From positions 1 to 53,780 of the forward strand of contig DASYLW010000003.1 of NCBI GenBank assembly GCA_036009385.1: DNA of 53,780 nt, given 5' to 3'. Under the pieces are notes generated by a model. The model was not told the DNA's origin, made no database searches, and saw only the letters and a program-made list of their open reading frames with translations. The DNA comes from Caballeronia sp. GTDB lineage: Bacteria > Pseudomonadota > Gammaproteobacteria > Burkholderiales > Burkholderiaceae. Position numbers and translations under genes: made by a program. This document shows, in pieces, positions 1-53,780 of the stretch; within the stretch, counting starts at the first letter, position 1, and the number at the start of each line of letters is the position of its first letter.

Positions 1-4
1 CAAA

Positions 5-940
5 GTGACCATTCTTGTAATTGCAGAACACGACAACGCATCTGTCAAACCGGCGACGTTGAACACCATCGCGGCAGCTCAGAAGATCGGTGGCGATATC
101 CACGTGCTGATCGCGGGTTCGAACGCGCAAGCAGCGGCCGATGCAGCAGCGAAGATTGCGGGTGTAGCGAAGGTATTGCTCGCCGACGCCCCGCAACTCG
201 CCGATGGCCTGGCCGAGAATATCGACGCAACAGTGGTCCTGATCGCGAAGAACTACTCGCATATCCTGGCGCCCGCGACCCCGTACGGTAAGAACATCGC
301 CCCGCGTATTGCAGCGCATCTGGACGTGGCGCAGATCAGCGACATCACCGCAGTGGATTCGCCGGATACCTTCGAGCGTCCGATCTACGCAGGCAACGCA
401 ATCGCCACCGTTCAATCGAGCGATGCGATCAAGGTCATCACGGTGCGCACCACGGGTTTCGATCCGGTGGCGGCAGAAGGCGGCAGTGCATCGGTGGAGA
501 AGATCGAAGCCTCGGCCGATACGGGCATCTCCAAGTTCGTGAGCCGCGAGTTGACGAAGCTGGACCGGCCGGAACTGACGTCGGCGAAGATCATCGTGTC
601 GGGTGGACGCGGTTTGGGCAGTGGCGAGAACTACACGAAAGTGCTCGAGCCGCTCGCGGACAAACTGGGCGCGGCGCTGGGCGCATCGCGTGCGGCAGTC
701 GACGCAGGGTTCGTTCCGAACGACTATCAGGTCGGTCAAACGGGCAAGATTGTGGCACCGAACTTGTATGTTGCGGTCGGTATCTCGGGCGCGATCCAGC
801 ACTTGGCCGGGATGAAGGACAGCAAGGTCATCGTGGCGATCAACAAGGACGCGGAAGCGCCCATCTTCGGCGTAGCGGACTACGGCCTTGTGGGTGATCT
901 GTTCACGGTCGTACCGGAACTTGTGAAAGAACTGGCATAA
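5..940 (+). CDS. etfA: Electron transfer flavoprotein alpha subunit
   Basis: Contains the EtfA motifs [29 protein letters not shown] and AINKD; GTG start. Confidence 0.96.
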
Positions 941-947
941 AGCGACC

Positions 948-978
948 GTTCGAGTTGCGCCCGCTGCACGACTCGAAC
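948..978. terminator. Imperfect hairpin between convergent etfA and the MaoC pseudogene; possible terminator
   Basis: GTTCGAGTTGCGC-ccgct-GCACGACTCGAAC lies 8 nt after the etfA stop; it has no strong U-tract. Confidence 0.35.
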
Positions 979-1085
979 TTACCCTCATCTGCCGCGAACG
1001 TTGCCGCCCTCCCGACATGCGCGCAATAGGCGCTACGGATAAGAAAGCACGGCTTGCGCTGTCGCCGCACAAAGCCGCCGAACCA

Positions 1086-1540
1086 TCGCTGCGCTGCGCG
1101 CTTCTTGATAAGAAGATCGCTCATGCCGTCCTGCACGATCTCCTCGCGTTGATTCACCATGACGAAACGTCGCCCGAGCCGCCCGACCCGCTCGCTTTTT
1201 CGCGGGTCCAGTTCGGTGATTTCGAAGCGAAGATGCAAGGTATCGCCCACCAGGATCGGTGCGACGAACTTCCACTGATTAATCGACATCATCGCGACCG
1301 CGCTCTCATGGAAGATGCCGAGTTCGTGCAGCATCCCGGTCGCAATCGCTATGCCGAGCGTGCCATGCACCAGGCGTTGGCCGTAGCGCGTGCTCGTCGC
1401 GAACTCGGAGTCAGCGTGAATCGGATTTAGTCGCCGGAGAGCATCGAAAAGAATGTCAGGTCGGTTTCGGTGATGGTCGTGCCACCGCTTTCAAACGACT
1501 GCCCGACTTCGAAGTCCTCGAAGTAGAGTGAATTCGCCAC
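1086..1540 (-). pseudogene. Frameshifted MaoC-family (hotdog) dehydratase
   Basis: From GTG at 1540 (GAGG upstream) it reads VANSLYFEDFEVGQSFESGGTTITETDLTFFSMLSGD then TAA. The motif NPIHADSEFATSTRYGQRLVHGTLG continues in another frame, so there is a 1-nt lesion near 1428 at the expected Trp codon of GDWNPIH. The 3' end is approximate. Confidence 0.85.
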
Positions 1541-1658
1541 GCTGAACCTCTAATAAAAGATTGACTGAATGGATTCGGCGAGCGCGTGCGTAACCTTGTC
1601 TCGCGCAACCTGCGCCCGCAGATATTCATGCCATCATGACATTCGCGACGTTCCCTGC

Positions 1659-2456
1659 TCATTGCACGCCGGCAATGCGCCGTGCTTTCAGGATCACGGG
1701 CATATCGACCATCTTTCCATCGACCGCGATCGCTGCACCGCCGCTGGCTTCCACCGCCTGCAGCACACGTGCGGCCCATGCCTGCTCCTCGCTTGTCCAT
1801 GCATAAGCGCGATGCACAGCGGCGATCTGCTTCGGGTGAATACATAGCTTCGCGCCATACCCGAAACGGCGGCCGCGCCGCGCTTCGAACTCGACAGCGG
1901 CGACGTCGTCCAGCACGGTCGAAACACCGTCGACTGGCGCGGCAATGCCTGCCAGGCGCGACGCCAGCACGATCTGGGAGCGGAACAGGTGAAGTTCCTC
2001 GCCGTCGCCTCCTATATTCAGGTCGATCTGAAAATCCAGCGTGCCGAACAGGATGCGTTCTACCCGCGGTGCCGTGCAAATCTGCGTGAGATTGGCAAAG
2101 CCGAACGCGGTTTCGACGATTGGCAGGATCTTGAGCGATGCGTGCACATGCTCGAGCACTGTCTCGATCTGCCCGCGCGTATCCGCCTTGGGCAACACGA
2201 TGCCCGCCACGCCCGGATGGTTCGCGAGTGCCGCGATGTCATCTGCGAACCACGAGGTATCCGCGGCATTGATGCGCACGAAGGCGGGACGGGCGGGGTC
2301 CATGTGCCTGAGCACGGTATCGCGCGCGGCCGATTTTTCAAATGGCTGAACCGCGTCTTCCAGATCGAAGATCACGGCATCGGCGCCGGCTTCGCGCGCT
2401 TTCTCGAAGCGCTCGGCGCGGTTTCCCGGCACGAACAGATAAGAACGGGCGCTCAT
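1659..2456 (-). CDS. CitE/HpcH-family CoA-ester lyase, probable (S)-citramalyl-CoA lyase (Ccl-like)
   Basis: Motifs RSYLFVPG, DLEDAV, FVRIN, IVET, KLCIHPKQ and DGKMVD; last gene of the ich/ict-like operon. Confidence 0.85.
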   Translation of the reverse strand: MSARSYLFVPGNRAERFEKAREAGADAVIFDLEDAVQPFEKSAARDTVLRHMDPARPAFVRINAADTSWFADDIAALANHPGVAGIVLPKADTRGQIETVLEHVHASLKILPIVETAFGFANLTQICTAPRVERILFGTLDFQIDLNIGGDGEELHLFRSQIVLASRLAGIAAPVDGVSTVLDDVAAVEFEARRGRRFGYGAKLCIHPKQIAAVHRAYAWTSEEQAWAARVLQAVEASGGAAIAVDGKMVDMPVILKARRIAGVQ

Positions 2457-3829
2457 GCCCGCACGTCCGTTTCGAACAGTGTGCCGACCCGCGTTTCCGA
2501 CGCGATCTCCCAGGCCGCGTCGAGCAAGCGCGACGCTTCTTCGTCCGAAGCCGCGCCCGAAAACGCGGCGAGCCGGCGAAACTTGGTCGCGATCTCCTCG
2601 CGAGAGAGCGTATTGCCCGGATCGCCCTTCGGTTCGTCGACACGGCCCGCCAGTTCGCGGCCATCTCGCGTATATACCGTCACCTTGCCGATCCAGCGCT
2701 CCGGATACGCCCGGTCCACTTCCTCGTCGACGACCATTTCCACCTTGTCGCGAAAGTCGACGACCGCAGCCGCGGCATACCCGTGCTCGAACTCCAGGAC
2801 GCCCGCATAGCCGTGATGCGCGGCGAGCCCGAGCACGGTGCCCATGTGGAACTTGGCCTGGTGCACCGTGGCGGGCGACACCACGGCGCCGAGCACGTCG
2901 ATCGCGCCCTGATGGACGCGCGCCGTGATCCGCTCGATCTCGTCAGGCTTCAGCCCATGCTCCGCGATTACGGCCAGCAATGCATCCGCGGCAGGATGCG
3001 TGTGGCGGCATGCAGCGTGATATTTGAACGAGGTTTCGACGATCGCCCAACGCTCGCCCAGCCGGTCGGTGAGACGCGCCGGGTCCGCGTCGGTGGACAT
3101 CCCCGCAGCCATGCCCTTCTCGCCCTCCAGAATGCGCGCGGCGCCCTTGAAGCCATCGCCGGCGAGCGTTGCCGCCATGAGGCCGTTAGCGGCCGCCATC
3201 GCCGTGTGGAGCTGTTTGGAATCGGCGGCATCGCGCAGGAACTCCCACAGGCCGCTGGCTTGCGTGCCCGCCGAGCCGAACGCATCGAGCATCTGCACCG
3301 GCGACAGCCCGAGCATTCGTCCAGCGGCGGCCGCAGCCGCCACGGTTCCCGCCGTGCCGGTGGTATGAAACACCTTGTAGTGCGAGCGTCCCAGAAATTC
3401 GCCGACCCGGATCCCCACCTCATAGCCCGCCACCGCCGCGGCGATAAATTCACGTCCCGACGCGCGGGTGGCCTGTGCCAGCGCCATCACGACCGGGAAC
3501 ACGACGGTTGCCGGATGGAACACGGAGCCGTTGTGCACGTCGTCCTGCTCGACGAAATGCGAGGCGGCCGCATTCACCATCGCCGCAAAATACGGCGTGG
3601 CGCGCGTGCGGTCGATCAGCACTTCCGCCGGCCCATTGCCGTTCGCCGCGCCCGCCATGCTCGCGAACAACGCGATGCTCTCGACAGGCCGCGCGCCCTT
3701 GCCGCCAAGCGCGGAGCCGAGCCAATCGACGTACAGGTTCACCGTACGCTCGACGACCTGCTGCGGGATGTCGTCAAAAGCCAGTTGAGCTGCGAAGGCG
3801 GCAAGCGCCCGGCTAGGATGATCCGTCAT
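2453..3829 (-). CDS. MmgE/PrpD family protein
   Basis: Motifs QDDVH, VFHP, FHTTGT, SKQLH, KYHAACRHTH and PKGDP; ATGA overlap with the downstream lyase. Confidence 0.9.
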   Translation of the reverse strand: MTDHPSRALAAFAAQLAFDDIPQQVVERTVNLYVDWLGSALGGKGARPVESIALFASMAGAANGNGPAEVLIDRTRATPYFAAMVNAAASHFVEQDDVHNGSVFHPATVVFPVVMALAQATRASGREFIAAAVAGYEVGIRVGEFLGRSHYKVFHTTGTAGTVAAAAAAGRMLGLSPVQMLDAFGSAGTQASGLWEFLRDAADSKQLHTAMAAANGLMAATLAGDGFKGAARILEGEKGMAAGMSTDADPARLTDRLGERWAIVETSFKYHAACRHTHPAADALLAVIAEHGLKPDEIERITARVHQGAIDVLGAVVSPATVHQAKFHMGTVLGLAAHHGYAGVLEFEHGYAAAAVVDFRDKVEMVVDEEVDRAYPERWIGKVTVYTRDGRELAGRVDEPKGDPGNTLSREEIATKFRRLAAFSGAASDEEASRLLDAAWEIASETRVGTLFETDVRA

Positions 3830-3850
3830 GTGTCGGCCTGAATGAGAAGG

Positions 3851-5029
3851 TTAAATGATGCCGGCGGCGCGCAAGGCCTGGATCCGCTCCGGCTCGTAAC
3901 CGAGCTCGCTCAAGATCGCATCGGTGTGTTCGCCGAGCGCTGGCACCGGGTCCATACGCGGCTCGAAACCATCGGGCATGCCAGGCGGCGACAACGCGGG
4001 AACGCGGCCCGCGGACGTGCCGACTTCACGCCAGCGCCCGCGCGCCGCGAGCTGCGGATGCGCCCAGACATCGGCGACCGTGTTCATCTGCGCGTTCGCA
4101 ATGCCGGCGGCATCGAGCCGTTGCAGCACGGTTTGCGCCGTGAGCGAACTGAACGCTTCGACAATGACTGCGCGCAATGCGTCACGCGACGCCGAGCGCC
4201 TCGAATTCGCATCGAAACGGGGATCGGCGGCAAGCGATGGCTGCTCCAGCACGCGTTCACAAAAGACCTTCCACTCGCGCTCATTTTGAAGTCCGAGCAT
4301 GACGGTCTTGCCATCGCCGGCGGGAAACGGGCCATAGGGATAAATGGTAGCGTGCGCGGCGCCAGAAAGCGTTGGCGGACTCTGGCCGTCGATCGCGTAG
4401 TACAACGGATAGCCCATCCATTCGGTCATGCTCTCGAGCATCGATACATCGATCCGGCAGCCCCTGCCGGTTCGCCCACGCAGCATCAGGGCGCTCAGGA
4501 TGTTCGAATACGCGTACATGCCAGCCGCGATATCGGCAATCGAACAGCCCGCTTTCGCCGGCTCGCCGGGTGAGCCGGTGATCGACAGGAAGCCGGATTC
4601 GCTCTGGATCAAAAGGTCGTACGCCTTCTTGTCGCGATACGGTCCATCGGCGCCATAGCCAGAGATGTCACAGACGATCAGCTCGGGGTACAGCTTGCTC
4701 AGCGTGTCGTAACCCAGGCCGAGCCGGTCGGCCGCCCCGGGCGCGAGATTCTGCACAAGCACGTCGGCGTCGGCGATCAGCGCCCCGAGGATCTTCCCTG
4801 CTTCCGCCTGCTTGACATCCAGCGTCAAGCTTTCCTTGGAGCGGTTGGTCCAAACGAAATGCGATGCGAGCCCATGCACGCGTTCGTCGTAGCCGCGAGC
4901 GAAATCGCCGCTGCCCGGCCGCTCCACCTTGATCACGCGCGCGCCCAGGTCGGCCAGCTGCCGTGTACAGAAAGGCGCGGCGATGGCGTGCTCGAGCGTG
5001 ATGACCTTGATGCCGTCGAGAGGTCTCAT
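3851..5029 (-). CDS. CaiB/BaiF family III CoA-transferase, probable itaconate/mesaconate CoA-transferase (Ict-like)
   Basis: Motifs PLDGIKV, APFCTRQLADLGARVIKVE, NRSKES, AYDLLIQ, IADIAAG and PALGEHT. Confidence 0.9.
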   Translation of the reverse strand: MRPLDGIKVITLEHAIAAPFCTRQLADLGARVIKVERPGSGDFARGYDERVHGLASHFVWTNRSKESLTLDVKQAEAGKILGALIADADVLVQNLAPGAADRLGLGYDTLSKLYPELIVCDISGYGADGPYRDKKAYDLLIQSESGFLSITGSPGEPAKAGCSIADIAAGMYAYSNILSALMLRGRTGRGCRIDVSMLESMTEWMGYPLYYAIDGQSPPTLSGAAHATIYPYGPFPAGDGKTVMLGLQNEREWKVFCERVLEQPSLAADPRFDANSRRSASRDALRAVIVEAFSSLTAQTVLQRLDAAGIANAQMNTVADVWAHPQLAARGRWREVGTSAGRVPALSPPGMPDGFEPRMDPVPALGEHTDAILSELGYEPERIQALRAAGII

Positions 5030-5033
5030 GACT

Positions 5034-6197
5034 TTAAAAGGACCGTGGCAGGCCGAGGATATGCTCGGCGACGTACGAAAGGATCAGGTTGGTCGAGATC
5101 GGCGCAACCTGATACAGGCGGGTCTCGCGGAACTTGCGCTCTACGTCGTATTCGCAGGCGAAACCAAAGCCGCCGTGGAACTGAAGGCAGGCGTTGGCCG
5201 CTTCCCACGAGGCGTCCGCTGCCAGCAGCTTCGCCATGTTCGCCTGGGCGCCGCAGGGTTCGTGGGCATCGAATCGGCGGGCCGCCTCGAAACGCATCAG
5301 GCTGGCCGCTTCCACGTTGACGAAGGAGCGCGCGATGGGAAATTGCACACCCTGGTTCTGTCCAATGGGCCGTCCAAACACAATGCGGTCTTTCGCGTAA
5401 GCCGTCACCTTGTCGACGAACCAGTAACCGTCGCCGATACACTCCGCCGCGATCAGCGTGCGTTCCGCATTGAGCCCGTCGAGGATGTACTTGAAGCCTT
5501 GCCCTTCTTCGCCGATCAGGTTTTCAGCGGGAATCTCGAGGTTGTCGAAGAACAGTTCGTTGGTCTCGTGATTGACCATGTTCAGGATCGGCTGCACGGT
5601 CATGCCGTTGCCGATCGCTTCACGCAGATCGACAATGAAGATGGACATGCCTTCGGACTTGCGCTTCACATCGGCAAGCGGCGTGGTCCGGGCCAGCAGG
5701 ATCATCAGGTCCGAATGCTGGACCCGCGAGATCCAGACCTTCTGGCCGTTGATCACGTAACGATCGCCGCGGCGCTCGGCCGTCGTCTTGATCTTTGTCG
5801 TGTCGGTGCCCGTGGTCGGTTCGGTTACGCCCATCGACTGAAGACGCAGGTCGCCGCTTGCGATCTTCGGCAGGTAGCGACCCTTTTGTTCGGTCGAGCC
5901 GTGCCGCAGCAACGTGCCCATGTTGTACATCTGTCCATGGCACGCGCCCGAATTGCCGCCGGCGCGATTGATCTCCTCCATGATGACCGACGCTTCGGTC
6001 AGGCCCAGTCCCGAGCCGCCATATTCCTGCGGGATCAGCGCCGCAAGCCAGCCCGCCTTTGTCAGCGCGTCGACAAAGGCTTCCGGATAACCGCGTGCTT
6101 CGTCGATCTTGCGAAAGTAATCGCCGGCAAATTGCTGGCACAGGTCGCGAACCGCTTCGCGAATGTCCTGGAACGAGTCGGATTGAATGGTTTGCAT
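5034..6197 (-). CDS. Acyl-CoA dehydrogenase (in C5-dicarboxylate operon)
   Basis: Motifs YGGSGLG, MGVTEP, INGQKVWIS, FGRPIGQNQ and HGGFGF. Confidence 0.92.
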   Translation of the reverse strand: MQTIQSDSFQDIREAVRDLCQQFAGDYFRKIDEARGYPEAFVDALTKAGWLAALIPQEYGGSGLGLTEASVIMEEINRAGGNSGACHGQMYNMGTLLRHGSTEQKGRYLPKIASGDLRLQSMGVTEPTTGTDTTKIKTTAERRGDRYVINGQKVWISRVQHSDLMILLARTTPLADVKRKSEGMSIFIVDLREAIGNGMTVQPILNMVNHETNELFFDNLEIPAENLIGEEGQGFKYILDGLNAERTLIAAECIGDGYWFVDKVTAYAKDRIVFGRPIGQNQGVQFPIARSFVNVEAASLMRFEAARRFDAHEPCGAQANMAKLLAADASWEAANACLQFHGGFGFACEYDVERKFRETRLYQVAPISTNLILSYVAEHILGLPRSF

Positions 6198-6216
6198 GAG
6201 TCTCGTTTAAGTGAGT

Positions 6217-7059
6217 TCAGTCGAGCGTCGCGGTGGCACGCATGGTCAGGTAGCCGTCGTGGTCTTTGGCCCACAGATCAATGGTCTTGCCGTCTTTCGA
6301 GGGCTTGCCGCACACGGTGAACGGATTCGGCACAAAGGTGGGCCGCAATGCGCGGAAAGCGAAGCTGGCGAGCGTGGCGCCGGGCAGCTCGCGGCGCACG
6401 AGATCGACCAGCATCGTGGCGATCAGCGGACCGTGCACGATCAGTCCCGGGTAACCCTCTTCCTGGGTCACGTACGGCTGATCGTAGTGAATCCGGTGGC
6501 CGTTGAAAGTCAACGCCGAGTATCGGAACAGCAGCACCGGGCTTGTTTCGACGATGCGGCTGAAGGCCTCGCCGCCAGGCGCCTTTGCCGGCTCTTTCTC
6601 AGGGGCAGTTGACGCGGGCGCGTCGCGATAGACGATGTCGTGTTCTTCCTCGATCTTCAGTTCGCCGTCCGCGTGCACTTCATGCTGCACGGTCACGAAC
6701 ACGAGCCGGCCCGTACGCCCGGTCTTGTCCTCGATGCTCGCAATGGTCGACGTCCGCGTAGCCTGCTCGCCGATTTGCAACGGCGCATGAAACGTCAGGC
6801 GTCCGCCCGCCCACATGCGACGCGGCAAGGGAACCGGAGGCAGGAAGCCGCCTCGCTCCGGATGGCCATCCGGGCCCACTTCAGAAAGCGGTGCGACCGG
6901 CAAGAAATAGAGCCAGTGCCACAGCGGTGGCACGATCCGGGTCTCGGCTTCGCGATCGAGCGTGGCCGACAGGGCAGCGAGCGGGAAGGCGCTAACGAGG
7001 TCGTGGACCGTCTCGGTCCTGCCTAGCCAATCGTCAAATTTATCAGTGGATTCGGGCAC
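6217..7059 (-). CDS. FAS1-like double hotdog dehydratase, probable itaconyl-CoA hydratase/mesaconyl-C4-CoA hydratase (Ich-like)
   Basis: Motifs PPLWHWLYF, DGHPERGGFLPP, RRMWAGG, LFRYSALTFNGHRIHYD and VHGPL; GTG start with GAGG RBS. Confidence 0.88.
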   Translation of the reverse strand: MPESTDKFDDWLGRTETVHDLVSAFPLAALSATLDREAETRIVPPLWHWLYFLPVAPLSEVGPDGHPERGGFLPPVPLPRRMWAGGRLTFHAPLQIGEQATRTSTIASIEDKTGRTGRLVFVTVQHEVHADGELKIEEEHDIVYRDAPASTAPEKEPAKAPGGEAFSRIVETSPVLLFRYSALTFNGHRIHYDQPYVTQEEGYPGLIVHGPLIATMLVDLVRRELPGATLASFAFRALRPTFVPNPFTVCGKPSKDGKTIDLWAKDHDGYLTMRATATLD

Positions 7060-7145
7060 CGCTGCCTCGTGTTGTAAGTTGTTTCGTTAGATTCGACTAT
7101 GAGCCCGCTGCCCGGATTCGTGAAGTCACGATTTTTGAAGCGGGG

Positions 7146-7162
7146 ATTCAGCGTTGCTTAAT
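7146..7162. promoter_or_regulatory. Candidate LysR-type recognition site (T-N11-A dyad) upstream of the ich-like operon
   Basis: ATTCAGC-GTT-GCTTAAT is a near-perfect dyad about 90 bp upstream of the start at 7059. Confidence 0.5.
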
Positions 7163-7199
7163 GCCGTGTTCGATGGCGCTTCAAGGACCCATCAGCAGT

Positions 7200-7872
7200 T
7201 CAACGCAGTTCAGCTCGCCCGCTGTTCAGCACGGCCACGTCACGTTCGACCACGCGCGAGCGAAACCTCACCGCAGTGCCGTCGAGCCATAGTTCAGTCC
7301 GGATCGTCTCGCCCGGGTAGACCGGCGCGGAGAAGCGCGCATAGAGCACGGCGAGACGCTCGGGCTGGCTGTCGCAGACTGTCTTCAACACGGCATGGCA
7401 CGCCACGCCGTACGTCGCGAGGCCATGCAGGATCGGGCCCTCGAAACCCGCGGCCCTCGCGGCGGCGGGATCGGCGTGAAGCGGGTTGTCGTCGCCGGAG
7501 AGACGGTAGATGAGCGCGCCTTCGGGGCGCGTCGCTCGGCTGGCCGAGCCCGCTGTAACCGCCATCGCCGCGGAGGAACTTGAGTTGCTCCACCGTCGCG
7601 AGCAGCTGGCTGGTGTGCTTCTCCTCGATGGTACGTTCTATCAGCAGCAGCGCGCCCTTGCCTGCGCCTTTATCGACGATACGCGCCACCCGCGACCTGC
7701 CGATGATCGTCGCCGCCGACGGCAGCGGGCTATGGATGCGCAAGGTCTGCTCGCCCTGCAACAGCTTGACCCAGTCGATACCCGTGCCCGGATGTTTTGC
7801 CCAAAATCCCGGACAACCGGGCACGTTGGCAAATGTCGGCGATACCCGCAGATTCTTTTCGTAGACATAGGC
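7200..7872 (-). pseudogene. 5'-truncated, internally deleted and frameshifted MFE-2-like (R)-hydratase (MaoC double hotdog)
   Basis: YVYEKNL...LLQGEQ...DKGAGKGA...LRGDGG is in one frame and ALIYRLSGDDNPLHADP...PILHGL...VYPGET in another. The junction is near 7525 and the N-terminus is missing. Confidence 0.85.
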
Positions 7873-7875
7873 AGG

Positions 7876-8224
7876 CGGCATCTTGTCGATGGCGGAACTG
7901 CTCGAGTCGCCAGGCCGGTTGAAAATGGAAGAGTTCATCGCAAAGCGGGTCGAAAAAGGTATCGCACTCAAGGTACTCCGATCGCCCTCGAACGACACGG
8001 ACTCCATCTGGCCAGCGGCGACGACAGAGCTGCGCGAGCTTCGGCATGCACCATCACACATTACACTCGCGATGACCGCCTACGTGTACGACGACAAAGT
8101 AGCAATAATCTCGTCCAGGCGCGAAGACTACGGCTTGATCATCCAAAGTCAGGACTTCGCTAACCTCTGTGCTGCATTGTTCCACGGCTTATGGGCAATC
8201 TCTGCTCCCACTACGGTGGATTGA
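7876..8224 (+). pseudogene. C-terminal fragment of a TrmB-like transcriptional regulator (HTH missing)
   Basis: GILSMAELL...RVEKGIALKVLRS...RELR...YVYDDKVAIISS...YGLIIQS...LFHGLW resembles the TrmB effector domain; no N-terminal HTH and no clear RBS. Confidence 0.6.
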
Positions 8225-8311
8225 CGCCCTTGGGTACCAGGCGAACGCTGCATGCGGGAGGCCGGGAATCCTCGATGCAGCCGGACCGATCCGGGTGTTC
8301 CGCGACGCGCC

Positions 8312-9301
8312 CTACCTCCCCCATCTCAGCGCCGCCGTATGCACCGCACTATCCCAATGCGCTTTCATCTCTTCATCGAGAACACAGAGCGTGATTGACG
8401 CTCCCGCCATCTCAAGCGACGTCGTCAACGCGCCGACCAGCACGCGCCCGATCCTGAGCCCACGCTCGCCAAGCCACACTCGCGTAGAGTTGAACAACAG
8501 ATAGAGCTCCCCAAGCGGCGTTCCACCCAGCCCATTAACCAGCACAAGCAATTCCGCATCCCCCTCCGGCTTCAAATCATCAACAATCGCACTCAACAAC
8601 TCCGCCACGATCGCATCGGCCGGCGCCAACTTCGCCCGTCGCCTGCCCGGCTCGCCGTGAATACCCACCCCCACTTCAATCTCATCGTCGCCGATCTTGA
8701 ACGTACGCGTGCCCGCCGCCGGCACGACGCAGCTCGTGAACGCAACGCCCATCGACGCGGTATGCTTGTTAATACGATCCCCAAACGCCTTGCACTGCTC
8801 AAGACTCGCACCGCTTTCCGCCATGCTGCCCACCAGTTTCTCGACAATCACCGTTCCCGCCACCCCCCTTCGCCCGGTCGTATAACTCGAATCCTCGACC
8901 GCGACATCATCGTTGATCAGCACGATCGCGTTCGGCACCTCGGACATCTCGGAGGCCATCTCGAAGTTCATCACATCGCCCGAGTAGTTCTTCACGATGA
9001 AGAGGACGCCCGGACCGGTATCGACTGCCATGGCGGCGGCCATCATCTGGTCCGGCGTCGGCGACGTAAATATCTGCCCCGGGCACGCGGCATCGAGCAT
9101 GCCGTGGCCGACAAAACCACTATGCAAAGGCTCATGCCCCGACCCGCCGCCCGACACCAGCGCCACCTTCCCGGGCGTCAGCACCTTGCGACGCACGAAC
9201 AAAGGCTCGTTGTTCAGGACGACGAGATCGGCATGCGCGGTGGCGAATCCCGCCAAACTTTCGGCAAGAAAATCGTCGACGTGATTGATGAACTTCTTCA
9301 T
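8312..9301 (-). CDS. dhaK: Dihydroxyacetone kinase family substrate-binding subunit DhaK
   Basis: MKKFIN start with GAAGGAG RBS; motifs GGGSGHEP, FTSP, KNYSGD, GRRG and GIHGEPG. Confidence 0.92.
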   Translation of the reverse strand: MKKFINHVDDFLAESLAGFATAHADLVVLNNEPLFVRRKVLTPGKVALVSGGGSGHEPLHSGFVGHGMLDAACPGQIFTSPTPDQMMAAAMAVDTGPGVLFIVKNYSGDVMNFEMASEMSEVPNAIVLINDDVAVEDSSYTTGRRGVAGTVIVEKLVGSMAESGASLEQCKAFGDRINKHTASMGVAFTSCVVPAAGTRTFKIGDDEIEVGVGIHGEPGRRRAKLAPADAIVAELLSAIVDDLKPEGDAELLVLVNGLGGTPLGELYLLFNSTRVWLGERGLRIGRVLVGALTTSLEMAGASITLCVLDEEMKAHWDSAVHTAALRWGR

Positions 9302-9314
9302 GGCCTGTGCTCCT

Positions 9315-9947
9315 TCACTTGATGTGTTGCGCGAGATGCGCGCACACCGCCGCAATCATGAGCTCGCTGGAACGCGCGCCCGGATCGATATGGCCGCGCG
9401 AACGCTCGCCGAGAAACGACGCCCGTCCTTTGGTCGCGAGCATGTCGCGGGTGGCAAGCATCTGCGTTTGCGCCACGCGCGGCAGCTCGTCGAGGACCGC
9501 TTGCGCGGACGCGCCCGCGGCCGCCAGTTCCCTGAAACGATTTGCGACCGGGATCAGCACGTCCATCATCGTCTTGCTGCCCACGCCCGTCTTGCCCCGC
9601 TGGCCGACCGCATCCACGCCCGTGGCAAAGATGGCGGCAAACCCGGGCACGTCCATCCCCTGCCCCTTCGCGCCCTTAGACATGCCGCTCAACAATGAAT
9701 AAAACAGCGGTCCCGACGATCCTCCGACTGTCGATAACACTTTGGCCGCCACCGCATCGAGCGACGGCCCGAACGCAGCGGCTTCGATGTCACCGCGCGC
9801 GGCGAGCAGCGCCTCCATGCCGCGCAACAGGTTGAAGATGTGGTCGCCATCGCCGATCTGCTGATCGAGCAACGCGATCTCATCCATGTTTTGCTTGAGC
9901 GTTGCATGCGCGGCTTCGATGCACGCCATGACCGTCTTGCCATTCAT
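9315..9947 (-). CDS. dhaL: Dihydroxyacetone kinase family ADP-binding subunit DhaL
   Basis: Motifs IGDGDH, GGSSGPL, KTMMD, GRASFLGERS and DPGA. Start re-called at MNGK (AGGAGG RBS, ATGA overlap). Confidence 0.9.
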   Translation of the reverse strand: MNGKTVMACIEAAHATLKQNMDEIALLDQQIGDGDHIFNLLRGMEALLAARGDIEAAAFGPSLDAVAAKVLSTVGGSSGPLFYSLLSGMSKGAKGQGMDVPGFAAIFATGVDAVGQRGKTGVGSKTMMDVLIPVANRFRELAAAGASAQAVLDELPRVAQTQMLATRDMLATKGRASFLGERSRGHIDPGARSSELMIAAVCAHLAQHIK

Positions 9948-10981
9948 GTCGGGATCCTCCTGCCGTCGGCGCGAAAATAGAGAAGACTGCGCGCGGGCAG
10001 CGACACGCCGACCGATTGCCCCGCGTTGAAATTGCGTTCCGTTACGGTCGTCGCGACCACGGCCGTGCCGTTGCGATCCAGAATCAGCAGATGACGCAGC
10101 GGCGAGTATTCGAGCACCTTCACGTCCATCACATTGCGCTCGCCATGCCCGCCTGACTCGCCTGTTTCCGCGACAACAATATCCTCCGGGCGTATCGCAA
10201 CGGTCGCCGTGCCTGCCGGCATGACCGTCGGATCGAAGAGCGTCGGCGGCAGCAGGTTGATCGGCGGCGAACCGAGACGCCGCGCCGCGCTCACGCATGC
10301 AGGATTGCTATAGACCTCTCGCGGCGTACCGAGCTGCACGAGCCGCCCATGTTCAAGAATGCCGATGCGATCCGCGAGCGTGGTCGCTTCCACCTGATCG
10401 TGCGTGACATACACAATAGTCGCGCCGATATTCCGGTGCAGGCGCTTCAGTTCGATCCGCAGTTCCTCGCGCAGCTTGGCATCGAGCGATGACAGCGGCT
10501 CGTCCATCAGGAACACGCGCGGCTCGCGAACCAGCGCGCGCCCGATCGCCACTCGCTGCATCTCGCCGCCCGACAGATGCGTCGCCATGTTGGCAAGCTT
10601 CGATTCCATATGCAGCATCGCGGCGACCGCCTGCACCCGCGCGCGTACATCGGCCTCGCTGATGCGACGGCGCGGTGAACGCAGCGGGAACGCGAGGTTG
10701 TCGAATACCGTCAGGTGCGGATAAAGCGAGTACTGCTGGAAGATGAACGCGACATCGCGATCGGACGGATGGACGTTGGTTGCCAACTTTCCGTTGATCA
10801 GGACATCACCGGTATCGGGTTTTTCCAGGCCCGCGATCAGGCGCAAGGTCGTGGTTTTTCCTGCGCCGCTCGGTCCAAGCAGCACGACGAATTCCCCGTC
10901 CTTTACGTCAATCGACAGCTCGTCCACCGCCAAGGTCGCGCCAAAATGCTTCGAGACGTTTTGTAGTTGCACCTCAGCCAT
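9944..10981 (-). CDS. Carbohydrate ABC transporter ATP-binding protein (MalK-like)
   Basis: Walker A GPSGAGKT, signature LSGGE, Walker B FLMDEP; start at MAEVQL. Confidence 0.93.
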   Translation of the reverse strand: MAEVQLQNVSKHFGATLAVDELSIDVKDGEFVVLLGPSGAGKTTTLRLIAGLEKPDTGDVLINGKLATNVHPSDRDVAFIFQQYSLYPHLTVFDNLAFPLRSPRRRISEADVRARVQAVAAMLHMESKLANMATHLSGGEMQRVAIGRALVREPRVFLMDEPLSSLDAKLREELRIELKRLHRNIGATIVYVTHDQVEATTLADRIGILEHGRLVQLGTPREVYSNPACVSAARRLGSPPINLLPPTLFDPTVMPAGTATVAIRPEDIVVAETGESGGHGERNVMDVKVLEYSPLRHLLILDRNGTAVVATTVTERNFNAGQSVGVSLPARSLLYFRADGRRIPT

Positions 10982-12077
10982 GAACATCTCCCGTTTGCGC
11001 GCTCGCCAGCTCAGCCGCCGGAAGCCTGCGACCCGACACCGCGTCATAGAGCAACGCGCGCTCCTTGCGAAACGACAGCCTGACCGGCGATCCGGCAGCG
11101 AGCCTCACCTCCTTGCCCACGCGCGCCCGCACGATGCCCGCAGCCGTTTCTATCATCAGCACCTGGTGGGAGCCCAAGAACTCGTCGGCGATCACCTTGC
11201 CGCGCAGCGCCCCGTGTTCATCGACGACAACATGCTCCGGGCGAATGCCCAGCAGCACGCTCGTGGCCGCAGCGTCGCAACGCGGCACCGTGATCGTCGC
11301 GCCATGCACTTGTACTTGCGTCGCACCAGCGGCGACGGGTCCGTCGACGGGCAGGAAATTCATCGGCGGACTGCCGATAAAATTGCCGACAAACACCGTC
11401 GCCGGAAAATGATAGATCTCGTGCGGCGCACCCGCTTGAAGCACCTCGCCGTGATTCATCACGACGATATCGTCGGCCATTGCCATCGCTTCGCTCTGGT
11501 CGTGCGTGACGTAGACGGTGGTCGCATTGAGCTGGTCGTGAAGCTTGCGCAATTCGAGGCACATCAGTTCGCGGAAGTCGGCATCGAGCGTGCCGAGCGG
11601 CTCATCCATCAGGAACGCCTTCGGCTGGCGAACAATGGCACGGCCCAACGCCACGCGCTGACGGTCGCCACCGGAAAGGCCACCGGTCTTCCGGTCGAGT
11701 ATCTCTTCAATGCGCAGCATGCGCGCCGCCGCATCCACCCGCGCCGTGATATCGCGGCGCGGCACATGCTCGTTCTTCAGCGGAAACGCAATGTTGTTGC
11801 GCACCGTCATATGCGGATAAAGCGCGAACATCTGGAACACGAAGGCAATGTCGCGCTGGCGTGCGCGCAGCGCCGTAACGTCCTCGCCGTCTATCAGTAT
11901 CTGGCCTGAAGTAGGCAGCTCCAGCCCGGCGATCATGCGCAAGGTGGTTGTCTTGCCGCAGCCCGACGGACCGAGCAGCACGACGAAACGCCCGGCGCCC
12001 ACGACGAGATCCGTGTTGCGCACCGCGACGAAATCGTCGAAGCGCTTGTGCAGGTTGACGAGCGTGATGGCGGACAT
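10974..12077 (-). CDS. Carbohydrate ABC transporter ATP-binding protein (MalK-like)
   Basis: Motifs GPSGCGKT, LSGGD, FLMDEP, YVTHDQ and FIGSPPMN. Confidence 0.93.
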   Translation of the reverse strand: MSAITLVNLHKRFDDFVAVRNTDLVVGAGRFVVLLGPSGCGKTTTLRMIAGLELPTSGQILIDGEDVTALRARQRDIAFVFQMFALYPHMTVRNNIAFPLKNEHVPRRDITARVDAAARMLRIEEILDRKTGGLSGGDRQRVALGRAIVRQPKAFLMDEPLGTLDADFRELMCLELRKLHDQLNATTVYVTHDQSEAMAMADDIVVMNHGEVLQAGAPHEIYHFPATVFVGNFIGSPPMNFLPVDGPVAAGATQVQVHGATITVPRCDAAATSVLLGIRPEHVVVDEHGALRGKVIADEFLGSHQVLMIETAAGIVRARVGKEVRLAAGSPVRLSFRKERALLYDAVSGRRLPAAELASAQTGDVHG

Positions 12078-12080
12078 GGA

Positions 12081-12275
12081 TCAGCCCGGAAAATGGCTGG
12101 TGACGAGAAACGCCAGCGCGCCGGCGAGGATCACGGGAAACGACCACGTGAAGAGCGCAAGCGAAAACGGTTGCACGAGCATCGCGATGCCGGCGCCGAT
12201 CACGACGGTCGCCGCGGTTTCGCTATGGCCGCGCCGCAGGAAACGCTGGCGCGGCGCGACGAGTTGACGTTTCAT
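12081..12275 (-). CDS. Small two-helix membrane protein within the ABC operon
   Basis: 64 aa with a basic N-terminus and two hydrophobic segments; ATGA overlap with the upstream permease and 3-nt gap to the ATPase. Confidence 0.7.
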   Translation of the reverse strand: MKRQLVAPRQRFLRRGHSETAATVVIGAGIAMLVQPFSLALFTWSFPVILAGALAFLVTSHFPG

Positions 12276-13225
12276 TTGCGTACCGCTCCGAAGGTGATGC
12301 CGCGCAACAGGTGCTTGCGAAGCACGACGGTGAAAAAGAGGATCGGCAGGACGAACAGCGTCGTGGCCGCGGCAACGGCGGGCCAGTCCTGCCCGCCCTC
12401 ACCGATGATGAACGGTATGAACGGCGGCATGGTCTGCGCGTCGCCGCTCGTCAGGAGCGATGCGAACGCGTACTCGTTCCACGCGAAGATCAGGCAGAAG
12501 ATCGCTGTCGCCGCGATCCCGGTAATGGCCTGGGGCAGCACGACCTTCACGAACGCATGCAGTCGCGTATAGCCATCGACGAGCGCGGCTTCCTCGTACT
12601 CGCGCGGTATCTCGTCCATGAAGCCCTTCAGCAGCCACACGGCGAGCGAAACGTTGACTGCCGTATAGAGCACGATCATGCCGACATAGCTATCGCTCAA
12701 ACCCAGCGCGCGATACATCAGGTAGATAGGAATTGCGACCGCGATGGGCGGCATCATGCGCGTGGAGAGAATAAAGAACAGCAGGTCATCCGCCAGCGGC
12801 ACTTTGAAGCGCGAGAACGCATAGGCCGCGAGCGTGCCGAGAAACACGGCGAGAAAGGTCGAGCCGAAGCCAATCACCAGCGAATTGACGAAGCGCGGCA
12901 ACACCTTCGATGCCCCCGCGATCACCATGCCGCGCTTGCGCACATCGCGTTCATACCACGTCGTCGCAGGCGGCAGGCTCGCGATAAATTCGGGTGTCTG
13001 CCGAGAGTGGATCGTAAAGAGATTGACGTAGCCTTCGAGCGACGGCTGAAACAGCACGACCGGCGGATACGCAATCGCATCCTCCTGCGTCTTGAAGCTC
13101 GTCATGAAGATCCACGCTATCGGCAAGGTCGTCACGAGCGCATACACGATCACGACCATGGCCGCGAAGGTCTTGCCGCGAGGCGACGCGGCCACCACCG
13201 AATGAGCATTGCCGGGCGGTTTCAT
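12272..13225 (-). CDS. Carbohydrate ABC transporter permease (MalG-like)
   Basis: EAA loop EYEEAALVDG and AWNEY; start re-called at MKPP (ATGA overlap). Confidence 0.92.
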   Translation of the reverse strand: MKPPGNAHSVVAASPRGKTFAAMVVIVYALVTTLPIAWIFMTSFKTQEDAIAYPPVVLFQPSLEGYVNLFTIHSRQTPEFIASLPPATTWYERDVRKRGMVIAGASKVLPRFVNSLVIGFGSTFLAVFLGTLAAYAFSRFKVPLADDLLFFILSTRMMPPIAVAIPIYLMYRALGLSDSYVGMIVLYTAVNVSLAVWLLKGFMDEIPREYEEAALVDGYTRLHAFVKVVLPQAITGIAATAIFCLIFAWNEYAFASLLTSGDAQTMPPFIPFIIGEGGQDWPAVAAATTLFVLPILFFTVVLRKHLLRGITFGAVRK

Positions 13226-14178
13226 CGCTGTTTGATCCGGTTGAGCGCCTTGATATAGATGTTCGCTGCGCCGAACACCGTGACGAAGAGAATGATCGCA
13301 AGCGCCGACGAATAACCGGTCTGCCACTTTTCGAACGCGGCGCGCTTGAGCGTGATCGAAACGGTCTCCGTGACCGAGCCAGGACCGCCGGACGTCAGCA
13401 GGTTCACCATATCGAACATCTTGAAGTTTTCGATGCCGCGAAACAGCACGGCCAGCATCAGGAACGGCATGGTCATGGGCAGTGTGATTGACCAGAACTG
13501 GCGCCAGGGTGTCGCGCGATCCACTTCCGCGGCCTCATAGATATAGTCGGGAATCGAGCGCAGTCCCGCGAGGCAAATCAGCATCACGTAGGGCGTCCAC
13601 ATCCAGGTATCGACCATGACGATGGTCCACGGCGCGAGCGGCACGTCGCCGATCATCTGGAACGAGGCCGGTGAAATGCCGGTGACAAGGCTGACTACAT
13701 CGTTGAACAAGCCCGTCTGCGGCTGAAGCAGAAAGGTCCAGAAATTGCCGACGACCGCAGGCGACAGCATCATCGGCAAGAGGATCAGGGTGGTCCAGAA
13801 GCTGTGGCCGCGGAATTGCCGGTTGATCAGGAGCGCAAGGCCGAAGCCAAGCAACACTTCGAGGCTCACCGACCAGAACACGAAACGCGCGGTGACCTGC
13901 ATGGCGTACCAGATGTCTTCGTCGGTCAGGATATCGATGTAGTTGTCGATGCCGATGAACCGTGCCGGCACGCTCGGCATGTTCGATTTGAAATTCGTGA
14001 ACGACAGCCGCAACGCCCAGATCAACGGGAAAATATTGATCGCGAGCAATAGCAGAATGGTCGGAAGGATGAAGAGCCATGCAATGGTGCGATCCGACAG
14101 GCCGCGCAAGCTGCCGCCGCTGCGCGTCCCTCGCCCGGACTCCAGCTCCTGCGAAACAAAAGGCTTGTCTGCCAGCAT
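13222..14178 (-). CDS. Carbohydrate ABC transporter permease (MalF-like)
   Basis: Motifs WMWTPY, YEAAEVDRA and SGGPG; start at MLADK with GAGGAGG RBS. Confidence 0.92.
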   Translation of the reverse strand: MLADKPFVSQELESGRGTRSGGSLRGLSDRTIAWLFILPTILLLLAINIFPLIWALRLSFTNFKSNMPSVPARFIGIDNYIDILTDEDIWYAMQVTARFVFWSVSLEVLLGFGLALLINRQFRGHSFWTTLILLPMMLSPAVVGNFWTFLLQPQTGLFNDVVSLVTGISPASFQMIGDVPLAPWTIVMVDTWMWTPYVMLICLAGLRSIPDYIYEAAEVDRATPWRQFWSITLPMTMPFLMLAVLFRGIENFKMFDMVNLLTSGGPGSVTETVSITLKRAAFEKWQTGYSSALAIILFVTVFGAANIYIKALNRIKQR

Positions 14179-14243
14179 GCCCGCCTCCTCGTGGCGTACC
14201 GGCGCGGCCATGTGACCGCCGCCAGTACTGATGCTTGAACGCC

Positions 14244-15572
14244 CTACTTGCCTTCCTGCTTGAACACCTTGTTCCAGTCCTTGACGAGCAGATCGAGCGC
14301 CTCCTTCGCCGAGCCCTTGTCCGCCACGACGTAGTCATGCACGCGCTTTTGCATGTCGAGCAAGAGTTCCGCGTAGGCAGGCTCGGCCCAGAAGTCCTTG
14401 ACGATTTCCATCGATTTCAGGAACGCCGGTGCGAACGGTGCGCTCGTCGGGAAACTCGGGTCCTGTACGACCGATTTCGCCGCCGAATAGCCACCGATTT
14501 GCCACCATTTCTTCTGCACATCGGCTTGGGCGAACCACTTGATGTATTCGAGCGCGTCCTCCTTGTGGTCGGAGTAAGAGACGACCGATATCCCCTGCCC
14601 GCCGAGCTGCGTGAATTGCTGAAGTTCTTTTGGCGTCACAAAGAAACCGATCTTGTCGCCGCCGACGTTCGGGTCTTTATAGAGTCCCGGGAAGAATGCA
14701 AACCAGTTCATCTGCATCGCGACCTGACCCGACTTGAACGCGTCGAGGCCTTCCTGCATGTAGGCGTTCGTCATGCCCGGCGCCGTGCAGCACTTGTAGA
14801 GCGCCTTGTAGAACTCCAGCCCCTTGACTGCATTGGGCGAATTGACGAAGCCGTCGAGGTGATACGGCTTCTTCGGATCTTCGTACTGGAAGCCCCACGC
14901 GTAGAGGGCGTTCGTCACGCCCATGGTGATGCCCTCGGACCCACGTTCGGTGAAGATATAGACGCCGTACACGGTCTTGCCGTCGATCTTGCGGCGCTGG
15001 AAGAACTCGGCGGTCTGCTTGAGTTCGTCCATGGTGGCGGGCGGTGCCAGTTCGCGTTTGTATTTCTGCTTGAACTCGGCGCGCAACTCGGGCCTCGCAA
15101 ACCAGTCCTTCCTATACGTCCAACCGACGGCATCGGCCATGGCCGGGAGCGCCCAGTAGTTCGCTGTGTTCTTCGGCCATTCCGCGTAGCCGACGACCGT
15201 TGCCGGCATGAAGTCGTCCATCGATATCTTGTTCTTCGTGAAGAAGTCGTTGAGCTTCACGTAGTGGCCGTTGACCGCCGCGCCGCCGATCCACTGACTA
15301 TCGCCGATGATCAGATCGCACAGCTTGCCGTGCGCGTTGAGCTCATTGATGAAGCGGTCGGCATAGCTTGTCCATGGCACGAACTCGAACTTCATCTGTA
15401 TGCCGGTCTTGGCTGTGAAATCCTTCGATAACTCGACGAGTGCGTTCGCCGGGTCCCATGCGGCCCAGCACAGCGTCAGTTGCTTCGCCTGCGCCTGCGC
15501 GCCCGAAGCCATGCCAAGCCCCAGCGCCAAGGCGAGCGCTGCAGCCACCCTTTTTGATGTAAGCCGTAACAT
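14244..15572 (-). CDS. Carbohydrate/polyol ABC transporter substrate-binding protein
   Basis: Sec signal peptide ending AQA; SBP family 1-like sequence; AGGAG RBS before MLRL. Confidence 0.9.
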   Translation of the reverse strand: MLRLTSKRVAAALALALGLGMASGAQAQAKQLTLCWAAWDPANALVELSKDFTAKTGIQMKFEFVPWTSYADRFINELNAHGKLCDLIIGDSQWIGGAAVNGHYVKLNDFFTKNKISMDDFMPATVVGYAEWPKNTANYWALPAMADAVGWTYRKDWFARPELRAEFKQKYKRELAPPATMDELKQTAEFFQRRKIDGKTVYGVYIFTERGSEGITMGVTNALYAWGFQYEDPKKPYHLDGFVNSPNAVKGLEFYKALYKCCTAPGMTNAYMQEGLDAFKSGQVAMQMNWFAFFPGLYKDPNVGGDKIGFFVTPKELQQFTQLGGQGISVVSYSDHKEDALEYIKWFAQADVQKKWWQIGGYSAAKSVVQDPSFPTSAPFAPAFLKSMEIVKDFWAEPAYAELLLDMQKRVHDYVVADKGSAKEALDLLVKDWNKVFKQEGK

Positions 15573-15683
15573 GTTTCTTCTCCTTTTATTTCGGTCTCCG
15601 ATCATTTCGACGATTGGCGCTCATGCGCTGGGCACCGTGTTTCGGCTCTGCGGATTCAGGCATTGGTCCGCGTGTCGCGAGCG

Positions 15684-16703
15684 TCAGGCATGCGCATTCT
15701 CACGAAGGTAAATCCGGGTTTCCGGCGTCGGAATGGCGAGCGCGCCCCGCACGTCGTTCAGAAAATTGAGGGCAGCGAGTCCCGCCCAGTGCACGATGCC
15801 GCGCACGTCCTGATCGAGGATCACGTCAATCGCGCGCTCGGCGAGCTGGGCGCGCGTCTGCGCCGTGCAGCCGTGGCCGATCAGGACCACGCGCTCCTTG
15901 TCTCCGAACTCCTGGAGCGCCGACGCAATGCCGGCGATACCGCCGCCCGTTACATAGACGCCCACGAGATCCGTATGGCGCGCGAGCAGGCCCTGCGCCG
16001 CGAGGCCGGCGCCGTCGTCATCTTCGGTAAAGTCGGGTTCTGCGACCCAGCGCAGATTGCGAAAGTCTTCTTCGAGGACTTGCGAAAAACCGGTGCGCCG
16101 TTCGAGTTGGTCGTGCAGGCGCGACGATCCCGATAGCACCGCAACCGTGCCGATGCGCGCGCCCAGAAAGAGGCCCACCAACAGTCCGGCGGTGCGTCCG
16201 GCAATGCGGTTATCGACGCCTACATATGCTGCCCTGGCGCTGCCCGGCAGGTCGGAAAACACCGTGACGACGGGTACGCCGGCGCTGCTCAGTTCGTCGA
16301 TGAAGTGGGCGACCCATGGGTAGTCCAGAGGCGCCATGACTACTGCGTCGTATGTGATCGCTTGCTCCGAAAACGATGCGGTGTCGCGTTGAACCGCGAA
16401 ATCGCAGCGGTAGAACGACGAGGTGATGCGATGCTCACGAAAAAAACTCGCGGACAACGCAATGTCGCGTTCCACGTGATCGAAGAAGCGGGAATTGATT
16501 TGCGGAAGAACGAACGCAATGCGCAACGAGGTGGCTTTCGCGGGACGGCCACGGCTTGCACGATCATCGCGCAGATTGGCGAGTGCAAGATGAACGCGTT
16601 CGGCGGTCTCGGGACGCACCGCCAGGTCGTCGCGCAGGACGCGATCGACAGTCGCCACGCTGACGCCGGCTCGCCGCGCAATCATCATCCGTGTAGCCGG
16701 CAT
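15684..16703 (-). CDS. LacI family transcriptional regulator
   Basis: HTH IARRAGVSVATVDRVL followed by a periplasmic-binding-protein-like domain (YVGVDNRIAGRTAG). Confidence 0.9.
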   Translation of the reverse strand: MPATRMMIARRAGVSVATVDRVLRDDLAVRPETAERVHLALANLRDDRASRGRPAKATSLRIAFVLPQINSRFFDHVERDIALSASFFREHRITSSFYRCDFAVQRDTASFSEQAITYDAVVMAPLDYPWVAHFIDELSSAGVPVVTVFSDLPGSARAAYVGVDNRIAGRTAGLLVGLFLGARIGTVAVLSGSSRLHDQLERRTGFSQVLEEDFRNLRWVAEPDFTEDDDGAGLAAQGLLARHTDLVGVYVTGGGIAGIASALQEFGDKERVVLIGHGCTAQTRAQLAERAIDVILDQDVRGIVHWAGLAALNFLNDVRGALAIPTPETRIYLRENAHA

Positions 16704-16723
16704 AGTCTCCTCCGCCGCGCTGC

Positions 16724-16819
16724 TGAAAACCTTTTTTGTTTATCAAAGATAGATTTTCCGGTGGAAAATGCAAGCTTATTTATTGCGATAAAGCCATCAT
16801 GGCGGTTTTCAATGATGGC
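16724..16819. promoter_or_regulatory. AT-rich promoter region of the lacI-ABC-dhaLK operon with dyad sites
   Basis: Palindrome ATTTTCC-GGT-GGAAAAT (16753-16769) and inverted repeat GCCATCAT...ATGATGGC (16793-16819). Confidence 0.45.
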
Positions 16820-16876
16820 ATTCATTGATATGGATAACTTACTTAATAGACGACCATGCTTGAGGAAACACTGCAG

Positions 16877-19800
16877 CTACGCGGCGAGGAACGCGTGCAC
16901 GGCAACCAGGTAACGCTTGAATCCGGCATCCCGAAGTACCTCGCCGACGCGCTCAAGTTCGCGGCGCGTGGCATTGTCAGCGTGGCCTTGCAGGCAGAGG
17001 GCAAGCACACGGCCACGCGCCGCGAATAGTGCCGCCCAAGGCAGCGGCTCGAGTCGCGTATATTCCTCAAGGCCCGTCACGTAGCGCAGCGCGCCGGACG
17101 CGTCGCCAACCGCAAGCATCGCTTCGATGGCGTCGCGGTAGAACCACAGGTGATTGTGACCAACCGCGCCGAGACGCAGCAGTTCGGCACCCTTCGCCAG
17201 GAAACGCGCCCGCTCGGCGTCGTCCTCGACCGCACGGCACAACGCGCCCACGGCCTTGGGAGCGCTGAACTGCATGCCGACCTCGCCACAGATCGCCAGC
17301 GCTTCATGCAGCAGGCTTGCGGCGTCTTTCCGGCGACCGCAATCAAGCAGCACGCGCGCCTGCATCTCCATGTTTTGTGCCTCGAAGCGGCGCGCTCCCA
17401 GTTGCCGGATCAGCTGCATCTCCTGCTCGAGATGGACTTGGGTCGCCTGCACGTCGCCCATTTCGAGGCAGGCAAAGACACCTAGCGTCTCGCCCAGCAT
17501 CTGCGCGCGTGGCTGTCCAACAAGCGTTGCCGCACGCACTGCGGCAACCGCGTCCTCACGTGCTTGGTGCGCCTCGTTGAGGTACATCCGGCTGAAACCC
17601 TGCATCGGACGATTCGCGACCTCGATGCGGCCGAGACCGTGTTCGCGACTCAACGTAACGCAACGGCTGAAGTGTTCGAAAGCCGTCCGCATTCGCCCTT
17701 GCGCATAGGCTGCGTCGGCAAGGCCGCCGAGAGCGCGCGCCTCCGCTTCGGGAAGGCCCACGCGCCGCGCATACGATAGCCCTCGCTCATGCTCGGCGCG
17801 GCATTCCTCGATCTTGCCGAGAGGGAAGAGGATATTTCCACGCAGGTGGTGCAGGCGCGCGAGTTCCGACACCATGTCATCGCGTTCCGCCACCTTCTGG
17901 GCCGCTTCCAGCAGAACGAGGGCCTCAGCAAGACCTTCATTGACGCGCAAGCCCTCTGCCAGCCCGAGCTGCGACCGGCATACGCCCGGTTCGTCCGGCG
18001 CAGCGGCCAATGCCGCCCGGTACGTGTCAAGCGACGCCGCAATATCACCGAGGTCCCGTTGCAGTTCGCCCTTGAGGCAGATGAGCGCGTGACGATTCGT
18101 GTCCGTCTTCGCGAGTTCGAGGCCTCGTTCGATCAGGCGTACCGCCGCCTCGATAAAGTAGGCCGTGCGTTGCGCGACAGCCGCGTCAAGATACGCCTGC
18201 GGGGCGCGGTCATCGTCGGCGCGATCGAGATGCTGCGCGTACAGCACCGGGTCGGTAGCCGCGAACCAGTCGGCGGCTCGCCGGTGCAACTCCCGCCGGC
18301 GTGTTCGCAGCAGCGTCGAGTAGGCACCTTCCTGAATCAACGCGTGCGCGAACAGGAGATCGTCGCCTTCCGGCACCACAAGCGCATTGGCGACCAGCGC
18401 ATCGCAGACGTAGTCAGGTTCATCAATGAGCCGGCGCAACAACGCCATGTCGAAGCGCTGCCCGATCACCGCGGCCGCCTGAAACGCCTGGCGGTCGCGC
18501 AGGGTCAGCCGGTCCATGCGCGCTAGCACCAGGCATTGGATCGAGGCGGGGACAGCCTCACCACTACCTTCTTCGGCGTTGCGCAGGAGCTGCTCGAGGA
18601 ATAGCGGATTGCCGCCCGCCCGCTCGATGCAGGTGAGCGCTACACGCTGGCTGGCGTCAATGAAGGCTCCCGCAAGGCTCAAAGCCTCGTCTCTTCGCAG
18701 CGGCCCGAGATCGAGGGTGGCAAACGGCGTACCGCGACAGCGCGTTCGCCAAGCGGCGTCGAGTGGATCTCCTTCCACGCGCGATGTCATTACGAGCAGG
18801 CCCGCGCCGTTGGCAACGCCCGAGGCGAAGGCCGCGAGGTCGTCGAGCACCTGCGGGTCGGCCCAATGGAGGTCCTCCATGACGATCATGACCGGCCCAT
18901 TCCGGCATGCATTTTCAGTCAGCGTCGCGATGAGCGCTTGCTTGCCGCGTTTGCGCGCGCCGTGTGCCATCGCATCGTAGAGGGTCCGCCACTCACCGGA
19001 TTGCGGCAGATCCAGAAGATCATGGAGGAACACGATCTGCTCAGGCTTGACGACGCCGGCCGAGACGACACGCTCGACGGCGATGCTTAACTCGGCGCCA
19101 CCTGCGGTGGGCGACAGGCCGAGCAGGCTGCCAATGACAGCTCGCACCGGATCCTGAGCTCTGCCGACCCCGAAATCCAGCACGAGGCCGCGATGGATCT
19201 CAAATCCCTGCGTCTGCGCGACGCCGCGCATCTCGTTGACAAGCCGCGTCTTGCCGATTCCCGCATCGCCACGAATATAGACGACATGGCCTGCCGGCCC
19301 GGCGAGACATGCGCGGACAATCCCGTGGAATTGTTCGAGTTCAGCCTTTCGTCCGACGAAATGACCGCGGCTGGCAGTCAACGGCTCGCCCGCCATGCTG
19401 CGCAGCCGCCATACTCGCAGCGGCGTATCGATACCCTTGAAGCGCATGTCGCCGGCCGGGTCGCAGACTGCATAGTCGCCGAGCGCGCGGCGGACGCCGT
19501 CGGAAACCAGGGTTTCACCGGTCTTGGCCGCTGCCACGAGCCGCGCGGCGAGATTGACCGGATCGCCGTGCACTGTGTAGTCCTGCGCGTCGGCACGTCC
19601 GAGCGCGCCCGCGACAACCTCACCACTGGCAATTCCCACGTGCGCCTGCAAAGGACGCGATGCCTGCGCGTCAAGCTGAGCCAGCGCATCGTGAATTTCC
19701 AGCGCGGCCCGCGCCGCGCGCACGGTATCGGAATCGTGTGCGCGCGGAGCACCGAACAGCGCCATGACGGCATCGCCGATGTGCTTGTCGATCGTGCCGC

Positions 19801-20161
19801 CGTAAGCGAGCACGATCCCGTCTACAAGCGCGGTATAGCGGCCCACGACTTCGCGCAATTCTTCCGGATCGAGCGACTGCGACAGCGCGGTAAATCCGCA
19901 CAGGTCAGCAAATAGAATGGTGACCTGTCTGCGCTCATCCGCTTGCACGTCGACCACGGACGGCGTCGCGCAAGACGCTGCCGTGGCGAGTTCGGAAATG
20001 GAACAGAGCATGCGCTTGCGGTGGCCAAGGGAATGAACCCCGAGCTCCTTGAGATCCGCGTCGGTCAGTCCGGGCAACATCGCGAAGTCGACGTCGTTGT
20101 CGGCAAATGTGCGCGCGTATTGCTCAAGCCCGAACAGGCTCAGCCATCGTTCAATATCCAT
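16877..20161 (-). CDS. SAM domain + class III adenylate cyclase + AAA/STAND ATPase + TPR-like protein
   Basis: SAM (WLSLFGLEQY...DLKELGV), cyclase (LFADLCGFT, KHIGDA, YTVHGDPVNLAARL), Walker A GDAGIGKT, Walker B MEDLHWAD, GGNPLF and helical repeats. Start re-called at MDIER. Confidence 0.92.
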   Translation of the reverse strand: MDIERWLSLFGLEQYARTFADNDVDFAMLPGLTDADLKELGVHSLGHRKRMLCSISELATAASCATPSVVDVQADERRQVTILFADLCGFTALSQSLDPEELREVVGRYTALVDGIVLAYGGTIDKHIGDAVMALFGAPRAHDSDTVRAARAALEIHDALAQLDAQASRPLQAHVGIASGEVVAGALGRADAQDYTVHGDPVNLAARLVAAAKTGETLVSDGVRRALGDYAVCDPAGDMRFKGIDTPLRVWRLRSMAGEPLTASRGHFVGRKAELEQFHGIVRACLAGPAGHVVYIRGDAGIGKTRLVNEMRGVAQTQGFEIHRGLVLDFGVGRAQDPVRAVIGSLLGLSPTAGGAELSIAVERVVSAGVVKPEQIVFLHDLLDLPQSGEWRTLYDAMAHGARKRGKQALIATLTENACRNGPVMIVMEDLHWADPQVLDDLAAFASGVANGAGLLVMTSRVEGDPLDAAWRTRCRGTPFATLDLGPLRRDEALSLAGAFIDASQRVALTCIERAGGNPLFLEQLLRNAEEGSGEAVPASIQCLVLARMDRLTLRDRQAFQAAAVIGQRFDMALLRRLIDEPDYVCDALVANALVVPEGDDLLFAHALIQEGAYSTLLRTRRRELHRRAADWFAATDPVLYAQHLDRADDDRAPQAYLDAAVAQRTAYFIEAAVRLIERGLELAKTDTNRHALICLKGELQRDLGDIAASLDTYRAALAAAPDEPGVCRSQLGLAEGLRVNEGLAEALVLLEAAQKVAERDDMVSELARLHHLRGNILFPLGKIEECRAEHERGLSYARRVGLPEAEARALGGLADAAYAQGRMRTAFEHFSRCVTLSREHGLGRIEVANRPMQGFSRMYLNEAHQAREDAVAAVRAATLVGQPRAQMLGETLGVFACLEMGDVQATQVHLEQEMQLIRQLGARRFEAQNMEMQARVLLDCGRRKDAASLLHEALAICGEVGMQFSAPKAVGALCRAVEDDAERARFLAKGAELLRLGAVGHNHLWFYRDAIEAMLAVGDASGALRYVTGLEEYTRLEPLPWAALFAARGRVLALCLQGHADNATRRELERVGEVLRDAGFKRYLVAVHAFLAA

Positions 20162-20468
20162 GACCGTCACCGAAAGCCGTTTCCCGAAACGGCGATCCTC
20201 GTTACGCCGGAACGCGGCTCGGTTCTCCTCGCTGCTCAGAACGCATCTGTCCGCCGGACCAGAAATCAGACGAATTGACGCCGAACGTTTTTGCAGTATC
20301 GAACCCACACGGGCTGTTCGCTGTTCCGACGTTTGCCCGTGAATACACAGTGTAGGCGTCACGCGGCCAAGTGTAAGCAATTTGACACGACCGAAACCCG
20401 CGGCGGATACTAAGTCGCTCTTCCAGCGACGTCCAAAGCACGACCACCTGCATTCGTCGGGGAGTACC

Positions 20469-22700
20469 GTGAAGCCAGACACGACCGGTTCAGCCTCCGG
20501 CGTTCGCACCAGCTCCCGCCTCTCCGGTCTGCTCGGCGACCTGACTGGCGGCGCAGTATCGACGCTCGTCATGCTCTGCTATGCAATGAGCCTGGGCACG
20601 ATGATCTTCAGTGCGGATCTTGCCCGTTATGCCGAACTGGGCGTGCCCACCGCGCTCGTCAGTTGCGTGGTGACCGCGCTGGTCATCGCGCTCATGAGTT
20701 CGATGCGCCTGAACATCGCGGGGCCCGACAGCAATGCGACAGCGTTTCTCGCGGGCGTCGCGGCAGGCGTCGCCAGCAGCGTGCGAGCGGACGGCGGATC
20801 GACGCAGACCGTCCTGTTGACCGTGCTGATGGCCATCGCGCTATGTTCAGTGGTGACGGGTATCATCCTTTACGCGATTGGTTCGTCGAGGCGCAGCCGC
20901 TCGTTGCAGTTCCTGCCCTATCCTGTTGTAGGCGGATTCCTGGCCGGCACGGGCTACCTGTTGCTGTCGGGCGCGTTTCGCGTACTGACCGGCGAGCCGC
21001 TGCACTGGCGCACGCTGGTGTTCCTGACGCATCTGCACTGGCTCGCCTGGATGCCTGCCGTGCTGGTTGGGGTGCTGATCACGGTCCTGATGCGCAGCTG
21101 GAAACACGCTGCCGCGCTGCCGCTTGTACTGGTGTTCGGTGTCGCGCTTTTCTACTTGCTGCTGCACATCGATGGCCTGTCGATCGATGACGCGCGCAAG
21201 ATGGGACTGTTACTTCCTCATGCGCGATTGCATTTGAGCCAGATTCCCGCGTTTCACCTGCCGGGACCGCTCGTGCATGGCAACGTTGATTGGGCGGCCA
21301 TCGGTGCGCACTTGCCGGAGACGCTCGTGGTCACGTCGGCGTCGGCGATCGCGATCCTGATGAACTCGACTGCGATCGGCGCGGCGACAGGCGAGGATGT
21401 CGACCTGAATCGCGAGATGCGGGCTGCGGGCATCGCCAACCTTGCAAGCGGGATGCTGGGTGGAATGGTCGGCTATCAATCGTTCAACCGGTCGATGCTC
21501 AACTCGCGCGCGGGCGCGACAAGCCGGATGGCCGGCGTGTTCGCGTCCCTCGCATGCCTGTTTCTGCTGGTCGTCTCGCCTGACTTCGTCGCGCTGTTTC
21601 CCGTGCCGGTGCTGGTCGGGCTTCAGCTCTTCATGGGGCTACGCCTGTTGATCCAGTGGCTGGTCGGTGCATACCGGAAGCTGAACTGGTACGAATATCT
21701 CCTTGTTCCGATCATTCTCGGCATCATCGCGCTCTATGGCGTTGTTACTGGCGTGGCGGCAGGCGTCGTCGCCGCGTGCGTGATGTTCGCGTTGCTCTAT
21801 GGCCGGGTCAGTTGCGTGCGCATGGAGTTCGATGCCAGCACCCGGACATCGACCGTCGAGAGAAGCATTGAGGATACCCAACGACTCCACGAACTCGGCA
21901 AGCAGGTATGCGGGATGTGCCTGCAAGGTTTCCTGTTCTTCGGCACGGCCAATTCGATCCTGCAGCGCGTGCGCGAACGGCTAGCCACGCGCGGTCCCGT
22001 GCCGGCCCGTTTTGTGGTTCTCGACTTCGCTGCCACCAACGGGATGGACGCGTCGGTATCGGTCAGTTTCGTTAAGCTCAGACAGCTTTGTGCAACGATC
22101 GACGCGGATTTGGTATTGACGGGATTGCCGCCGCGCTCGCGCGAGCTGCTTGTGAAAACCGGTACGCTCAATCTCCGGATACACGAGTTCGCGACCTTGG
22201 ATGCTGGGCTGGAATGGATCGAAGACAAGCTGCTTGCGCCGGGTGTCCTTGCCCCGCTTCAGGAAGAGGACGATTTCCGCGCAATGCTCGCGGCGCATTT
22301 CACGCCACACTCCCTGGAAAGGCTGTCTGCATGCATGGAGGTGCGCGATCTCAACGCCCGGCAGGCGCTGTTTCTTCGCGGCGAGCCGGGTGACGCCCTG
22401 TACATCGTCGAGCGCGGGCGTGTCGCCGTATCGCTCCCGCTTGCGGACGGACGATCGGTCCGGCTGCGCTCGTTCGGGCCCGGTACGGTCGTCGGCGAAA
22501 TGGCGGTGTACACGCAGAATCGGCGCAGCGCTGATGTGCTCGCCGAAGCGCCCACGCGTGTCCGGCGCCTGTCACTTCAGACGCTGCTTGCACTCGAGCA
22601 GGACGATCCCATAACCGCGCAGCAGTTTCATCGCTTTCTCGTCAAGACGATTGCTTCACGGCTTGCGGTCGCGAATGAAGCACTGCGTGCAGCCTATTGA
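20469..22700 (+). CDS. SulP/SLC26 anion transporter with STAS and C-terminal cyclic-nucleotide-binding domains
   Basis: IAGPD and PYPVVGGFLAG (SulP), LQGFLFFGTA and VVLDF (STAS), GEPGDALY...VVGEMA...RSADV (cNMP); GTG start after GGGGAG. Confidence 0.9.
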   Translation: MKPDTTGSASGVRTSSRLSGLLGDLTGGAVSTLVMLCYAMSLGTMIFSADLARYAELGVPTALVSCVVTALVIALMSSMRLNIAGPDSNATAFLAGVAAGVASSVRADGGSTQTVLLTVLMAIALCSVVTGIILYAIGSSRRSRSLQFLPYPVVGGFLAGTGYLLLSGAFRVLTGEPLHWRTLVFLTHLHWLAWMPAVLVGVLITVLMRSWKHAAALPLVLVFGVALFYLLLHIDGLSIDDARKMGLLLPHARLHLSQIPAFHLPGPLVHGNVDWAAIGAHLPETLVVTSASAIAILMNSTAIGAATGEDVDLNREMRAAGIANLASGMLGGMVGYQSFNRSMLNSRAGATSRMAGVFASLACLFLLVVSPDFVALFPVPVLVGLQLFMGLRLLIQWLVGAYRKLNWYEYLLVPIILGIIALYGVVTGVAAGVVAACVMFALLYGRVSCVRMEFDASTRTSTVERSIEDTQRLHELGKQVCGMCLQGFLFFGTANSILQRVRERLATRGPVPARFVVLDFAATNGMDASVSVSFVKLRQLCATIDADLVLTGLPPRSRELLVKTGTLNLRIHEFATLDAGLEWIEDKLLAPGVLAPLQEEDDFRAMLAAHFTPHSLERLSACMEVRDLNARQALFLRGEPGDALYIVERGRVAVSLPLADGRSVRLRSFGPGTVVGEMAVYTQNRRSADVLAEAPTRVRRLSLQTLLALEQDDPITAQQFHRFLVKTIASRLAVANEALRAAY

Positions 22701-23010
22701 CCAGCAAACCGGCATCCAGTGATTGTCGGCGCAAAGATCTCGGACATGCCGCGATGTCCCGCGAACTCGCATCGCTCGCCAGTGGAGTCAGAGTCGCGTT
22801 TACTCCAATACGCCCTTTTTACCGGTCTTTCTAAAGACCGATCTTTTTTCTAAACGAATAAGCTGCTGGACACTACAAATCTTTAAGAAATATGACAACT
22901 GCAATATCCAAATATTTTTTATTTTCCATTTGTTTTTTTATTCCTCATACCATATCTTATGCCTAGGCTTAGTATGCCTGCTGACCAGTCAAATCGCTTT
23001 TTCAGGAATG

Positions 23011-23033
23011 GGTATTTGCCGTCGGCAAATACC
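23011..23033. promoter_or_regulatory. Perfect 11-bp-arm palindrome upstream of rhlA (operator or 5'UTR hairpin)
   Basis: GGTATTTGCCG-T-CGGCAAATACC, 60 bp before the rhlA ATG. Confidence 0.55.
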
Positions 23034-23092
23034 TCGCGAAGCCGTGGACCAGAACAATAATAATTCATTTTCCGAGCATGTTCGGGGGTTTT

Positions 23093-24019
23093 ATGTCTAT
23101 CCGAAAGACCGTAGTCCGTTTGCCCAATTCACTTTATGTGCAGGCCGAGCAGCACGTCTCTGCGGAAGGACGAGACAACGTCATTCTGGTCAATGGTGCG
23201 CTGGCAACCACCGCTTCATTCGGTCAAACAATCAAGTATTTGAGCGAACGATATAATGTCGTCTGCTTCGACCTGCCTTACGCGGGCCAGTCCCGACAGC
23301 ACAATCCGCAAGAAATTACCTTGACCAAGGACGACGAGGTCGAAATTCTCCTGCACGTTATTCGATGGTTTCAGCCGAAATTCCTATATTCCGTCTCATG
23401 GGGCGGTCTGGCGTCCCTTCTCGCGTTATCACAGGAAAACACGAGCGTTGAACGTGCCGTGATCGGTTCATTCTCGCCGTTTCTCAATGACGCCATGGTC
23501 GATTATGTGACCCGTGCGCGCGATCATCTCAATGTTGGTGAGTACCTGCAAGCCGCCCATTTGCTTAACGATACAGTCGGAAAGCACTTGCCGCGCATCA
23601 TGAAACTCCTGAATTATCGCTATCTGACGAGCATACCCAAGGAACAACACGCTCAAGTCGCATTTCATGCCGAGCAGATCCTCGCACTCCGGCCGGAAAG
23701 TTATGTTGATAAGCTCGTGAATATAAAGAGCCGGATCAAGTTCGTGAATGGCGAACTCGATGAATACACGACCACCCAGGATATCCGGACACTCGCACGT
23801 TATGTCACGAACGTGCAATTTGTCAGCGTGCCGAATACCGGCCATTTCCTTGAACTCGAAGGGCGAACCCAAGCGGCGGCCATGCGCGACGAACTGCTCG
23901 ATTTCTTCCGCACTGGCCGGGTTGGCGAGCAGCCGCGCGCCGAGGCAACCGTTCTTCCGGCGTTTGCGCAAACGTTTGCGAGTTCAGATATGAACCTGGA
24001 TCTCGGGAGCGGAACATGA
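23093..24019 (+). CDS. rhlA: 3-(3-hydroxyalkanoyloxy)alkanoate synthase RhlA (alpha/beta hydrolase fold)
   Basis: Motifs LVNGALAT, FDLPYAGQSR, SVSWGG and GHFL; first gene of the rhl cluster. Confidence 0.92.
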   Translation: MSIRKTVVRLPNSLYVQAEQHVSAEGRDNVILVNGALATTASFGQTIKYLSERYNVVCFDLPYAGQSRQHNPQEITLTKDDEVEILLHVIRWFQPKFLYSVSWGGLASLLALSQENTSVERAVIGSFSPFLNDAMVDYVTRARDHLNVGEYLQAAHLLNDTVGKHLPRIMKLLNYRYLTSIPKEQHAQVAFHAEQILALRPESYVDKLVNIKSRIKFVNGELDEYTTTQDIRTLARYVTNVQFVSVPNTGHFLELEGRTQAAAMRDELLDFFRTGRVGEQPRAEATVLPAFAQTFASSDMNLDLGSGT

Positions 24020-24582
24020 CCATTTACCATTCGTTTGCCATCTTGTTACCCTGGGCCGCGTGGCTTGCTTACTGGACGAAAGCCTCGTCCTGGGCCAAGC
24101 AGACCGTCAAGCGGGAAGCGCGGCTTTCGCGTACGTTGCAGTCCATTCCGCTTATCGTGGGCTGCGTGCTCGTCGTCTGGCCGGACCCTTCGGCCTCCTG
24201 GAATAGCGCCGATGTCAGCTTTGATGTGCGGCAATGGCTCGGTCTTGCCGTAGTTGTCGCCGGGCTATTGTTTTCGGTTTGGGGACGCCGCCATCTCGGC
24301 TCCAACTGGAGCGTGTCGGTCACGCTGAAGGACGGACACGAACTCGTGCGCAGTGGGCCCTATGCCCTCGTCCGCCATCCGATTTATTCCGGTTGTCTGC
24401 TGGCCATAGCAGGTTCTGCGCTCGTCTGCGGAGAACCGCGCGGCATCATCGGCTTCGCGCTGATCTTCGCGTCGCTCGCATACAAGGTGCGGGTTGAAGA
24501 ACGATGGCTCTCGGACTACTTCGGAGACCCATATCGCACCTATCGCCGCGAAGTTCGCGCGCTCGTGCCTTGGCTGTATTGA
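24016..24582 (+). CDS. Isoprenylcysteine carboxyl methyltransferase-family membrane methyltransferase (RhlM-like)
   Basis: ICMT motifs LGSNWS, HELVRSGPYALVRHPIY and EERWL...FGDPY; ATGA-coupled to rhlA. Confidence 0.85.
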   Translation: MTIYHSFAILLPWAAWLAYWTKASSWAKQTVKREARLSRTLQSIPLIVGCVLVVWPDPSASWNSADVSFDVRQWLGLAVVVAGLLFSVWGRRHLGSNWSVSVTLKDGHELVRSGPYALVRHPIYSGCLLAIAGSALVCGEPRGIIGFALIFASLAYKVRVEERWLSDYFGDPYRTYRREVRALVPWLY

Positions 24583-24599
24583 GCGAGCGAGACATTCAA

Positions 24600-25862
24600 A
24601 TGACACAGATCATCATCACCGCGATCGGATCGGCGGGCGACGTCCATCCGTTCATCGGCATTGCGCGTACGCTGGCCCAGCACGGGCATCGCATCGTCTT
24701 TTGCACGCATCCTCAGTTTGCTGAACTGGCCGAAGACAATGGTTTTGTCTTCGTGCCGATCGGCACGTGGGACGAGTATGCGCAGGCCATGTTGAACCCT
24801 GCGCTGTGGGATCCGCGCACATCGTTCAAGACACTGTGGAACCTGATCGCGCCGTCCATTCGTCCGCACTTCAATGCACTCGCTGCGCTCACGACACCCG
24901 ACACCGTGCTTGTCGGCTCGCTCTGGGCATTCGCCGCGCGGCTCATGCAAGAAGTCCACGGCACGCCGTATGTATCTGTGCAGGTCTCGCCCTCCACCCT
25001 GCTCTCCGCGAGCGCGCCGCCAACGCATAAGCGCCTCACTGTGCCCATGTGGCTGCCGCGCGCCGTGCGGGCAAGGTGTCTTGCGCTTATCGAGACGAGC
25101 GTGCTTGACAAGGCCTGTGGTCCCGCACTAAACGACGTGCGGGCGGCGCTCGGATTGCCGCCGGCAACCCGCATCCTCGGCCAGTGGCTGCACTCGCCGG
25201 ACGGCGTGTTGTGCCTGTTTCCGGACTGGTTCGCCCAGCCTCAGCCGGACTGGCCGCGCAATCACTTCATGGCCGGCTTTCCGCTGTTCAACGATGTGTC
25301 GACGGCCGCTCTCGATGACGAATTAAAAGCGTTTATCGGTTCAGGAGCGCGGCCGGTCGTCTTCACGCCGGGCTCGACCCAGATCGACCAGCACGCGTAT
25401 CTCGACGCGGTCGATGAAGCCGTGGGCCGCACCGGGGTACGGGCAATCGTGCTCTCCCGCGGCGCGCGCGCCCGGTGGACTAAAGATTCAAACCTGACAG
25501 CCCGCGATTTTGTGCCAATGTCCACGCTGTTGCCGCACTGCGCGGCCATCGTTCATCACGGCGGCATAGGAACGGCTGCGCTCGCATTCGCCGCGGGTAT
25601 TCCACAAGTGGTTACGCCGTTTGCACACGATCAGTTCGACAACGCGCAGCGCGTGTCGAAAAGCGGTTGCGGACTGCGCATCGACGGTCCCGCGAGCGGC
25701 CGAGCACTCGCAGCGGCAATCAAGCACGTGACCAAGGACCCACAGATCGCGCGGAATTGCGCTCACGCGCGACGGCATCTCGACAGGTCTCCCAACGCGT
25801 GCGATATAGCGGCACGGTATATCGAAGACGTTGCGTGGCGCGGTGCCCAACGCGCGGCCTGA
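24600..25862 (+). CDS. rhlB: Rhamnosyltransferase I RhlB (GT1)
   Basis: Motifs AIGSAGDVHPF, FTPGS, HHGGIGT and PFAHDQFDNA. Confidence 0.92.
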   Translation: MTQIIITAIGSAGDVHPFIGIARTLAQHGHRIVFCTHPQFAELAEDNGFVFVPIGTWDEYAQAMLNPALWDPRTSFKTLWNLIAPSIRPHFNALAALTTPDTVLVGSLWAFAARLMQEVHGTPYVSVQVSPSTLLSASAPPTHKRLTVPMWLPRAVRARCLALIETSVLDKACGPALNDVRAALGLPPATRILGQWLHSPDGVLCLFPDWFAQPQPDWPRNHFMAGFPLFNDVSTAALDDELKAFIGSGARPVVFTPGSTQIDQHAYLDAVDEAVGRTGVRAIVLSRGARARWTKDSNLTARDFVPMSTLLPHCAAIVHHGGIGTAALAFAAGIPQVVTPFAHDQFDNAQRVSKSGCGLRIDGPASGRALAAAIKHVTKDPQIARNCAHARRHLDRSPNACDIAARYIEDVAWRGAQRAA

Positions 25863-25928
25863 GAGCGCGCCAAGCCTCGCATAAGGCCTTATACGCAGCC
25901 CTTCCCTACGTGAACAGCCCCGGCCTCC

Positions 25929-27497
25929 ATGAACACCTTGAGCAGCGATGTCCCTGAAAGCGCCGGACCCCGCGTAGCGCCGTTGCGCGGGGCGAGGCTG
26001 GCTTTTCTGAGCTTTGCACTGTCGCTCGCCACGTTTATCGAAGTGCTCGATTCGACCGTGACGAACGTTGCCGTGCCGTCCATTGCGGGGAGCCTCGCAG
26101 TCTCGAATGCTCAGGCGACCTGGGTGATCAGTTCGTATTCGGTGGCGGCAGCGATCGCCGTGCCGTTGACCGGCTGGCTGTCGCAGCGCTTCGGCGACGC
26201 CCGTCTGTTCGTCTGGTCCGTGCTGCTGTTCACGCTTACCTCATTGCTGTGCGGCATCGCGAGCAACCTGGAAATGCTGGTCCTGTGCCGCGCAATGCAA
26301 GGCCTTTGCTCGGGCCCCATGGTGCCGCTCTCCCAAGCCATCCTGTTGCGCTCCTTTCCGCCGGAGAAACGGGTATTTGCACTCGCGTTATGGGCCATGA
26401 CCGTGCTGCTCGCACCCATCTTCGGGCCGGTGCTGGGCGGTTGGATCATCGACCAGTTTTCCTGGCCCTGGATCTTCTTCATCAACCTCCCTATCGGACT
26501 GTTCGCGTTCGCCGCCTGCACGGCGCTCCTGCGGCGCGACCCGCCCAGCCTGAAACAACCACCCAAGGACCTCATCGGCATAGCGTTGCTCGTGGTCGGC
26601 GTCGGTGCGCTTCAGGGCGTTTTGGACCTTGGCCGCGAGCACGGCTGGTTCGACTCGCCGCTGATCATCACGCTCTCGATCATTGCCACGCTCGCGCTGT
26701 TGTCGCTGCTGATCTGGGAGTCCGCTGAGCCGTATCCCGTCATCGACCTCAGTCTCTTTCGCGATCGCGCGTTTTCATTCGGCGTCGGGGTCATCTCCCT
26801 CGGCATGGTCAGCTTCTCCGTCATCGGCGTGATCTTTCCGCTCTGGATGCAAACCGTGATGGGCTATACGGCCTTGCAGGCAGGCATGGCAGTCGCACCG
26901 CTGGGCATCCTCGCCCTCGTGTTCTCCCTGCTAATCGGCGTGTTCCTTGACCGGCTGGACGCGCGTTTCGTCACGTCGTTCGGATTTCTCGTGTTCTTCG
27001 CCGTGCTCTACTGGGACACACATTTCACGCTGACCATGTCGTTCTGGCAGATCGTCACGCCGACGTTCATTCAAGGCATCGGCCTGCCGTGCTTTTTCAT
27101 CCCGCTCAGCGCGGTGACCCTGTCGCGCATCTCCGATGAAAAACTCGCTGCAGCATCGGGCATGTCGAATTTTCTACGGACTTTGTCGGCAGCACTCGGC
27201 ACGGCATTAAGCGTCACGTGGTGGGATAACCGTGCCGCGCATCATTACGGCACGCTGGCGCAGTCGGTCACGCACGAGTCTCTCGGCACGGGGCAATTCG
27301 CCCGCGCCTTGCAGAACATGGGACTCGCGGGCGACCGCAATCTTGCCGCCATCCGCCAGGTCGTACAGCAGCAGGCATACATGATGGCAACCAACGATCT
27401 TTTCTACGTTGCAAGCCTTGTATGCCTGGCGCTGGCGGTATTGATATGGACTACCAGACCGTGGCGCGGCATATCGGCCGCGCGGGTCGGGCACTGA
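25929..27497 (+). CDS. DHA2/EmrB-family MFS efflux permease
   Basis: Motifs VLDSTVTNVA, APIFGPVLGGWI and WIFFINLP; multi-TM hydrophobic pattern. Confidence 0.92.
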   Translation: MNTLSSDVPESAGPRVAPLRGARLAFLSFALSLATFIEVLDSTVTNVAVPSIAGSLAVSNAQATWVISSYSVAAAIAVPLTGWLSQRFGDARLFVWSVLLFTLTSLLCGIASNLEMLVLCRAMQGLCSGPMVPLSQAILLRSFPPEKRVFALALWAMTVLLAPIFGPVLGGWIIDQFSWPWIFFINLPIGLFAFAACTALLRRDPPSLKQPPKDLIGIALLVVGVGALQGVLDLGREHGWFDSPLIITLSIIATLALLSLLIWESAEPYPVIDLSLFRDRAFSFGVGVISLGMVSFSVIGVIFPLWMQTVMGYTALQAGMAVAPLGILALVFSLLIGVFLDRLDARFVTSFGFLVFFAVLYWDTHFTLTMSFWQIVTPTFIQGIGLPCFFIPLSAVTLSRISDEKLAAASGMSNFLRTLSAALGTALSVTWWDNRAAHHYGTLAQSVTHESLGTGQFARALQNMGLAGDRNLAAIRQVVQQQAYMMATNDLFYVASLVCLALAVLIWTTRPWRGISAARVGH

Positions 27498-27507
27498 GGC
27501 GTTTCCC

Positions 27508-28500
27508 ATGTCCGCAACCAACGTCATTCTTTTCAAAGCCGATAGCGTGAACAGTAAAGCGGCCCGTGAAGCGCCCGCGCTTGGCGCGCTGGTGGTGCTT
27601 TATAAACCGACGGCCGGGCAGTTGCGCAACCTGATTGACCTGCGCGCACGGTGCGGCGTGTTGCTTGCCGTCGACAACTCGCCGGCCGCCAACACCGTCA
27701 ACGTCGGTCTACTTGGCGATCACGGCATCGACTATGAGTTCAACGGCAATCGCGGCGGGATTGCGGGGGCCTATAACCGCGGGCTGGCGCGACTGTTCGC
27801 GCAAGGTCTCGATGCAGTTGTACTGTTCGATCAGGACTCGCACACGAGCGCCGATTATTTTCCGGTGATGCGTGCCTCGTGCGCCGCGCTCGGCGCACGT
27901 GCCTTCGCCATCGGTCCAAGAATCTACGACGAGAACGTCCGGCGCTTCCTGCCGCAGCTCTACAGCAATGGCTTTTACGTGCGCACGCTGATCTTCCCTG
28001 AAGGCGCTGCCTTGCAGCCCTGCTCGTTCCTTATATCGTCGGGTTCTGTCATCTCGCGGCTCGCTTATGAACGACTAGGATCCTTCACCGAGGCCCTCTT
28101 CATCGATCATGTGGACACCGACTATTCGATGCGCGCGCTGGTGCGCGGCGTGCAGTTTTATGTCGAATCGAGGCTCGTGCTCTCGCATCGGATTGGCAAC
28201 AAGCGGGAACATCGGCTGGGACCACTGCGCATCACGTCGATGAATCACCCGCCCATGCGCCGGTACTACATGGCGCGCAATGGCATGCACCTGAGCCTTA
28301 AGTATTTTCAATCCTTTCCGGTCGCCCTCGTGCCTAATTTCATTACGCTCCTGCAGGTCTTGCAGATCTCGCTGTTCGAGTCGGACAAACGCGCGAAGCT
28401 ATCGAGTGTCGGCTGCGGTCTGATCGACGGGCTGCTGGGACGACTCGGCCCGCTGGAAACTACGCGGCCGCGCCTCGCCGCACGCATCGCGCGCGGCTAA
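27508..28500 (+). CDS. rhlC: Rhamnosyltransferase II RhlC (GT2)
   Basis: Motifs VDNSP, NRGGIAGAYN, LFDQDS, LISSG, FIDHVD and RRYYMARN. Confidence 0.9.
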   Translation: MSATNVILFKADSVNSKAAREAPALGALVVLYKPTAGQLRNLIDLRARCGVLLAVDNSPAANTVNVGLLGDHGIDYEFNGNRGGIAGAYNRGLARLFAQGLDAVVLFDQDSHTSADYFPVMRASCAALGARAFAIGPRIYDENVRRFLPQLYSNGFYVRTLIFPEGAALQPCSFLISSGSVISRLAYERLGSFTEALFIDHVDTDYSMRALVRGVQFYVESRLVLSHRIGNKREHRLGPLRITSMNHPPMRRYYMARNGMHLSLKYFQSFPVALVPNFITLLQVLQISLFESDKRAKLSSVGCGLIDGLLGRLGPLETTRPRLAARIARG

Positions 28501-28502
28501 GG

Positions 28503-30074
28503 ATGAGGATGAGGGTCAACGCTATTCACTTCGCGCGGGTTTGCAAACCCATCGGCGTGGTTGCGCTCGGTTCGCTCATCGCTCTATCGAGCGGTTGTGC
28601 GGACACGACACCACGTAACGAGCTCGCCATGCGTTCGCCGCCGGCCGAACTGCTTCCGCCCGCAGCAGCGGACGCCAACGGCTCATGGCCACAAGCTGAC
28701 TGGGTTGCATCGTTGCACGACAGTCAACTGGATACGCTCGTCGCTGAAGCGTGCTCGGACAATCCCGACATCCACATAGCAAGCGCGCGGATCGCGCAGG
28801 CCCAGTCCCAACTGGACCAGTTCGGTGCGAGCGAGGGTCTGACAGGCACGGCCATGCTATCCGCCTACAAAGCCCGCATGCCGGAAATCAACGGAGCGGC
28901 AAGCGTCGATGTGCAGGGCACCACCGTCCCGATCAACCTCTTCAGCGATCCTTGGGTGTCGCCTGGGAGCGCGATCGTCGGTGCGAACTATGAGCTCGAT
29001 TTGTGGGGAAAGAACGAAGCGCTCACACGTTCGCTTCTGTCTTCGCGCGACGCCGCACGCGTCAACGCGCAACAGGCCCAACTCACGATCGTGACGTCGC
29101 TGGTCACGTTGTATGGACGGCTGGCTGGAGACTATGAACGCCGCGATCTCATCGACGCGAAGCGTCGCGTAGCGGGTCAACTCGACGCTATCCGGCGCGA
29201 GCGCCAGACGAGAGGCATGGACAACACCTACGACATCCAGGCTACGCGCATAGAGCAGGCCATGTTGCAGGCGCAAGCGCAGCAGATCGACGATGCAATC
29301 AGGCAGACGCAATTGCAGATCGGCATCCTGGTTGGCGCAGGTCCGCAACGGGGTCTAGCCTTGCAGCGGCCAACGCTGGCGAGCGCCAACGAAGAAGCCG
29401 CCCTGCCGCCGAACCTGCCGCTCGACCTGCTGGGACGCCGCCCGGATATAGTCGCCGCCCGGCTACGTGTTGAAGCTGCGACGGCGAAGATCGCTGTGAC
29501 ACGTGCGTCCTTTTATCCGAACATCAATCTGTCGGCGGCGGGCGGATTGTCGTCGCTATCTATCGGTTCACTGTTCTCCAGCGCATCGGCATTCTTTGCA
29601 CTAGGACCCGCCGTCACCCTGCCGATCTTCGAGCGTGGCCGCCTGCATGCCCAGCTCGACGGCGACTATGCGCAAGCAGACGAAATGATCGCGCTCTACA
29701 ACCGCACACTCAATGAAGCGCTGACCGACGTCGCCCGGTCCATCCTGGCAACACGCAGCACTGCCGCACTTATTGCAGAGCAGCAGGAAGTCGTGAGCGC
29801 GCGTGAGCACCTGGCGTCAGTCGCTGCGGACCAGCATCGTCGCGGCCTTGTGCGCCAGACCGACGTGCTCCAGCAACAGAACGCACTGTTCGACGAACGG
29901 CTTCGTCTCATCGACCTCACGACACGCCGGCGCGACGCAAAAGTCGCGCTGATCCGCTCATTGGGTGGTGGCTTCGAAGCGATGCCCGCGCGACAAACCA
30001 AGTCTTCGTCGACCGATTCCGCCGGCCGGACATCCCGAGAAAGCTCGCCTCCCATCCCTCCTTCGTCCAGCTAA
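28503..30074 (+). CDS. NodT/TolC-family outer membrane efflux lipoprotein
   Basis: Lipobox-like SSGC, YELDLWG, LLGRRPDI and LGGG. Confidence 0.9.
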   Translation: MRMRVNAIHFARVCKPIGVVALGSLIALSSGCADTTPRNELAMRSPPAELLPPAAADANGSWPQADWVASLHDSQLDTLVAEACSDNPDIHIASARIAQAQSQLDQFGASEGLTGTAMLSAYKARMPEINGAASVDVQGTTVPINLFSDPWVSPGSAIVGANYELDLWGKNEALTRSLLSSRDAARVNAQQAQLTIVTSLVTLYGRLAGDYERRDLIDAKRRVAGQLDAIRRERQTRGMDNTYDIQATRIEQAMLQAQAQQIDDAIRQTQLQIGILVGAGPQRGLALQRPTLASANEEAALPPNLPLDLLGRRPDIVAARLRVEAATAKIAVTRASFYPNINLSAAGGLSSLSIGSLFSSASAFFALGPAVTLPIFERGRLHAQLDGDYAQADEMIALYNRTLNEALTDVARSILATRSTAALIAEQQEVVSAREHLASVAADQHRRGLVRQTDVLQQQNALFDERLRLIDLTTRRRDAKVALIRSLGGGFEAMPARQTKSSSTDSAGRTSRESSPPIPPSSS

Positions 30075-30077
30075 CGC

Positions 30078-31181
30078 ATGAGTACAGAAAACCTGCTTGA
30101 CGATCGAACGTCGACCGTGGCGCCGCACCCGAAAAAAGTCGCGCGCCGCAACCGGCTGTTCATGCTGCTCTTCGGTATAGCGCTGTTGCTCGCGCTAGCT
30201 GCGGGCGTGCACTGGTGGACTGTCGGCCGCTATGTGGAGGAAACCGACAATGCGTATGTCGGCGGTAATGTCGTGCCGATCGCCGCTCACGCTGCCGGCA
30301 CTGTGCGCGAAGTCACTGTCGGCAATACTCAATACGTGAAGGCGGGGCAAGTGCTCGTGCTACTCGACGATACCGACGCACAAGCCGCACTGACCCAGGC
30401 GCAAGCACGCCTCGTCCAGGTGAAGCGGCAGGCGCGCAGCGCGAGCTATTCGAACGCGATGTACGCGGCCGCCGTCGACGCCCGCACGGCCGAACTGAAG
30501 CTTGCCGAACAGATGCTCAAGGCCCGTTCCGGGGCGAGCGTTGAAGTGGTATCGACGGAAGAATTTGCACGCGCGACAGAATCCGTCGCGCTCGCACGGG
30601 CGAACCTTGCCTCGGCGCAAAGTCAGTTAGCCAGCGGCCTCGCGATGAGCGGTTCAGGGCCGCTAGAAGACGATCCCGCCGTGGTCCAGGCAGAGCAGCA
30701 AGTAAAGCTTGCACAGGTTGCGGTGGCGCGTACCGTGATTGTTGCACCGGTCGAAGGCAGCATCGCCCAGCGCTCGGTCGAGATCGGGCAACCGGTCAAC
30801 GCGGGTATCCAGCTCATGACGGTCGTGCCGCTCAAGCACCTATGGATACAGGCAAACTTCAAGGAGGGACAAGTCCGTAATTTGCGGATCGGTCAGCCCG
30901 CAACGATCGTCTCGGATCTCTATGGTTCGAGTGTCAAGTTTCACGGCCGGATCGGCGGGTTGTCACCGGGAACAGGCAGCGCCTTTTCGATGCTGCCCCC
31001 CGAGAACGCAGCCGGAAACTGGATCAAGGTCGTGCAGCGTGTCCCGGTACTCGTGCTGCTGGATCCCGCGGAACTGGCCGAGCATCCGTTGCGAGTGGGA
31101 CTCTCCACAACCGTCGAGGTAGATACGCAAGATCTTGCCGGCAAGCCGGTCAGTGCCGCCGTCGGTGCATCGATCCGTTAA
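30078..31181 (+). CDS. HlyD/EmrA-family membrane fusion protein
   Basis: N-terminal TM segment; motifs TDNAYV, ANFKE and ENAAGNWIKVVQRVPV. Confidence 0.92.
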   Translation: MSTENLLDDRTSTVAPHPKKVARRNRLFMLLFGIALLLALAAGVHWWTVGRYVEETDNAYVGGNVVPIAAHAAGTVREVTVGNTQYVKAGQVLVLLDDTDAQAALTQAQARLVQVKRQARSASYSNAMYAAAVDARTAELKLAEQMLKARSGASVEVVSTEEFARATESVALARANLASAQSQLASGLAMSGSGPLEDDPAVVQAEQQVKLAQVAVARTVIVAPVEGSIAQRSVEIGQPVNAGIQLMTVVPLKHLWIQANFKEGQVRNLRIGQPATIVSDLYGSSVKFHGRIGGLSPGTGSAFSMLPPENAAGNWIKVVQRVPVLVLLDPAELAEHPLRVGLSTTVEVDTQDLAGKPVSAAVGASIR

Positions 31182-31254
31182 ATGAACTCACGCGTGGTTC
31201 CGCTTCGAACAATCCGGTCAGCTTGCCGACCATTCACTACTTGGAAGACGTCAA

Positions 31255-32334
31255 ATGATCCTGGTCACGGGCGGTGCTGGTTTTATTGGAGCGAACTTCA
31301 TTCTTGACTGGCTGCGGACATCGGACGAGCCCGTTCTGAATGTAGACAACCTGACTTACGCGGGCAATCTGCAAACGCTGTCGCCGCTGCGGGACCACCC
31401 CGGGCACGTCTTCTCTCAAGTTGATATTTGCGACCGGACCGCGCTCGACGGTTTGCTGAAGCAGCACACGCCACGTGCGGTGCTCCATTTCGCAGCGGAA
31501 AGTCACGTCGACCGGTCAATCCATGGCCCGGCGGATTTCGTGCAGACCAATCTCGTGGGAACATTCACGTTGCTCGAAGCCGTGCGTTGTTATCTGCAAA
31601 CCCTCAGCGAGGCAAGCAAAGCCAAGTTCCGCTTCCTGCATGTTTCGACAGACGAAGTGTACGGCTCGCTATCGGCCACCGATCCGCAGTTCTCCGAAAC
31701 TACGCCCTACGCACCGAACAGCCCATATGCCGCGACGAAAGCCGGATCGGATCATCTGGTTCGTGCCTATCACCATACGTACGGTTTGGAGACCCTCACC
31801 ACTAACTGCTCCAACAACTACGGTCCGTACCAGTTCCCGGAGAAGCTGATCCCGCTGATGATCGCGAACGCGCTCGCAGGCAAACCCCTACCCGTCTATG
31901 GCGATGGCCAGAACGTGCGCGACTGGCTGTATGTCGGCGACCATTGCAGCGCGATTCGCGAAGTGCTTCAGCGCGGCAAGCCTGGCGAAACGTACAACGT
32001 CGGCGGCTGGAACGAGAAAAAGAACCTCGATGTCGTGCATACGCTATGCGATCTGCTCGACCAGCTTAGGCCTAAGGTGAGCGGTTCGTATCGCAGCCAG
32101 ATCATCAGCGTCAAGGATCGCCCGGGGCACGACCGCCGCTATGCGATCGATGCACGCAAGCTCGAGCGTGAACTTGGCTGGAGACCGGTCGAGACGTTTG
32201 AAACCGGATTGGCCAGGACGGTCCAGTGGTATCTCGACAATCAGGCATGGTCCGATGAAGTCGCATCCGGCGAATACCGGACGTGGGTTGAGACCAACTA
32301 CGCACAGCGTGCTGTGACACCAGAACATTATTAG
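31255..32334 (+). CDS. rmlB: dTDP-glucose 4,6-dehydratase
   Basis: Motifs [26 protein letters not shown] and RPGHDRRY. Confidence 0.96.
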
Positions 32335-32346
32335 GGGACCACAAAA

Positions 32347-33240
32347 ATGGGGCGGAAAGGTTTGATTCTCGCCGGCGGTTCTGGCACGCGGCTGTATCCG
32401 ATAACGCATGTGGTATCGAAGCAATTGCTGCCCGTGTACGACAAGCCGATGATCTACTATCCACTGTCGACGCTAATGATTGCCGGTATTCGCGATGTGC
32501 TTGTCATCTCGACGCCGCAGGACACGCCGCGTTTCGAAGCAATGCTCGGCGACGGCAGCCAGTGGGGCATGAATATTCAGTATGCCGTGCAGCCGTCGCC
32601 CGATGGTTTGGCGCAAGCGTTCATCATCGGGCGCGACTTTATCGGCAATGACCTGTCGTCGCTGATTCTCGGCGACAACATTTTCTACGGCCACGATCTG
32701 CTCAAGCATCTGGAACGCGCGAACTCACGCACGCAAGGCGCAACCGTCTTCGCTTACCACGTGAACGATCCGGAACGTTACGGCGTGGTGGAGTTCGATA
32801 CGAACTTCCGTGCGTTGTCGATTGAAGAAAAACCGCTTGAGCCGCGCTCGAATTATGCAGTAACGGGTTTGTATTTCTACGACAACACCGTCTGCGATAT
32901 TGCCGCCGATATCAAACCGTCGTTACGCGGCGAGCTTGAGATCACCGATATCAACTCGTATTATCTCAAGCGGGAAAAGCTCGATGTCGAAATCATGGGC
33001 CGCGGTTTCGCATGGCTCGATACCGGTACGCATGATTCGCTGATCGAAGCAGCGACCTTCATTGCGACGCTTCAGAAACGGCAAGGCTTAGTGGTTGCTT
33101 GCCCGGAAGAAATTGCCTACCGGCGTCGATGGATCGACGACGAGCAATTGCTCAAGCTCGCTAAGCCGCTCGCCAAGAACGCGTACGGCCAATATTTACT
33201 CAACCTTTCCGCGGATCAAGTCGCATGGCCATCCAGGTAA
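32347..33240 (+). CDS. rmlA: Glucose-1-phosphate thymidylyltransferase
   Basis: Motifs [27 protein letters not shown] and WLDTGT. Confidence 0.96.
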
Positions 33241-33776
33241 CCGCTACGGCACTGCCCGAGGTCAAGATCATTGAACCGAAAGTCTTCGGCGATGCGCGTG
33301 GCCTTTTCCACGAAAGCTTCAATGCGCGTGAATTTTCCGAGCAAGTGGAGACGGGCGTTGCGTTCGTGCAGGACAACCACTCGCGTTCGGCACGCGGCGT
33401 ATTGCGCGGGTTGCACTACCAGATTGAACATGCGCAGGGAAAGCTGGTGCGTGTGGTGGAAGGCGAAGTGTTCGATGTCGCCGTCGATATCCGCAGACGT
33501 TCGCCGAACTTCGGCAAGTGGGTCGGTGTAAACCTGTCGGCGGAGAACCATCGGCAGGTTTGGGTGCCGCCGGGTTTTGCACACGGATTTGTGGTGTTGT
33601 CCGAGTCTGCGCAATTTCTCTATAAGACGACCGACTATTGGCATCCCGTGCATGAGCGCACCATTCGTTGGAGCGATCCGGAGATTGGAATTGAATGGCC
33701 AATCGACTTGGAACCGCTGCTCGCCGCCAAGGACGCAGCCGGCAAACGCCTCGTGGATGCCGAACACTTTATGTGA
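33225..33776 (+). CDS. rmlC: dTDP-4-dehydrorhamnose 3,5-epimerase
   Basis: Motifs DARG, QDNHS, LRGLH and GFAHGF. Confidence 0.95.
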
Positions 33777-33786
33777 GGATCATCGG

Positions 33787-34680
33787 ATGAAAGACAGCGG
33801 AAGACAAACCATCCTGCTGACCGGCGTCAATGGTCAAGTCGGGTTCGAACTGGCACGCAGCCTGCAAGGGCTTGGCCGTGTTGTAGCGTTTGATCGCAGC
33901 AAGATGGACCTGGCCGATCTTGACCAGATACGGCGCATTGTTCGCGAAGTGAAGCCAGCGCTGATTGTGAATCCGGCTGCCTACACCGCAGTTGACCGCG
34001 CGCAGAGCGAAGCGGATCTGGCCAAACGCATTAACGCGGAAGCGCCGGGCGTTTTGGGGGAGGAAGCCCGGCGTCTTGACGCCACCCTCATTCACTATTC
34101 CTCCGACTACGTCTTCGATGGCACGAAAGACGGCTCTTATGTTGAAGACGATATTCCGAACCCCAGCAGCGTATACGGCAAGAGCAAACATGCCGGAGAA
34201 CAAGCGATTGCCGCGTCGGGTTGCGCGCATCTTATTTTCCGAACGAGCTGGGTATATGGCGCTCGCGGCAAAAATTTCCTGACGACCATGCTTCGCCTGG
34301 GCGCTGAGCGCGATGAGTTGAACGTAGTCGCGGATCAGGTTGGCGCACCGACCTGGTCCGCAACGATTTCTGCCATGACATCGAGCGTGCTGTCGCAGGC
34401 TTTGAAAGGTGAACAGGACTGGTGGATGCAGTACTCGGGGGTCTATCATCTGAGCGCTTCCGGTGCGACCTCGTGGTGCGGTTTTGCTCAAGCCATCTTC
34501 GAACGCTCGCAGCTTGAAAAGAAACCTTTAGTGAAGCCAATCCTGACGGCGTCCTACCCGACACCCGCAGAGCGGCCGGCAAACTCCAGAATGTCGAATC
34601 ACAAGTTGGCCACGGCGTTTGGTCTGGAAGCCCCTGCGTGGGATGATGCATTGGCGCTTTGCATGGCCGGTATGGTTTGA
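33787..34680 (+). CDS. rmlD: dTDP-4-dehydrorhamnose reductase
   Basis: Motifs TGVNGQVG, AAYTAVD, SDYVFDG, YGKSK and DQVGAPT; start re-called at MKDS. Confidence 0.94.
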   Translation: MKDSGRQTILLTGVNGQVGFELARSLQGLGRVVAFDRSKMDLADLDQIRRIVREVKPALIVNPAAYTAVDRAQSEADLAKRINAEAPGVLGEEARRLDATLIHYSSDYVFDGTKDGSYVEDDIPNPSSVYGKSKHAGEQAIAASGCAHLIFRTSWVYGARGKNFLTTMLRLGAERDELNVVADQVGAPTWSATISAMTSSVLSQALKGEQDWWMQYSGVYHLSASGATSWCGFAQAIFERSQLEKKPLVKPILTASYPTPAERPANSRMSNHKLATAFGLEAPAWDDALALCMAGMV

Positions 34681-34708
34681 AAGGCGTGCGAGTCTTACAT
34701 CGCCTTAG

Positions 34709-34926
34709 TTCTGCTGTGTCATAGAGTTCATGCCATTATAGGAATTTCTTCATCCTTTGCATGAGGAAGTGAAGGACTGGGAAACATCGTTCGACGAGTA
34801 TCTGGAACATCTACGTGAAGCAGTCCGGCATAGGGATCGCCACTCCGGATTGATCGGCTATTATCGGGGGCTGATGCTGCTGTTCCGGCGCAAGGGTGGC
34901 TTGCACGTGATCCTTATCGCCTGCGT
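34709..34926 (+). mobile_element. IS701-family remnant (left end plus transposase N-terminus)
   Basis: FDEYLEHLREAVRHRDRHSGLIGYYRGLMLLFRRK resembles IS701 transposase N-termini. It is preceded by TTAG and the IR-like TTCTGCTGTGTCAT. Right boundary approximate. Confidence 0.65.
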
Positions 34927-34987
34927 CGTTTTCGAGGTCACAACCCGCGGCGCGATTGCAGGAAAATCACCGATTCAGGAGAAAGCA

Positions 34988-35389
34988 ATGAGCGAAATAC
35001 ATGGTTTAAAGCGGGTGCTGTTCGTCGGCCAGGAGCCTGAAACGGTCGACTTCTCGGACCCCGCGTTACCACCGGGGTTCGACGCCGCGAAGATCGATGC
35101 CGGGATCTCAGTGGGCATGCAGCAAATGGAGGCACATGGATGGCGTGCCGATCTCTGCCTGGTGAAACCAGATGAAACCGCGCCCAGTGCACTTGAGCGC
35201 CAATTGACAACCTCGACTTACGATTGTGTTGTGATCGGCGGCGGGATACGAATTCCCCCAAAAAGCTTGTTGCTCTTTGAGGCACTCGTCAATACTGCTC
35301 ACAAATGCGCTCCCAATGCGTCCATCGCGTTCAATACTCGCCCCGAAGACACAGCAGAGGCTGCAGCTCGCTGGCTTAATGGTAAATGA
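34988..35389 (+). CDS. Hypothetical protein (133 aa)
   Basis: AGGAG RBS; compact alpha/beta-like sequence (YDCVVIGGGIR, IAFNTRPED). The longer ORF in the track is an accidental fusion with the IS relic. Confidence 0.75.
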   Translation: MSEIHGLKRVLFVGQEPETVDFSDPALPPGFDAAKIDAGISVGMQQMEAHGWRADLCLVKPDETAPSALERQLTTSTYDCVVIGGGIRIPPKSLLLFEALVNTAHKCAPNASIAFNTRPEDTAEAAARWLNGK

Positions 35390-35601
35390 CAGAAATTTCG
35401 TTTCTGACGCGGGAGCTGCTTTTTCATACCCTCATGCCGTCGCGTTGGACACCGTCGTACCAATTGCTTTGGATTCATATGCTGGACGCAGATCACAGAT
35501 ATATGCCGTAACCCATGCGCACGAGCAAAGTCTTGAGCACTACCATCCCTTCACCGCTCTCAATCACATCGATCGGCCGGCGTTGGTCCGGCGCGAGAGC
35601 C

Positions 35602-36366
35602 CTATTTTCCCCCATCAACGCTCAATATCTGGCCGCTCACCCAGTTCGCCCAATCGGAGGCAAAAAAGAGAACCGCATGGGCGATATCATCTGGTGCGCC
35701 GAGCCGTTTTAATGCAATACGATGGATCAATTGTTGCTGCCCTTCTGCGCCCATTGCGTCCCATTGCCGTTCAGTCGAGGGATTGCTGCGGATGAAGCCG
35801 GGGGCAACGTTATTGACGGTAATGTTCCATGGGCCAAGTTCATGCGCCAGTTGCCGGGTTAGCCCGATTTGTCCCGCTTTGGCGCTCGCATAGGCCTGAA
35901 TGCCGGTCAGGCTGACGTCAAGGCCCGCCCGGCTGGAGATGTTGATAATGCGGCCAAAATTCTGTTCCTTCATCGAACTGACGGCAGCCTGCGACATCAG
36001 GAACGCGCCGGTCAGATTGACGTCCACAATCGCGTGCCACTGCTCGAATGTCACTTGCTCCAGCGGCTGACCTTGCTGGCCCACTACTCCACCCGCGTTA
36101 TTCACCAGCGTGTCGATCGCACAGTTTTCGGCGCCGAGCTGTGCAAAAAGAGCGGCAACTGCTTTGCCGTCACTGACGTCCAGATGAAATGCACGGCAGC
36201 CCGCGCCGCATAGTTCGGCTGTTTCCTGCGCCCCCGCGAGTTGGATATCGCAAGCGACCACCTGAGCGCCCCGCTGGGCGAACGCCAAGCAAATGGCGCG
36301 GCCAAAACCCTGCGCGGCACCGGTCACCAATACCCGGCGACGTGAGAAATCAAAGGCGTCAAGCAT
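35602..36366 (-). CDS. SDR family oxidoreductase
   Basis: Motifs TGAAQGFG, NNAG, YASAK, VAPG and SVDGG. Confidence 0.92.
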   Translation of the reverse strand: MLDAFDFSRRRVLVTGAAQGFGRAICLAFAQRGAQVVACDIQLAGAQETAELCGAGCRAFHLDVSDGKAVAALFAQLGAENCAIDTLVNNAGGVVGQQGQPLEQVTFEQWHAIVDVNLTGAFLMSQAAVSSMKEQNFGRIINISSRAGLDVSLTGIQAYASAKAGQIGLTRQLAHELGPWNITVNNVAPGFIRSNPSTERQWDAMGAEGQQQLIHRIALKRLGAPDDIAHAVLFFASDWANWVSGQILSVDGGK

Positions 36367-37432
36367 TGGCTGTTCCTCCAAGCAACGCCAGTGTGCCGAG
36401 TGTTTGCGGCAACAGGCCTTGTTCGATTTGGTGAATAAGCGAAACCAGCTGCGTGGTCAGCGGCATGGCAATACCGTAAGCTGTCCCGATAGCAATGGCC
36501 GGAGCAACTTGAGCGTCCACTTCCGTTTGCCGTTTCCGTACTGCCAGGTCACGCCAGATACCCGAGTGGGATTTTGCAGAGCGGCGGTTATGCGCCACCA
36601 TGTCATCGAAGGATTTCGTGGTTTGTTTCGCTGTCGCGTCAGGCAAGAAGGCCCGTGGATCAAACCCGTCAAAACCCTGCAAAGTGATTCCCTTGGCGGA
36701 CGCGACCGAGCCAATTTCCTGCGCCAGTCGTGTCAGCACCGGACGGCATTGCGCCCTGTCCAGGACATCGGCAATGCTGTCGTTACTCAGCGCGGTGGCG
36801 AACAGCAATGCGCCATAAATCATCTTGGCCCACAGGTATCCCCAGATATTCGGCGTCAGGATCGCATCGGCTTCGAACTGTTGCAGCAGGTGGAAAAGCG
36901 CCTCTGTACGGGGACGGGTCACGCCATCCAGTTCACCTATCACCACCGCACCGCGGCCACCAAGATGGATAATCCCCGGCTCGAGGAAGTCAGCACCGAA
37001 GTTAAGAAAAGCGCCGACCGTACGTTCATCGCCGATAAATTCAGCGATGGTACTTTCGTTGAGACCGTTTTGCATGGACACCACATAACCCTGCGGCGCA
37101 AGCAACGGCGTTATATCCCGCATGGCGGCCGGTGTGTGATGAGATTTGACTGCCAGCAATACGGCGCCGAGTTTCCCGCTAAATGCCTTCGCCATCTCTT
37201 CAGGCAAGAATGCTCGCGCCCTGACGCGCTGATCGCCCATCGGGCCAGTGATTCGGAGTCCATCACGGTTTATCGCCTCGACATGTGCAGCGACGTTATC
37301 GACGAAAATGACCTCTTCGCCTGCCTTGATGAAGGCCGCGCCAATCGCACCGCCAATCGCCCCCGCACCCCAGATGATCCATGGCGCGCGGTTATTTTCA
37401 TCTGATGCTAAAGCAGAGAACTTTTCTGACAT
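36359..37432 (-). CDS. Ketopantoate reductase (PanE/ApbA) family protein
   Basis: Motifs GAGAIG, LAVKS, MQNGL, LWAK and TEVD. Confidence 0.88.
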   Translation of the reverse strand: MSEKFSALASDENNRAPWIIWGAGAIGGAIGAAFIKAGEEVIFVDNVAAHVEAINRDGLRITGPMGDQRVRARAFLPEEMAKAFSGKLGAVLLAVKSHHTPAAMRDITPLLAPQGYVVSMQNGLNESTIAEFIGDERTVGAFLNFGADFLEPGIIHLGGRGAVVIGELDGVTRPRTEALFHLLQQFEADAILTPNIWGYLWAKMIYGALLFATALSNDSIADVLDRAQCRPVLTRLAQEIGSVASAKGITLQGFDGFDPRAFLPDATAKQTTKSFDDMVAHNRRSAKSHSGIWRDLAVRKRQTEVDAQVAPAIAIGTAYGIAMPLTTQLVSLIHQIEQGLLPQTLGTLALLGGTANA

Positions 37433-37457
37433 GGCTTGGACTCAAAGTGCAGATTGC

Positions 37458-38153
37458 TTAAAGTGATTCGATCGTGTCGCGGAGTTCGCTCACGGCCGTG
37501 TCCCAGATGGCCTGCATGTCGTCATCGGGGCGCTGATAGCTACCGCCATAGTTGCCGTCGCCAAGATACTGGCGCGCCTGCGCCGGGTTCATCTTGCGCA
37601 GCTCCGCCAGACTGATCATCTGCTTTCGGACATCCGGCTGGGTTACGTTATCGAGCCGCGTCCACGCGAAGTTTTCCATCCACGAAGCGTGTGAGGCCAC
37701 GGCATCGGTCGCGATCACTTTTTCCCACGTCAACGGCGCGTTCCACCAGTTGTACAGTTGCACGCTGACTTCGCGGTTATTCACCATCCATTCACTGATG
37801 ATGTTCTGCGCCGGCGAATTTCCACCATGGCCGTTCACCAGCAAAATACGGCGAAACCCCTGGCGTTTCAGGCTGTTGAGAATGTCGTATAACAAACCGA
37901 CATACGTCTGCATGCTTAGGCTGATGGTGCCGGGGTAATCACAGAAAGTTGGCGTCATGCCAAAGGGCATGACAGGGAACACCGGAACATTGCAGAGTCG
38001 GGCAGCGTCGACAGCGACCTTCTCCGCCAGAATCGAGTCGACCGACAGGCTCAAGAACGCGTGCTGTTCGGTGCTGCCCAAAGGCACAATGGCACGGTCA
38101 TCGGCCAACAGGTAATGTTCCAGCTGTTGCCAGTTCATTTCACTTATTTTCAT
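37458..38153 (-). CDS. Creatininase family amidohydrolase
   Basis: Motifs PLGSTEQH, VDS, NGHGGN and HASWME; start at MKISEMNW. Confidence 0.9.
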   Translation of the reverse strand: MKISEMNWQQLEHYLLADDRAIVPLGSTEQHAFLSLSVDSILAEKVAVDAARLCNVPVFPVMPFGMTPTFCDYPGTISLSMQTYVGLLYDILNSLKRQGFRRILLVNGHGGNSPAQNIISEWMVNNREVSVQLYNWWNAPLTWEKVIATDAVASHASWMENFAWTRLDNVTQPDVRKQMISLAELRKMNPAQARQYLGDGNYGGSYQRPDDDMQAIWDTAVSELRDTIESL

Positions 38154-39135
38154 TGGATTCCTTAGTGTCAGACGCGTTATGGATGCCCTGCTGCAGTAGC
38201 GGCAACACCACCCGCTGTATATCGCCCGCATCAGGAATGTGGCGGTATTCAAAAGCCTGCTGACCCGGTTGAAGCTGCGCAGCCAGTGCCTCGGCGCCAG
38301 TGGCGTACACCAGCGTGTCGGTATTTTTCAGTTGCGCCTCGAGCGCCGGATCGTCGCGCTGCATGACCGTGATCTGGTCCACGTGCGGCGCAAAACGGTG
38401 CACGCCGTTTTTCATCAGCGCGGTAAATTCCGGAAATATCGAAACAACGAGTACCCGGGCCAACGGATCAAGCGACGCGAGTGCGCGTCGCGTGTTTTCC
38501 GATGGAATAAAACTGATATTCAACACGCGCTGGCCGGGCAACAACTGGCTGACTTCACGACGGCGGTGAGCAAAGGTCAGCAGCAAGTCCGCGTCCGCCA
38601 TCCTCTGGCGGAGTGTCTGATCGTCCCTCAGATCGACGATTGTCGTAGCTTCGACGCTGGCAGTTTCTCCAAGCGTTTCGGCTACGCTTTCGGCGTAATC
38701 ACGCGCGGAATCAATAAAATTTCCGATCAAAAACACACGCTTTCTGCGTCGCTGCCGCTGACGGTCGCTGAAGCGGCTGCTGACCAGCGCGCCCAACTCC
38801 TGCGCGGTGAGCGCCATCGTAATACCGCAGTCGATCAACTCATCCACCCGCTGATGCAACAGACCGTAGTCCTGTGGGCGGATGGTCAACGCGTCTTTCG
38901 CATCGGCAATAAAGGTTCCCGAACCGGGCTTGCTGTAGATCAGTTCGGCTTCCTTTAATTCCCGGTAAACCTGTGCAACGGTCATTGGCGCAACGCCGAC
39001 CAATTCAGCCATTTCCCTCACTGACGGCAGTTTCTCGCCCGGCTTCAGCGCTTCGAATGTGATCGCATATTCAATCAGCCCGCGAAGCTGCATTCCGAGC
39101 GGTAGCGCAGAACTGCGGTCCAGATGAAATTCCAT
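38140..39135 (-). CDS. GntR (YtrA-like wHTH) transcriptional regulator with extended C-terminal domain
   Basis: PGEKLPSVREMA...PMTVAQVYREL...GSGTF. Confidence 0.88.
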   Translation of the reverse strand: MEFHLDRSSALPLGMQLRGLIEYAITFEALKPGEKLPSVREMAELVGVAPMTVAQVYRELKEAELIYSKPGSGTFIADAKDALTIRPQDYGLLHQRVDELIDCGITMALTAQELGALVSSRFSDRQRQRRRKRVFLIGNFIDSARDYAESVAETLGETASVEATTIVDLRDDQTLRQRMADADLLLTFAHRRREVSQLLPGQRVLNISFIPSENTRRALASLDPLARVLVVSIFPEFTALMKNGVHRFAPHVDQITVMQRDDPALEAQLKNTDTLVYATGAEALAAQLQPGQQAFEYRHIPDAGDIQRVVLPLLQQGIHNASDTKESNENK

Positions 39136-39156
39136 AACTTGGTTTGCCTTTTCATC

Positions 39157-39176
39157 CGTACTATCTTGTTAGTACG
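39157..39176. promoter_or_regulatory. Candidate GntR/YtrA operator
   Basis: Perfect inverted repeat CGTACTA-N6-TAGTACG 22 bp upstream of gntR; a degenerate copy TGTACCG-N6-TAGAACG is at 39312-39331. Confidence 0.65.
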
Positions 39177-39436
39177 ATACTGTCGTTTTTATGGTAACGC
39201 AAGAGTGTGCTACATAAAACGGTTTAAATATCCGACACCCTTTTTGTACAAAGCTTACAACGGATCTTCACGCGCGGAATATTGTCTGTTTGCGATCTTT
39301 CACCTAGATATTGTACCGTTACACTAGAACGGATCATGGTGGCGACACGAAACACCGAGCGATTTCTACCGACTTCGGGACCACTAAAAAACTTTCCTGG
39401 CGAGCACTTTTTTCTGACGATTAGAGAGGCATTGCA

Positions 39437-41032
39437 ATGAAGGCATTACATAAAACAACCCTGCTGGCTTTACTGGCGGCAGGCGCGTTGAGCGCGGCAT
39501 GCGCACACGCTGCCGACGCCGTGCAACGCGGGGGAACGCTGGTCTACGGCCGGTATGCCGACAGCATTTTCCTCGAGCCGGTGTTGAATGACAGCAACAA
39601 CGACATCTGGATCCTTTCCAACCTGTATGACACCTTGCTGCTGCCCACCCGCAACGGCAAAGGCATTGAGGCTGGGCTGGCGACCGCATGGAAAGTGGCC
39701 GATGACGGTAAGAGCGTGACCCTGACTCTGCGCCCGGGCATCAAGTTTTCAGACGGTTCGCCCATTACCGCAGAGGACGTGAAATGGTCATTGGAGCGCG
39801 CCAGCAAACCGGGCAACGGAGTCTGGCAATTCATGGTCAGCGCAATCAGTAGCGTCGAGGTAAAAGACCCGCAAACTGTCGTGCTTCAACTCTCCCACCC
39901 TGACCCGGCGATCCTCAGCGCCCTGACTGTCTTTAACACGGCCATCATGCCTAAAAAGACCTTTGAGGCTGCACCGGGCGCGACCGATAGCGAGAAAGCC
40001 ACGGCGTTTGCCGAACATCCGGTTGGCTCCGGGCCGTTCATGCTCAAGTCCTGGCAACATAATTCCACCATGACGCTGGTGCGCAACCCGTATTACTGGC
40101 GCAAAGGAGCCGATGGCAAGGCGTTGCCCTACCTCGACAGCATCAAATTCGAAATCGTGCCCGACGACGCCACCCGCATCCTGAAACTGCAATCCGGTGA
40201 ACTCGACGGCGCCGAGTTCATTCCCTATTCCCGCGTCAACGAGCTGAAAGGCAACCCGGCGCTGAATATGATGTTGTTCCCTTCAACGCGCGTTGAATAT
40301 TCCAGCATGAACGTGCGTCCGGAAATCGACGGCAAACCAAATCCCCTGGCCAACCCGAAAGTGCGTGAAGCACTGAACTACGCCACAGACAAAGACGGCG
40401 TGATGCAGCTGGTCACGTATGGCATCGGTAAACCGATGAGCTCGTTCATGTCGACCTCTACGCCGCTGAACTCCGGCGCCAAGCCACTGTATCCGGTCGA
40501 TGTGGCGAAAGCTAACGCGCTGATGAAGGAGGCCGGGTTCGGCTCCGGTTTCAGCACCAGCATGATGATCCTCGCGGGTAACGAAGACGACATCAGCATC
40601 GCCACTGCGCTGCAACAGATGTGGTCGCAAATCGGTGTCAAACTCACGATCAATCAGGTCGATAACGCCACGCGCACCGACCGTTATCGCAAAGGCGACT
40701 TCAGCATGCGCCTGTCTCCGTGGACCGACGACATTGCCGATCCGAACGAAATCACCGCCTACTTTGCCTACTCCAAGAATATTCAGGCGTTGCATTCCGG
40801 CTGGAAGAATGACGTAGTCGATCAGGTGTTTGAACGCTCTCAGAAAGAGATGGATCCCGTCAAACGTGCGGCCGACTACAAGACAATTCAGGATACCTAC
40901 AACAGCACGGGCCCGACCATCCCGCTGTATGAGAGTTCGTATCCGGTCGCGCTGAAAAAAGACGTGCACGATTTTGTGCAGATCCCACTGGGCAACAACA
41001 TCTTCACCACCACCTGGCTACAAAAGAAATAA
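39437..41032 (+). CDS. Peptide/opine ABC transporter substrate-binding protein (SBP family 5)
   Basis: Signal peptide ending AHA; motifs LYDTL, KFSDGSPITAEDV, PVGSGPF and RNPYYW. Confidence 0.93.
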   Translation: MKALHKTTLLALLAAGALSAACAHAADAVQRGGTLVYGRYADSIFLEPVLNDSNNDIWILSNLYDTLLLPTRNGKGIEAGLATAWKVADDGKSVTLTLRPGIKFSDGSPITAEDVKWSLERASKPGNGVWQFMVSAISSVEVKDPQTVVLQLSHPDPAILSALTVFNTAIMPKKTFEAAPGATDSEKATAFAEHPVGSGPFMLKSWQHNSTMTLVRNPYYWRKGADGKALPYLDSIKFEIVPDDATRILKLQSGELDGAEFIPYSRVNELKGNPALNMMLFPSTRVEYSSMNVRPEIDGKPNPLANPKVREALNYATDKDGVMQLVTYGIGKPMSSFMSTSTPLNSGAKPLYPVDVAKANALMKEAGFGSGFSTSMMILAGNEDDISIATALQQMWSQIGVKLTINQVDNATRTDRYRKGDFSMRLSPWTDDIADPNEITAYFAYSKNIQALHSGWKNDVVDQVFERSQKEMDPVKRAADYKTIQDTYNSTGPTIPLYESSYPVALKKDVHDFVQIPLGNNIFTTTWLQKK

Positions 41033-41048
41033 CGGCCAGCACTGGAAA

Positions 41049-41084
41049 CGAGGCGCGTCAAAGCGCCTCGGTGCCCACCGGGCA
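41049..41084 (+). terminator. Stem-loops after the SBP gene (mRNA stabiliser or attenuator)
   Basis: CGAGGCGC-gtcaaa-GCGCCTCG followed by TGCCC-acc-GGGCA; no U-tract. Confidence 0.45.
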
Positions 41085-41137
41085 TGGACGCCAGTTTGCT
41101 GAACCCGCGGTTTATTACTGCAAGACCGGAGGGCCAG

Positions 41138-42076
41138 GTGCCCGAATTTGCCTACATCCTTAAACGAATATTGCTGATTGTTCCAACGCTGCTTGTGATC
41201 CTGGTGGTGACGTTCACCATCGTGCGCCTGTTGCCGGGTGATCCGGCCAGCGCCATGATCGGCGATCGCAGCACCGATTCTGATGTAACACGCATTAACG
41301 CAGAACTAGGCCTCGACAAACCACTGCCAGTGCAGTTTTTCTATTTTGTCCGTCAGGTCGCAACGCGCAATCTGGGTGACTCTTTTGCGCTGCACGAACC
41401 GGTTACCTCCGTCATCGCCGAGCGTCTGCCGGTAACCTTGATGCTCACGGCAATGGCCGGATTTTTCGCACTGGCAATGGCTATCCCGCTGGCGTTTGTC
41501 TCAGCCCTGCGGCGCAACAGTGCCACTGACATGGCCATTCGAGGCTCCTTTCAGGTCACACTCTCCATGCCGCCTTTTTACATTGGCCTCGTACTACTGA
41601 CCATCTTCTCGGCTCGTCTCCATTGGTTTCCCGTCGGCGGTTACGGCGACACATTCGGTGATCGGGTCTATCACCTTTTTTTGCCGTCGATGACGCTGGC
41701 ACTGAGCCTGACGGCCGTACTAATGAACAACCTCCGGGCCTCGATCATCGCAGTACTTGATGCCGAATACGTTACCTTCGCCCGAGCCAAAGGTCTGAGC
41801 AACCGCACGATCCTCCTGCGGCACGTTATGCGTAACGCGCTTATCCCGACGCTGACGCTTTTTGCCCTCAATATCGGCACGATTATCGGCGGTGCGGTGA
41901 TCACCGAAACCGTCTTCGCCGTACCGGGAATTTGCCGGTTGATGGTCGACAGCATTTTCAGCCGTGACTACCCCATGGTGCAGGGTCTGGTGATCGTGCT
42001 GTCGGTACTGGTTTCCCTGATCTTCCTTGTCACCGACATCGTCCAGGTCGCGCTCGACCCGCGGAGGGCAAGATGA
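41138..42076 (+). CDS. Peptide ABC transporter permease (DppB-like)
   Basis: Motifs PGDPA, GLDKP, YVTFARAKG, RNALIP and DPR; GTG start after GGAGG. Confidence 0.92.
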   Translation: MPEFAYILKRILLIVPTLLVILVVTFTIVRLLPGDPASAMIGDRSTDSDVTRINAELGLDKPLPVQFFYFVRQVATRNLGDSFALHEPVTSVIAERLPVTLMLTAMAGFFALAMAIPLAFVSALRRNSATDMAIRGSFQVTLSMPPFYIGLVLLTIFSARLHWFPVGGYGDTFGDRVYHLFLPSMTLALSLTAVLMNNLRASIIAVLDAEYVTFARAKGLSNRTILLRHVMRNALIPTLTLFALNIGTIIGGAVITETVFAVPGICRLMVDSIFSRDYPMVQGLVIVLSVLVSLIFLVTDIVQVALDPRRAR

Positions 42077-42924
42077 CAGCACTTATTCTCTCCCGTTCGT
42101 TGACTCGTTCGTGGCGCAAACGTCTGCCGTGGCCCACGCTGCTAGGCATGTTGATTTTGCTGTTCAGCCTGACCGCGGCATTTTTCCCCGCATGGATCGC
42201 GCCTCATGATCCGCTGCAGTTCGACTACCGCGCGATCCTCAAGGGCCCCAGCGCCCAGCACCTCTTCGGTACCGATAATTTCGGCCGCGATATTTTTGCT
42301 CGCGTGATCTATGCGTACCGGATCGATTTGCAGATCGCCTTGTTCACCACGCTGTTCCCGATGGTGTTCGGTACGCTGGCCGGCTTGCTGGTCGGTTTTT
42401 ACGGCGGTATGGCTGAAACCTTGTTCCAGCGCGTGGTTGACGCAGTGATCACTTTCCCGCTGCTAGTGCTGGTGATCGCTATCGTCGCGATCCTCGGGCC
42501 TGGACTGAAGAGCATGTACATCGCCGTCGGGATCATCTACTGGGTGTTTTACGCCCGGTTGATCGCCGGTGAAGTCAGCGTACAAAAGCGGCTGGATTAC
42601 GTTGCCGCCGGACAGGTGATGGGCTACAGCCACCTGCGGATCATCTTTCGCCATCTGTTGCCGAACGTGGTCACGACCACCCTGGTGTACTGGATGACCG
42701 ACATGGCGCTGTCAATCCTGCTCGGGTCCAGCCTGGGCTATCTCGGTCTGGGCGCACAGCCTCCGACGGCGGAATGGGGCGTGCTGATTTCATCGGGCAA
42801 GAACTTCATGGACACCGCCTGGTGGATCACTATTTTCCCTGGAGTGGCTATTGTCCTGACGGGCCTTGGCTTCAGCCTGATCGGCGATGCGCTGGCCGAA
42901 TGGTTACGTCCCGGCAATCACTAG
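42073..42924 (+). CDS. Peptide ABC transporter permease (DppC-like)
   Basis: Motifs HLFGTDNFGRD, HLLPN and GAQPPTAEWG. Confidence 0.92.
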   Translation: MTALILSRSLTRSWRKRLPWPTLLGMLILLFSLTAAFFPAWIAPHDPLQFDYRAILKGPSAQHLFGTDNFGRDIFARVIYAYRIDLQIALFTTLFPMVFGTLAGLLVGFYGGMAETLFQRVVDAVITFPLLVLVIAIVAILGPGLKSMYIAVGIIYWVFYARLIAGEVSVQKRLDYVAAGQVMGYSHLRIIFRHLLPNVVTTTLVYWMTDMALSILLGSSLGYLGLGAQPPTAEWGVLISSGKNFMDTAWWITIFPGVAIVLTGLGFSLIGDALAEWLRPGNH

Positions 42925-42934
42925 AATCGAATCG

Positions 42935-43948
42935 ATGAACAATCAATCAGACAGCGACGGCGCACTGTTGCAAGTAACCGGCCTGAATACCCGCATCAAG
43001 ACATCGCGTGGCGAGTTGCGTGCGATTCAGGACGTCAGCCTGACGCTGGAAAAGGGTGAGATCCTCGGACTAGTAGGCGAATCCGGCTCGGGCAAGAGCG
43101 TGACGTTGCGTTCGCTTCTCAAGCTGATGCCCCCGTCTGCGGAAATCTCCGGCTCGGTGAAATGGCAGGGACGCGAACTCTCTACGTTAAGCTCCTCCGC
43201 GCTGCGCTCGGTACGTGGTCGCGAGATCGCCATGATTTTCCAGGAGCCGATGATCGCCCTGAACCCGGTGCTGACCGTGTGGAGGCAAATTGAGGAAACC
43301 CTGCATGCGCACACCGACCTGAACCGCAAACAGCGGCGTCTGCGCGCTGTAGAGCTTCTGACCCAAGTGGGGATTCCGGCGCCGGAAAGCCGGCTGGATG
43401 ATTATCCGCATCAATTTTCTGGCGGCATGCGCCAGCGCGTGATGATAGCCATTGCGCTGGCCGGCGATCCTCGCTTGCTGCTGGCGGACGAACCCACCAC
43501 CGCGCTTGATGTCACCATCCAGGAGCAAATCCTGAAGCTGCTGCTCAATCTGCGCGATGAACTGGGCATGGGCATTATTTTCGTTACGCACGATCTGGGC
43601 GTGGTTGCGCAACTCTGCGATCGCGTAGCGGTAATGTACGCCGGGCGCATTGTCGAAACCGGGCCGGTCAACGCGATTCTCCGCCAGCCACATCACCCTT
43701 ATACCCAGGGGCTGATCGCCTCGGTGCCTCAGGCAGGTGACGAAGGTACGCCACTGCTGTCGATCGAAGGTACGCCGCCGTCGCTGCTGGATTTACCGCA
43801 AGGGTGCAGCTTTAGCTCCCGCTGCATCCACAGCACCGCGGTGTGCCGGCAACAGCTGCCGGAGCTGGTGACGTTGTCGGAACATCAACAGGTTGCCTGT
43901 CATCATCATCTGCACATTCAGCAGCAACGACAGCCGGAAGAGGTATGA
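42935..43948 (+). CDS. Peptide ABC transporter ATP-binding protein (DppD-like)
   Basis: Motifs [24 protein letters not shown] and HPYT. Confidence 0.93.
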
Positions 43949-43949
43949 G

Positions 43950-44948
43950 ATGAGCGAGACCATCACGCCGCGCGAGATACCGATCATCAGCGTCGAAGAC
44001 GCGATGGTGCATTTCCCCGTAAAGCGATCGCAGATGCAGCGCCTGCAAGGAAAACCGAAGCAGTTTGTACAGGCACTGAATGGCGTGCGCCTGGAAATCG
44101 CCCGTGGCGAAACGCTGGGGATTGTCGGCGAATCCGGCTGTGGAAAGTCCACGTTGGCGCGCGCGCTGGTGGGCCTGCTAAGCACCACCGACGGGCGGGT
44201 ACGCTTCAAGGGGCAGGACATTTCCACACTGCTTGGTCAGGCCCGGCGCAACTTCAACCGCCAGGTGCAGATGATATTTCAGGATCCCTACGGTTCGCTG
44301 AACCCGCGCATGACGGTTGGCCAGATGTTGAGTGAAGCGCTGTCGGTGCACGACATGCGTCCGAAGCATGCCATTCCTGCAAGGATCCTTGAGCTAATGG
44401 ACCTGGTGCGCTTACCGGCGGATGCCATAGACAAACTGCCGCATGAGTTTTCCGGCGGACAGCGCCAGCGCATTGGCATCAGTCGTGCGCTTGCGGTTGA
44501 ACCGGAAGTGCTGGTCGCCGATGAGTTGGTGTCGGCGCTGGACGTCTCGGTGCAGGCGCAGGTGGTCAATCTGTTGCTGGACCTGCAGAACAAGCTGTCT
44601 CTGACGGTGCTGTTCGTCGCCCACGACCTACGGCTGGTACGCCATATTTCGCACCGTGTCGCGGTGATGTATCTTGGGGAAGTTGTCGAGGTTGGCAACA
44701 CGCAAACGCTGTATCGCACTCCGCTGCACCCCTATACCCAAGCACTATTGCGCGCTGCGCCGAGCCTCGACCCTGCCACACGCGGCAAGAATGTCAGCCT
44801 GACCGGCGAATTGCCTAGCCCTCTTTCGCCCCCGGCCGGCTGTCGTTTTCATACCCGCTGCCCTAACGTCACGGACCGCTGCCGGGTTGAACGGCCTGTG
44901 CTGACATTAAAAGCGTCAGGGCAAAAAGTCGCCTGTCATTGGGCGTGA
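43950..44948 (+). CDS. Peptide ABC transporter ATP-binding protein (DppF-like)
   Basis: Motifs GESGCGKS, FSGGQRQR and GCRFHTRC. Confidence 0.93.
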   Translation: MSETITPREIPIISVEDAMVHFPVKRSQMQRLQGKPKQFVQALNGVRLEIARGETLGIVGESGCGKSTLARALVGLLSTTDGRVRFKGQDISTLLGQARRNFNRQVQMIFQDPYGSLNPRMTVGQMLSEALSVHDMRPKHAIPARILELMDLVRLPADAIDKLPHEFSGGQRQRIGISRALAVEPEVLVADELVSALDVSVQAQVVNLLLDLQNKLSLTVLFVAHDLRLVRHISHRVAVMYLGEVVEVGNTQTLYRTPLHPYTQALLRAAPSLDPATRGKNVSLTGELPSPLSPPAGCRFHTRCPNVTDRCRVERPVLTLKASGQKVACHWA

Positions 44949-44990
44949 AAAGATTAGCCCGAAACACTAACCAGAGTGCAAGAGAACAAT

Positions 44991-45953
44991 ATGACTAAAA
45001 ACTCATCCACGCCGGCACTGGCGATCCACGGTGGTTGCGGTGTGATGGCCGAACATGAGATGACCGCAGAAGAATGGGACGCGGCCCGCGATGCGCTGAA
45101 GCAAGCGTTGCGGGCAGGTGCGGTCGTGTTGCAACGCGCCGGCTCCGCACTGGATGCGGTTCAGGCTGCGGTGCTGGTGATGGAAGACTCGCCGTGGTTC
45201 AACGCCGGTTTCGGTGCGGCTCTCAACGCCGACGCACAGCACGAACTTGACGCCGCCATCATGTGCGGCAGCACTTCGGCAGCCGGCGCAGTTTGCGGCG
45301 CGAGGCAGATCCGCAATCCGATTTTAGCGGCCCGAAGTCTGCTGGATGCCGGCGAAAGCGTGTTGCTTGGCGGCAGCGGTGCTGACCGTTACGCCCTTCA
45401 ACATGGCCTCGCCTGCGTTGACGGCGACTATTTCACCACGCCACGTCGTGTAGAAGCGCTCGAGGCCATGCGCCGCCACCAACTGGCAGGCACGTACAAA
45501 GCCGCAAAAGAAGCGGAAAAACATGGAACGGTCGGTGCCGTGGCACTCGACCAGCACGGCCATCTGGCGGCGGCAACCTCCACAGGCGGGTACACCAACA
45601 AGCCGGTTGGCCGCATCGGCGACAGTCCCCTGATCGGCTCTGGCACTTATGCCCGCGATGGCGCCTGCGCGGTGTCCGGCACTGGCCAGGGAGAATATTT
45701 CATCCGTCATGTATTGGCTCACGACATTGCCTGCCGCATGACTCATGCCGGCGAAAACGTTCAGCAGGCCGCCGCACACAAGATCATGGGAGAGTTTAAG
45801 GATCTGGGAGTGGGTGCCGGCGTTATCGCCATCAGTGCTGATGGTGAAGTCGCCGCGCCGTTCAATACTATCGGCATGTTCCGCGGATGGATCTTGCCTG
45901 ACGGACGCGCTTGTGTCGGCAGTCATCGCGACCTCTACTATTTCGATCTTTGA
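44991..45953 (+). CDS. iaaA: Isoaspartyl peptidase/L-asparaginase (Ntn hydrolase, IaaA-like)
   Basis: Motifs AIHGG, FNAG, autocleavage/nucleophile HG|TVGAVA, TSTGG, GRIGD and TGQGE. Confidence 0.92.
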   Translation: MTKNSSTPALAIHGGCGVMAEHEMTAEEWDAARDALKQALRAGAVVLQRAGSALDAVQAAVLVMEDSPWFNAGFGAALNADAQHELDAAIMCGSTSAAGAVCGARQIRNPILAARSLLDAGESVLLGGSGADRYALQHGLACVDGDYFTTPRRVEALEAMRRHQLAGTYKAAKEAEKHGTVGAVALDQHGHLAAATSTGGYTNKPVGRIGDSPLIGSGTYARDGACAVSGTGQGEYFIRHVLAHDIACRMTHAGENVQQAAAHKIMGEFKDLGVGAGVIAISADGEVAAPFNTIGMFRGWILPDGRACVGSHRDLYYFDL

Positions 45954-45955
45954 GG

Positions 45956-46042
45956 GATGAATGGACCCATCCGCAACTGCTCGCGCGCGAGCGTCTGGTC
46001 GAGGTGAATACTCCGGCCAGCCCAATGCCCGCGATGCTGCCG
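45956..46042 (+). pseudogene. Relic of a CaiB/BaiF (Ict-like) CoA-transferase C-terminal region
   Basis: DEWTHPQLLARERLVEVNTPASPMPAMLP matches DVWAHPQLAARGRWREVGTSAGRVPALSP of the 3851-5029 protein at 16 of 29 positions with no gaps. Confidence 0.75.
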
Positions 46043-46069
46043 CTGGCGAACCATGGACAAAAGGAACAC

Positions 46070-47314
46070 ATGATTGCTGACATTCTCACCGCACCGACCT
46101 TAGGCGCTTTTTTCTACGACGACCAGCGCGCCATCCGCGCAGGCGCGCAGCAGGTGGGTTTCGACTACACCGGTGAACCCGTCACGCCGGGTTTCTCGCG
46201 CATCCGCGTGCCGGGTCAGGCGCTTGGCGTCGGCCTCGTGCTCGACGACAGCTTCGTCGCGTGGGGCGACATGATGACCGTGCAGTACTCCGCGGCAGGC
46301 GGGCGCGAACCGGTGTTCAATCGCGACCGTGCGCAGGCGCTGCTCGATGGACCCTTGAAGCCGCGTTTGCTCGCGCTCGATTTCAGCAACCTGCGTGAGG
46401 ACATCGCGCGCGTATTCGCTCCGTTGCCCGATGGCTCGAGCGTGCCGTCATCGGTGCAATACGGACTCAGTCAGGCGTTGCTTGGCGCGTATGCACATCG
46501 CCGCCGCTTGACAATTGCCGAGGTGCTCGCCGATGCCTACGACCTGCTCCTCATTGCCGAACCCGTGCCCATCTATGCGCAGAGCGGCGACGAACGCAAG
46601 GTGAACGTGCAGAAGATGGTCATGAAACGCGTCGATGTCCTGCCGCATGGTCTCATCAACACGCCCGCGAAATTCGGCCAGGACGGTCGCCTCTTCGCCG
46701 ACTACGCCAAATGGGTCGCGGCTCAAGTCAACGGTGCAGCGGACCCCGCCTATCAGCCGACCTTGCACTTCGATCTGTACGGCAACGCAGGTATCGAATT
46801 CCATGATGATCCGTTGAAGATCGCCGAGTACATCGCACGTGTCGCGGAGTCGGTGGCGCCTTATCAACTCCATATTGAATCGCCCGCCGACTATGGCAGC
46901 ACTGACAACCAGATTGAGGGTTTCCTGCAGATCCGGCATCACCTCAATGCATTGGGATGCAACGCAAAGATCGTCGCCGACGAATGGTGCGACACGCTGG
47001 CCGACGTCGAACGCTTCTGCAAGAGCGGCGCAGCCGATATAGTCCAGATCAAGATGCCTGACGTGGGCAGCGTGACGCATTCGTTCGAAGCCGTGCTGTT
47101 GTGCAAGGCACACGGCGTCGGCGCTTATCTGGGCGGCAGTTGCGTGGAGACCGACTTGTCCGCGCGCATCTCGGTGCATGCCGCACTCGCCTCGCGCGCC
47201 GACATGCAGCTCGCCAAACCCGGCATGGGCGTGGACGAAGCCTTGACCATCGTCGGGAACGAGCAAGCCCGCTTGCTTGCGTTATTACGGGCGAAAAACG
47301 CGCGCCGCGGATAA
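46070..47314 (+). CDS. mal: Methylaspartate ammonia-lyase
   Basis: MAL-type motifs FYDDQ, VQYS, QSGD, LPHGLIN, HFDLYG, IESP, VADEWC, QIKMPD, GGSC and KPGMG; AAGGA RBS before MIAD. Confidence 0.9.
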   Translation: MIADILTAPTLGAFFYDDQRAIRAGAQQVGFDYTGEPVTPGFSRIRVPGQALGVGLVLDDSFVAWGDMMTVQYSAAGGREPVFNRDRAQALLDGPLKPRLLALDFSNLREDIARVFAPLPDGSSVPSSVQYGLSQALLGAYAHRRRLTIAEVLADAYDLLLIAEPVPIYAQSGDERKVNVQKMVMKRVDVLPHGLINTPAKFGQDGRLFADYAKWVAAQVNGAADPAYQPTLHFDLYGNAGIEFHDDPLKIAEYIARVAESVAPYQLHIESPADYGSTDNQIEGFLQIRHHLNALGCNAKIVADEWCDTLADVERFCKSGAADIVQIKMPDVGSVTHSFEAVLLCKAHGVGAYLGGSCVETDLSARISVHAALASRADMQLAKPGMGVDEALTIVGNEQARLLALLRAKNARRG

Positions 47315-47408
47315 CGGACACGCCTCGCCAGTGATTTTCGCAATACTCGCAATACACGTCTTACCAAAATCAGAGCTCATAAAAGGCGCAACTGATCAGG
47401 AGATCGGA

Positions 47409-47522
47409 ATGCAGCGGTATCAGACAAAAATGTTTGCGCTGGCCGCTGGCCTCGCAACGGGAATGGCGGCCATCGCTGGCATCGTGCAATGGCAATCGCA
47501 GAGGTCACCATTGGATTCGTAG
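47409..47522 (+). CDS. Putative small membrane peptide (37 aa)
   Basis: CAGGAG RBS; MQRYQTK followed by hydrophobic MFALAAGLATGMAAIAGIV. Confidence 0.45.
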   Translation: MQRYQTKMFALAAGLATGMAAIAGIVQWQSQRSPLDS

Positions 47523-47658
47523 CACGGCTGAGCGGCGCGGTGGCGCGTGACGGCAACCACGTCGAGCGTGGCCCTTAGCTCGCTATTGAGGACTACAACA
47601 AGAAGGACTGGTCATCGGTGTCAAGCAGTGGTCTTGAGAAACGTGATCCACCGCTCAA

Positions 47659-48705
47659 TCACGCGATCCGTTGCATGTACCTCGGCAAATCGGGTTCGGG
47701 TAGCACCGCCAGCACTTTCAAACGCTTCAGCGTGCGTTCCTGCGCCGCATACAGGTGCGCGCTTAGCGCTGCTGTTGCCGCGTCGACATCGTTGTCGAGC
47801 AGATGCCGCAATACCGCGCGATGTTCTGTCAGCGTCGCCACGTCGGGATGCAGATTGAAGGCGTTATGGAACGCATGATTCACCGTCAGCGGCATGTGCG
47901 CATGCCCGATCGTGCGCAGTAGCTTCTTGTTGTGCGCATGCTGCAGGCAGTCGACGTGCAGTGTGGTCTCGAGCCGCTGCAAGCCGTCCGCATCGATAGA
48001 ATCCGGGTCGCGGATCGACCTCTCGATTTCGGCATACGCATGGGTGAGCACATCGTGGGCGAGCAAAGGCTGGCTGGCGCGAAGCGCGGCCGGCTCCAGC
48101 AACACGCGCAGTTCATAGTCCTGCGCTACTGCTCGCGCGGTCAGCGGACCGGCAAGCCAGTGCGAGTAAGCGGACTTCTCGATCAGTCCGAGATCGCGAA
48201 GTCGGTTCAGCGCTTCACGTACCGTACTGCGACTCACGCCGAATGCTTCCGCCGCTACGCTCTCGTCGATGCGGAAATGACCGAATGCGATCCCGATCGA
48301 CACCGCCGCTTCGAGCGCGTGATAGATTCGCTCGCTGTTCGACGGCAGCGCTAGCGCAACCGGTGCCTCGTCCAAGCCGAGCGTCACCTCGGACAACGGT
48401 GCGCGTAACGGCTCCGCCACGCTGCCGTCGGGATGTGCGACCAGGTAGCCGCGCCCGTCGAACGTGTGCAGCAGGCCGCCGGCATGCAGCATCTCAAACG
48501 CCTTGCGCACCGGCACGCGGCTCGTGCCGAAAATCTCTGCGACCGGCCCCTCGACTAACACCAGTCCAGGAGACACGCGTCCGAGCGCAATCGCCTTCTT
48601 CAAGTGATCGTGGATCAGGCGGTAGCGTAGTCGGGTGTCGGCATCAACCGCAGTTTCCGCAAGCGAGGGCGGCAGCGAAGCCGGAGCGCGTATGCGTCTT
48701 TTCAT
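47659..48705 (-). CDS. GntR/FCD regulator with two winged-HTH domains
   Basis: HTH1 FGTSRVPVRKAF, HTH2 FGVSRSTVREAL, and FCD domain (YELRVLLE...EHRAVL). Confidence 0.88.
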   Translation of the reverse strand: MKRRIRAPASLPPSLAETAVDADTRLRYRLIHDHLKKAIALGRVSPGLVLVEGPVAEIFGTSRVPVRKAFEMLHAGGLLHTFDGRGYLVAHPDGSVAEPLRAPLSEVTLGLDEAPVALALPSNSERIYHALEAAVSIGIAFGHFRIDESVAAEAFGVSRSTVREALNRLRDLGLIEKSAYSHWLAGPLTARAVAQDYELRVLLEPAALRASQPLLAHDVLTHAYAEIERSIRDPDSIDADGLQRLETTLHVDCLQHAHNKKLLRTIGHAHMPLTVNHAFHNAFNLHPDVATLTEHRAVLRHLLDNDVDAATAALSAHLYAAQERTLKRLKVLAVLPEPDLPRYMQRIA

Positions 48706-48723
48706 CTTTCAGGTTGTTGTGCT

Positions 48724-50022
48724 TCAGGCTTGCTTGAATTCATTCCAGCGACGCACCAGGTAATTGTGCTCGTCCATCACCGAGTTCCACACCGCAATGC
48801 GGCCCATGCGCGACACATAGTTGCCACCATCGCGTTGCTGACCCGCGGCGATCAGGTGCTTGCTGGTCGGACCCGGCAGTTCGGACTCTGCTGGCTTGCC
48901 ATCGTACCAGTAAGCCCATTCCGCCGCGTCGAGATAGCCGCGCGAGCGCTCGGCGTTCGAGATGTAGAACCCCTGTCGCGCCATGGCCGCGCCAGCCCAG
49001 CCGTCGAGCCACCAGTTGAGGTAATCATATGCGGCGTCGAGTACGCGTCCATGCGCGACACGGGACAGCGACATCCCTCCGAACCATGCGCGGTAGCCCT
49101 CTTTGGGACTGGCCAGCCGGAAGTGCAGACCGGCGCGCTGAAGTTCGACGGCCGCGGGCGACCAGACACTTTGGATCACAACCTTGTTGGCGATCATCAG
49201 TTGCGCAGCGTCTGCAAAAGTCGACCAAAAGCCGGCAAAGTGGCCGCGCCGCTTGAAGCCGATCAGCGTCGAGATCAGAGCGTCGATTTCTTCGATCGTC
49301 AGGTTGCCAATGTCCGCGAACTGCATGAGACCGCTGGCCTCGACAGCGAGCGCGGCGTCGATTGCCCCGATCGCGGCGTCCGCCTGCAACGCAACGCGGC
49401 CGGCCAGTTCCGGTGCAAGCAGCCACGCCCAGCTTTCCGGCGTCGCCGCCAATGACGGCGGCAATGCATCCTGGAGATAGACGAAGCTGTCCGCGTTGTG
49501 CGTCAGCGGCAGCATGCTGATGCGATCGGATGCCTTGCGGGCGAGCGAGCCGTCAGCCTGTACATAAAGGCGGTCAACCGGAACGCTTCCCGCGCTTGCG
49601 CACTTATGCCGCGCGAGGCTATTCGCGCGCGGCAGCGAATTGACTTCTTGCCAGTGCCTGATTCGCGCAACGTCGATCGGCTGAAGCGCCTGCGCGGGCC
49701 ACAGGTAATCGATGCTATGAAACCACTGATCGTAGATTTCGTAGCTCTCAGGGTGCATCACGCCGGCACGCTGGACGGCCGAACTGTCGTCGACGATGAA
49801 GCGCAGCCGGATCCCCAGATCTTCCTCGGCCTGCTTGCGGATGTGTTCCTGCAGCGTGGACGTAGTGCCCAGTACACGTAGTTCGACCTTGCCCCGGTGA
49901 ACCGCGGGTGCGCGGGCCGGTCCAGACGATGCCCCTGTTATGTCGTATGGCGCCGGGGATGCCGGATGAGGCGTCGGGGGATCGGGCTGGGGGCGGGGCG
50001 GTTTCGTGCGGGCTGTGTTCAA
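48724..50022 (-). CDS. PotD/PotF-like ABC substrate-binding protein lacking an obvious signal peptide
   Basis: Motifs ESWAWLL, QSVWSP, PKEGYRAW and YDYLNWW. The TTG start overlaps the cobW stop; the N-terminus is Pro-rich. Confidence 0.78.
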   Translation of the reverse strand: MNTARTKPPRPQPDPPTPHPASPAPYDITGASSGPARAPAVHRGKVELRVLGTTSTLQEHIRKQAEEDLGIRLRFIVDDSSAVQRAGVMHPESYEIYDQWFHSIDYLWPAQALQPIDVARIRHWQEVNSLPRANSLARHKCASAGSVPVDRLYVQADGSLARKASDRISMLPLTHNADSFVYLQDALPPSLAATPESWAWLLAPELAGRVALQADAAIGAIDAALAVEASGLMQFADIGNLTIEEIDALISTLIGFKRRGHFAGFWSTFADAAQLMIANKVVIQSVWSPAAVELQRAGLHFRLASPKEGYRAWFGGMSLSRVAHGRVLDAAYDYLNWWLDGWAGAAMARQGFYISNAERSRGYLDAAEWAYWYDGKPAESELPGPTSKHLIAAGQQRDGGNYVSRMGRIAVWNSVMDEHNYLVRRWNEFKQA

Positions 50023-51176
50023 TGATCAGGTTCTTCGAAGTGTTGACGGAACCGCGCATATGACGCTTCGACGATGTCGCGTGCGAGCCCCTCCGTGATG
50101 AAGACGAGCGTCGACCTCCTCCGGGCATCGGGCCACACCTCAAGATGCAGCACCGGATGGACCAAATGCTGTACGGCGTGTAGCACCGCCGGCTGAGCGC
50201 AGCCCGCGATCGACAGCAGGCCTTTGACGCGCAAGATCCTATCACCGTGACGATTCAGCAGCATAGTGAACCAGATCGTAAACACCTGCCAGTCGATCGG
50301 CTCGTCGATCTGCATGCAGAACGACACGATGTCCTGTGAGGCGGCCGGTCGGTCAGGCGCAGCAAGGGAAGACATGGCGCGGCGGTGCGCGAGCGACGCG
50401 GGGTCTCTCGACCAGGTGCGGTAACTGCCTTCGTCGCGCGCGCCATTGCATTCGGTGGCGGGTTCCGCGGACGTGGCCGAATCGAAGCCCGGAGATACCG
50501 CCCCGCTCGCCAACTCGCGCTGCACGCGGCCGAGCCGGCGCGTCAGATCAGTCGAGATAGCTGGAGCGAAAAGTATATCGCCCGTTTCCGACGCGCTTGC
50601 GCGCATCACCACTTCTGCCGCCGGGTTCAGTTCCGCAAGCATGCGGGCCAGCGCGGCAACGCTCGCAGGGTCAGCAAGGTCCGACTTGCTGATCACGAGC
50701 CGGTCGGCAGCGCTCACCTGCGCCAGCCATTCCGGATGCCGTGCGCGCTGCTGCGCGGCGTTGAGCGCGTCGACCACGGTCACCGTCGCGTTCAACGCAT
50801 AGTGACTGCGGATCACCGGATCGGCGAGCAGTGTCGCCATGATCGGCGCCGGTGTCGCAAGGCCTGTAGTCTCCAGCACCACTCGGGAAAACGGCGGCAG
50901 GTCACCGCGCGCGCGTTGCGAAAACAGCGTCGCCAAGGCCTCCTTGAGCTCACCGCGAATGGAGCAGCAGACGCAGCCGTTATCGAGCAGCACGGTGCGT
51001 GCATTGACTTCGCCGACCAGCAGATGATCGAGTCCCACTTCGCCGAACTCGTTGATCAGGACGGCGGTGTCTTTTGCCGCGTCGCCGCGAAGCAAGTCGG
51101 CGAGCAACGTCGACTTTCCGCTGCCAAGGAAACCTGTTACGAGCGTAACCGGCAGGATGTCGTAACTGGGACTCAT
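50019..51176 (-). CDS. CobW/COG0523 G3E GTPase metallochaperone
   Basis: Motifs GFLGSGKS, NEFGE, GCVCC, ETTG, SKSD and LRVKG. Confidence 0.93.
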   Translation of the reverse strand: MSPSYDILPVTLVTGFLGSGKSTLLADLLRGDAAKDTAVLINEFGEVGLDHLLVGEVNARTVLLDNGCVCCSIRGELKEALATLFSQRARGDLPPFSRVVLETTGLATPAPIMATLLADPVIRSHYALNATVTVVDALNAAQQRARHPEWLAQVSAADRLVISKSDLADPASVAALARMLAELNPAAEVVMRASASETGDILFAPAISTDLTRRLGRVQRELASGAVSPGFDSATSAEPATECNGARDEGSYRTWSRDPASLAHRRAMSSLAAPDRPAASQDIVSFCMQIDEPIDWQVFTIWFTMLLNRHGDRILRVKGLLSIAGCAQPAVLHAVQHLVHPVLHLEVWPDARRRSTLVFITEGLARDIVEASYARFRQHFEEPDH

Positions 51177-51547
51177 GATGCAGGTCGATCGTCCGCGAAA
51201 CGATGGCCGGTAGTGGCCGTCGCTCGATCGCCCGAGGGTGGCAGTGGGGATGGCGTTGCCTCGTCCACGTCGAAAAGGGTGAGCGGATCGAGGGGCCTTC
51301 CCAGCATCTGTTCGGCGACGCGCCAGACCTGCCCGAAATCGCCGACCAGTTCGCTTGCGCCCGTCGGGGACGACAGGACGAACGATTGTCCATGAAAATC
51401 GTCGAGCCGAAGCCGGCACGAAGCTAGCACGCGGTTCGCCAGGGCCACATGGATGAGGCGCTGGCTTCGTGCGTTCGCTCCTTTGACCGGCGGGATTATG
51501 TTAGACCAGTGATTGCTGCCACCCAGCAGCCCGCACATTCCACACAT
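51173..51547 (-). CDS. Small CxxC protein (MCGMCG...HW) coupled to CobW
   Basis: GGAG RBS; N-terminal CxxC; ATGA overlap with cobW. Confidence 0.78.
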   Translation of the reverse strand: MCGMCGLLGGSNHWSNIIPPVKGANARSQRLIHVALANRVLASCRLRLDDFHGQSFVLSSPTGASELVGDFGQVWRVAEQMLGRPLDPLTLFDVDEATPSPLPPSGDRATATTGHRFADDRPAS

Positions 51548-51549
51548 GC

Positions 51550-52584
51550 TCACACTCCGTCTGATGCTGGTTTTCCTGCAACCAACGACATTTCGTTGGG
51601 GCTGGAAAACGATGGAAATCGGGCACGCCAATTAAAAAGATCTTTGAACGCCTTGTCTAAAAGGAATTGGGGTTGATAACCGGTGTCCCGTTTGAGGCGC
51701 TCGATGCTCATTGGCGCGCGCGGAGTCGACGCACTTTGTCCGACCGTGCACCTCTCAAGTACGTCGGCGAATTCATAGCGAAACGCCGGAAAGCGCTGCT
51801 TGAGATGTTCACACCACCCCGCCACCGGCCAACGCATGCCGGCTGACAAATGGTAAATCGGCTCCGGCGTATCGTGTCGGTCGAGCAAGGCGGCAATGCC
51901 GCTTGTGACGTCGGTCGCGTACACCCAGTCATCGCCCGCGCCTTGATGCACGACCGCGGAACCACCCGCCTCGGCGATATCGGATAACTGCAGCGGCAGG
52001 CTAAGCGTGTCACGCATCCCGGTGTCATATTCCCATCTGCCGAATACGACGCCCAGCCGCGCTACCACAACGTTAAGGCCGCGGCTGCTGCGGTAGCGCA
52101 CCGCGGCGCGCTCCGCCGCGTATTTGCTGATGCCGTACAGCGTAAGCGGGACGGCCGGACTAATTTGCTCATCGAGCATCGCGCTGGCGGTGCCGGCCGC
52201 CCCGAAGATCGAACCGCTGCCGAGCTGAACAACGCGGCTTACGCCGTGGCGCAACGCTGCTTCCAGAAGTTCGACCGTTCCCAGCAGGTTCACGGTAAAG
52301 ATGTCGCGCGCGGCGCGCTTCTCGCGCGCGAGATCCGCCGTAACGGCCGCGCCGTGGACAACGCGGTCGATCGTATAGGAAGCAAACACGGCATCGAGAT
52401 CGGCTGGGACCGATACATCACCGTGGGCCAGGGATAACCTGCCGGGAAGGCGCTGCAGGGATGTGACCGCGATTGGCGGCGGCGCGCCAGGACCGAACAA
52501 GATGACGTCTACGCCCCGCGCGAGCAAGTTCTCCGCCACATTCAGGCCGACAAATCCGGCGCCGCCGGTAATTAAAATTGCCAT
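51550..52584 (-). CDS. NAD-dependent epimerase/dehydratase (extended SDR)
   Basis: Motifs TGGAGFVG, HGAA and YGISK; AAGGA RBS. Confidence 0.9.
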   Translation of the reverse strand: MAILITGGAGFVGLNVAENLLARGVDVILFGPGAPPPIAVTSLQRLPGRLSLAHGDVSVPADLDAVFASYTIDRVVHGAAVTADLAREKRAARDIFTVNLLGTVELLEAALRHGVSRVVQLGSGSIFGAAGTASAMLDEQISPAVPLTLYGISKYAAERAAVRYRSSRGLNVVVARLGVVFGRWEYDTGMRDTLSLPLQLSDIAEAGGSAVVHQGAGDDWVYATDVTSGIAALLDRHDTPEPIYHLSAGMRWPVAGWCEHLKQRFPAFRYEFADVLERCTVGQSASTPRAPMSIERLKRDTGYQPQFLLDKAFKDLFNWRARFPSFSSPNEMSLVAGKPASDGV

Positions 52585-52837
52585 TCCCGCATCCTTTAGA
52601 CCAATTGTGGCCACGCTCGAAACAGGGCCCGTGGCGCTCCTCTTCGGAACAACGCCTTGCCGAACTACATGCAACGGACAACCGGATTGACGGTTTTATG
52701 GCGCAGCCGACGCGGCAAGGCGAAGATTGTCGAACGGACGGCTGCACGCAGGGGGAAGGACGGCGCAAACACTACTGTATTTTGCGCATGCCAGTCACCG
52801 TCGGCTTCGTGTCGCGATTGGCGCGGCTTGCCTCGGC

Positions 52838-53779
52838 CTAACCGGCCCATCCATGTTCTGCCAATATACGGCTCACCTGCGCCGCTGCGTGTCGCAACGT
52901 GGCAATTTCACCCTCGCCCCAGACGCGCGTGCTGGGCACGTAGTGGAGCGATACAAATCCGATCAGCTCGTCGTGCGCCATCAGGGGCGCAAGCATCTGC
53001 GCCTTCACGCCGTACACAGCGGTCAACGCTTTGGGAGGCCTGACGGCGTGGTTCGCGCAATCGCTCTGGATCAGCAAATCGCGATTCGCTTCCAGCCACT
53101 TCACTGTCGGCAGGCTTCGCTGGTTCATCGAAGAATTTAGTTTCAGCGGGACGATTCCCGGCGCCATCGCTTCGGCGCAAACCGTATCGATATGGCAGTT
53201 ATGAGCGGGGATATCGATGCGCACAGTGGTCCGGCTCGCACCGGTCGCCTGCAACAGTGTGGCCATCGTCTGCTCCAGCGCGGTGAGCACCGGATTGTCT
53301 CGCAAAAGCTCGCCCCAGCCGTGCAGCGGCACATCGATGCCAGTCATTTGCAACGCCTTCCACAGCATCACACTGATGCTGTCGAAGATCGGCTTGCCCA
53401 ATTCCGCTTCCATTTCGTCGATAACGACGGTTGCCGGCAGATTGGCGCCTGCGACGACGATGCACTCGGCCTGCGACGAATCCGCCTCGCGCAGCAATTG
53501 TTTGATCCGCTCGAACGCGACATCGGCAATGCGAATGCTGTCGGTTTCATCGAGCCTCGCGGACTTCACCGCGGTCAATCCCTCAGCCTCGTAAGCATTG
53601 GTGATGCTGCGAGTTGTCGCCTCGACATACGGAGTCGCCAGTCCGAAATGCTTGATGCCATAGCGCTTCAGGACCTCGACCTGCGCTAGTGACGCGGTTG
53701 AAACTGGTACGTCCGTCACCCGGCCGATGTCCTCGCACAGTGCCAGATCGGTTTTAAAACCCTCGCTGGTCCAACTGCT
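52838..53779 (-). CDS. Asp/Glu racemase (maleate isomerase)-like domain fused to a GAF domain; 5' end outside window
   Basis: LATPY, IDEMEAELGKPIFDS and WGEL (racemase fold), then RTTVR...YGVKAQMLAPL...GFVSLH...RVW (GAF). The frame is open to the window edge. Confidence 0.8.
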   Translation of the reverse strand, partial: SSWTSEGFKTDLALCEDIGRVTDVPVSTASLAQVEVLKRYGIKHFGLATPYVEATTRSITNAYEAEGLTAVKSARLDETDSIRIADVAFERIKQLLREADSSQAECIVVAGANLPATVVIDEMEAELGKPIFDSISVMLWKALQMTGIDVPLHGWGELLRDNPVLTALEQTMATLLQATGASRTTVRIDIPAHNCHIDTVCAEAMAPGIVPLKLNSSMNQRSLPTVKWLEANRDLLIQSDCANHAVRPPKALTAVYGVKAQMLAPLMAHDELIGFVSLHYVPSTRVWGEGEIATLRHAAAQVSRILAEHGWAG

Positions 53780-53780
53780 T

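Follow-up and report, generated by a model that had tools for sequence, protein, structure and literature searches.

The window, a 53,780-nucleotide stretch of a Caballeronia sp. contig (GCA_036009385.1, DASYLW010000003.1), carries between positions 39437 and 47314 an intact series of genes for a substrate-binding protein (SBP), permeases, ATPases, an IaaA-like hydrolase and a methylaspartate ammonia-lyase (MAL). All lie on the + strand, and Pfam and TIGRFAM matches confirm the co-directional transporter/iaaA/mal arrangement described in the original prediction, which had left out the divergent GntR-creatininase-ApbA-like-SDR operon at 35602-39135, a conserved partner of the transporter. The features are as follows:

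35602..36381, - strand: SDR oxidoreductase of module A (Pfam adh_short_C2)
36359..37432, - strand: ApbA/PanE-like reductase of module A (PF02558+PF08546)
37458..38153, - strand: creatininase-family amidohydrolase of module A (PF02633)
38140..39135, - strand: GntR regulator, divergent from the ABC genes (PF00392)
39437..41032, + strand: family 5 substrate-binding protein, SBP_bac_5 (PF00496)
41084..42924, + strand: two ABC permeases (PF00528)
42887..44948, + strand: two ABC ATPases with an oligopeptide C-terminal domain, oligo_HPY (PF00005+PF08352)
44991..45953, + strand: IaaA-like isoaspartyl peptidase/asparaginase, an Ntn hydrolase (PF01112, Asparaginase_2, E 1e-91)
45956..46042, + strand: remnant of a CaiB (class III CoA-transferase) gene in the iaaA-mal spacer, CaiB residues ~320-348
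46070..47314, + strand: methylaspartate ammonia-lyase of the mutase-free clade A (TIGR01502, tree)

The MAL start was placed at the ATG at 46070, with AAAGGAA ahead of it, and a TTG at 45911 was rejected in its favour; mal begins 117 bases behind iaaA, across a spacer at 45954-46069. For the creatininase gene the likely start is the ATG at 38153, the longest ORF beginning at 38252. Contigs in two of three other soil DNA runs bridge iaaA and mal, so the junction is no assembly artefact, and all 20 runs that carry the locus are from soil. A weak and uninformative promoter/terminator scan returned counts equal to those of shuffles (2 vs 3.6; 8 vs 8.3) and nothing in the iaaA-mal spacer; the one RNA run available (X20) held a single 213-base iaaA piece and is silent on transcription. 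The gene cluster 3′ of mal (47659-53780) is not one that C. udeis shares.

The label "dppABCDF-like" given to the transporter holds as regards its peptide-type ABC likeness, but the SBP is not DppA (145 bits vs a cut-off of 1005). Its best PDB match and closest solved relative is AapF of the Pseudomonas Pip/Aap system (7KZ8, E 2.5e-69), from which the window cassette differs in having neither a LuxR solo nor a proline iminopeptidase, and whose ligand is not transferable at this distance. In E. coli iaaA-gsiABCD, IaaA stands with a family 5 ABC importer, much as the window IaaA is co-directional with peptide-type ABC genes; however, the SBP scores 191 bits against a GsiB cut-off of 594, and the window adds creatininase, ApbA-like, SDR, GntR and MAL genes. 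The SBP is 72% identical to Klebsiella plasmid proteins, the SDR 97% to C. udeis, 65% to Rhizobium BG4 and 49% to locus L131, and the creatininase 50-65% across L097-L100; homologues of the ApbA/PanE-like protein adjoin ABC genes of the same type in L098, L099, L100 and L131. The C-terminal part of the GntR protein weakly resembles GntRs preceding glutamate mutase operons, this part alone matching L086 (E 3.6e-7), and in the ESM Atlas it falls in a cluster 56% of whose members carry PF27163 YmtS_Ross (score 0.91), which is a lead only.

The hydrolase is indeed IaaA-like, as predicted: aligned to E. coli 2ZAK (E 7e-70) it retains Thr180, the nucleophile with which the beta chain begins, as well as the substrate motifs GRIGD and SGTG. 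At 270 bits against a cut-off of 567 for equivalog NF007589, it belongs to the same family but is not the enterobacterial ortholog; its nearest named relatives are those of Sodalis and Rouxiella (77-79%).

MAL reaches 518 bits against TIGR01502 (cut-off 286) and is 41-44% identical to solved MALs, with a predicted fold matching 1KKO at a TM of 0.95 and an rmsd of 1.5. Aligned to the solved enzymes, it keeps all catalytic and metal positions (K328, H193, Q326, D235, E270, D304), which correspond to the reference base K331, H194 and Q329 and, in reference numbering, to the Mg ligands D238/E273/D307. The claim of intact motifs was thus correct but overlooked the substrate pocket, where six of eight residues (Q73, F170, Q172, Y356, T360, C361, L384, M389) are kept and two are changed, F170 to Y169 and T360 to S357. 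The former change sits in the methyl pocket, whose residues Y353 and L381 are kept; T360S leaves the kinetics of CaMAL unchanged (PMC7241714). With dN/dS values of 0.16 against C. udeis and 0.07 against L008, mal remains under purifying selection.

MAL is known to act second, behind glutamate mutase, as in the methylaspartate pathway by which glutamate is fermented (glmS-glmL-glmE-mal-mesaconase) of Clostridium tetanomorphum, Citrobacter amalonaticus and E. coli O157:H7 (PMC4682846). The window enzyme has in common with that pathway its fold, catalytic residues and predicted mesaconate product, but it belongs to a separate M68/Y169/S357 branch, lies alongside hydrolases and transporters, and has no mutase beside it: glmS/glmE of the fermentation operon were detected neither in its gene cluster nor in the 80%-complete genome. 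The original prediction had seen no mutase gene in the window, and the full-genome search agrees. In the 79.9%-complete assembly, glmE was not found with the PF06368 profile, glmE and glmL were not found by tblastn, and no glmS profile match exceeded the cut-off, the best being methionine synthase on contig C478. Likewise, glmE was not found in the two genomes of the nearest MAL carriers (G402, G403), nor within the retrieved flanks of any of 40 clade A MAL loci.

Clade A, which takes in 14 of 38 rows of the IQ-TREE run with support of 100/98, is a well-supported, widespread and mutase-free MAL branch with its own pocket: M68 occurs in 38/40, Y169 in 33/40 and S357 in 39/40 sequences and N362 is lost, whereas 88 mutase-linked MALs have C, F, T/S and N at the matching positions. 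The amine-side Q72 and Q171 are kept in all 40. Clade A relatives come mostly from soil and root bacteria. An order-level search found MAL in 5/401 genomes, including that of the window; three others retrieved are 36-39% identical, belong to a different branch and lack IaaA. The original prediction did not recognise the arrangement as a described pathway, and our literature search likewise found no description of it or of the mutase-free branch, which are apparently undescribed.

Clade A genes adjoin amide hydrolases or ectoine-type catabolic genes together with CoA-transferase, CoA-lyase and class I fumarase genes. Of 38 loci, 31 have CaiB or CoA lyase no more than 8 kb away and 23 have class I fumarase near mal; these three enzymes make up the set for mesaconate use (PMC4682846 Fig 2). 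An amide or peptide hydrolase lies within 5 kb in 19/38 clade A, 13/15 clade B and 2/78 mutase-linked loci, counts that are biased by queries taken from mutase-free loci, by the control loci having their upstream flank filled with glm genes, and by the counting of kin and near-copies. The rhizobial relatives adjoin DoeA-, DoeB-, aminotransferase-, aldehyde-dehydrogenase- and Lrp-like genes reminiscent of ectoine catabolism (DoeABCD/Eut), but all fall below the Doe cut-offs and are absent from the window cassette; the MAL, fumarase, CaiB and lyase added in these clusters point to a 3-methyl analogue.

The window itself holds a C5-dicarboxylate module on the - strand (1662..7059, Pfam), 39 kb from the mal cassette and unlinked to it:

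1662-2456, - strand: CoA lyase (Pfam; RipC_Ccl 159 bits vs cut-off 375)
2456-3829, - strand: PrpD-like protein (Pfam)
3854-5029, - strand: CaiB (Pfam)
5037-6197, - strand: acyl-CoA dehydrogenase (Pfam)
6220-7059, - strand: hydratase-like protein (Pfam)

This module, which presumably resembles an itaconate cluster, is likely the sink for citramalate. The CoA-transferase, hydratase, C-C lyase and class I fumarase families are all present in the genome, the fumarase on contig C455 and the lyase below the RipC_Ccl cut-off, and in each of the three Burkholderiaceae carriers CaiB and CoA lyase are encoded at other places in the genome. According to PMC4682846, Burkholderia xenovorans uses mesaconate and itaconate through class I fumarase, succinyl-CoA:citramalate CoA-transferase and citramalyl-CoA lyase; homologues of all three steps occur here, with the difference that the route described there starts at mesaconate while in the window an amino acid would enter via MAL.

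The proposal that methylaspartate is imported rather than made is therefore supported by the failure to detect a mutase in this genome or in the nearest carriers, by the mutase-free MAL branch, by the mesaconate-using neighbours and by the route elsewhere in the genome. Judging from sequence, our preferred though still tentative reading is that the locus joins a peptide/amide uptake and hydrolysis module to an intact MAL that would deaminate 3-methylaspartate freed from an imported compound. The ABC system would import a small amide or iso-linked peptide (step 1), from which the creatininase-like enzyme and IaaA would free 3-methylaspartate (step 2); MAL would strip off ammonia, leaving mesaconate (step 3), and class I fumarase, CoA-transferase and CoA-lyase would convert it via citramalate to pyruvate and acetyl-CoA (step 4). 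Steps 3 and 4 alone, that is, a MAL working on externally derived 3-methylaspartate with a mesaconate route downstream, are probable; if they hold, the chances are reasonably good that this ABC system and IaaA feed MAL.

An old, conserved ABC-IaaA-MAL pathway, in turn, is not supported by comparison. The creatininase-GntR-ABC-iaaA set occurs without mal on a K. variicola plasmid (18 plasmids carry MAL, and this record is none of them), module A without mal is also present in Rhizobium, Microvirga and Deinococcus, and none of seven retrieved SBP neighbourhoods contains mal. Among 299 family genomes only that of the window matched the SBP (E≤1e-120); among 401 enterobacterial-family genomes IaaA had one match (E≤1e-95), behind the same ABC genes on a contig that stops 310 bases on. 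MAL is nearest to rhizobial proteins, IaaA and SBP to enterobacterial ones, and the nearest mal ortholog outside the window/C. udeis pair (L008, 87%) is accompanied by an amidase, LysR and a broken CaiB, with no iaaA or ABC genes. The CaiB remnant in the spacer shares 16/29 residues with the window's own CaiB (E 1e-8; score 79, where 1000 shuffles reached at most 42) and only reaches E 0.017 against a rhizobial CaiB profile, while the C. udeis spacer holds, on the reverse strand, a 70-residue amidase remnant 76% identical to the L008 amidase. From its sequence, the spacer is debris of a former amidase/LysR/CoA-transferase/mal unit, cut by different deletions in the window and in C. udeis, both of which spared mal; mal dS (0.11) is near that of the other cassette genes (0.15-0.23). 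The cassette is thus shown to be a mosaic of two-module origin with later deletions, which produced the adjacency.

That history invites an alternative which we consider unlikely, though the strongest of those weighed: two unrelated modules stand side by side, module A degrading an unusual peptide (isoAsp, D-amino-acid, cyclic amide) by itself and mal, a survivor of an amidase-LysR-CaiB-mal unit, acting on free or otherwise supplied 3-methylaspartate. The remnants, the mal-free modules and the differing nearest relatives all suit it. Against it, mal has shed its LysR and now follows iaaA closely, with no terminator-like site between them in the weak scan; its purifying selection persists; and the clade B MALs of L131, L141, L156 and L162 (the last with M20 plus M19) have genes of module-A type on their flanks. 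In favour of the main reading, the linkage of iaaA to mal does recur independently, at two metagenome loci whose MALs fall in another branch: L131 has the order ApbA, SDR, SBP5 ABC, IaaA, M55, SDR, MAL, M20, M19, and L156 has its iaaA stop overlapping the start of mal. A single origin of the four IaaA-linked MALs is rejected (p-AU 7.5e-7), but IaaA lies within 10 kb of mal in only 4/66 clade A and B loci, two of them sisters, and the L131 MAL may differ in substrate given the His at its Q329 position.

Less probable again is a MAL acting as aspartase, IaaA freeing aspartate from asparagine or isoaspartyl peptides for conversion to fumarate and ammonia. Known MALs do deaminate aspartate, albeit with a Km 42-141 times higher (PMC7241714). 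No aspA exceeded the cut-off in the window genome, G402 or G403, iaaA is the sole Asparaginase_2 gene detected in the former, and Y169 could crowd the methyl pocket; yet Y353 and L381 of that pocket are kept, and the clade's CaiB, CoA lyase and class I fumarase partners are needless for a fumarate route, which makes it the poorer match to these neighbours. The clade-wide M68, Y169 and S357 and the loss of N362 could also mark a shift to another substituted aspartate, e.g., 3-hydroxyaspartate derived from siderophore peptides, or an N-alkylated aspartate, but the unchanged amine-side glutamines, the neutrality of T360S in CaMAL (PMC7241714) and the C5 downstream module, which favours mesaconate, leave this slightly less credible still.

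Microcystins and nodularins, the source first suggested, contain iso-linked methylaspartate in the D-erythro form, and C. udeis has an M81/MlrC-like gene 1.7 kb behind mal, L093 has another near mal and L131 adds a D-aminopeptidase; salvage of their fragments is nevertheless very improbable, as the shared cassette has no racemase, the M81 search of the genome gave no match (nor did the control genomes), the holders are exclusively soil runs and the literature search returned no paper uniting the topic's terms. The Pfam matches of the cassette include no MlrA, MlrB or MlrD. Equally improbable is a glutamate mutase in the missing fifth of the genome with MAL in its usual job: completeness allows for it, but neither G402 nor G403 has glmE and the whole of clade A is unlinked to a mutase.

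Returning to an external supply of 3-methylaspartate, in Mesorhizobium MAL is present in 92 of 201 genomes and glmE in three, 89 of the 92 MAL carriers having no detected glmE. Separately, one Mesorhizobium genome has mutase-ask-asd-ectB genes that would make 3-methyl-2,4-diaminobutyrate, the compound on which the rhizobial clusters are predicted to act. The genus may hold a rhizopine-type pair, with rare maker clusters and a catabolic cluster in nearly half of the sampled species. A nodule amino acid was reportedly described decades ago, and the rhizobial members offer a route to its genetics. The natural F170Y/T360S variants broaden the biocatalyst family for making substituted aspartates. 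More speculatively, mutase-free MALs may be where an unrecognised exchange of metabolites built on 3-methylaspartate commonly ends, with some B12-mutase makers and many more users that combine only MAL and the mesaconate route with an exchangeable hydrolase and importer (amidase, nitrilase, cysteine hydrolase, IaaA, ectoine-type), Mesorhizobium providing the rhizopine-type pair and the window the peptide-scavenging version. A mutase-free branch of this size implies that soil and root bacteria obtain 3-methylaspartate, or a close analogue, from external sources, and enough of it to repay having a pathway.

The seven genes from the substrate-binding protein gene to mal run in one direction and are intact by gene calls and family profile searches. 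Methylaspartate ammonia-lyase (MAL) is encoded from:

46070, + strand: ATG start of mal, preceded by a ribosome-binding site

Its score exceeds the TIGR01502 cut-off, its predicted fold matches 1KKO (TM 0.95) and its alignment retains Q72, Q171, H193, D235, E270, D304, Q326, K328, Y353, C358, L381 and M386; the isoaspartyl peptidase-like protein (IaaA) conserves its nucleophile and binding motifs. Gene calls, profile, fold and alignment confirm the original observation of co-directional genes with intact MAL catalytic and metal motifs, with two residues changed: F170 (reference numbering) is Y169 and T360 is S357. According to the consulted portion of PMC7241714, T360S is neutral in a known MAL, F170 lines the methyl pocket and the binding of aspartate by known MALs is 42-141 times weaker; the window Tyr is a putative methyl-pocket change. 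At least half of the words of the iaaA-mal stretch occur in 19 soil runs, one possibly the source, and a contig bridges the junction in two of three soil DNA runs examined.

Serine at position 360 is common to the best 120 protein matches (53-100% identity), most of which also have M68 and Y169; named sources among them are Mesorhizobium, Bradyrhizobium, Sinorhizobium, Microvirga, Xylophilus and Paraburkholderia. In a FastTree phylogeny of 184 rows (the window plus the 183 of 189 loci with a full-length match), 40 rows form clade A, the window's own, and 26 form clade B; no glmE (glutamate mutase) gene lies in the flank of either, and 88 mutase-linked rows fall elsewhere. Upstream DNA was too short to judge linkage in 28 rows. 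With 38 chosen rows, IQ-TREE supports clade A at 100/98 and clade B at 100/100, and groups 12 mutase-linked rows at 95/96. His occupies the Q329 position in 25/26 clade B MALs. Clade B loci (L113, L120, L121, L124, L130, L131, L138, L152, L164, L169) carry an isochorismatase-family hydrolase or a set of glutamine-synthetase-like, amidohydrolase, GATase II and SDR genes. A third, more divergent MAL-like group (L088, L145, L232, L233, L249-L251) neighbours SBP5 ABC systems, phosphonate (phn) genes or tripartite transporters; Q73 and Q172 are missing in L088 and L145, the two rows inspected.

Two modules are joined in this mosaic cassette. The first is:

35602-45953, both strands: module A, with GntR, creatininase, ApbA-like and SDR genes on one strand and, on the opposite strand, the ABC genes together with a hydrolase gene

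The window organism is near Caballeronia udeis; both have the SDR-to-mal block, at 94-96% DNA identity. Four of seven plasmid neighbourhoods of the family 5 substrate-binding protein (SBP) carry GntR and creatininase, and none of the seven has mal; the gene behind the last ATPase differs among SBP neighbourhoods (M32, aspartoacylase-like, aminopeptidase P), and a K. variicola plasmid has creatininase-GntR-ABC-iaaA without mal. Module B appears in Paraburkholderia (L008) as amidase, LysR, a broken CaiB and mal (87% identity), and intact (amidase, mal, CaiB, lyase, class I fumarase) in L104, L217 and L218, the first two being near-copies; L105 lacks the lyase. The iaaA-mal spacers, 117 bases in the window vs 329 in C. 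udeis, are unrelated: the latter holds, in reverse orientation, 70 codons of an amidase like that of L008 (76%), the former 29 CaiB codons in the mal frame. From these remnants we infer that both modules were probably adjacent in a common ancestor and that two separate deletions would have removed amidase, LysR and CaiB, sparing mal, which is under purifying selection (dN/dS 0.16 and 0.07). Loss of CaiB costs little because all three genomes (the window's, C. udeis and L008's) hold CaiB and CoA lyase at other loci. Few genomes share the arrangement: MAL occurs in 2/395 other family genomes, both distant, and when 185,579 species genomes were scanned by pattern, two orthologs above 60% were among the 80 loci listed.

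Module A itself is found across Proteobacteria and Deinococcus (window, L097-L100, L244, L246, L248) with variable peptidases, joined by an RraA-like gene in L099 and L100; in Rhizobium BG4 it is followed (L098:18915-25497) by a LuxR solo, an iminopeptidase-like hydrolase and another family 5 ABC system (Pip-like). The C-terminal part of the window GntR (38140-39135), for which PF27163 is an Atlas lead, is weakly homologous to GntRs preceding glutamate mutase operons (E 3.6e-7 to L086). Elsewhere, the window holds rml dTDP-rhamnose genes immediately left of the cassette (31255-34680), a SAM-cyclase-AAA-TPR protein (16880-20572) and, absent from C. udeis, a stretch (47659-53780) of double-GntR regulator, SBP_bac_8, CobW GTPase, small ORF, NAD epimerase and Asp/Glu-racemase-like/GAF fusion. 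The same assembly (G000:C415) has an ordinary cluster for ectoine uptake and catabolism.

Partners upstream of MAL are variable, mostly C-N hydrolases:

amidase-signature enzymes
nitrilase and nitrile hydratase (L009)
isochorismatase-family hydrolases (clade B)
M20, M24, M19, M55 and M81

Where 5 kb or more of flank is available, a hydrolase lies within 5 kb in 19/38 of clade A, 13/15 of clade B and 2/78 mutase-linked loci, counts biased toward linkage since queries came from mutase-free loci and kin are non-independent. In L009 (5853-11245), a clade A MAL accompanied by two CaiB genes lies immediately behind a nitrilase and the subunits of a nitrile hydratase, a setting that hints at a cyano precursor for (methyl)aspartate. 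IaaA adjoins MAL in four loci: the window, C. udeis, L131 and L156. L131 (44% GC) resembles the window genes at 42% (ApbA), 49% (SDR), 28% (SBP) and 35% (IaaA), and adds M55, M20 and M19; in L156 (72% GC) the iaaA stop overlaps the mal start and M55 follows. The survey of MAL neighbourhoods proposed originally finds iaaA again outside the window and C. udeis. A test rejects a single origin of the IaaA-linked MALs (p-AU 7.5e-7), which take three changes on the tree; this group was defined with the FastTree already in view. Module-A-type clusters therefore met MAL more than once. This argues for a functional link, but from few cases, one of them (L131) with His in place of Q329; that module A and mal are accidental neighbours is rather unlikely. 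The proposed linkage of ABC, IaaA and MAL is younger and looser than implied, given module A without mal and the two putative deletions.

The core idea, that methylaspartate could be imported rather than made, stands on a mutase-free branch with mesaconate-route genes. That route consists of CoA-transferase, lyase and class I fumarase (PMC4682846, portion consulted), and the presence of all three in Mesorhizobium mal regions is the chief argument for mesaconate as the MAL product. Within 20 kb in 20 such regions, all picked by MAL match, CaiB occurs in 18, CoA lyase in 16, fumarase in 17, aldehyde dehydrogenase in 15 and class III aminotransferase in six; several have DoeA-like and DoeB-like genes upstream. 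Most likely, an amide or iso-peptide would be imported and hydrolysed to 3-methylaspartate, which MAL would convert to mesaconate; class I fumarase (C455) would then yield citramalate, and CaiB plus lyase (window 1662-5029) pyruvate and acetyl-CoA. These last genes sit in an itaconate/methylsuccinate-type cluster (906-7059: hydratase-like, acyl-CoA dehydrogenase, CaiB, PrpD-like, CoA lyase). An aspartase role for MAL, which the lack of any aspA above the profile cut-off would favour, is quite unlikely beside these mesaconate-route genes, and action on another substituted aspartate slightly more so.

Profile and tblastn searches of the window's assembly (79.9% complete), the full-genome check originally called for, detected neither glutamate mutase E or S nor GlmL, and genome searches found no glmE in G402-G405, which include the two nearest carriers (G402, G403). 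Across 201 Mesorhizobium genomes, MAL occurs in 92 (including G401 and G558, whose MALs belong to other branches) and glmE in three. A mutase hidden elsewhere in the genome is extremely improbable, and so is microcystin salvage.

All the enzymes belong to families already known, and the MAL branch that lacks a mutase appears, with its wiring, to be a new variation. Searches of the main text of freely accessible articles turned up no account of mutase-free MAL catabolism or of module A, and the portions consulted of PMC4417242, PMC13451416, PMC3102087 and PMC5808125 mention MAL merely in passing. Also apparently undescribed is the Mesorhizobium-type mal-caiB-lyase-fumarase-aminotransferase cluster, seen in L089-L093 and L217-L236 as mal-caiB-CoA lyase-LysR-aldehyde dehydrogenase-class I fumarase-Lrp-aminotransferase.

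Some rhizobial contigs carry, besides the mal catabolic cluster:

L238:1653-15154 (G557:C5): candidate 3-methyl-diaminobutyrate cluster
L237, L240 (G463:C3): candidate 3-methyl-diaminobutyrate cluster

The G557 cluster, some 90 kb away from mal, comprises aspartokinase, Asd, a B12-binding subunit, ATP-grasp ligase, EctB (above cut-off), a GlmE-like protein (372 bits vs a cut-off of 390) and an NRPS-aminomutase fusion (NRPS-KamA), with RpiR in clusters of this type; G463 has a similar GlmE-like gene and ectB close to mal. Both 2,4-diamino-3-methylbutanoate and rhizolotine occur in Lotus nodules. A diaminobutyrate transaminase, msi260 of the M. loti island, is expressed in nodules, the consulted portion of its report giving no pathway (PMC3538637). 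The G557 and G463 genes are candidates for converting glutamate to 3-methyl-2,4-diaminobutyrate, a route that the rhizobial mal clusters would run backwards.
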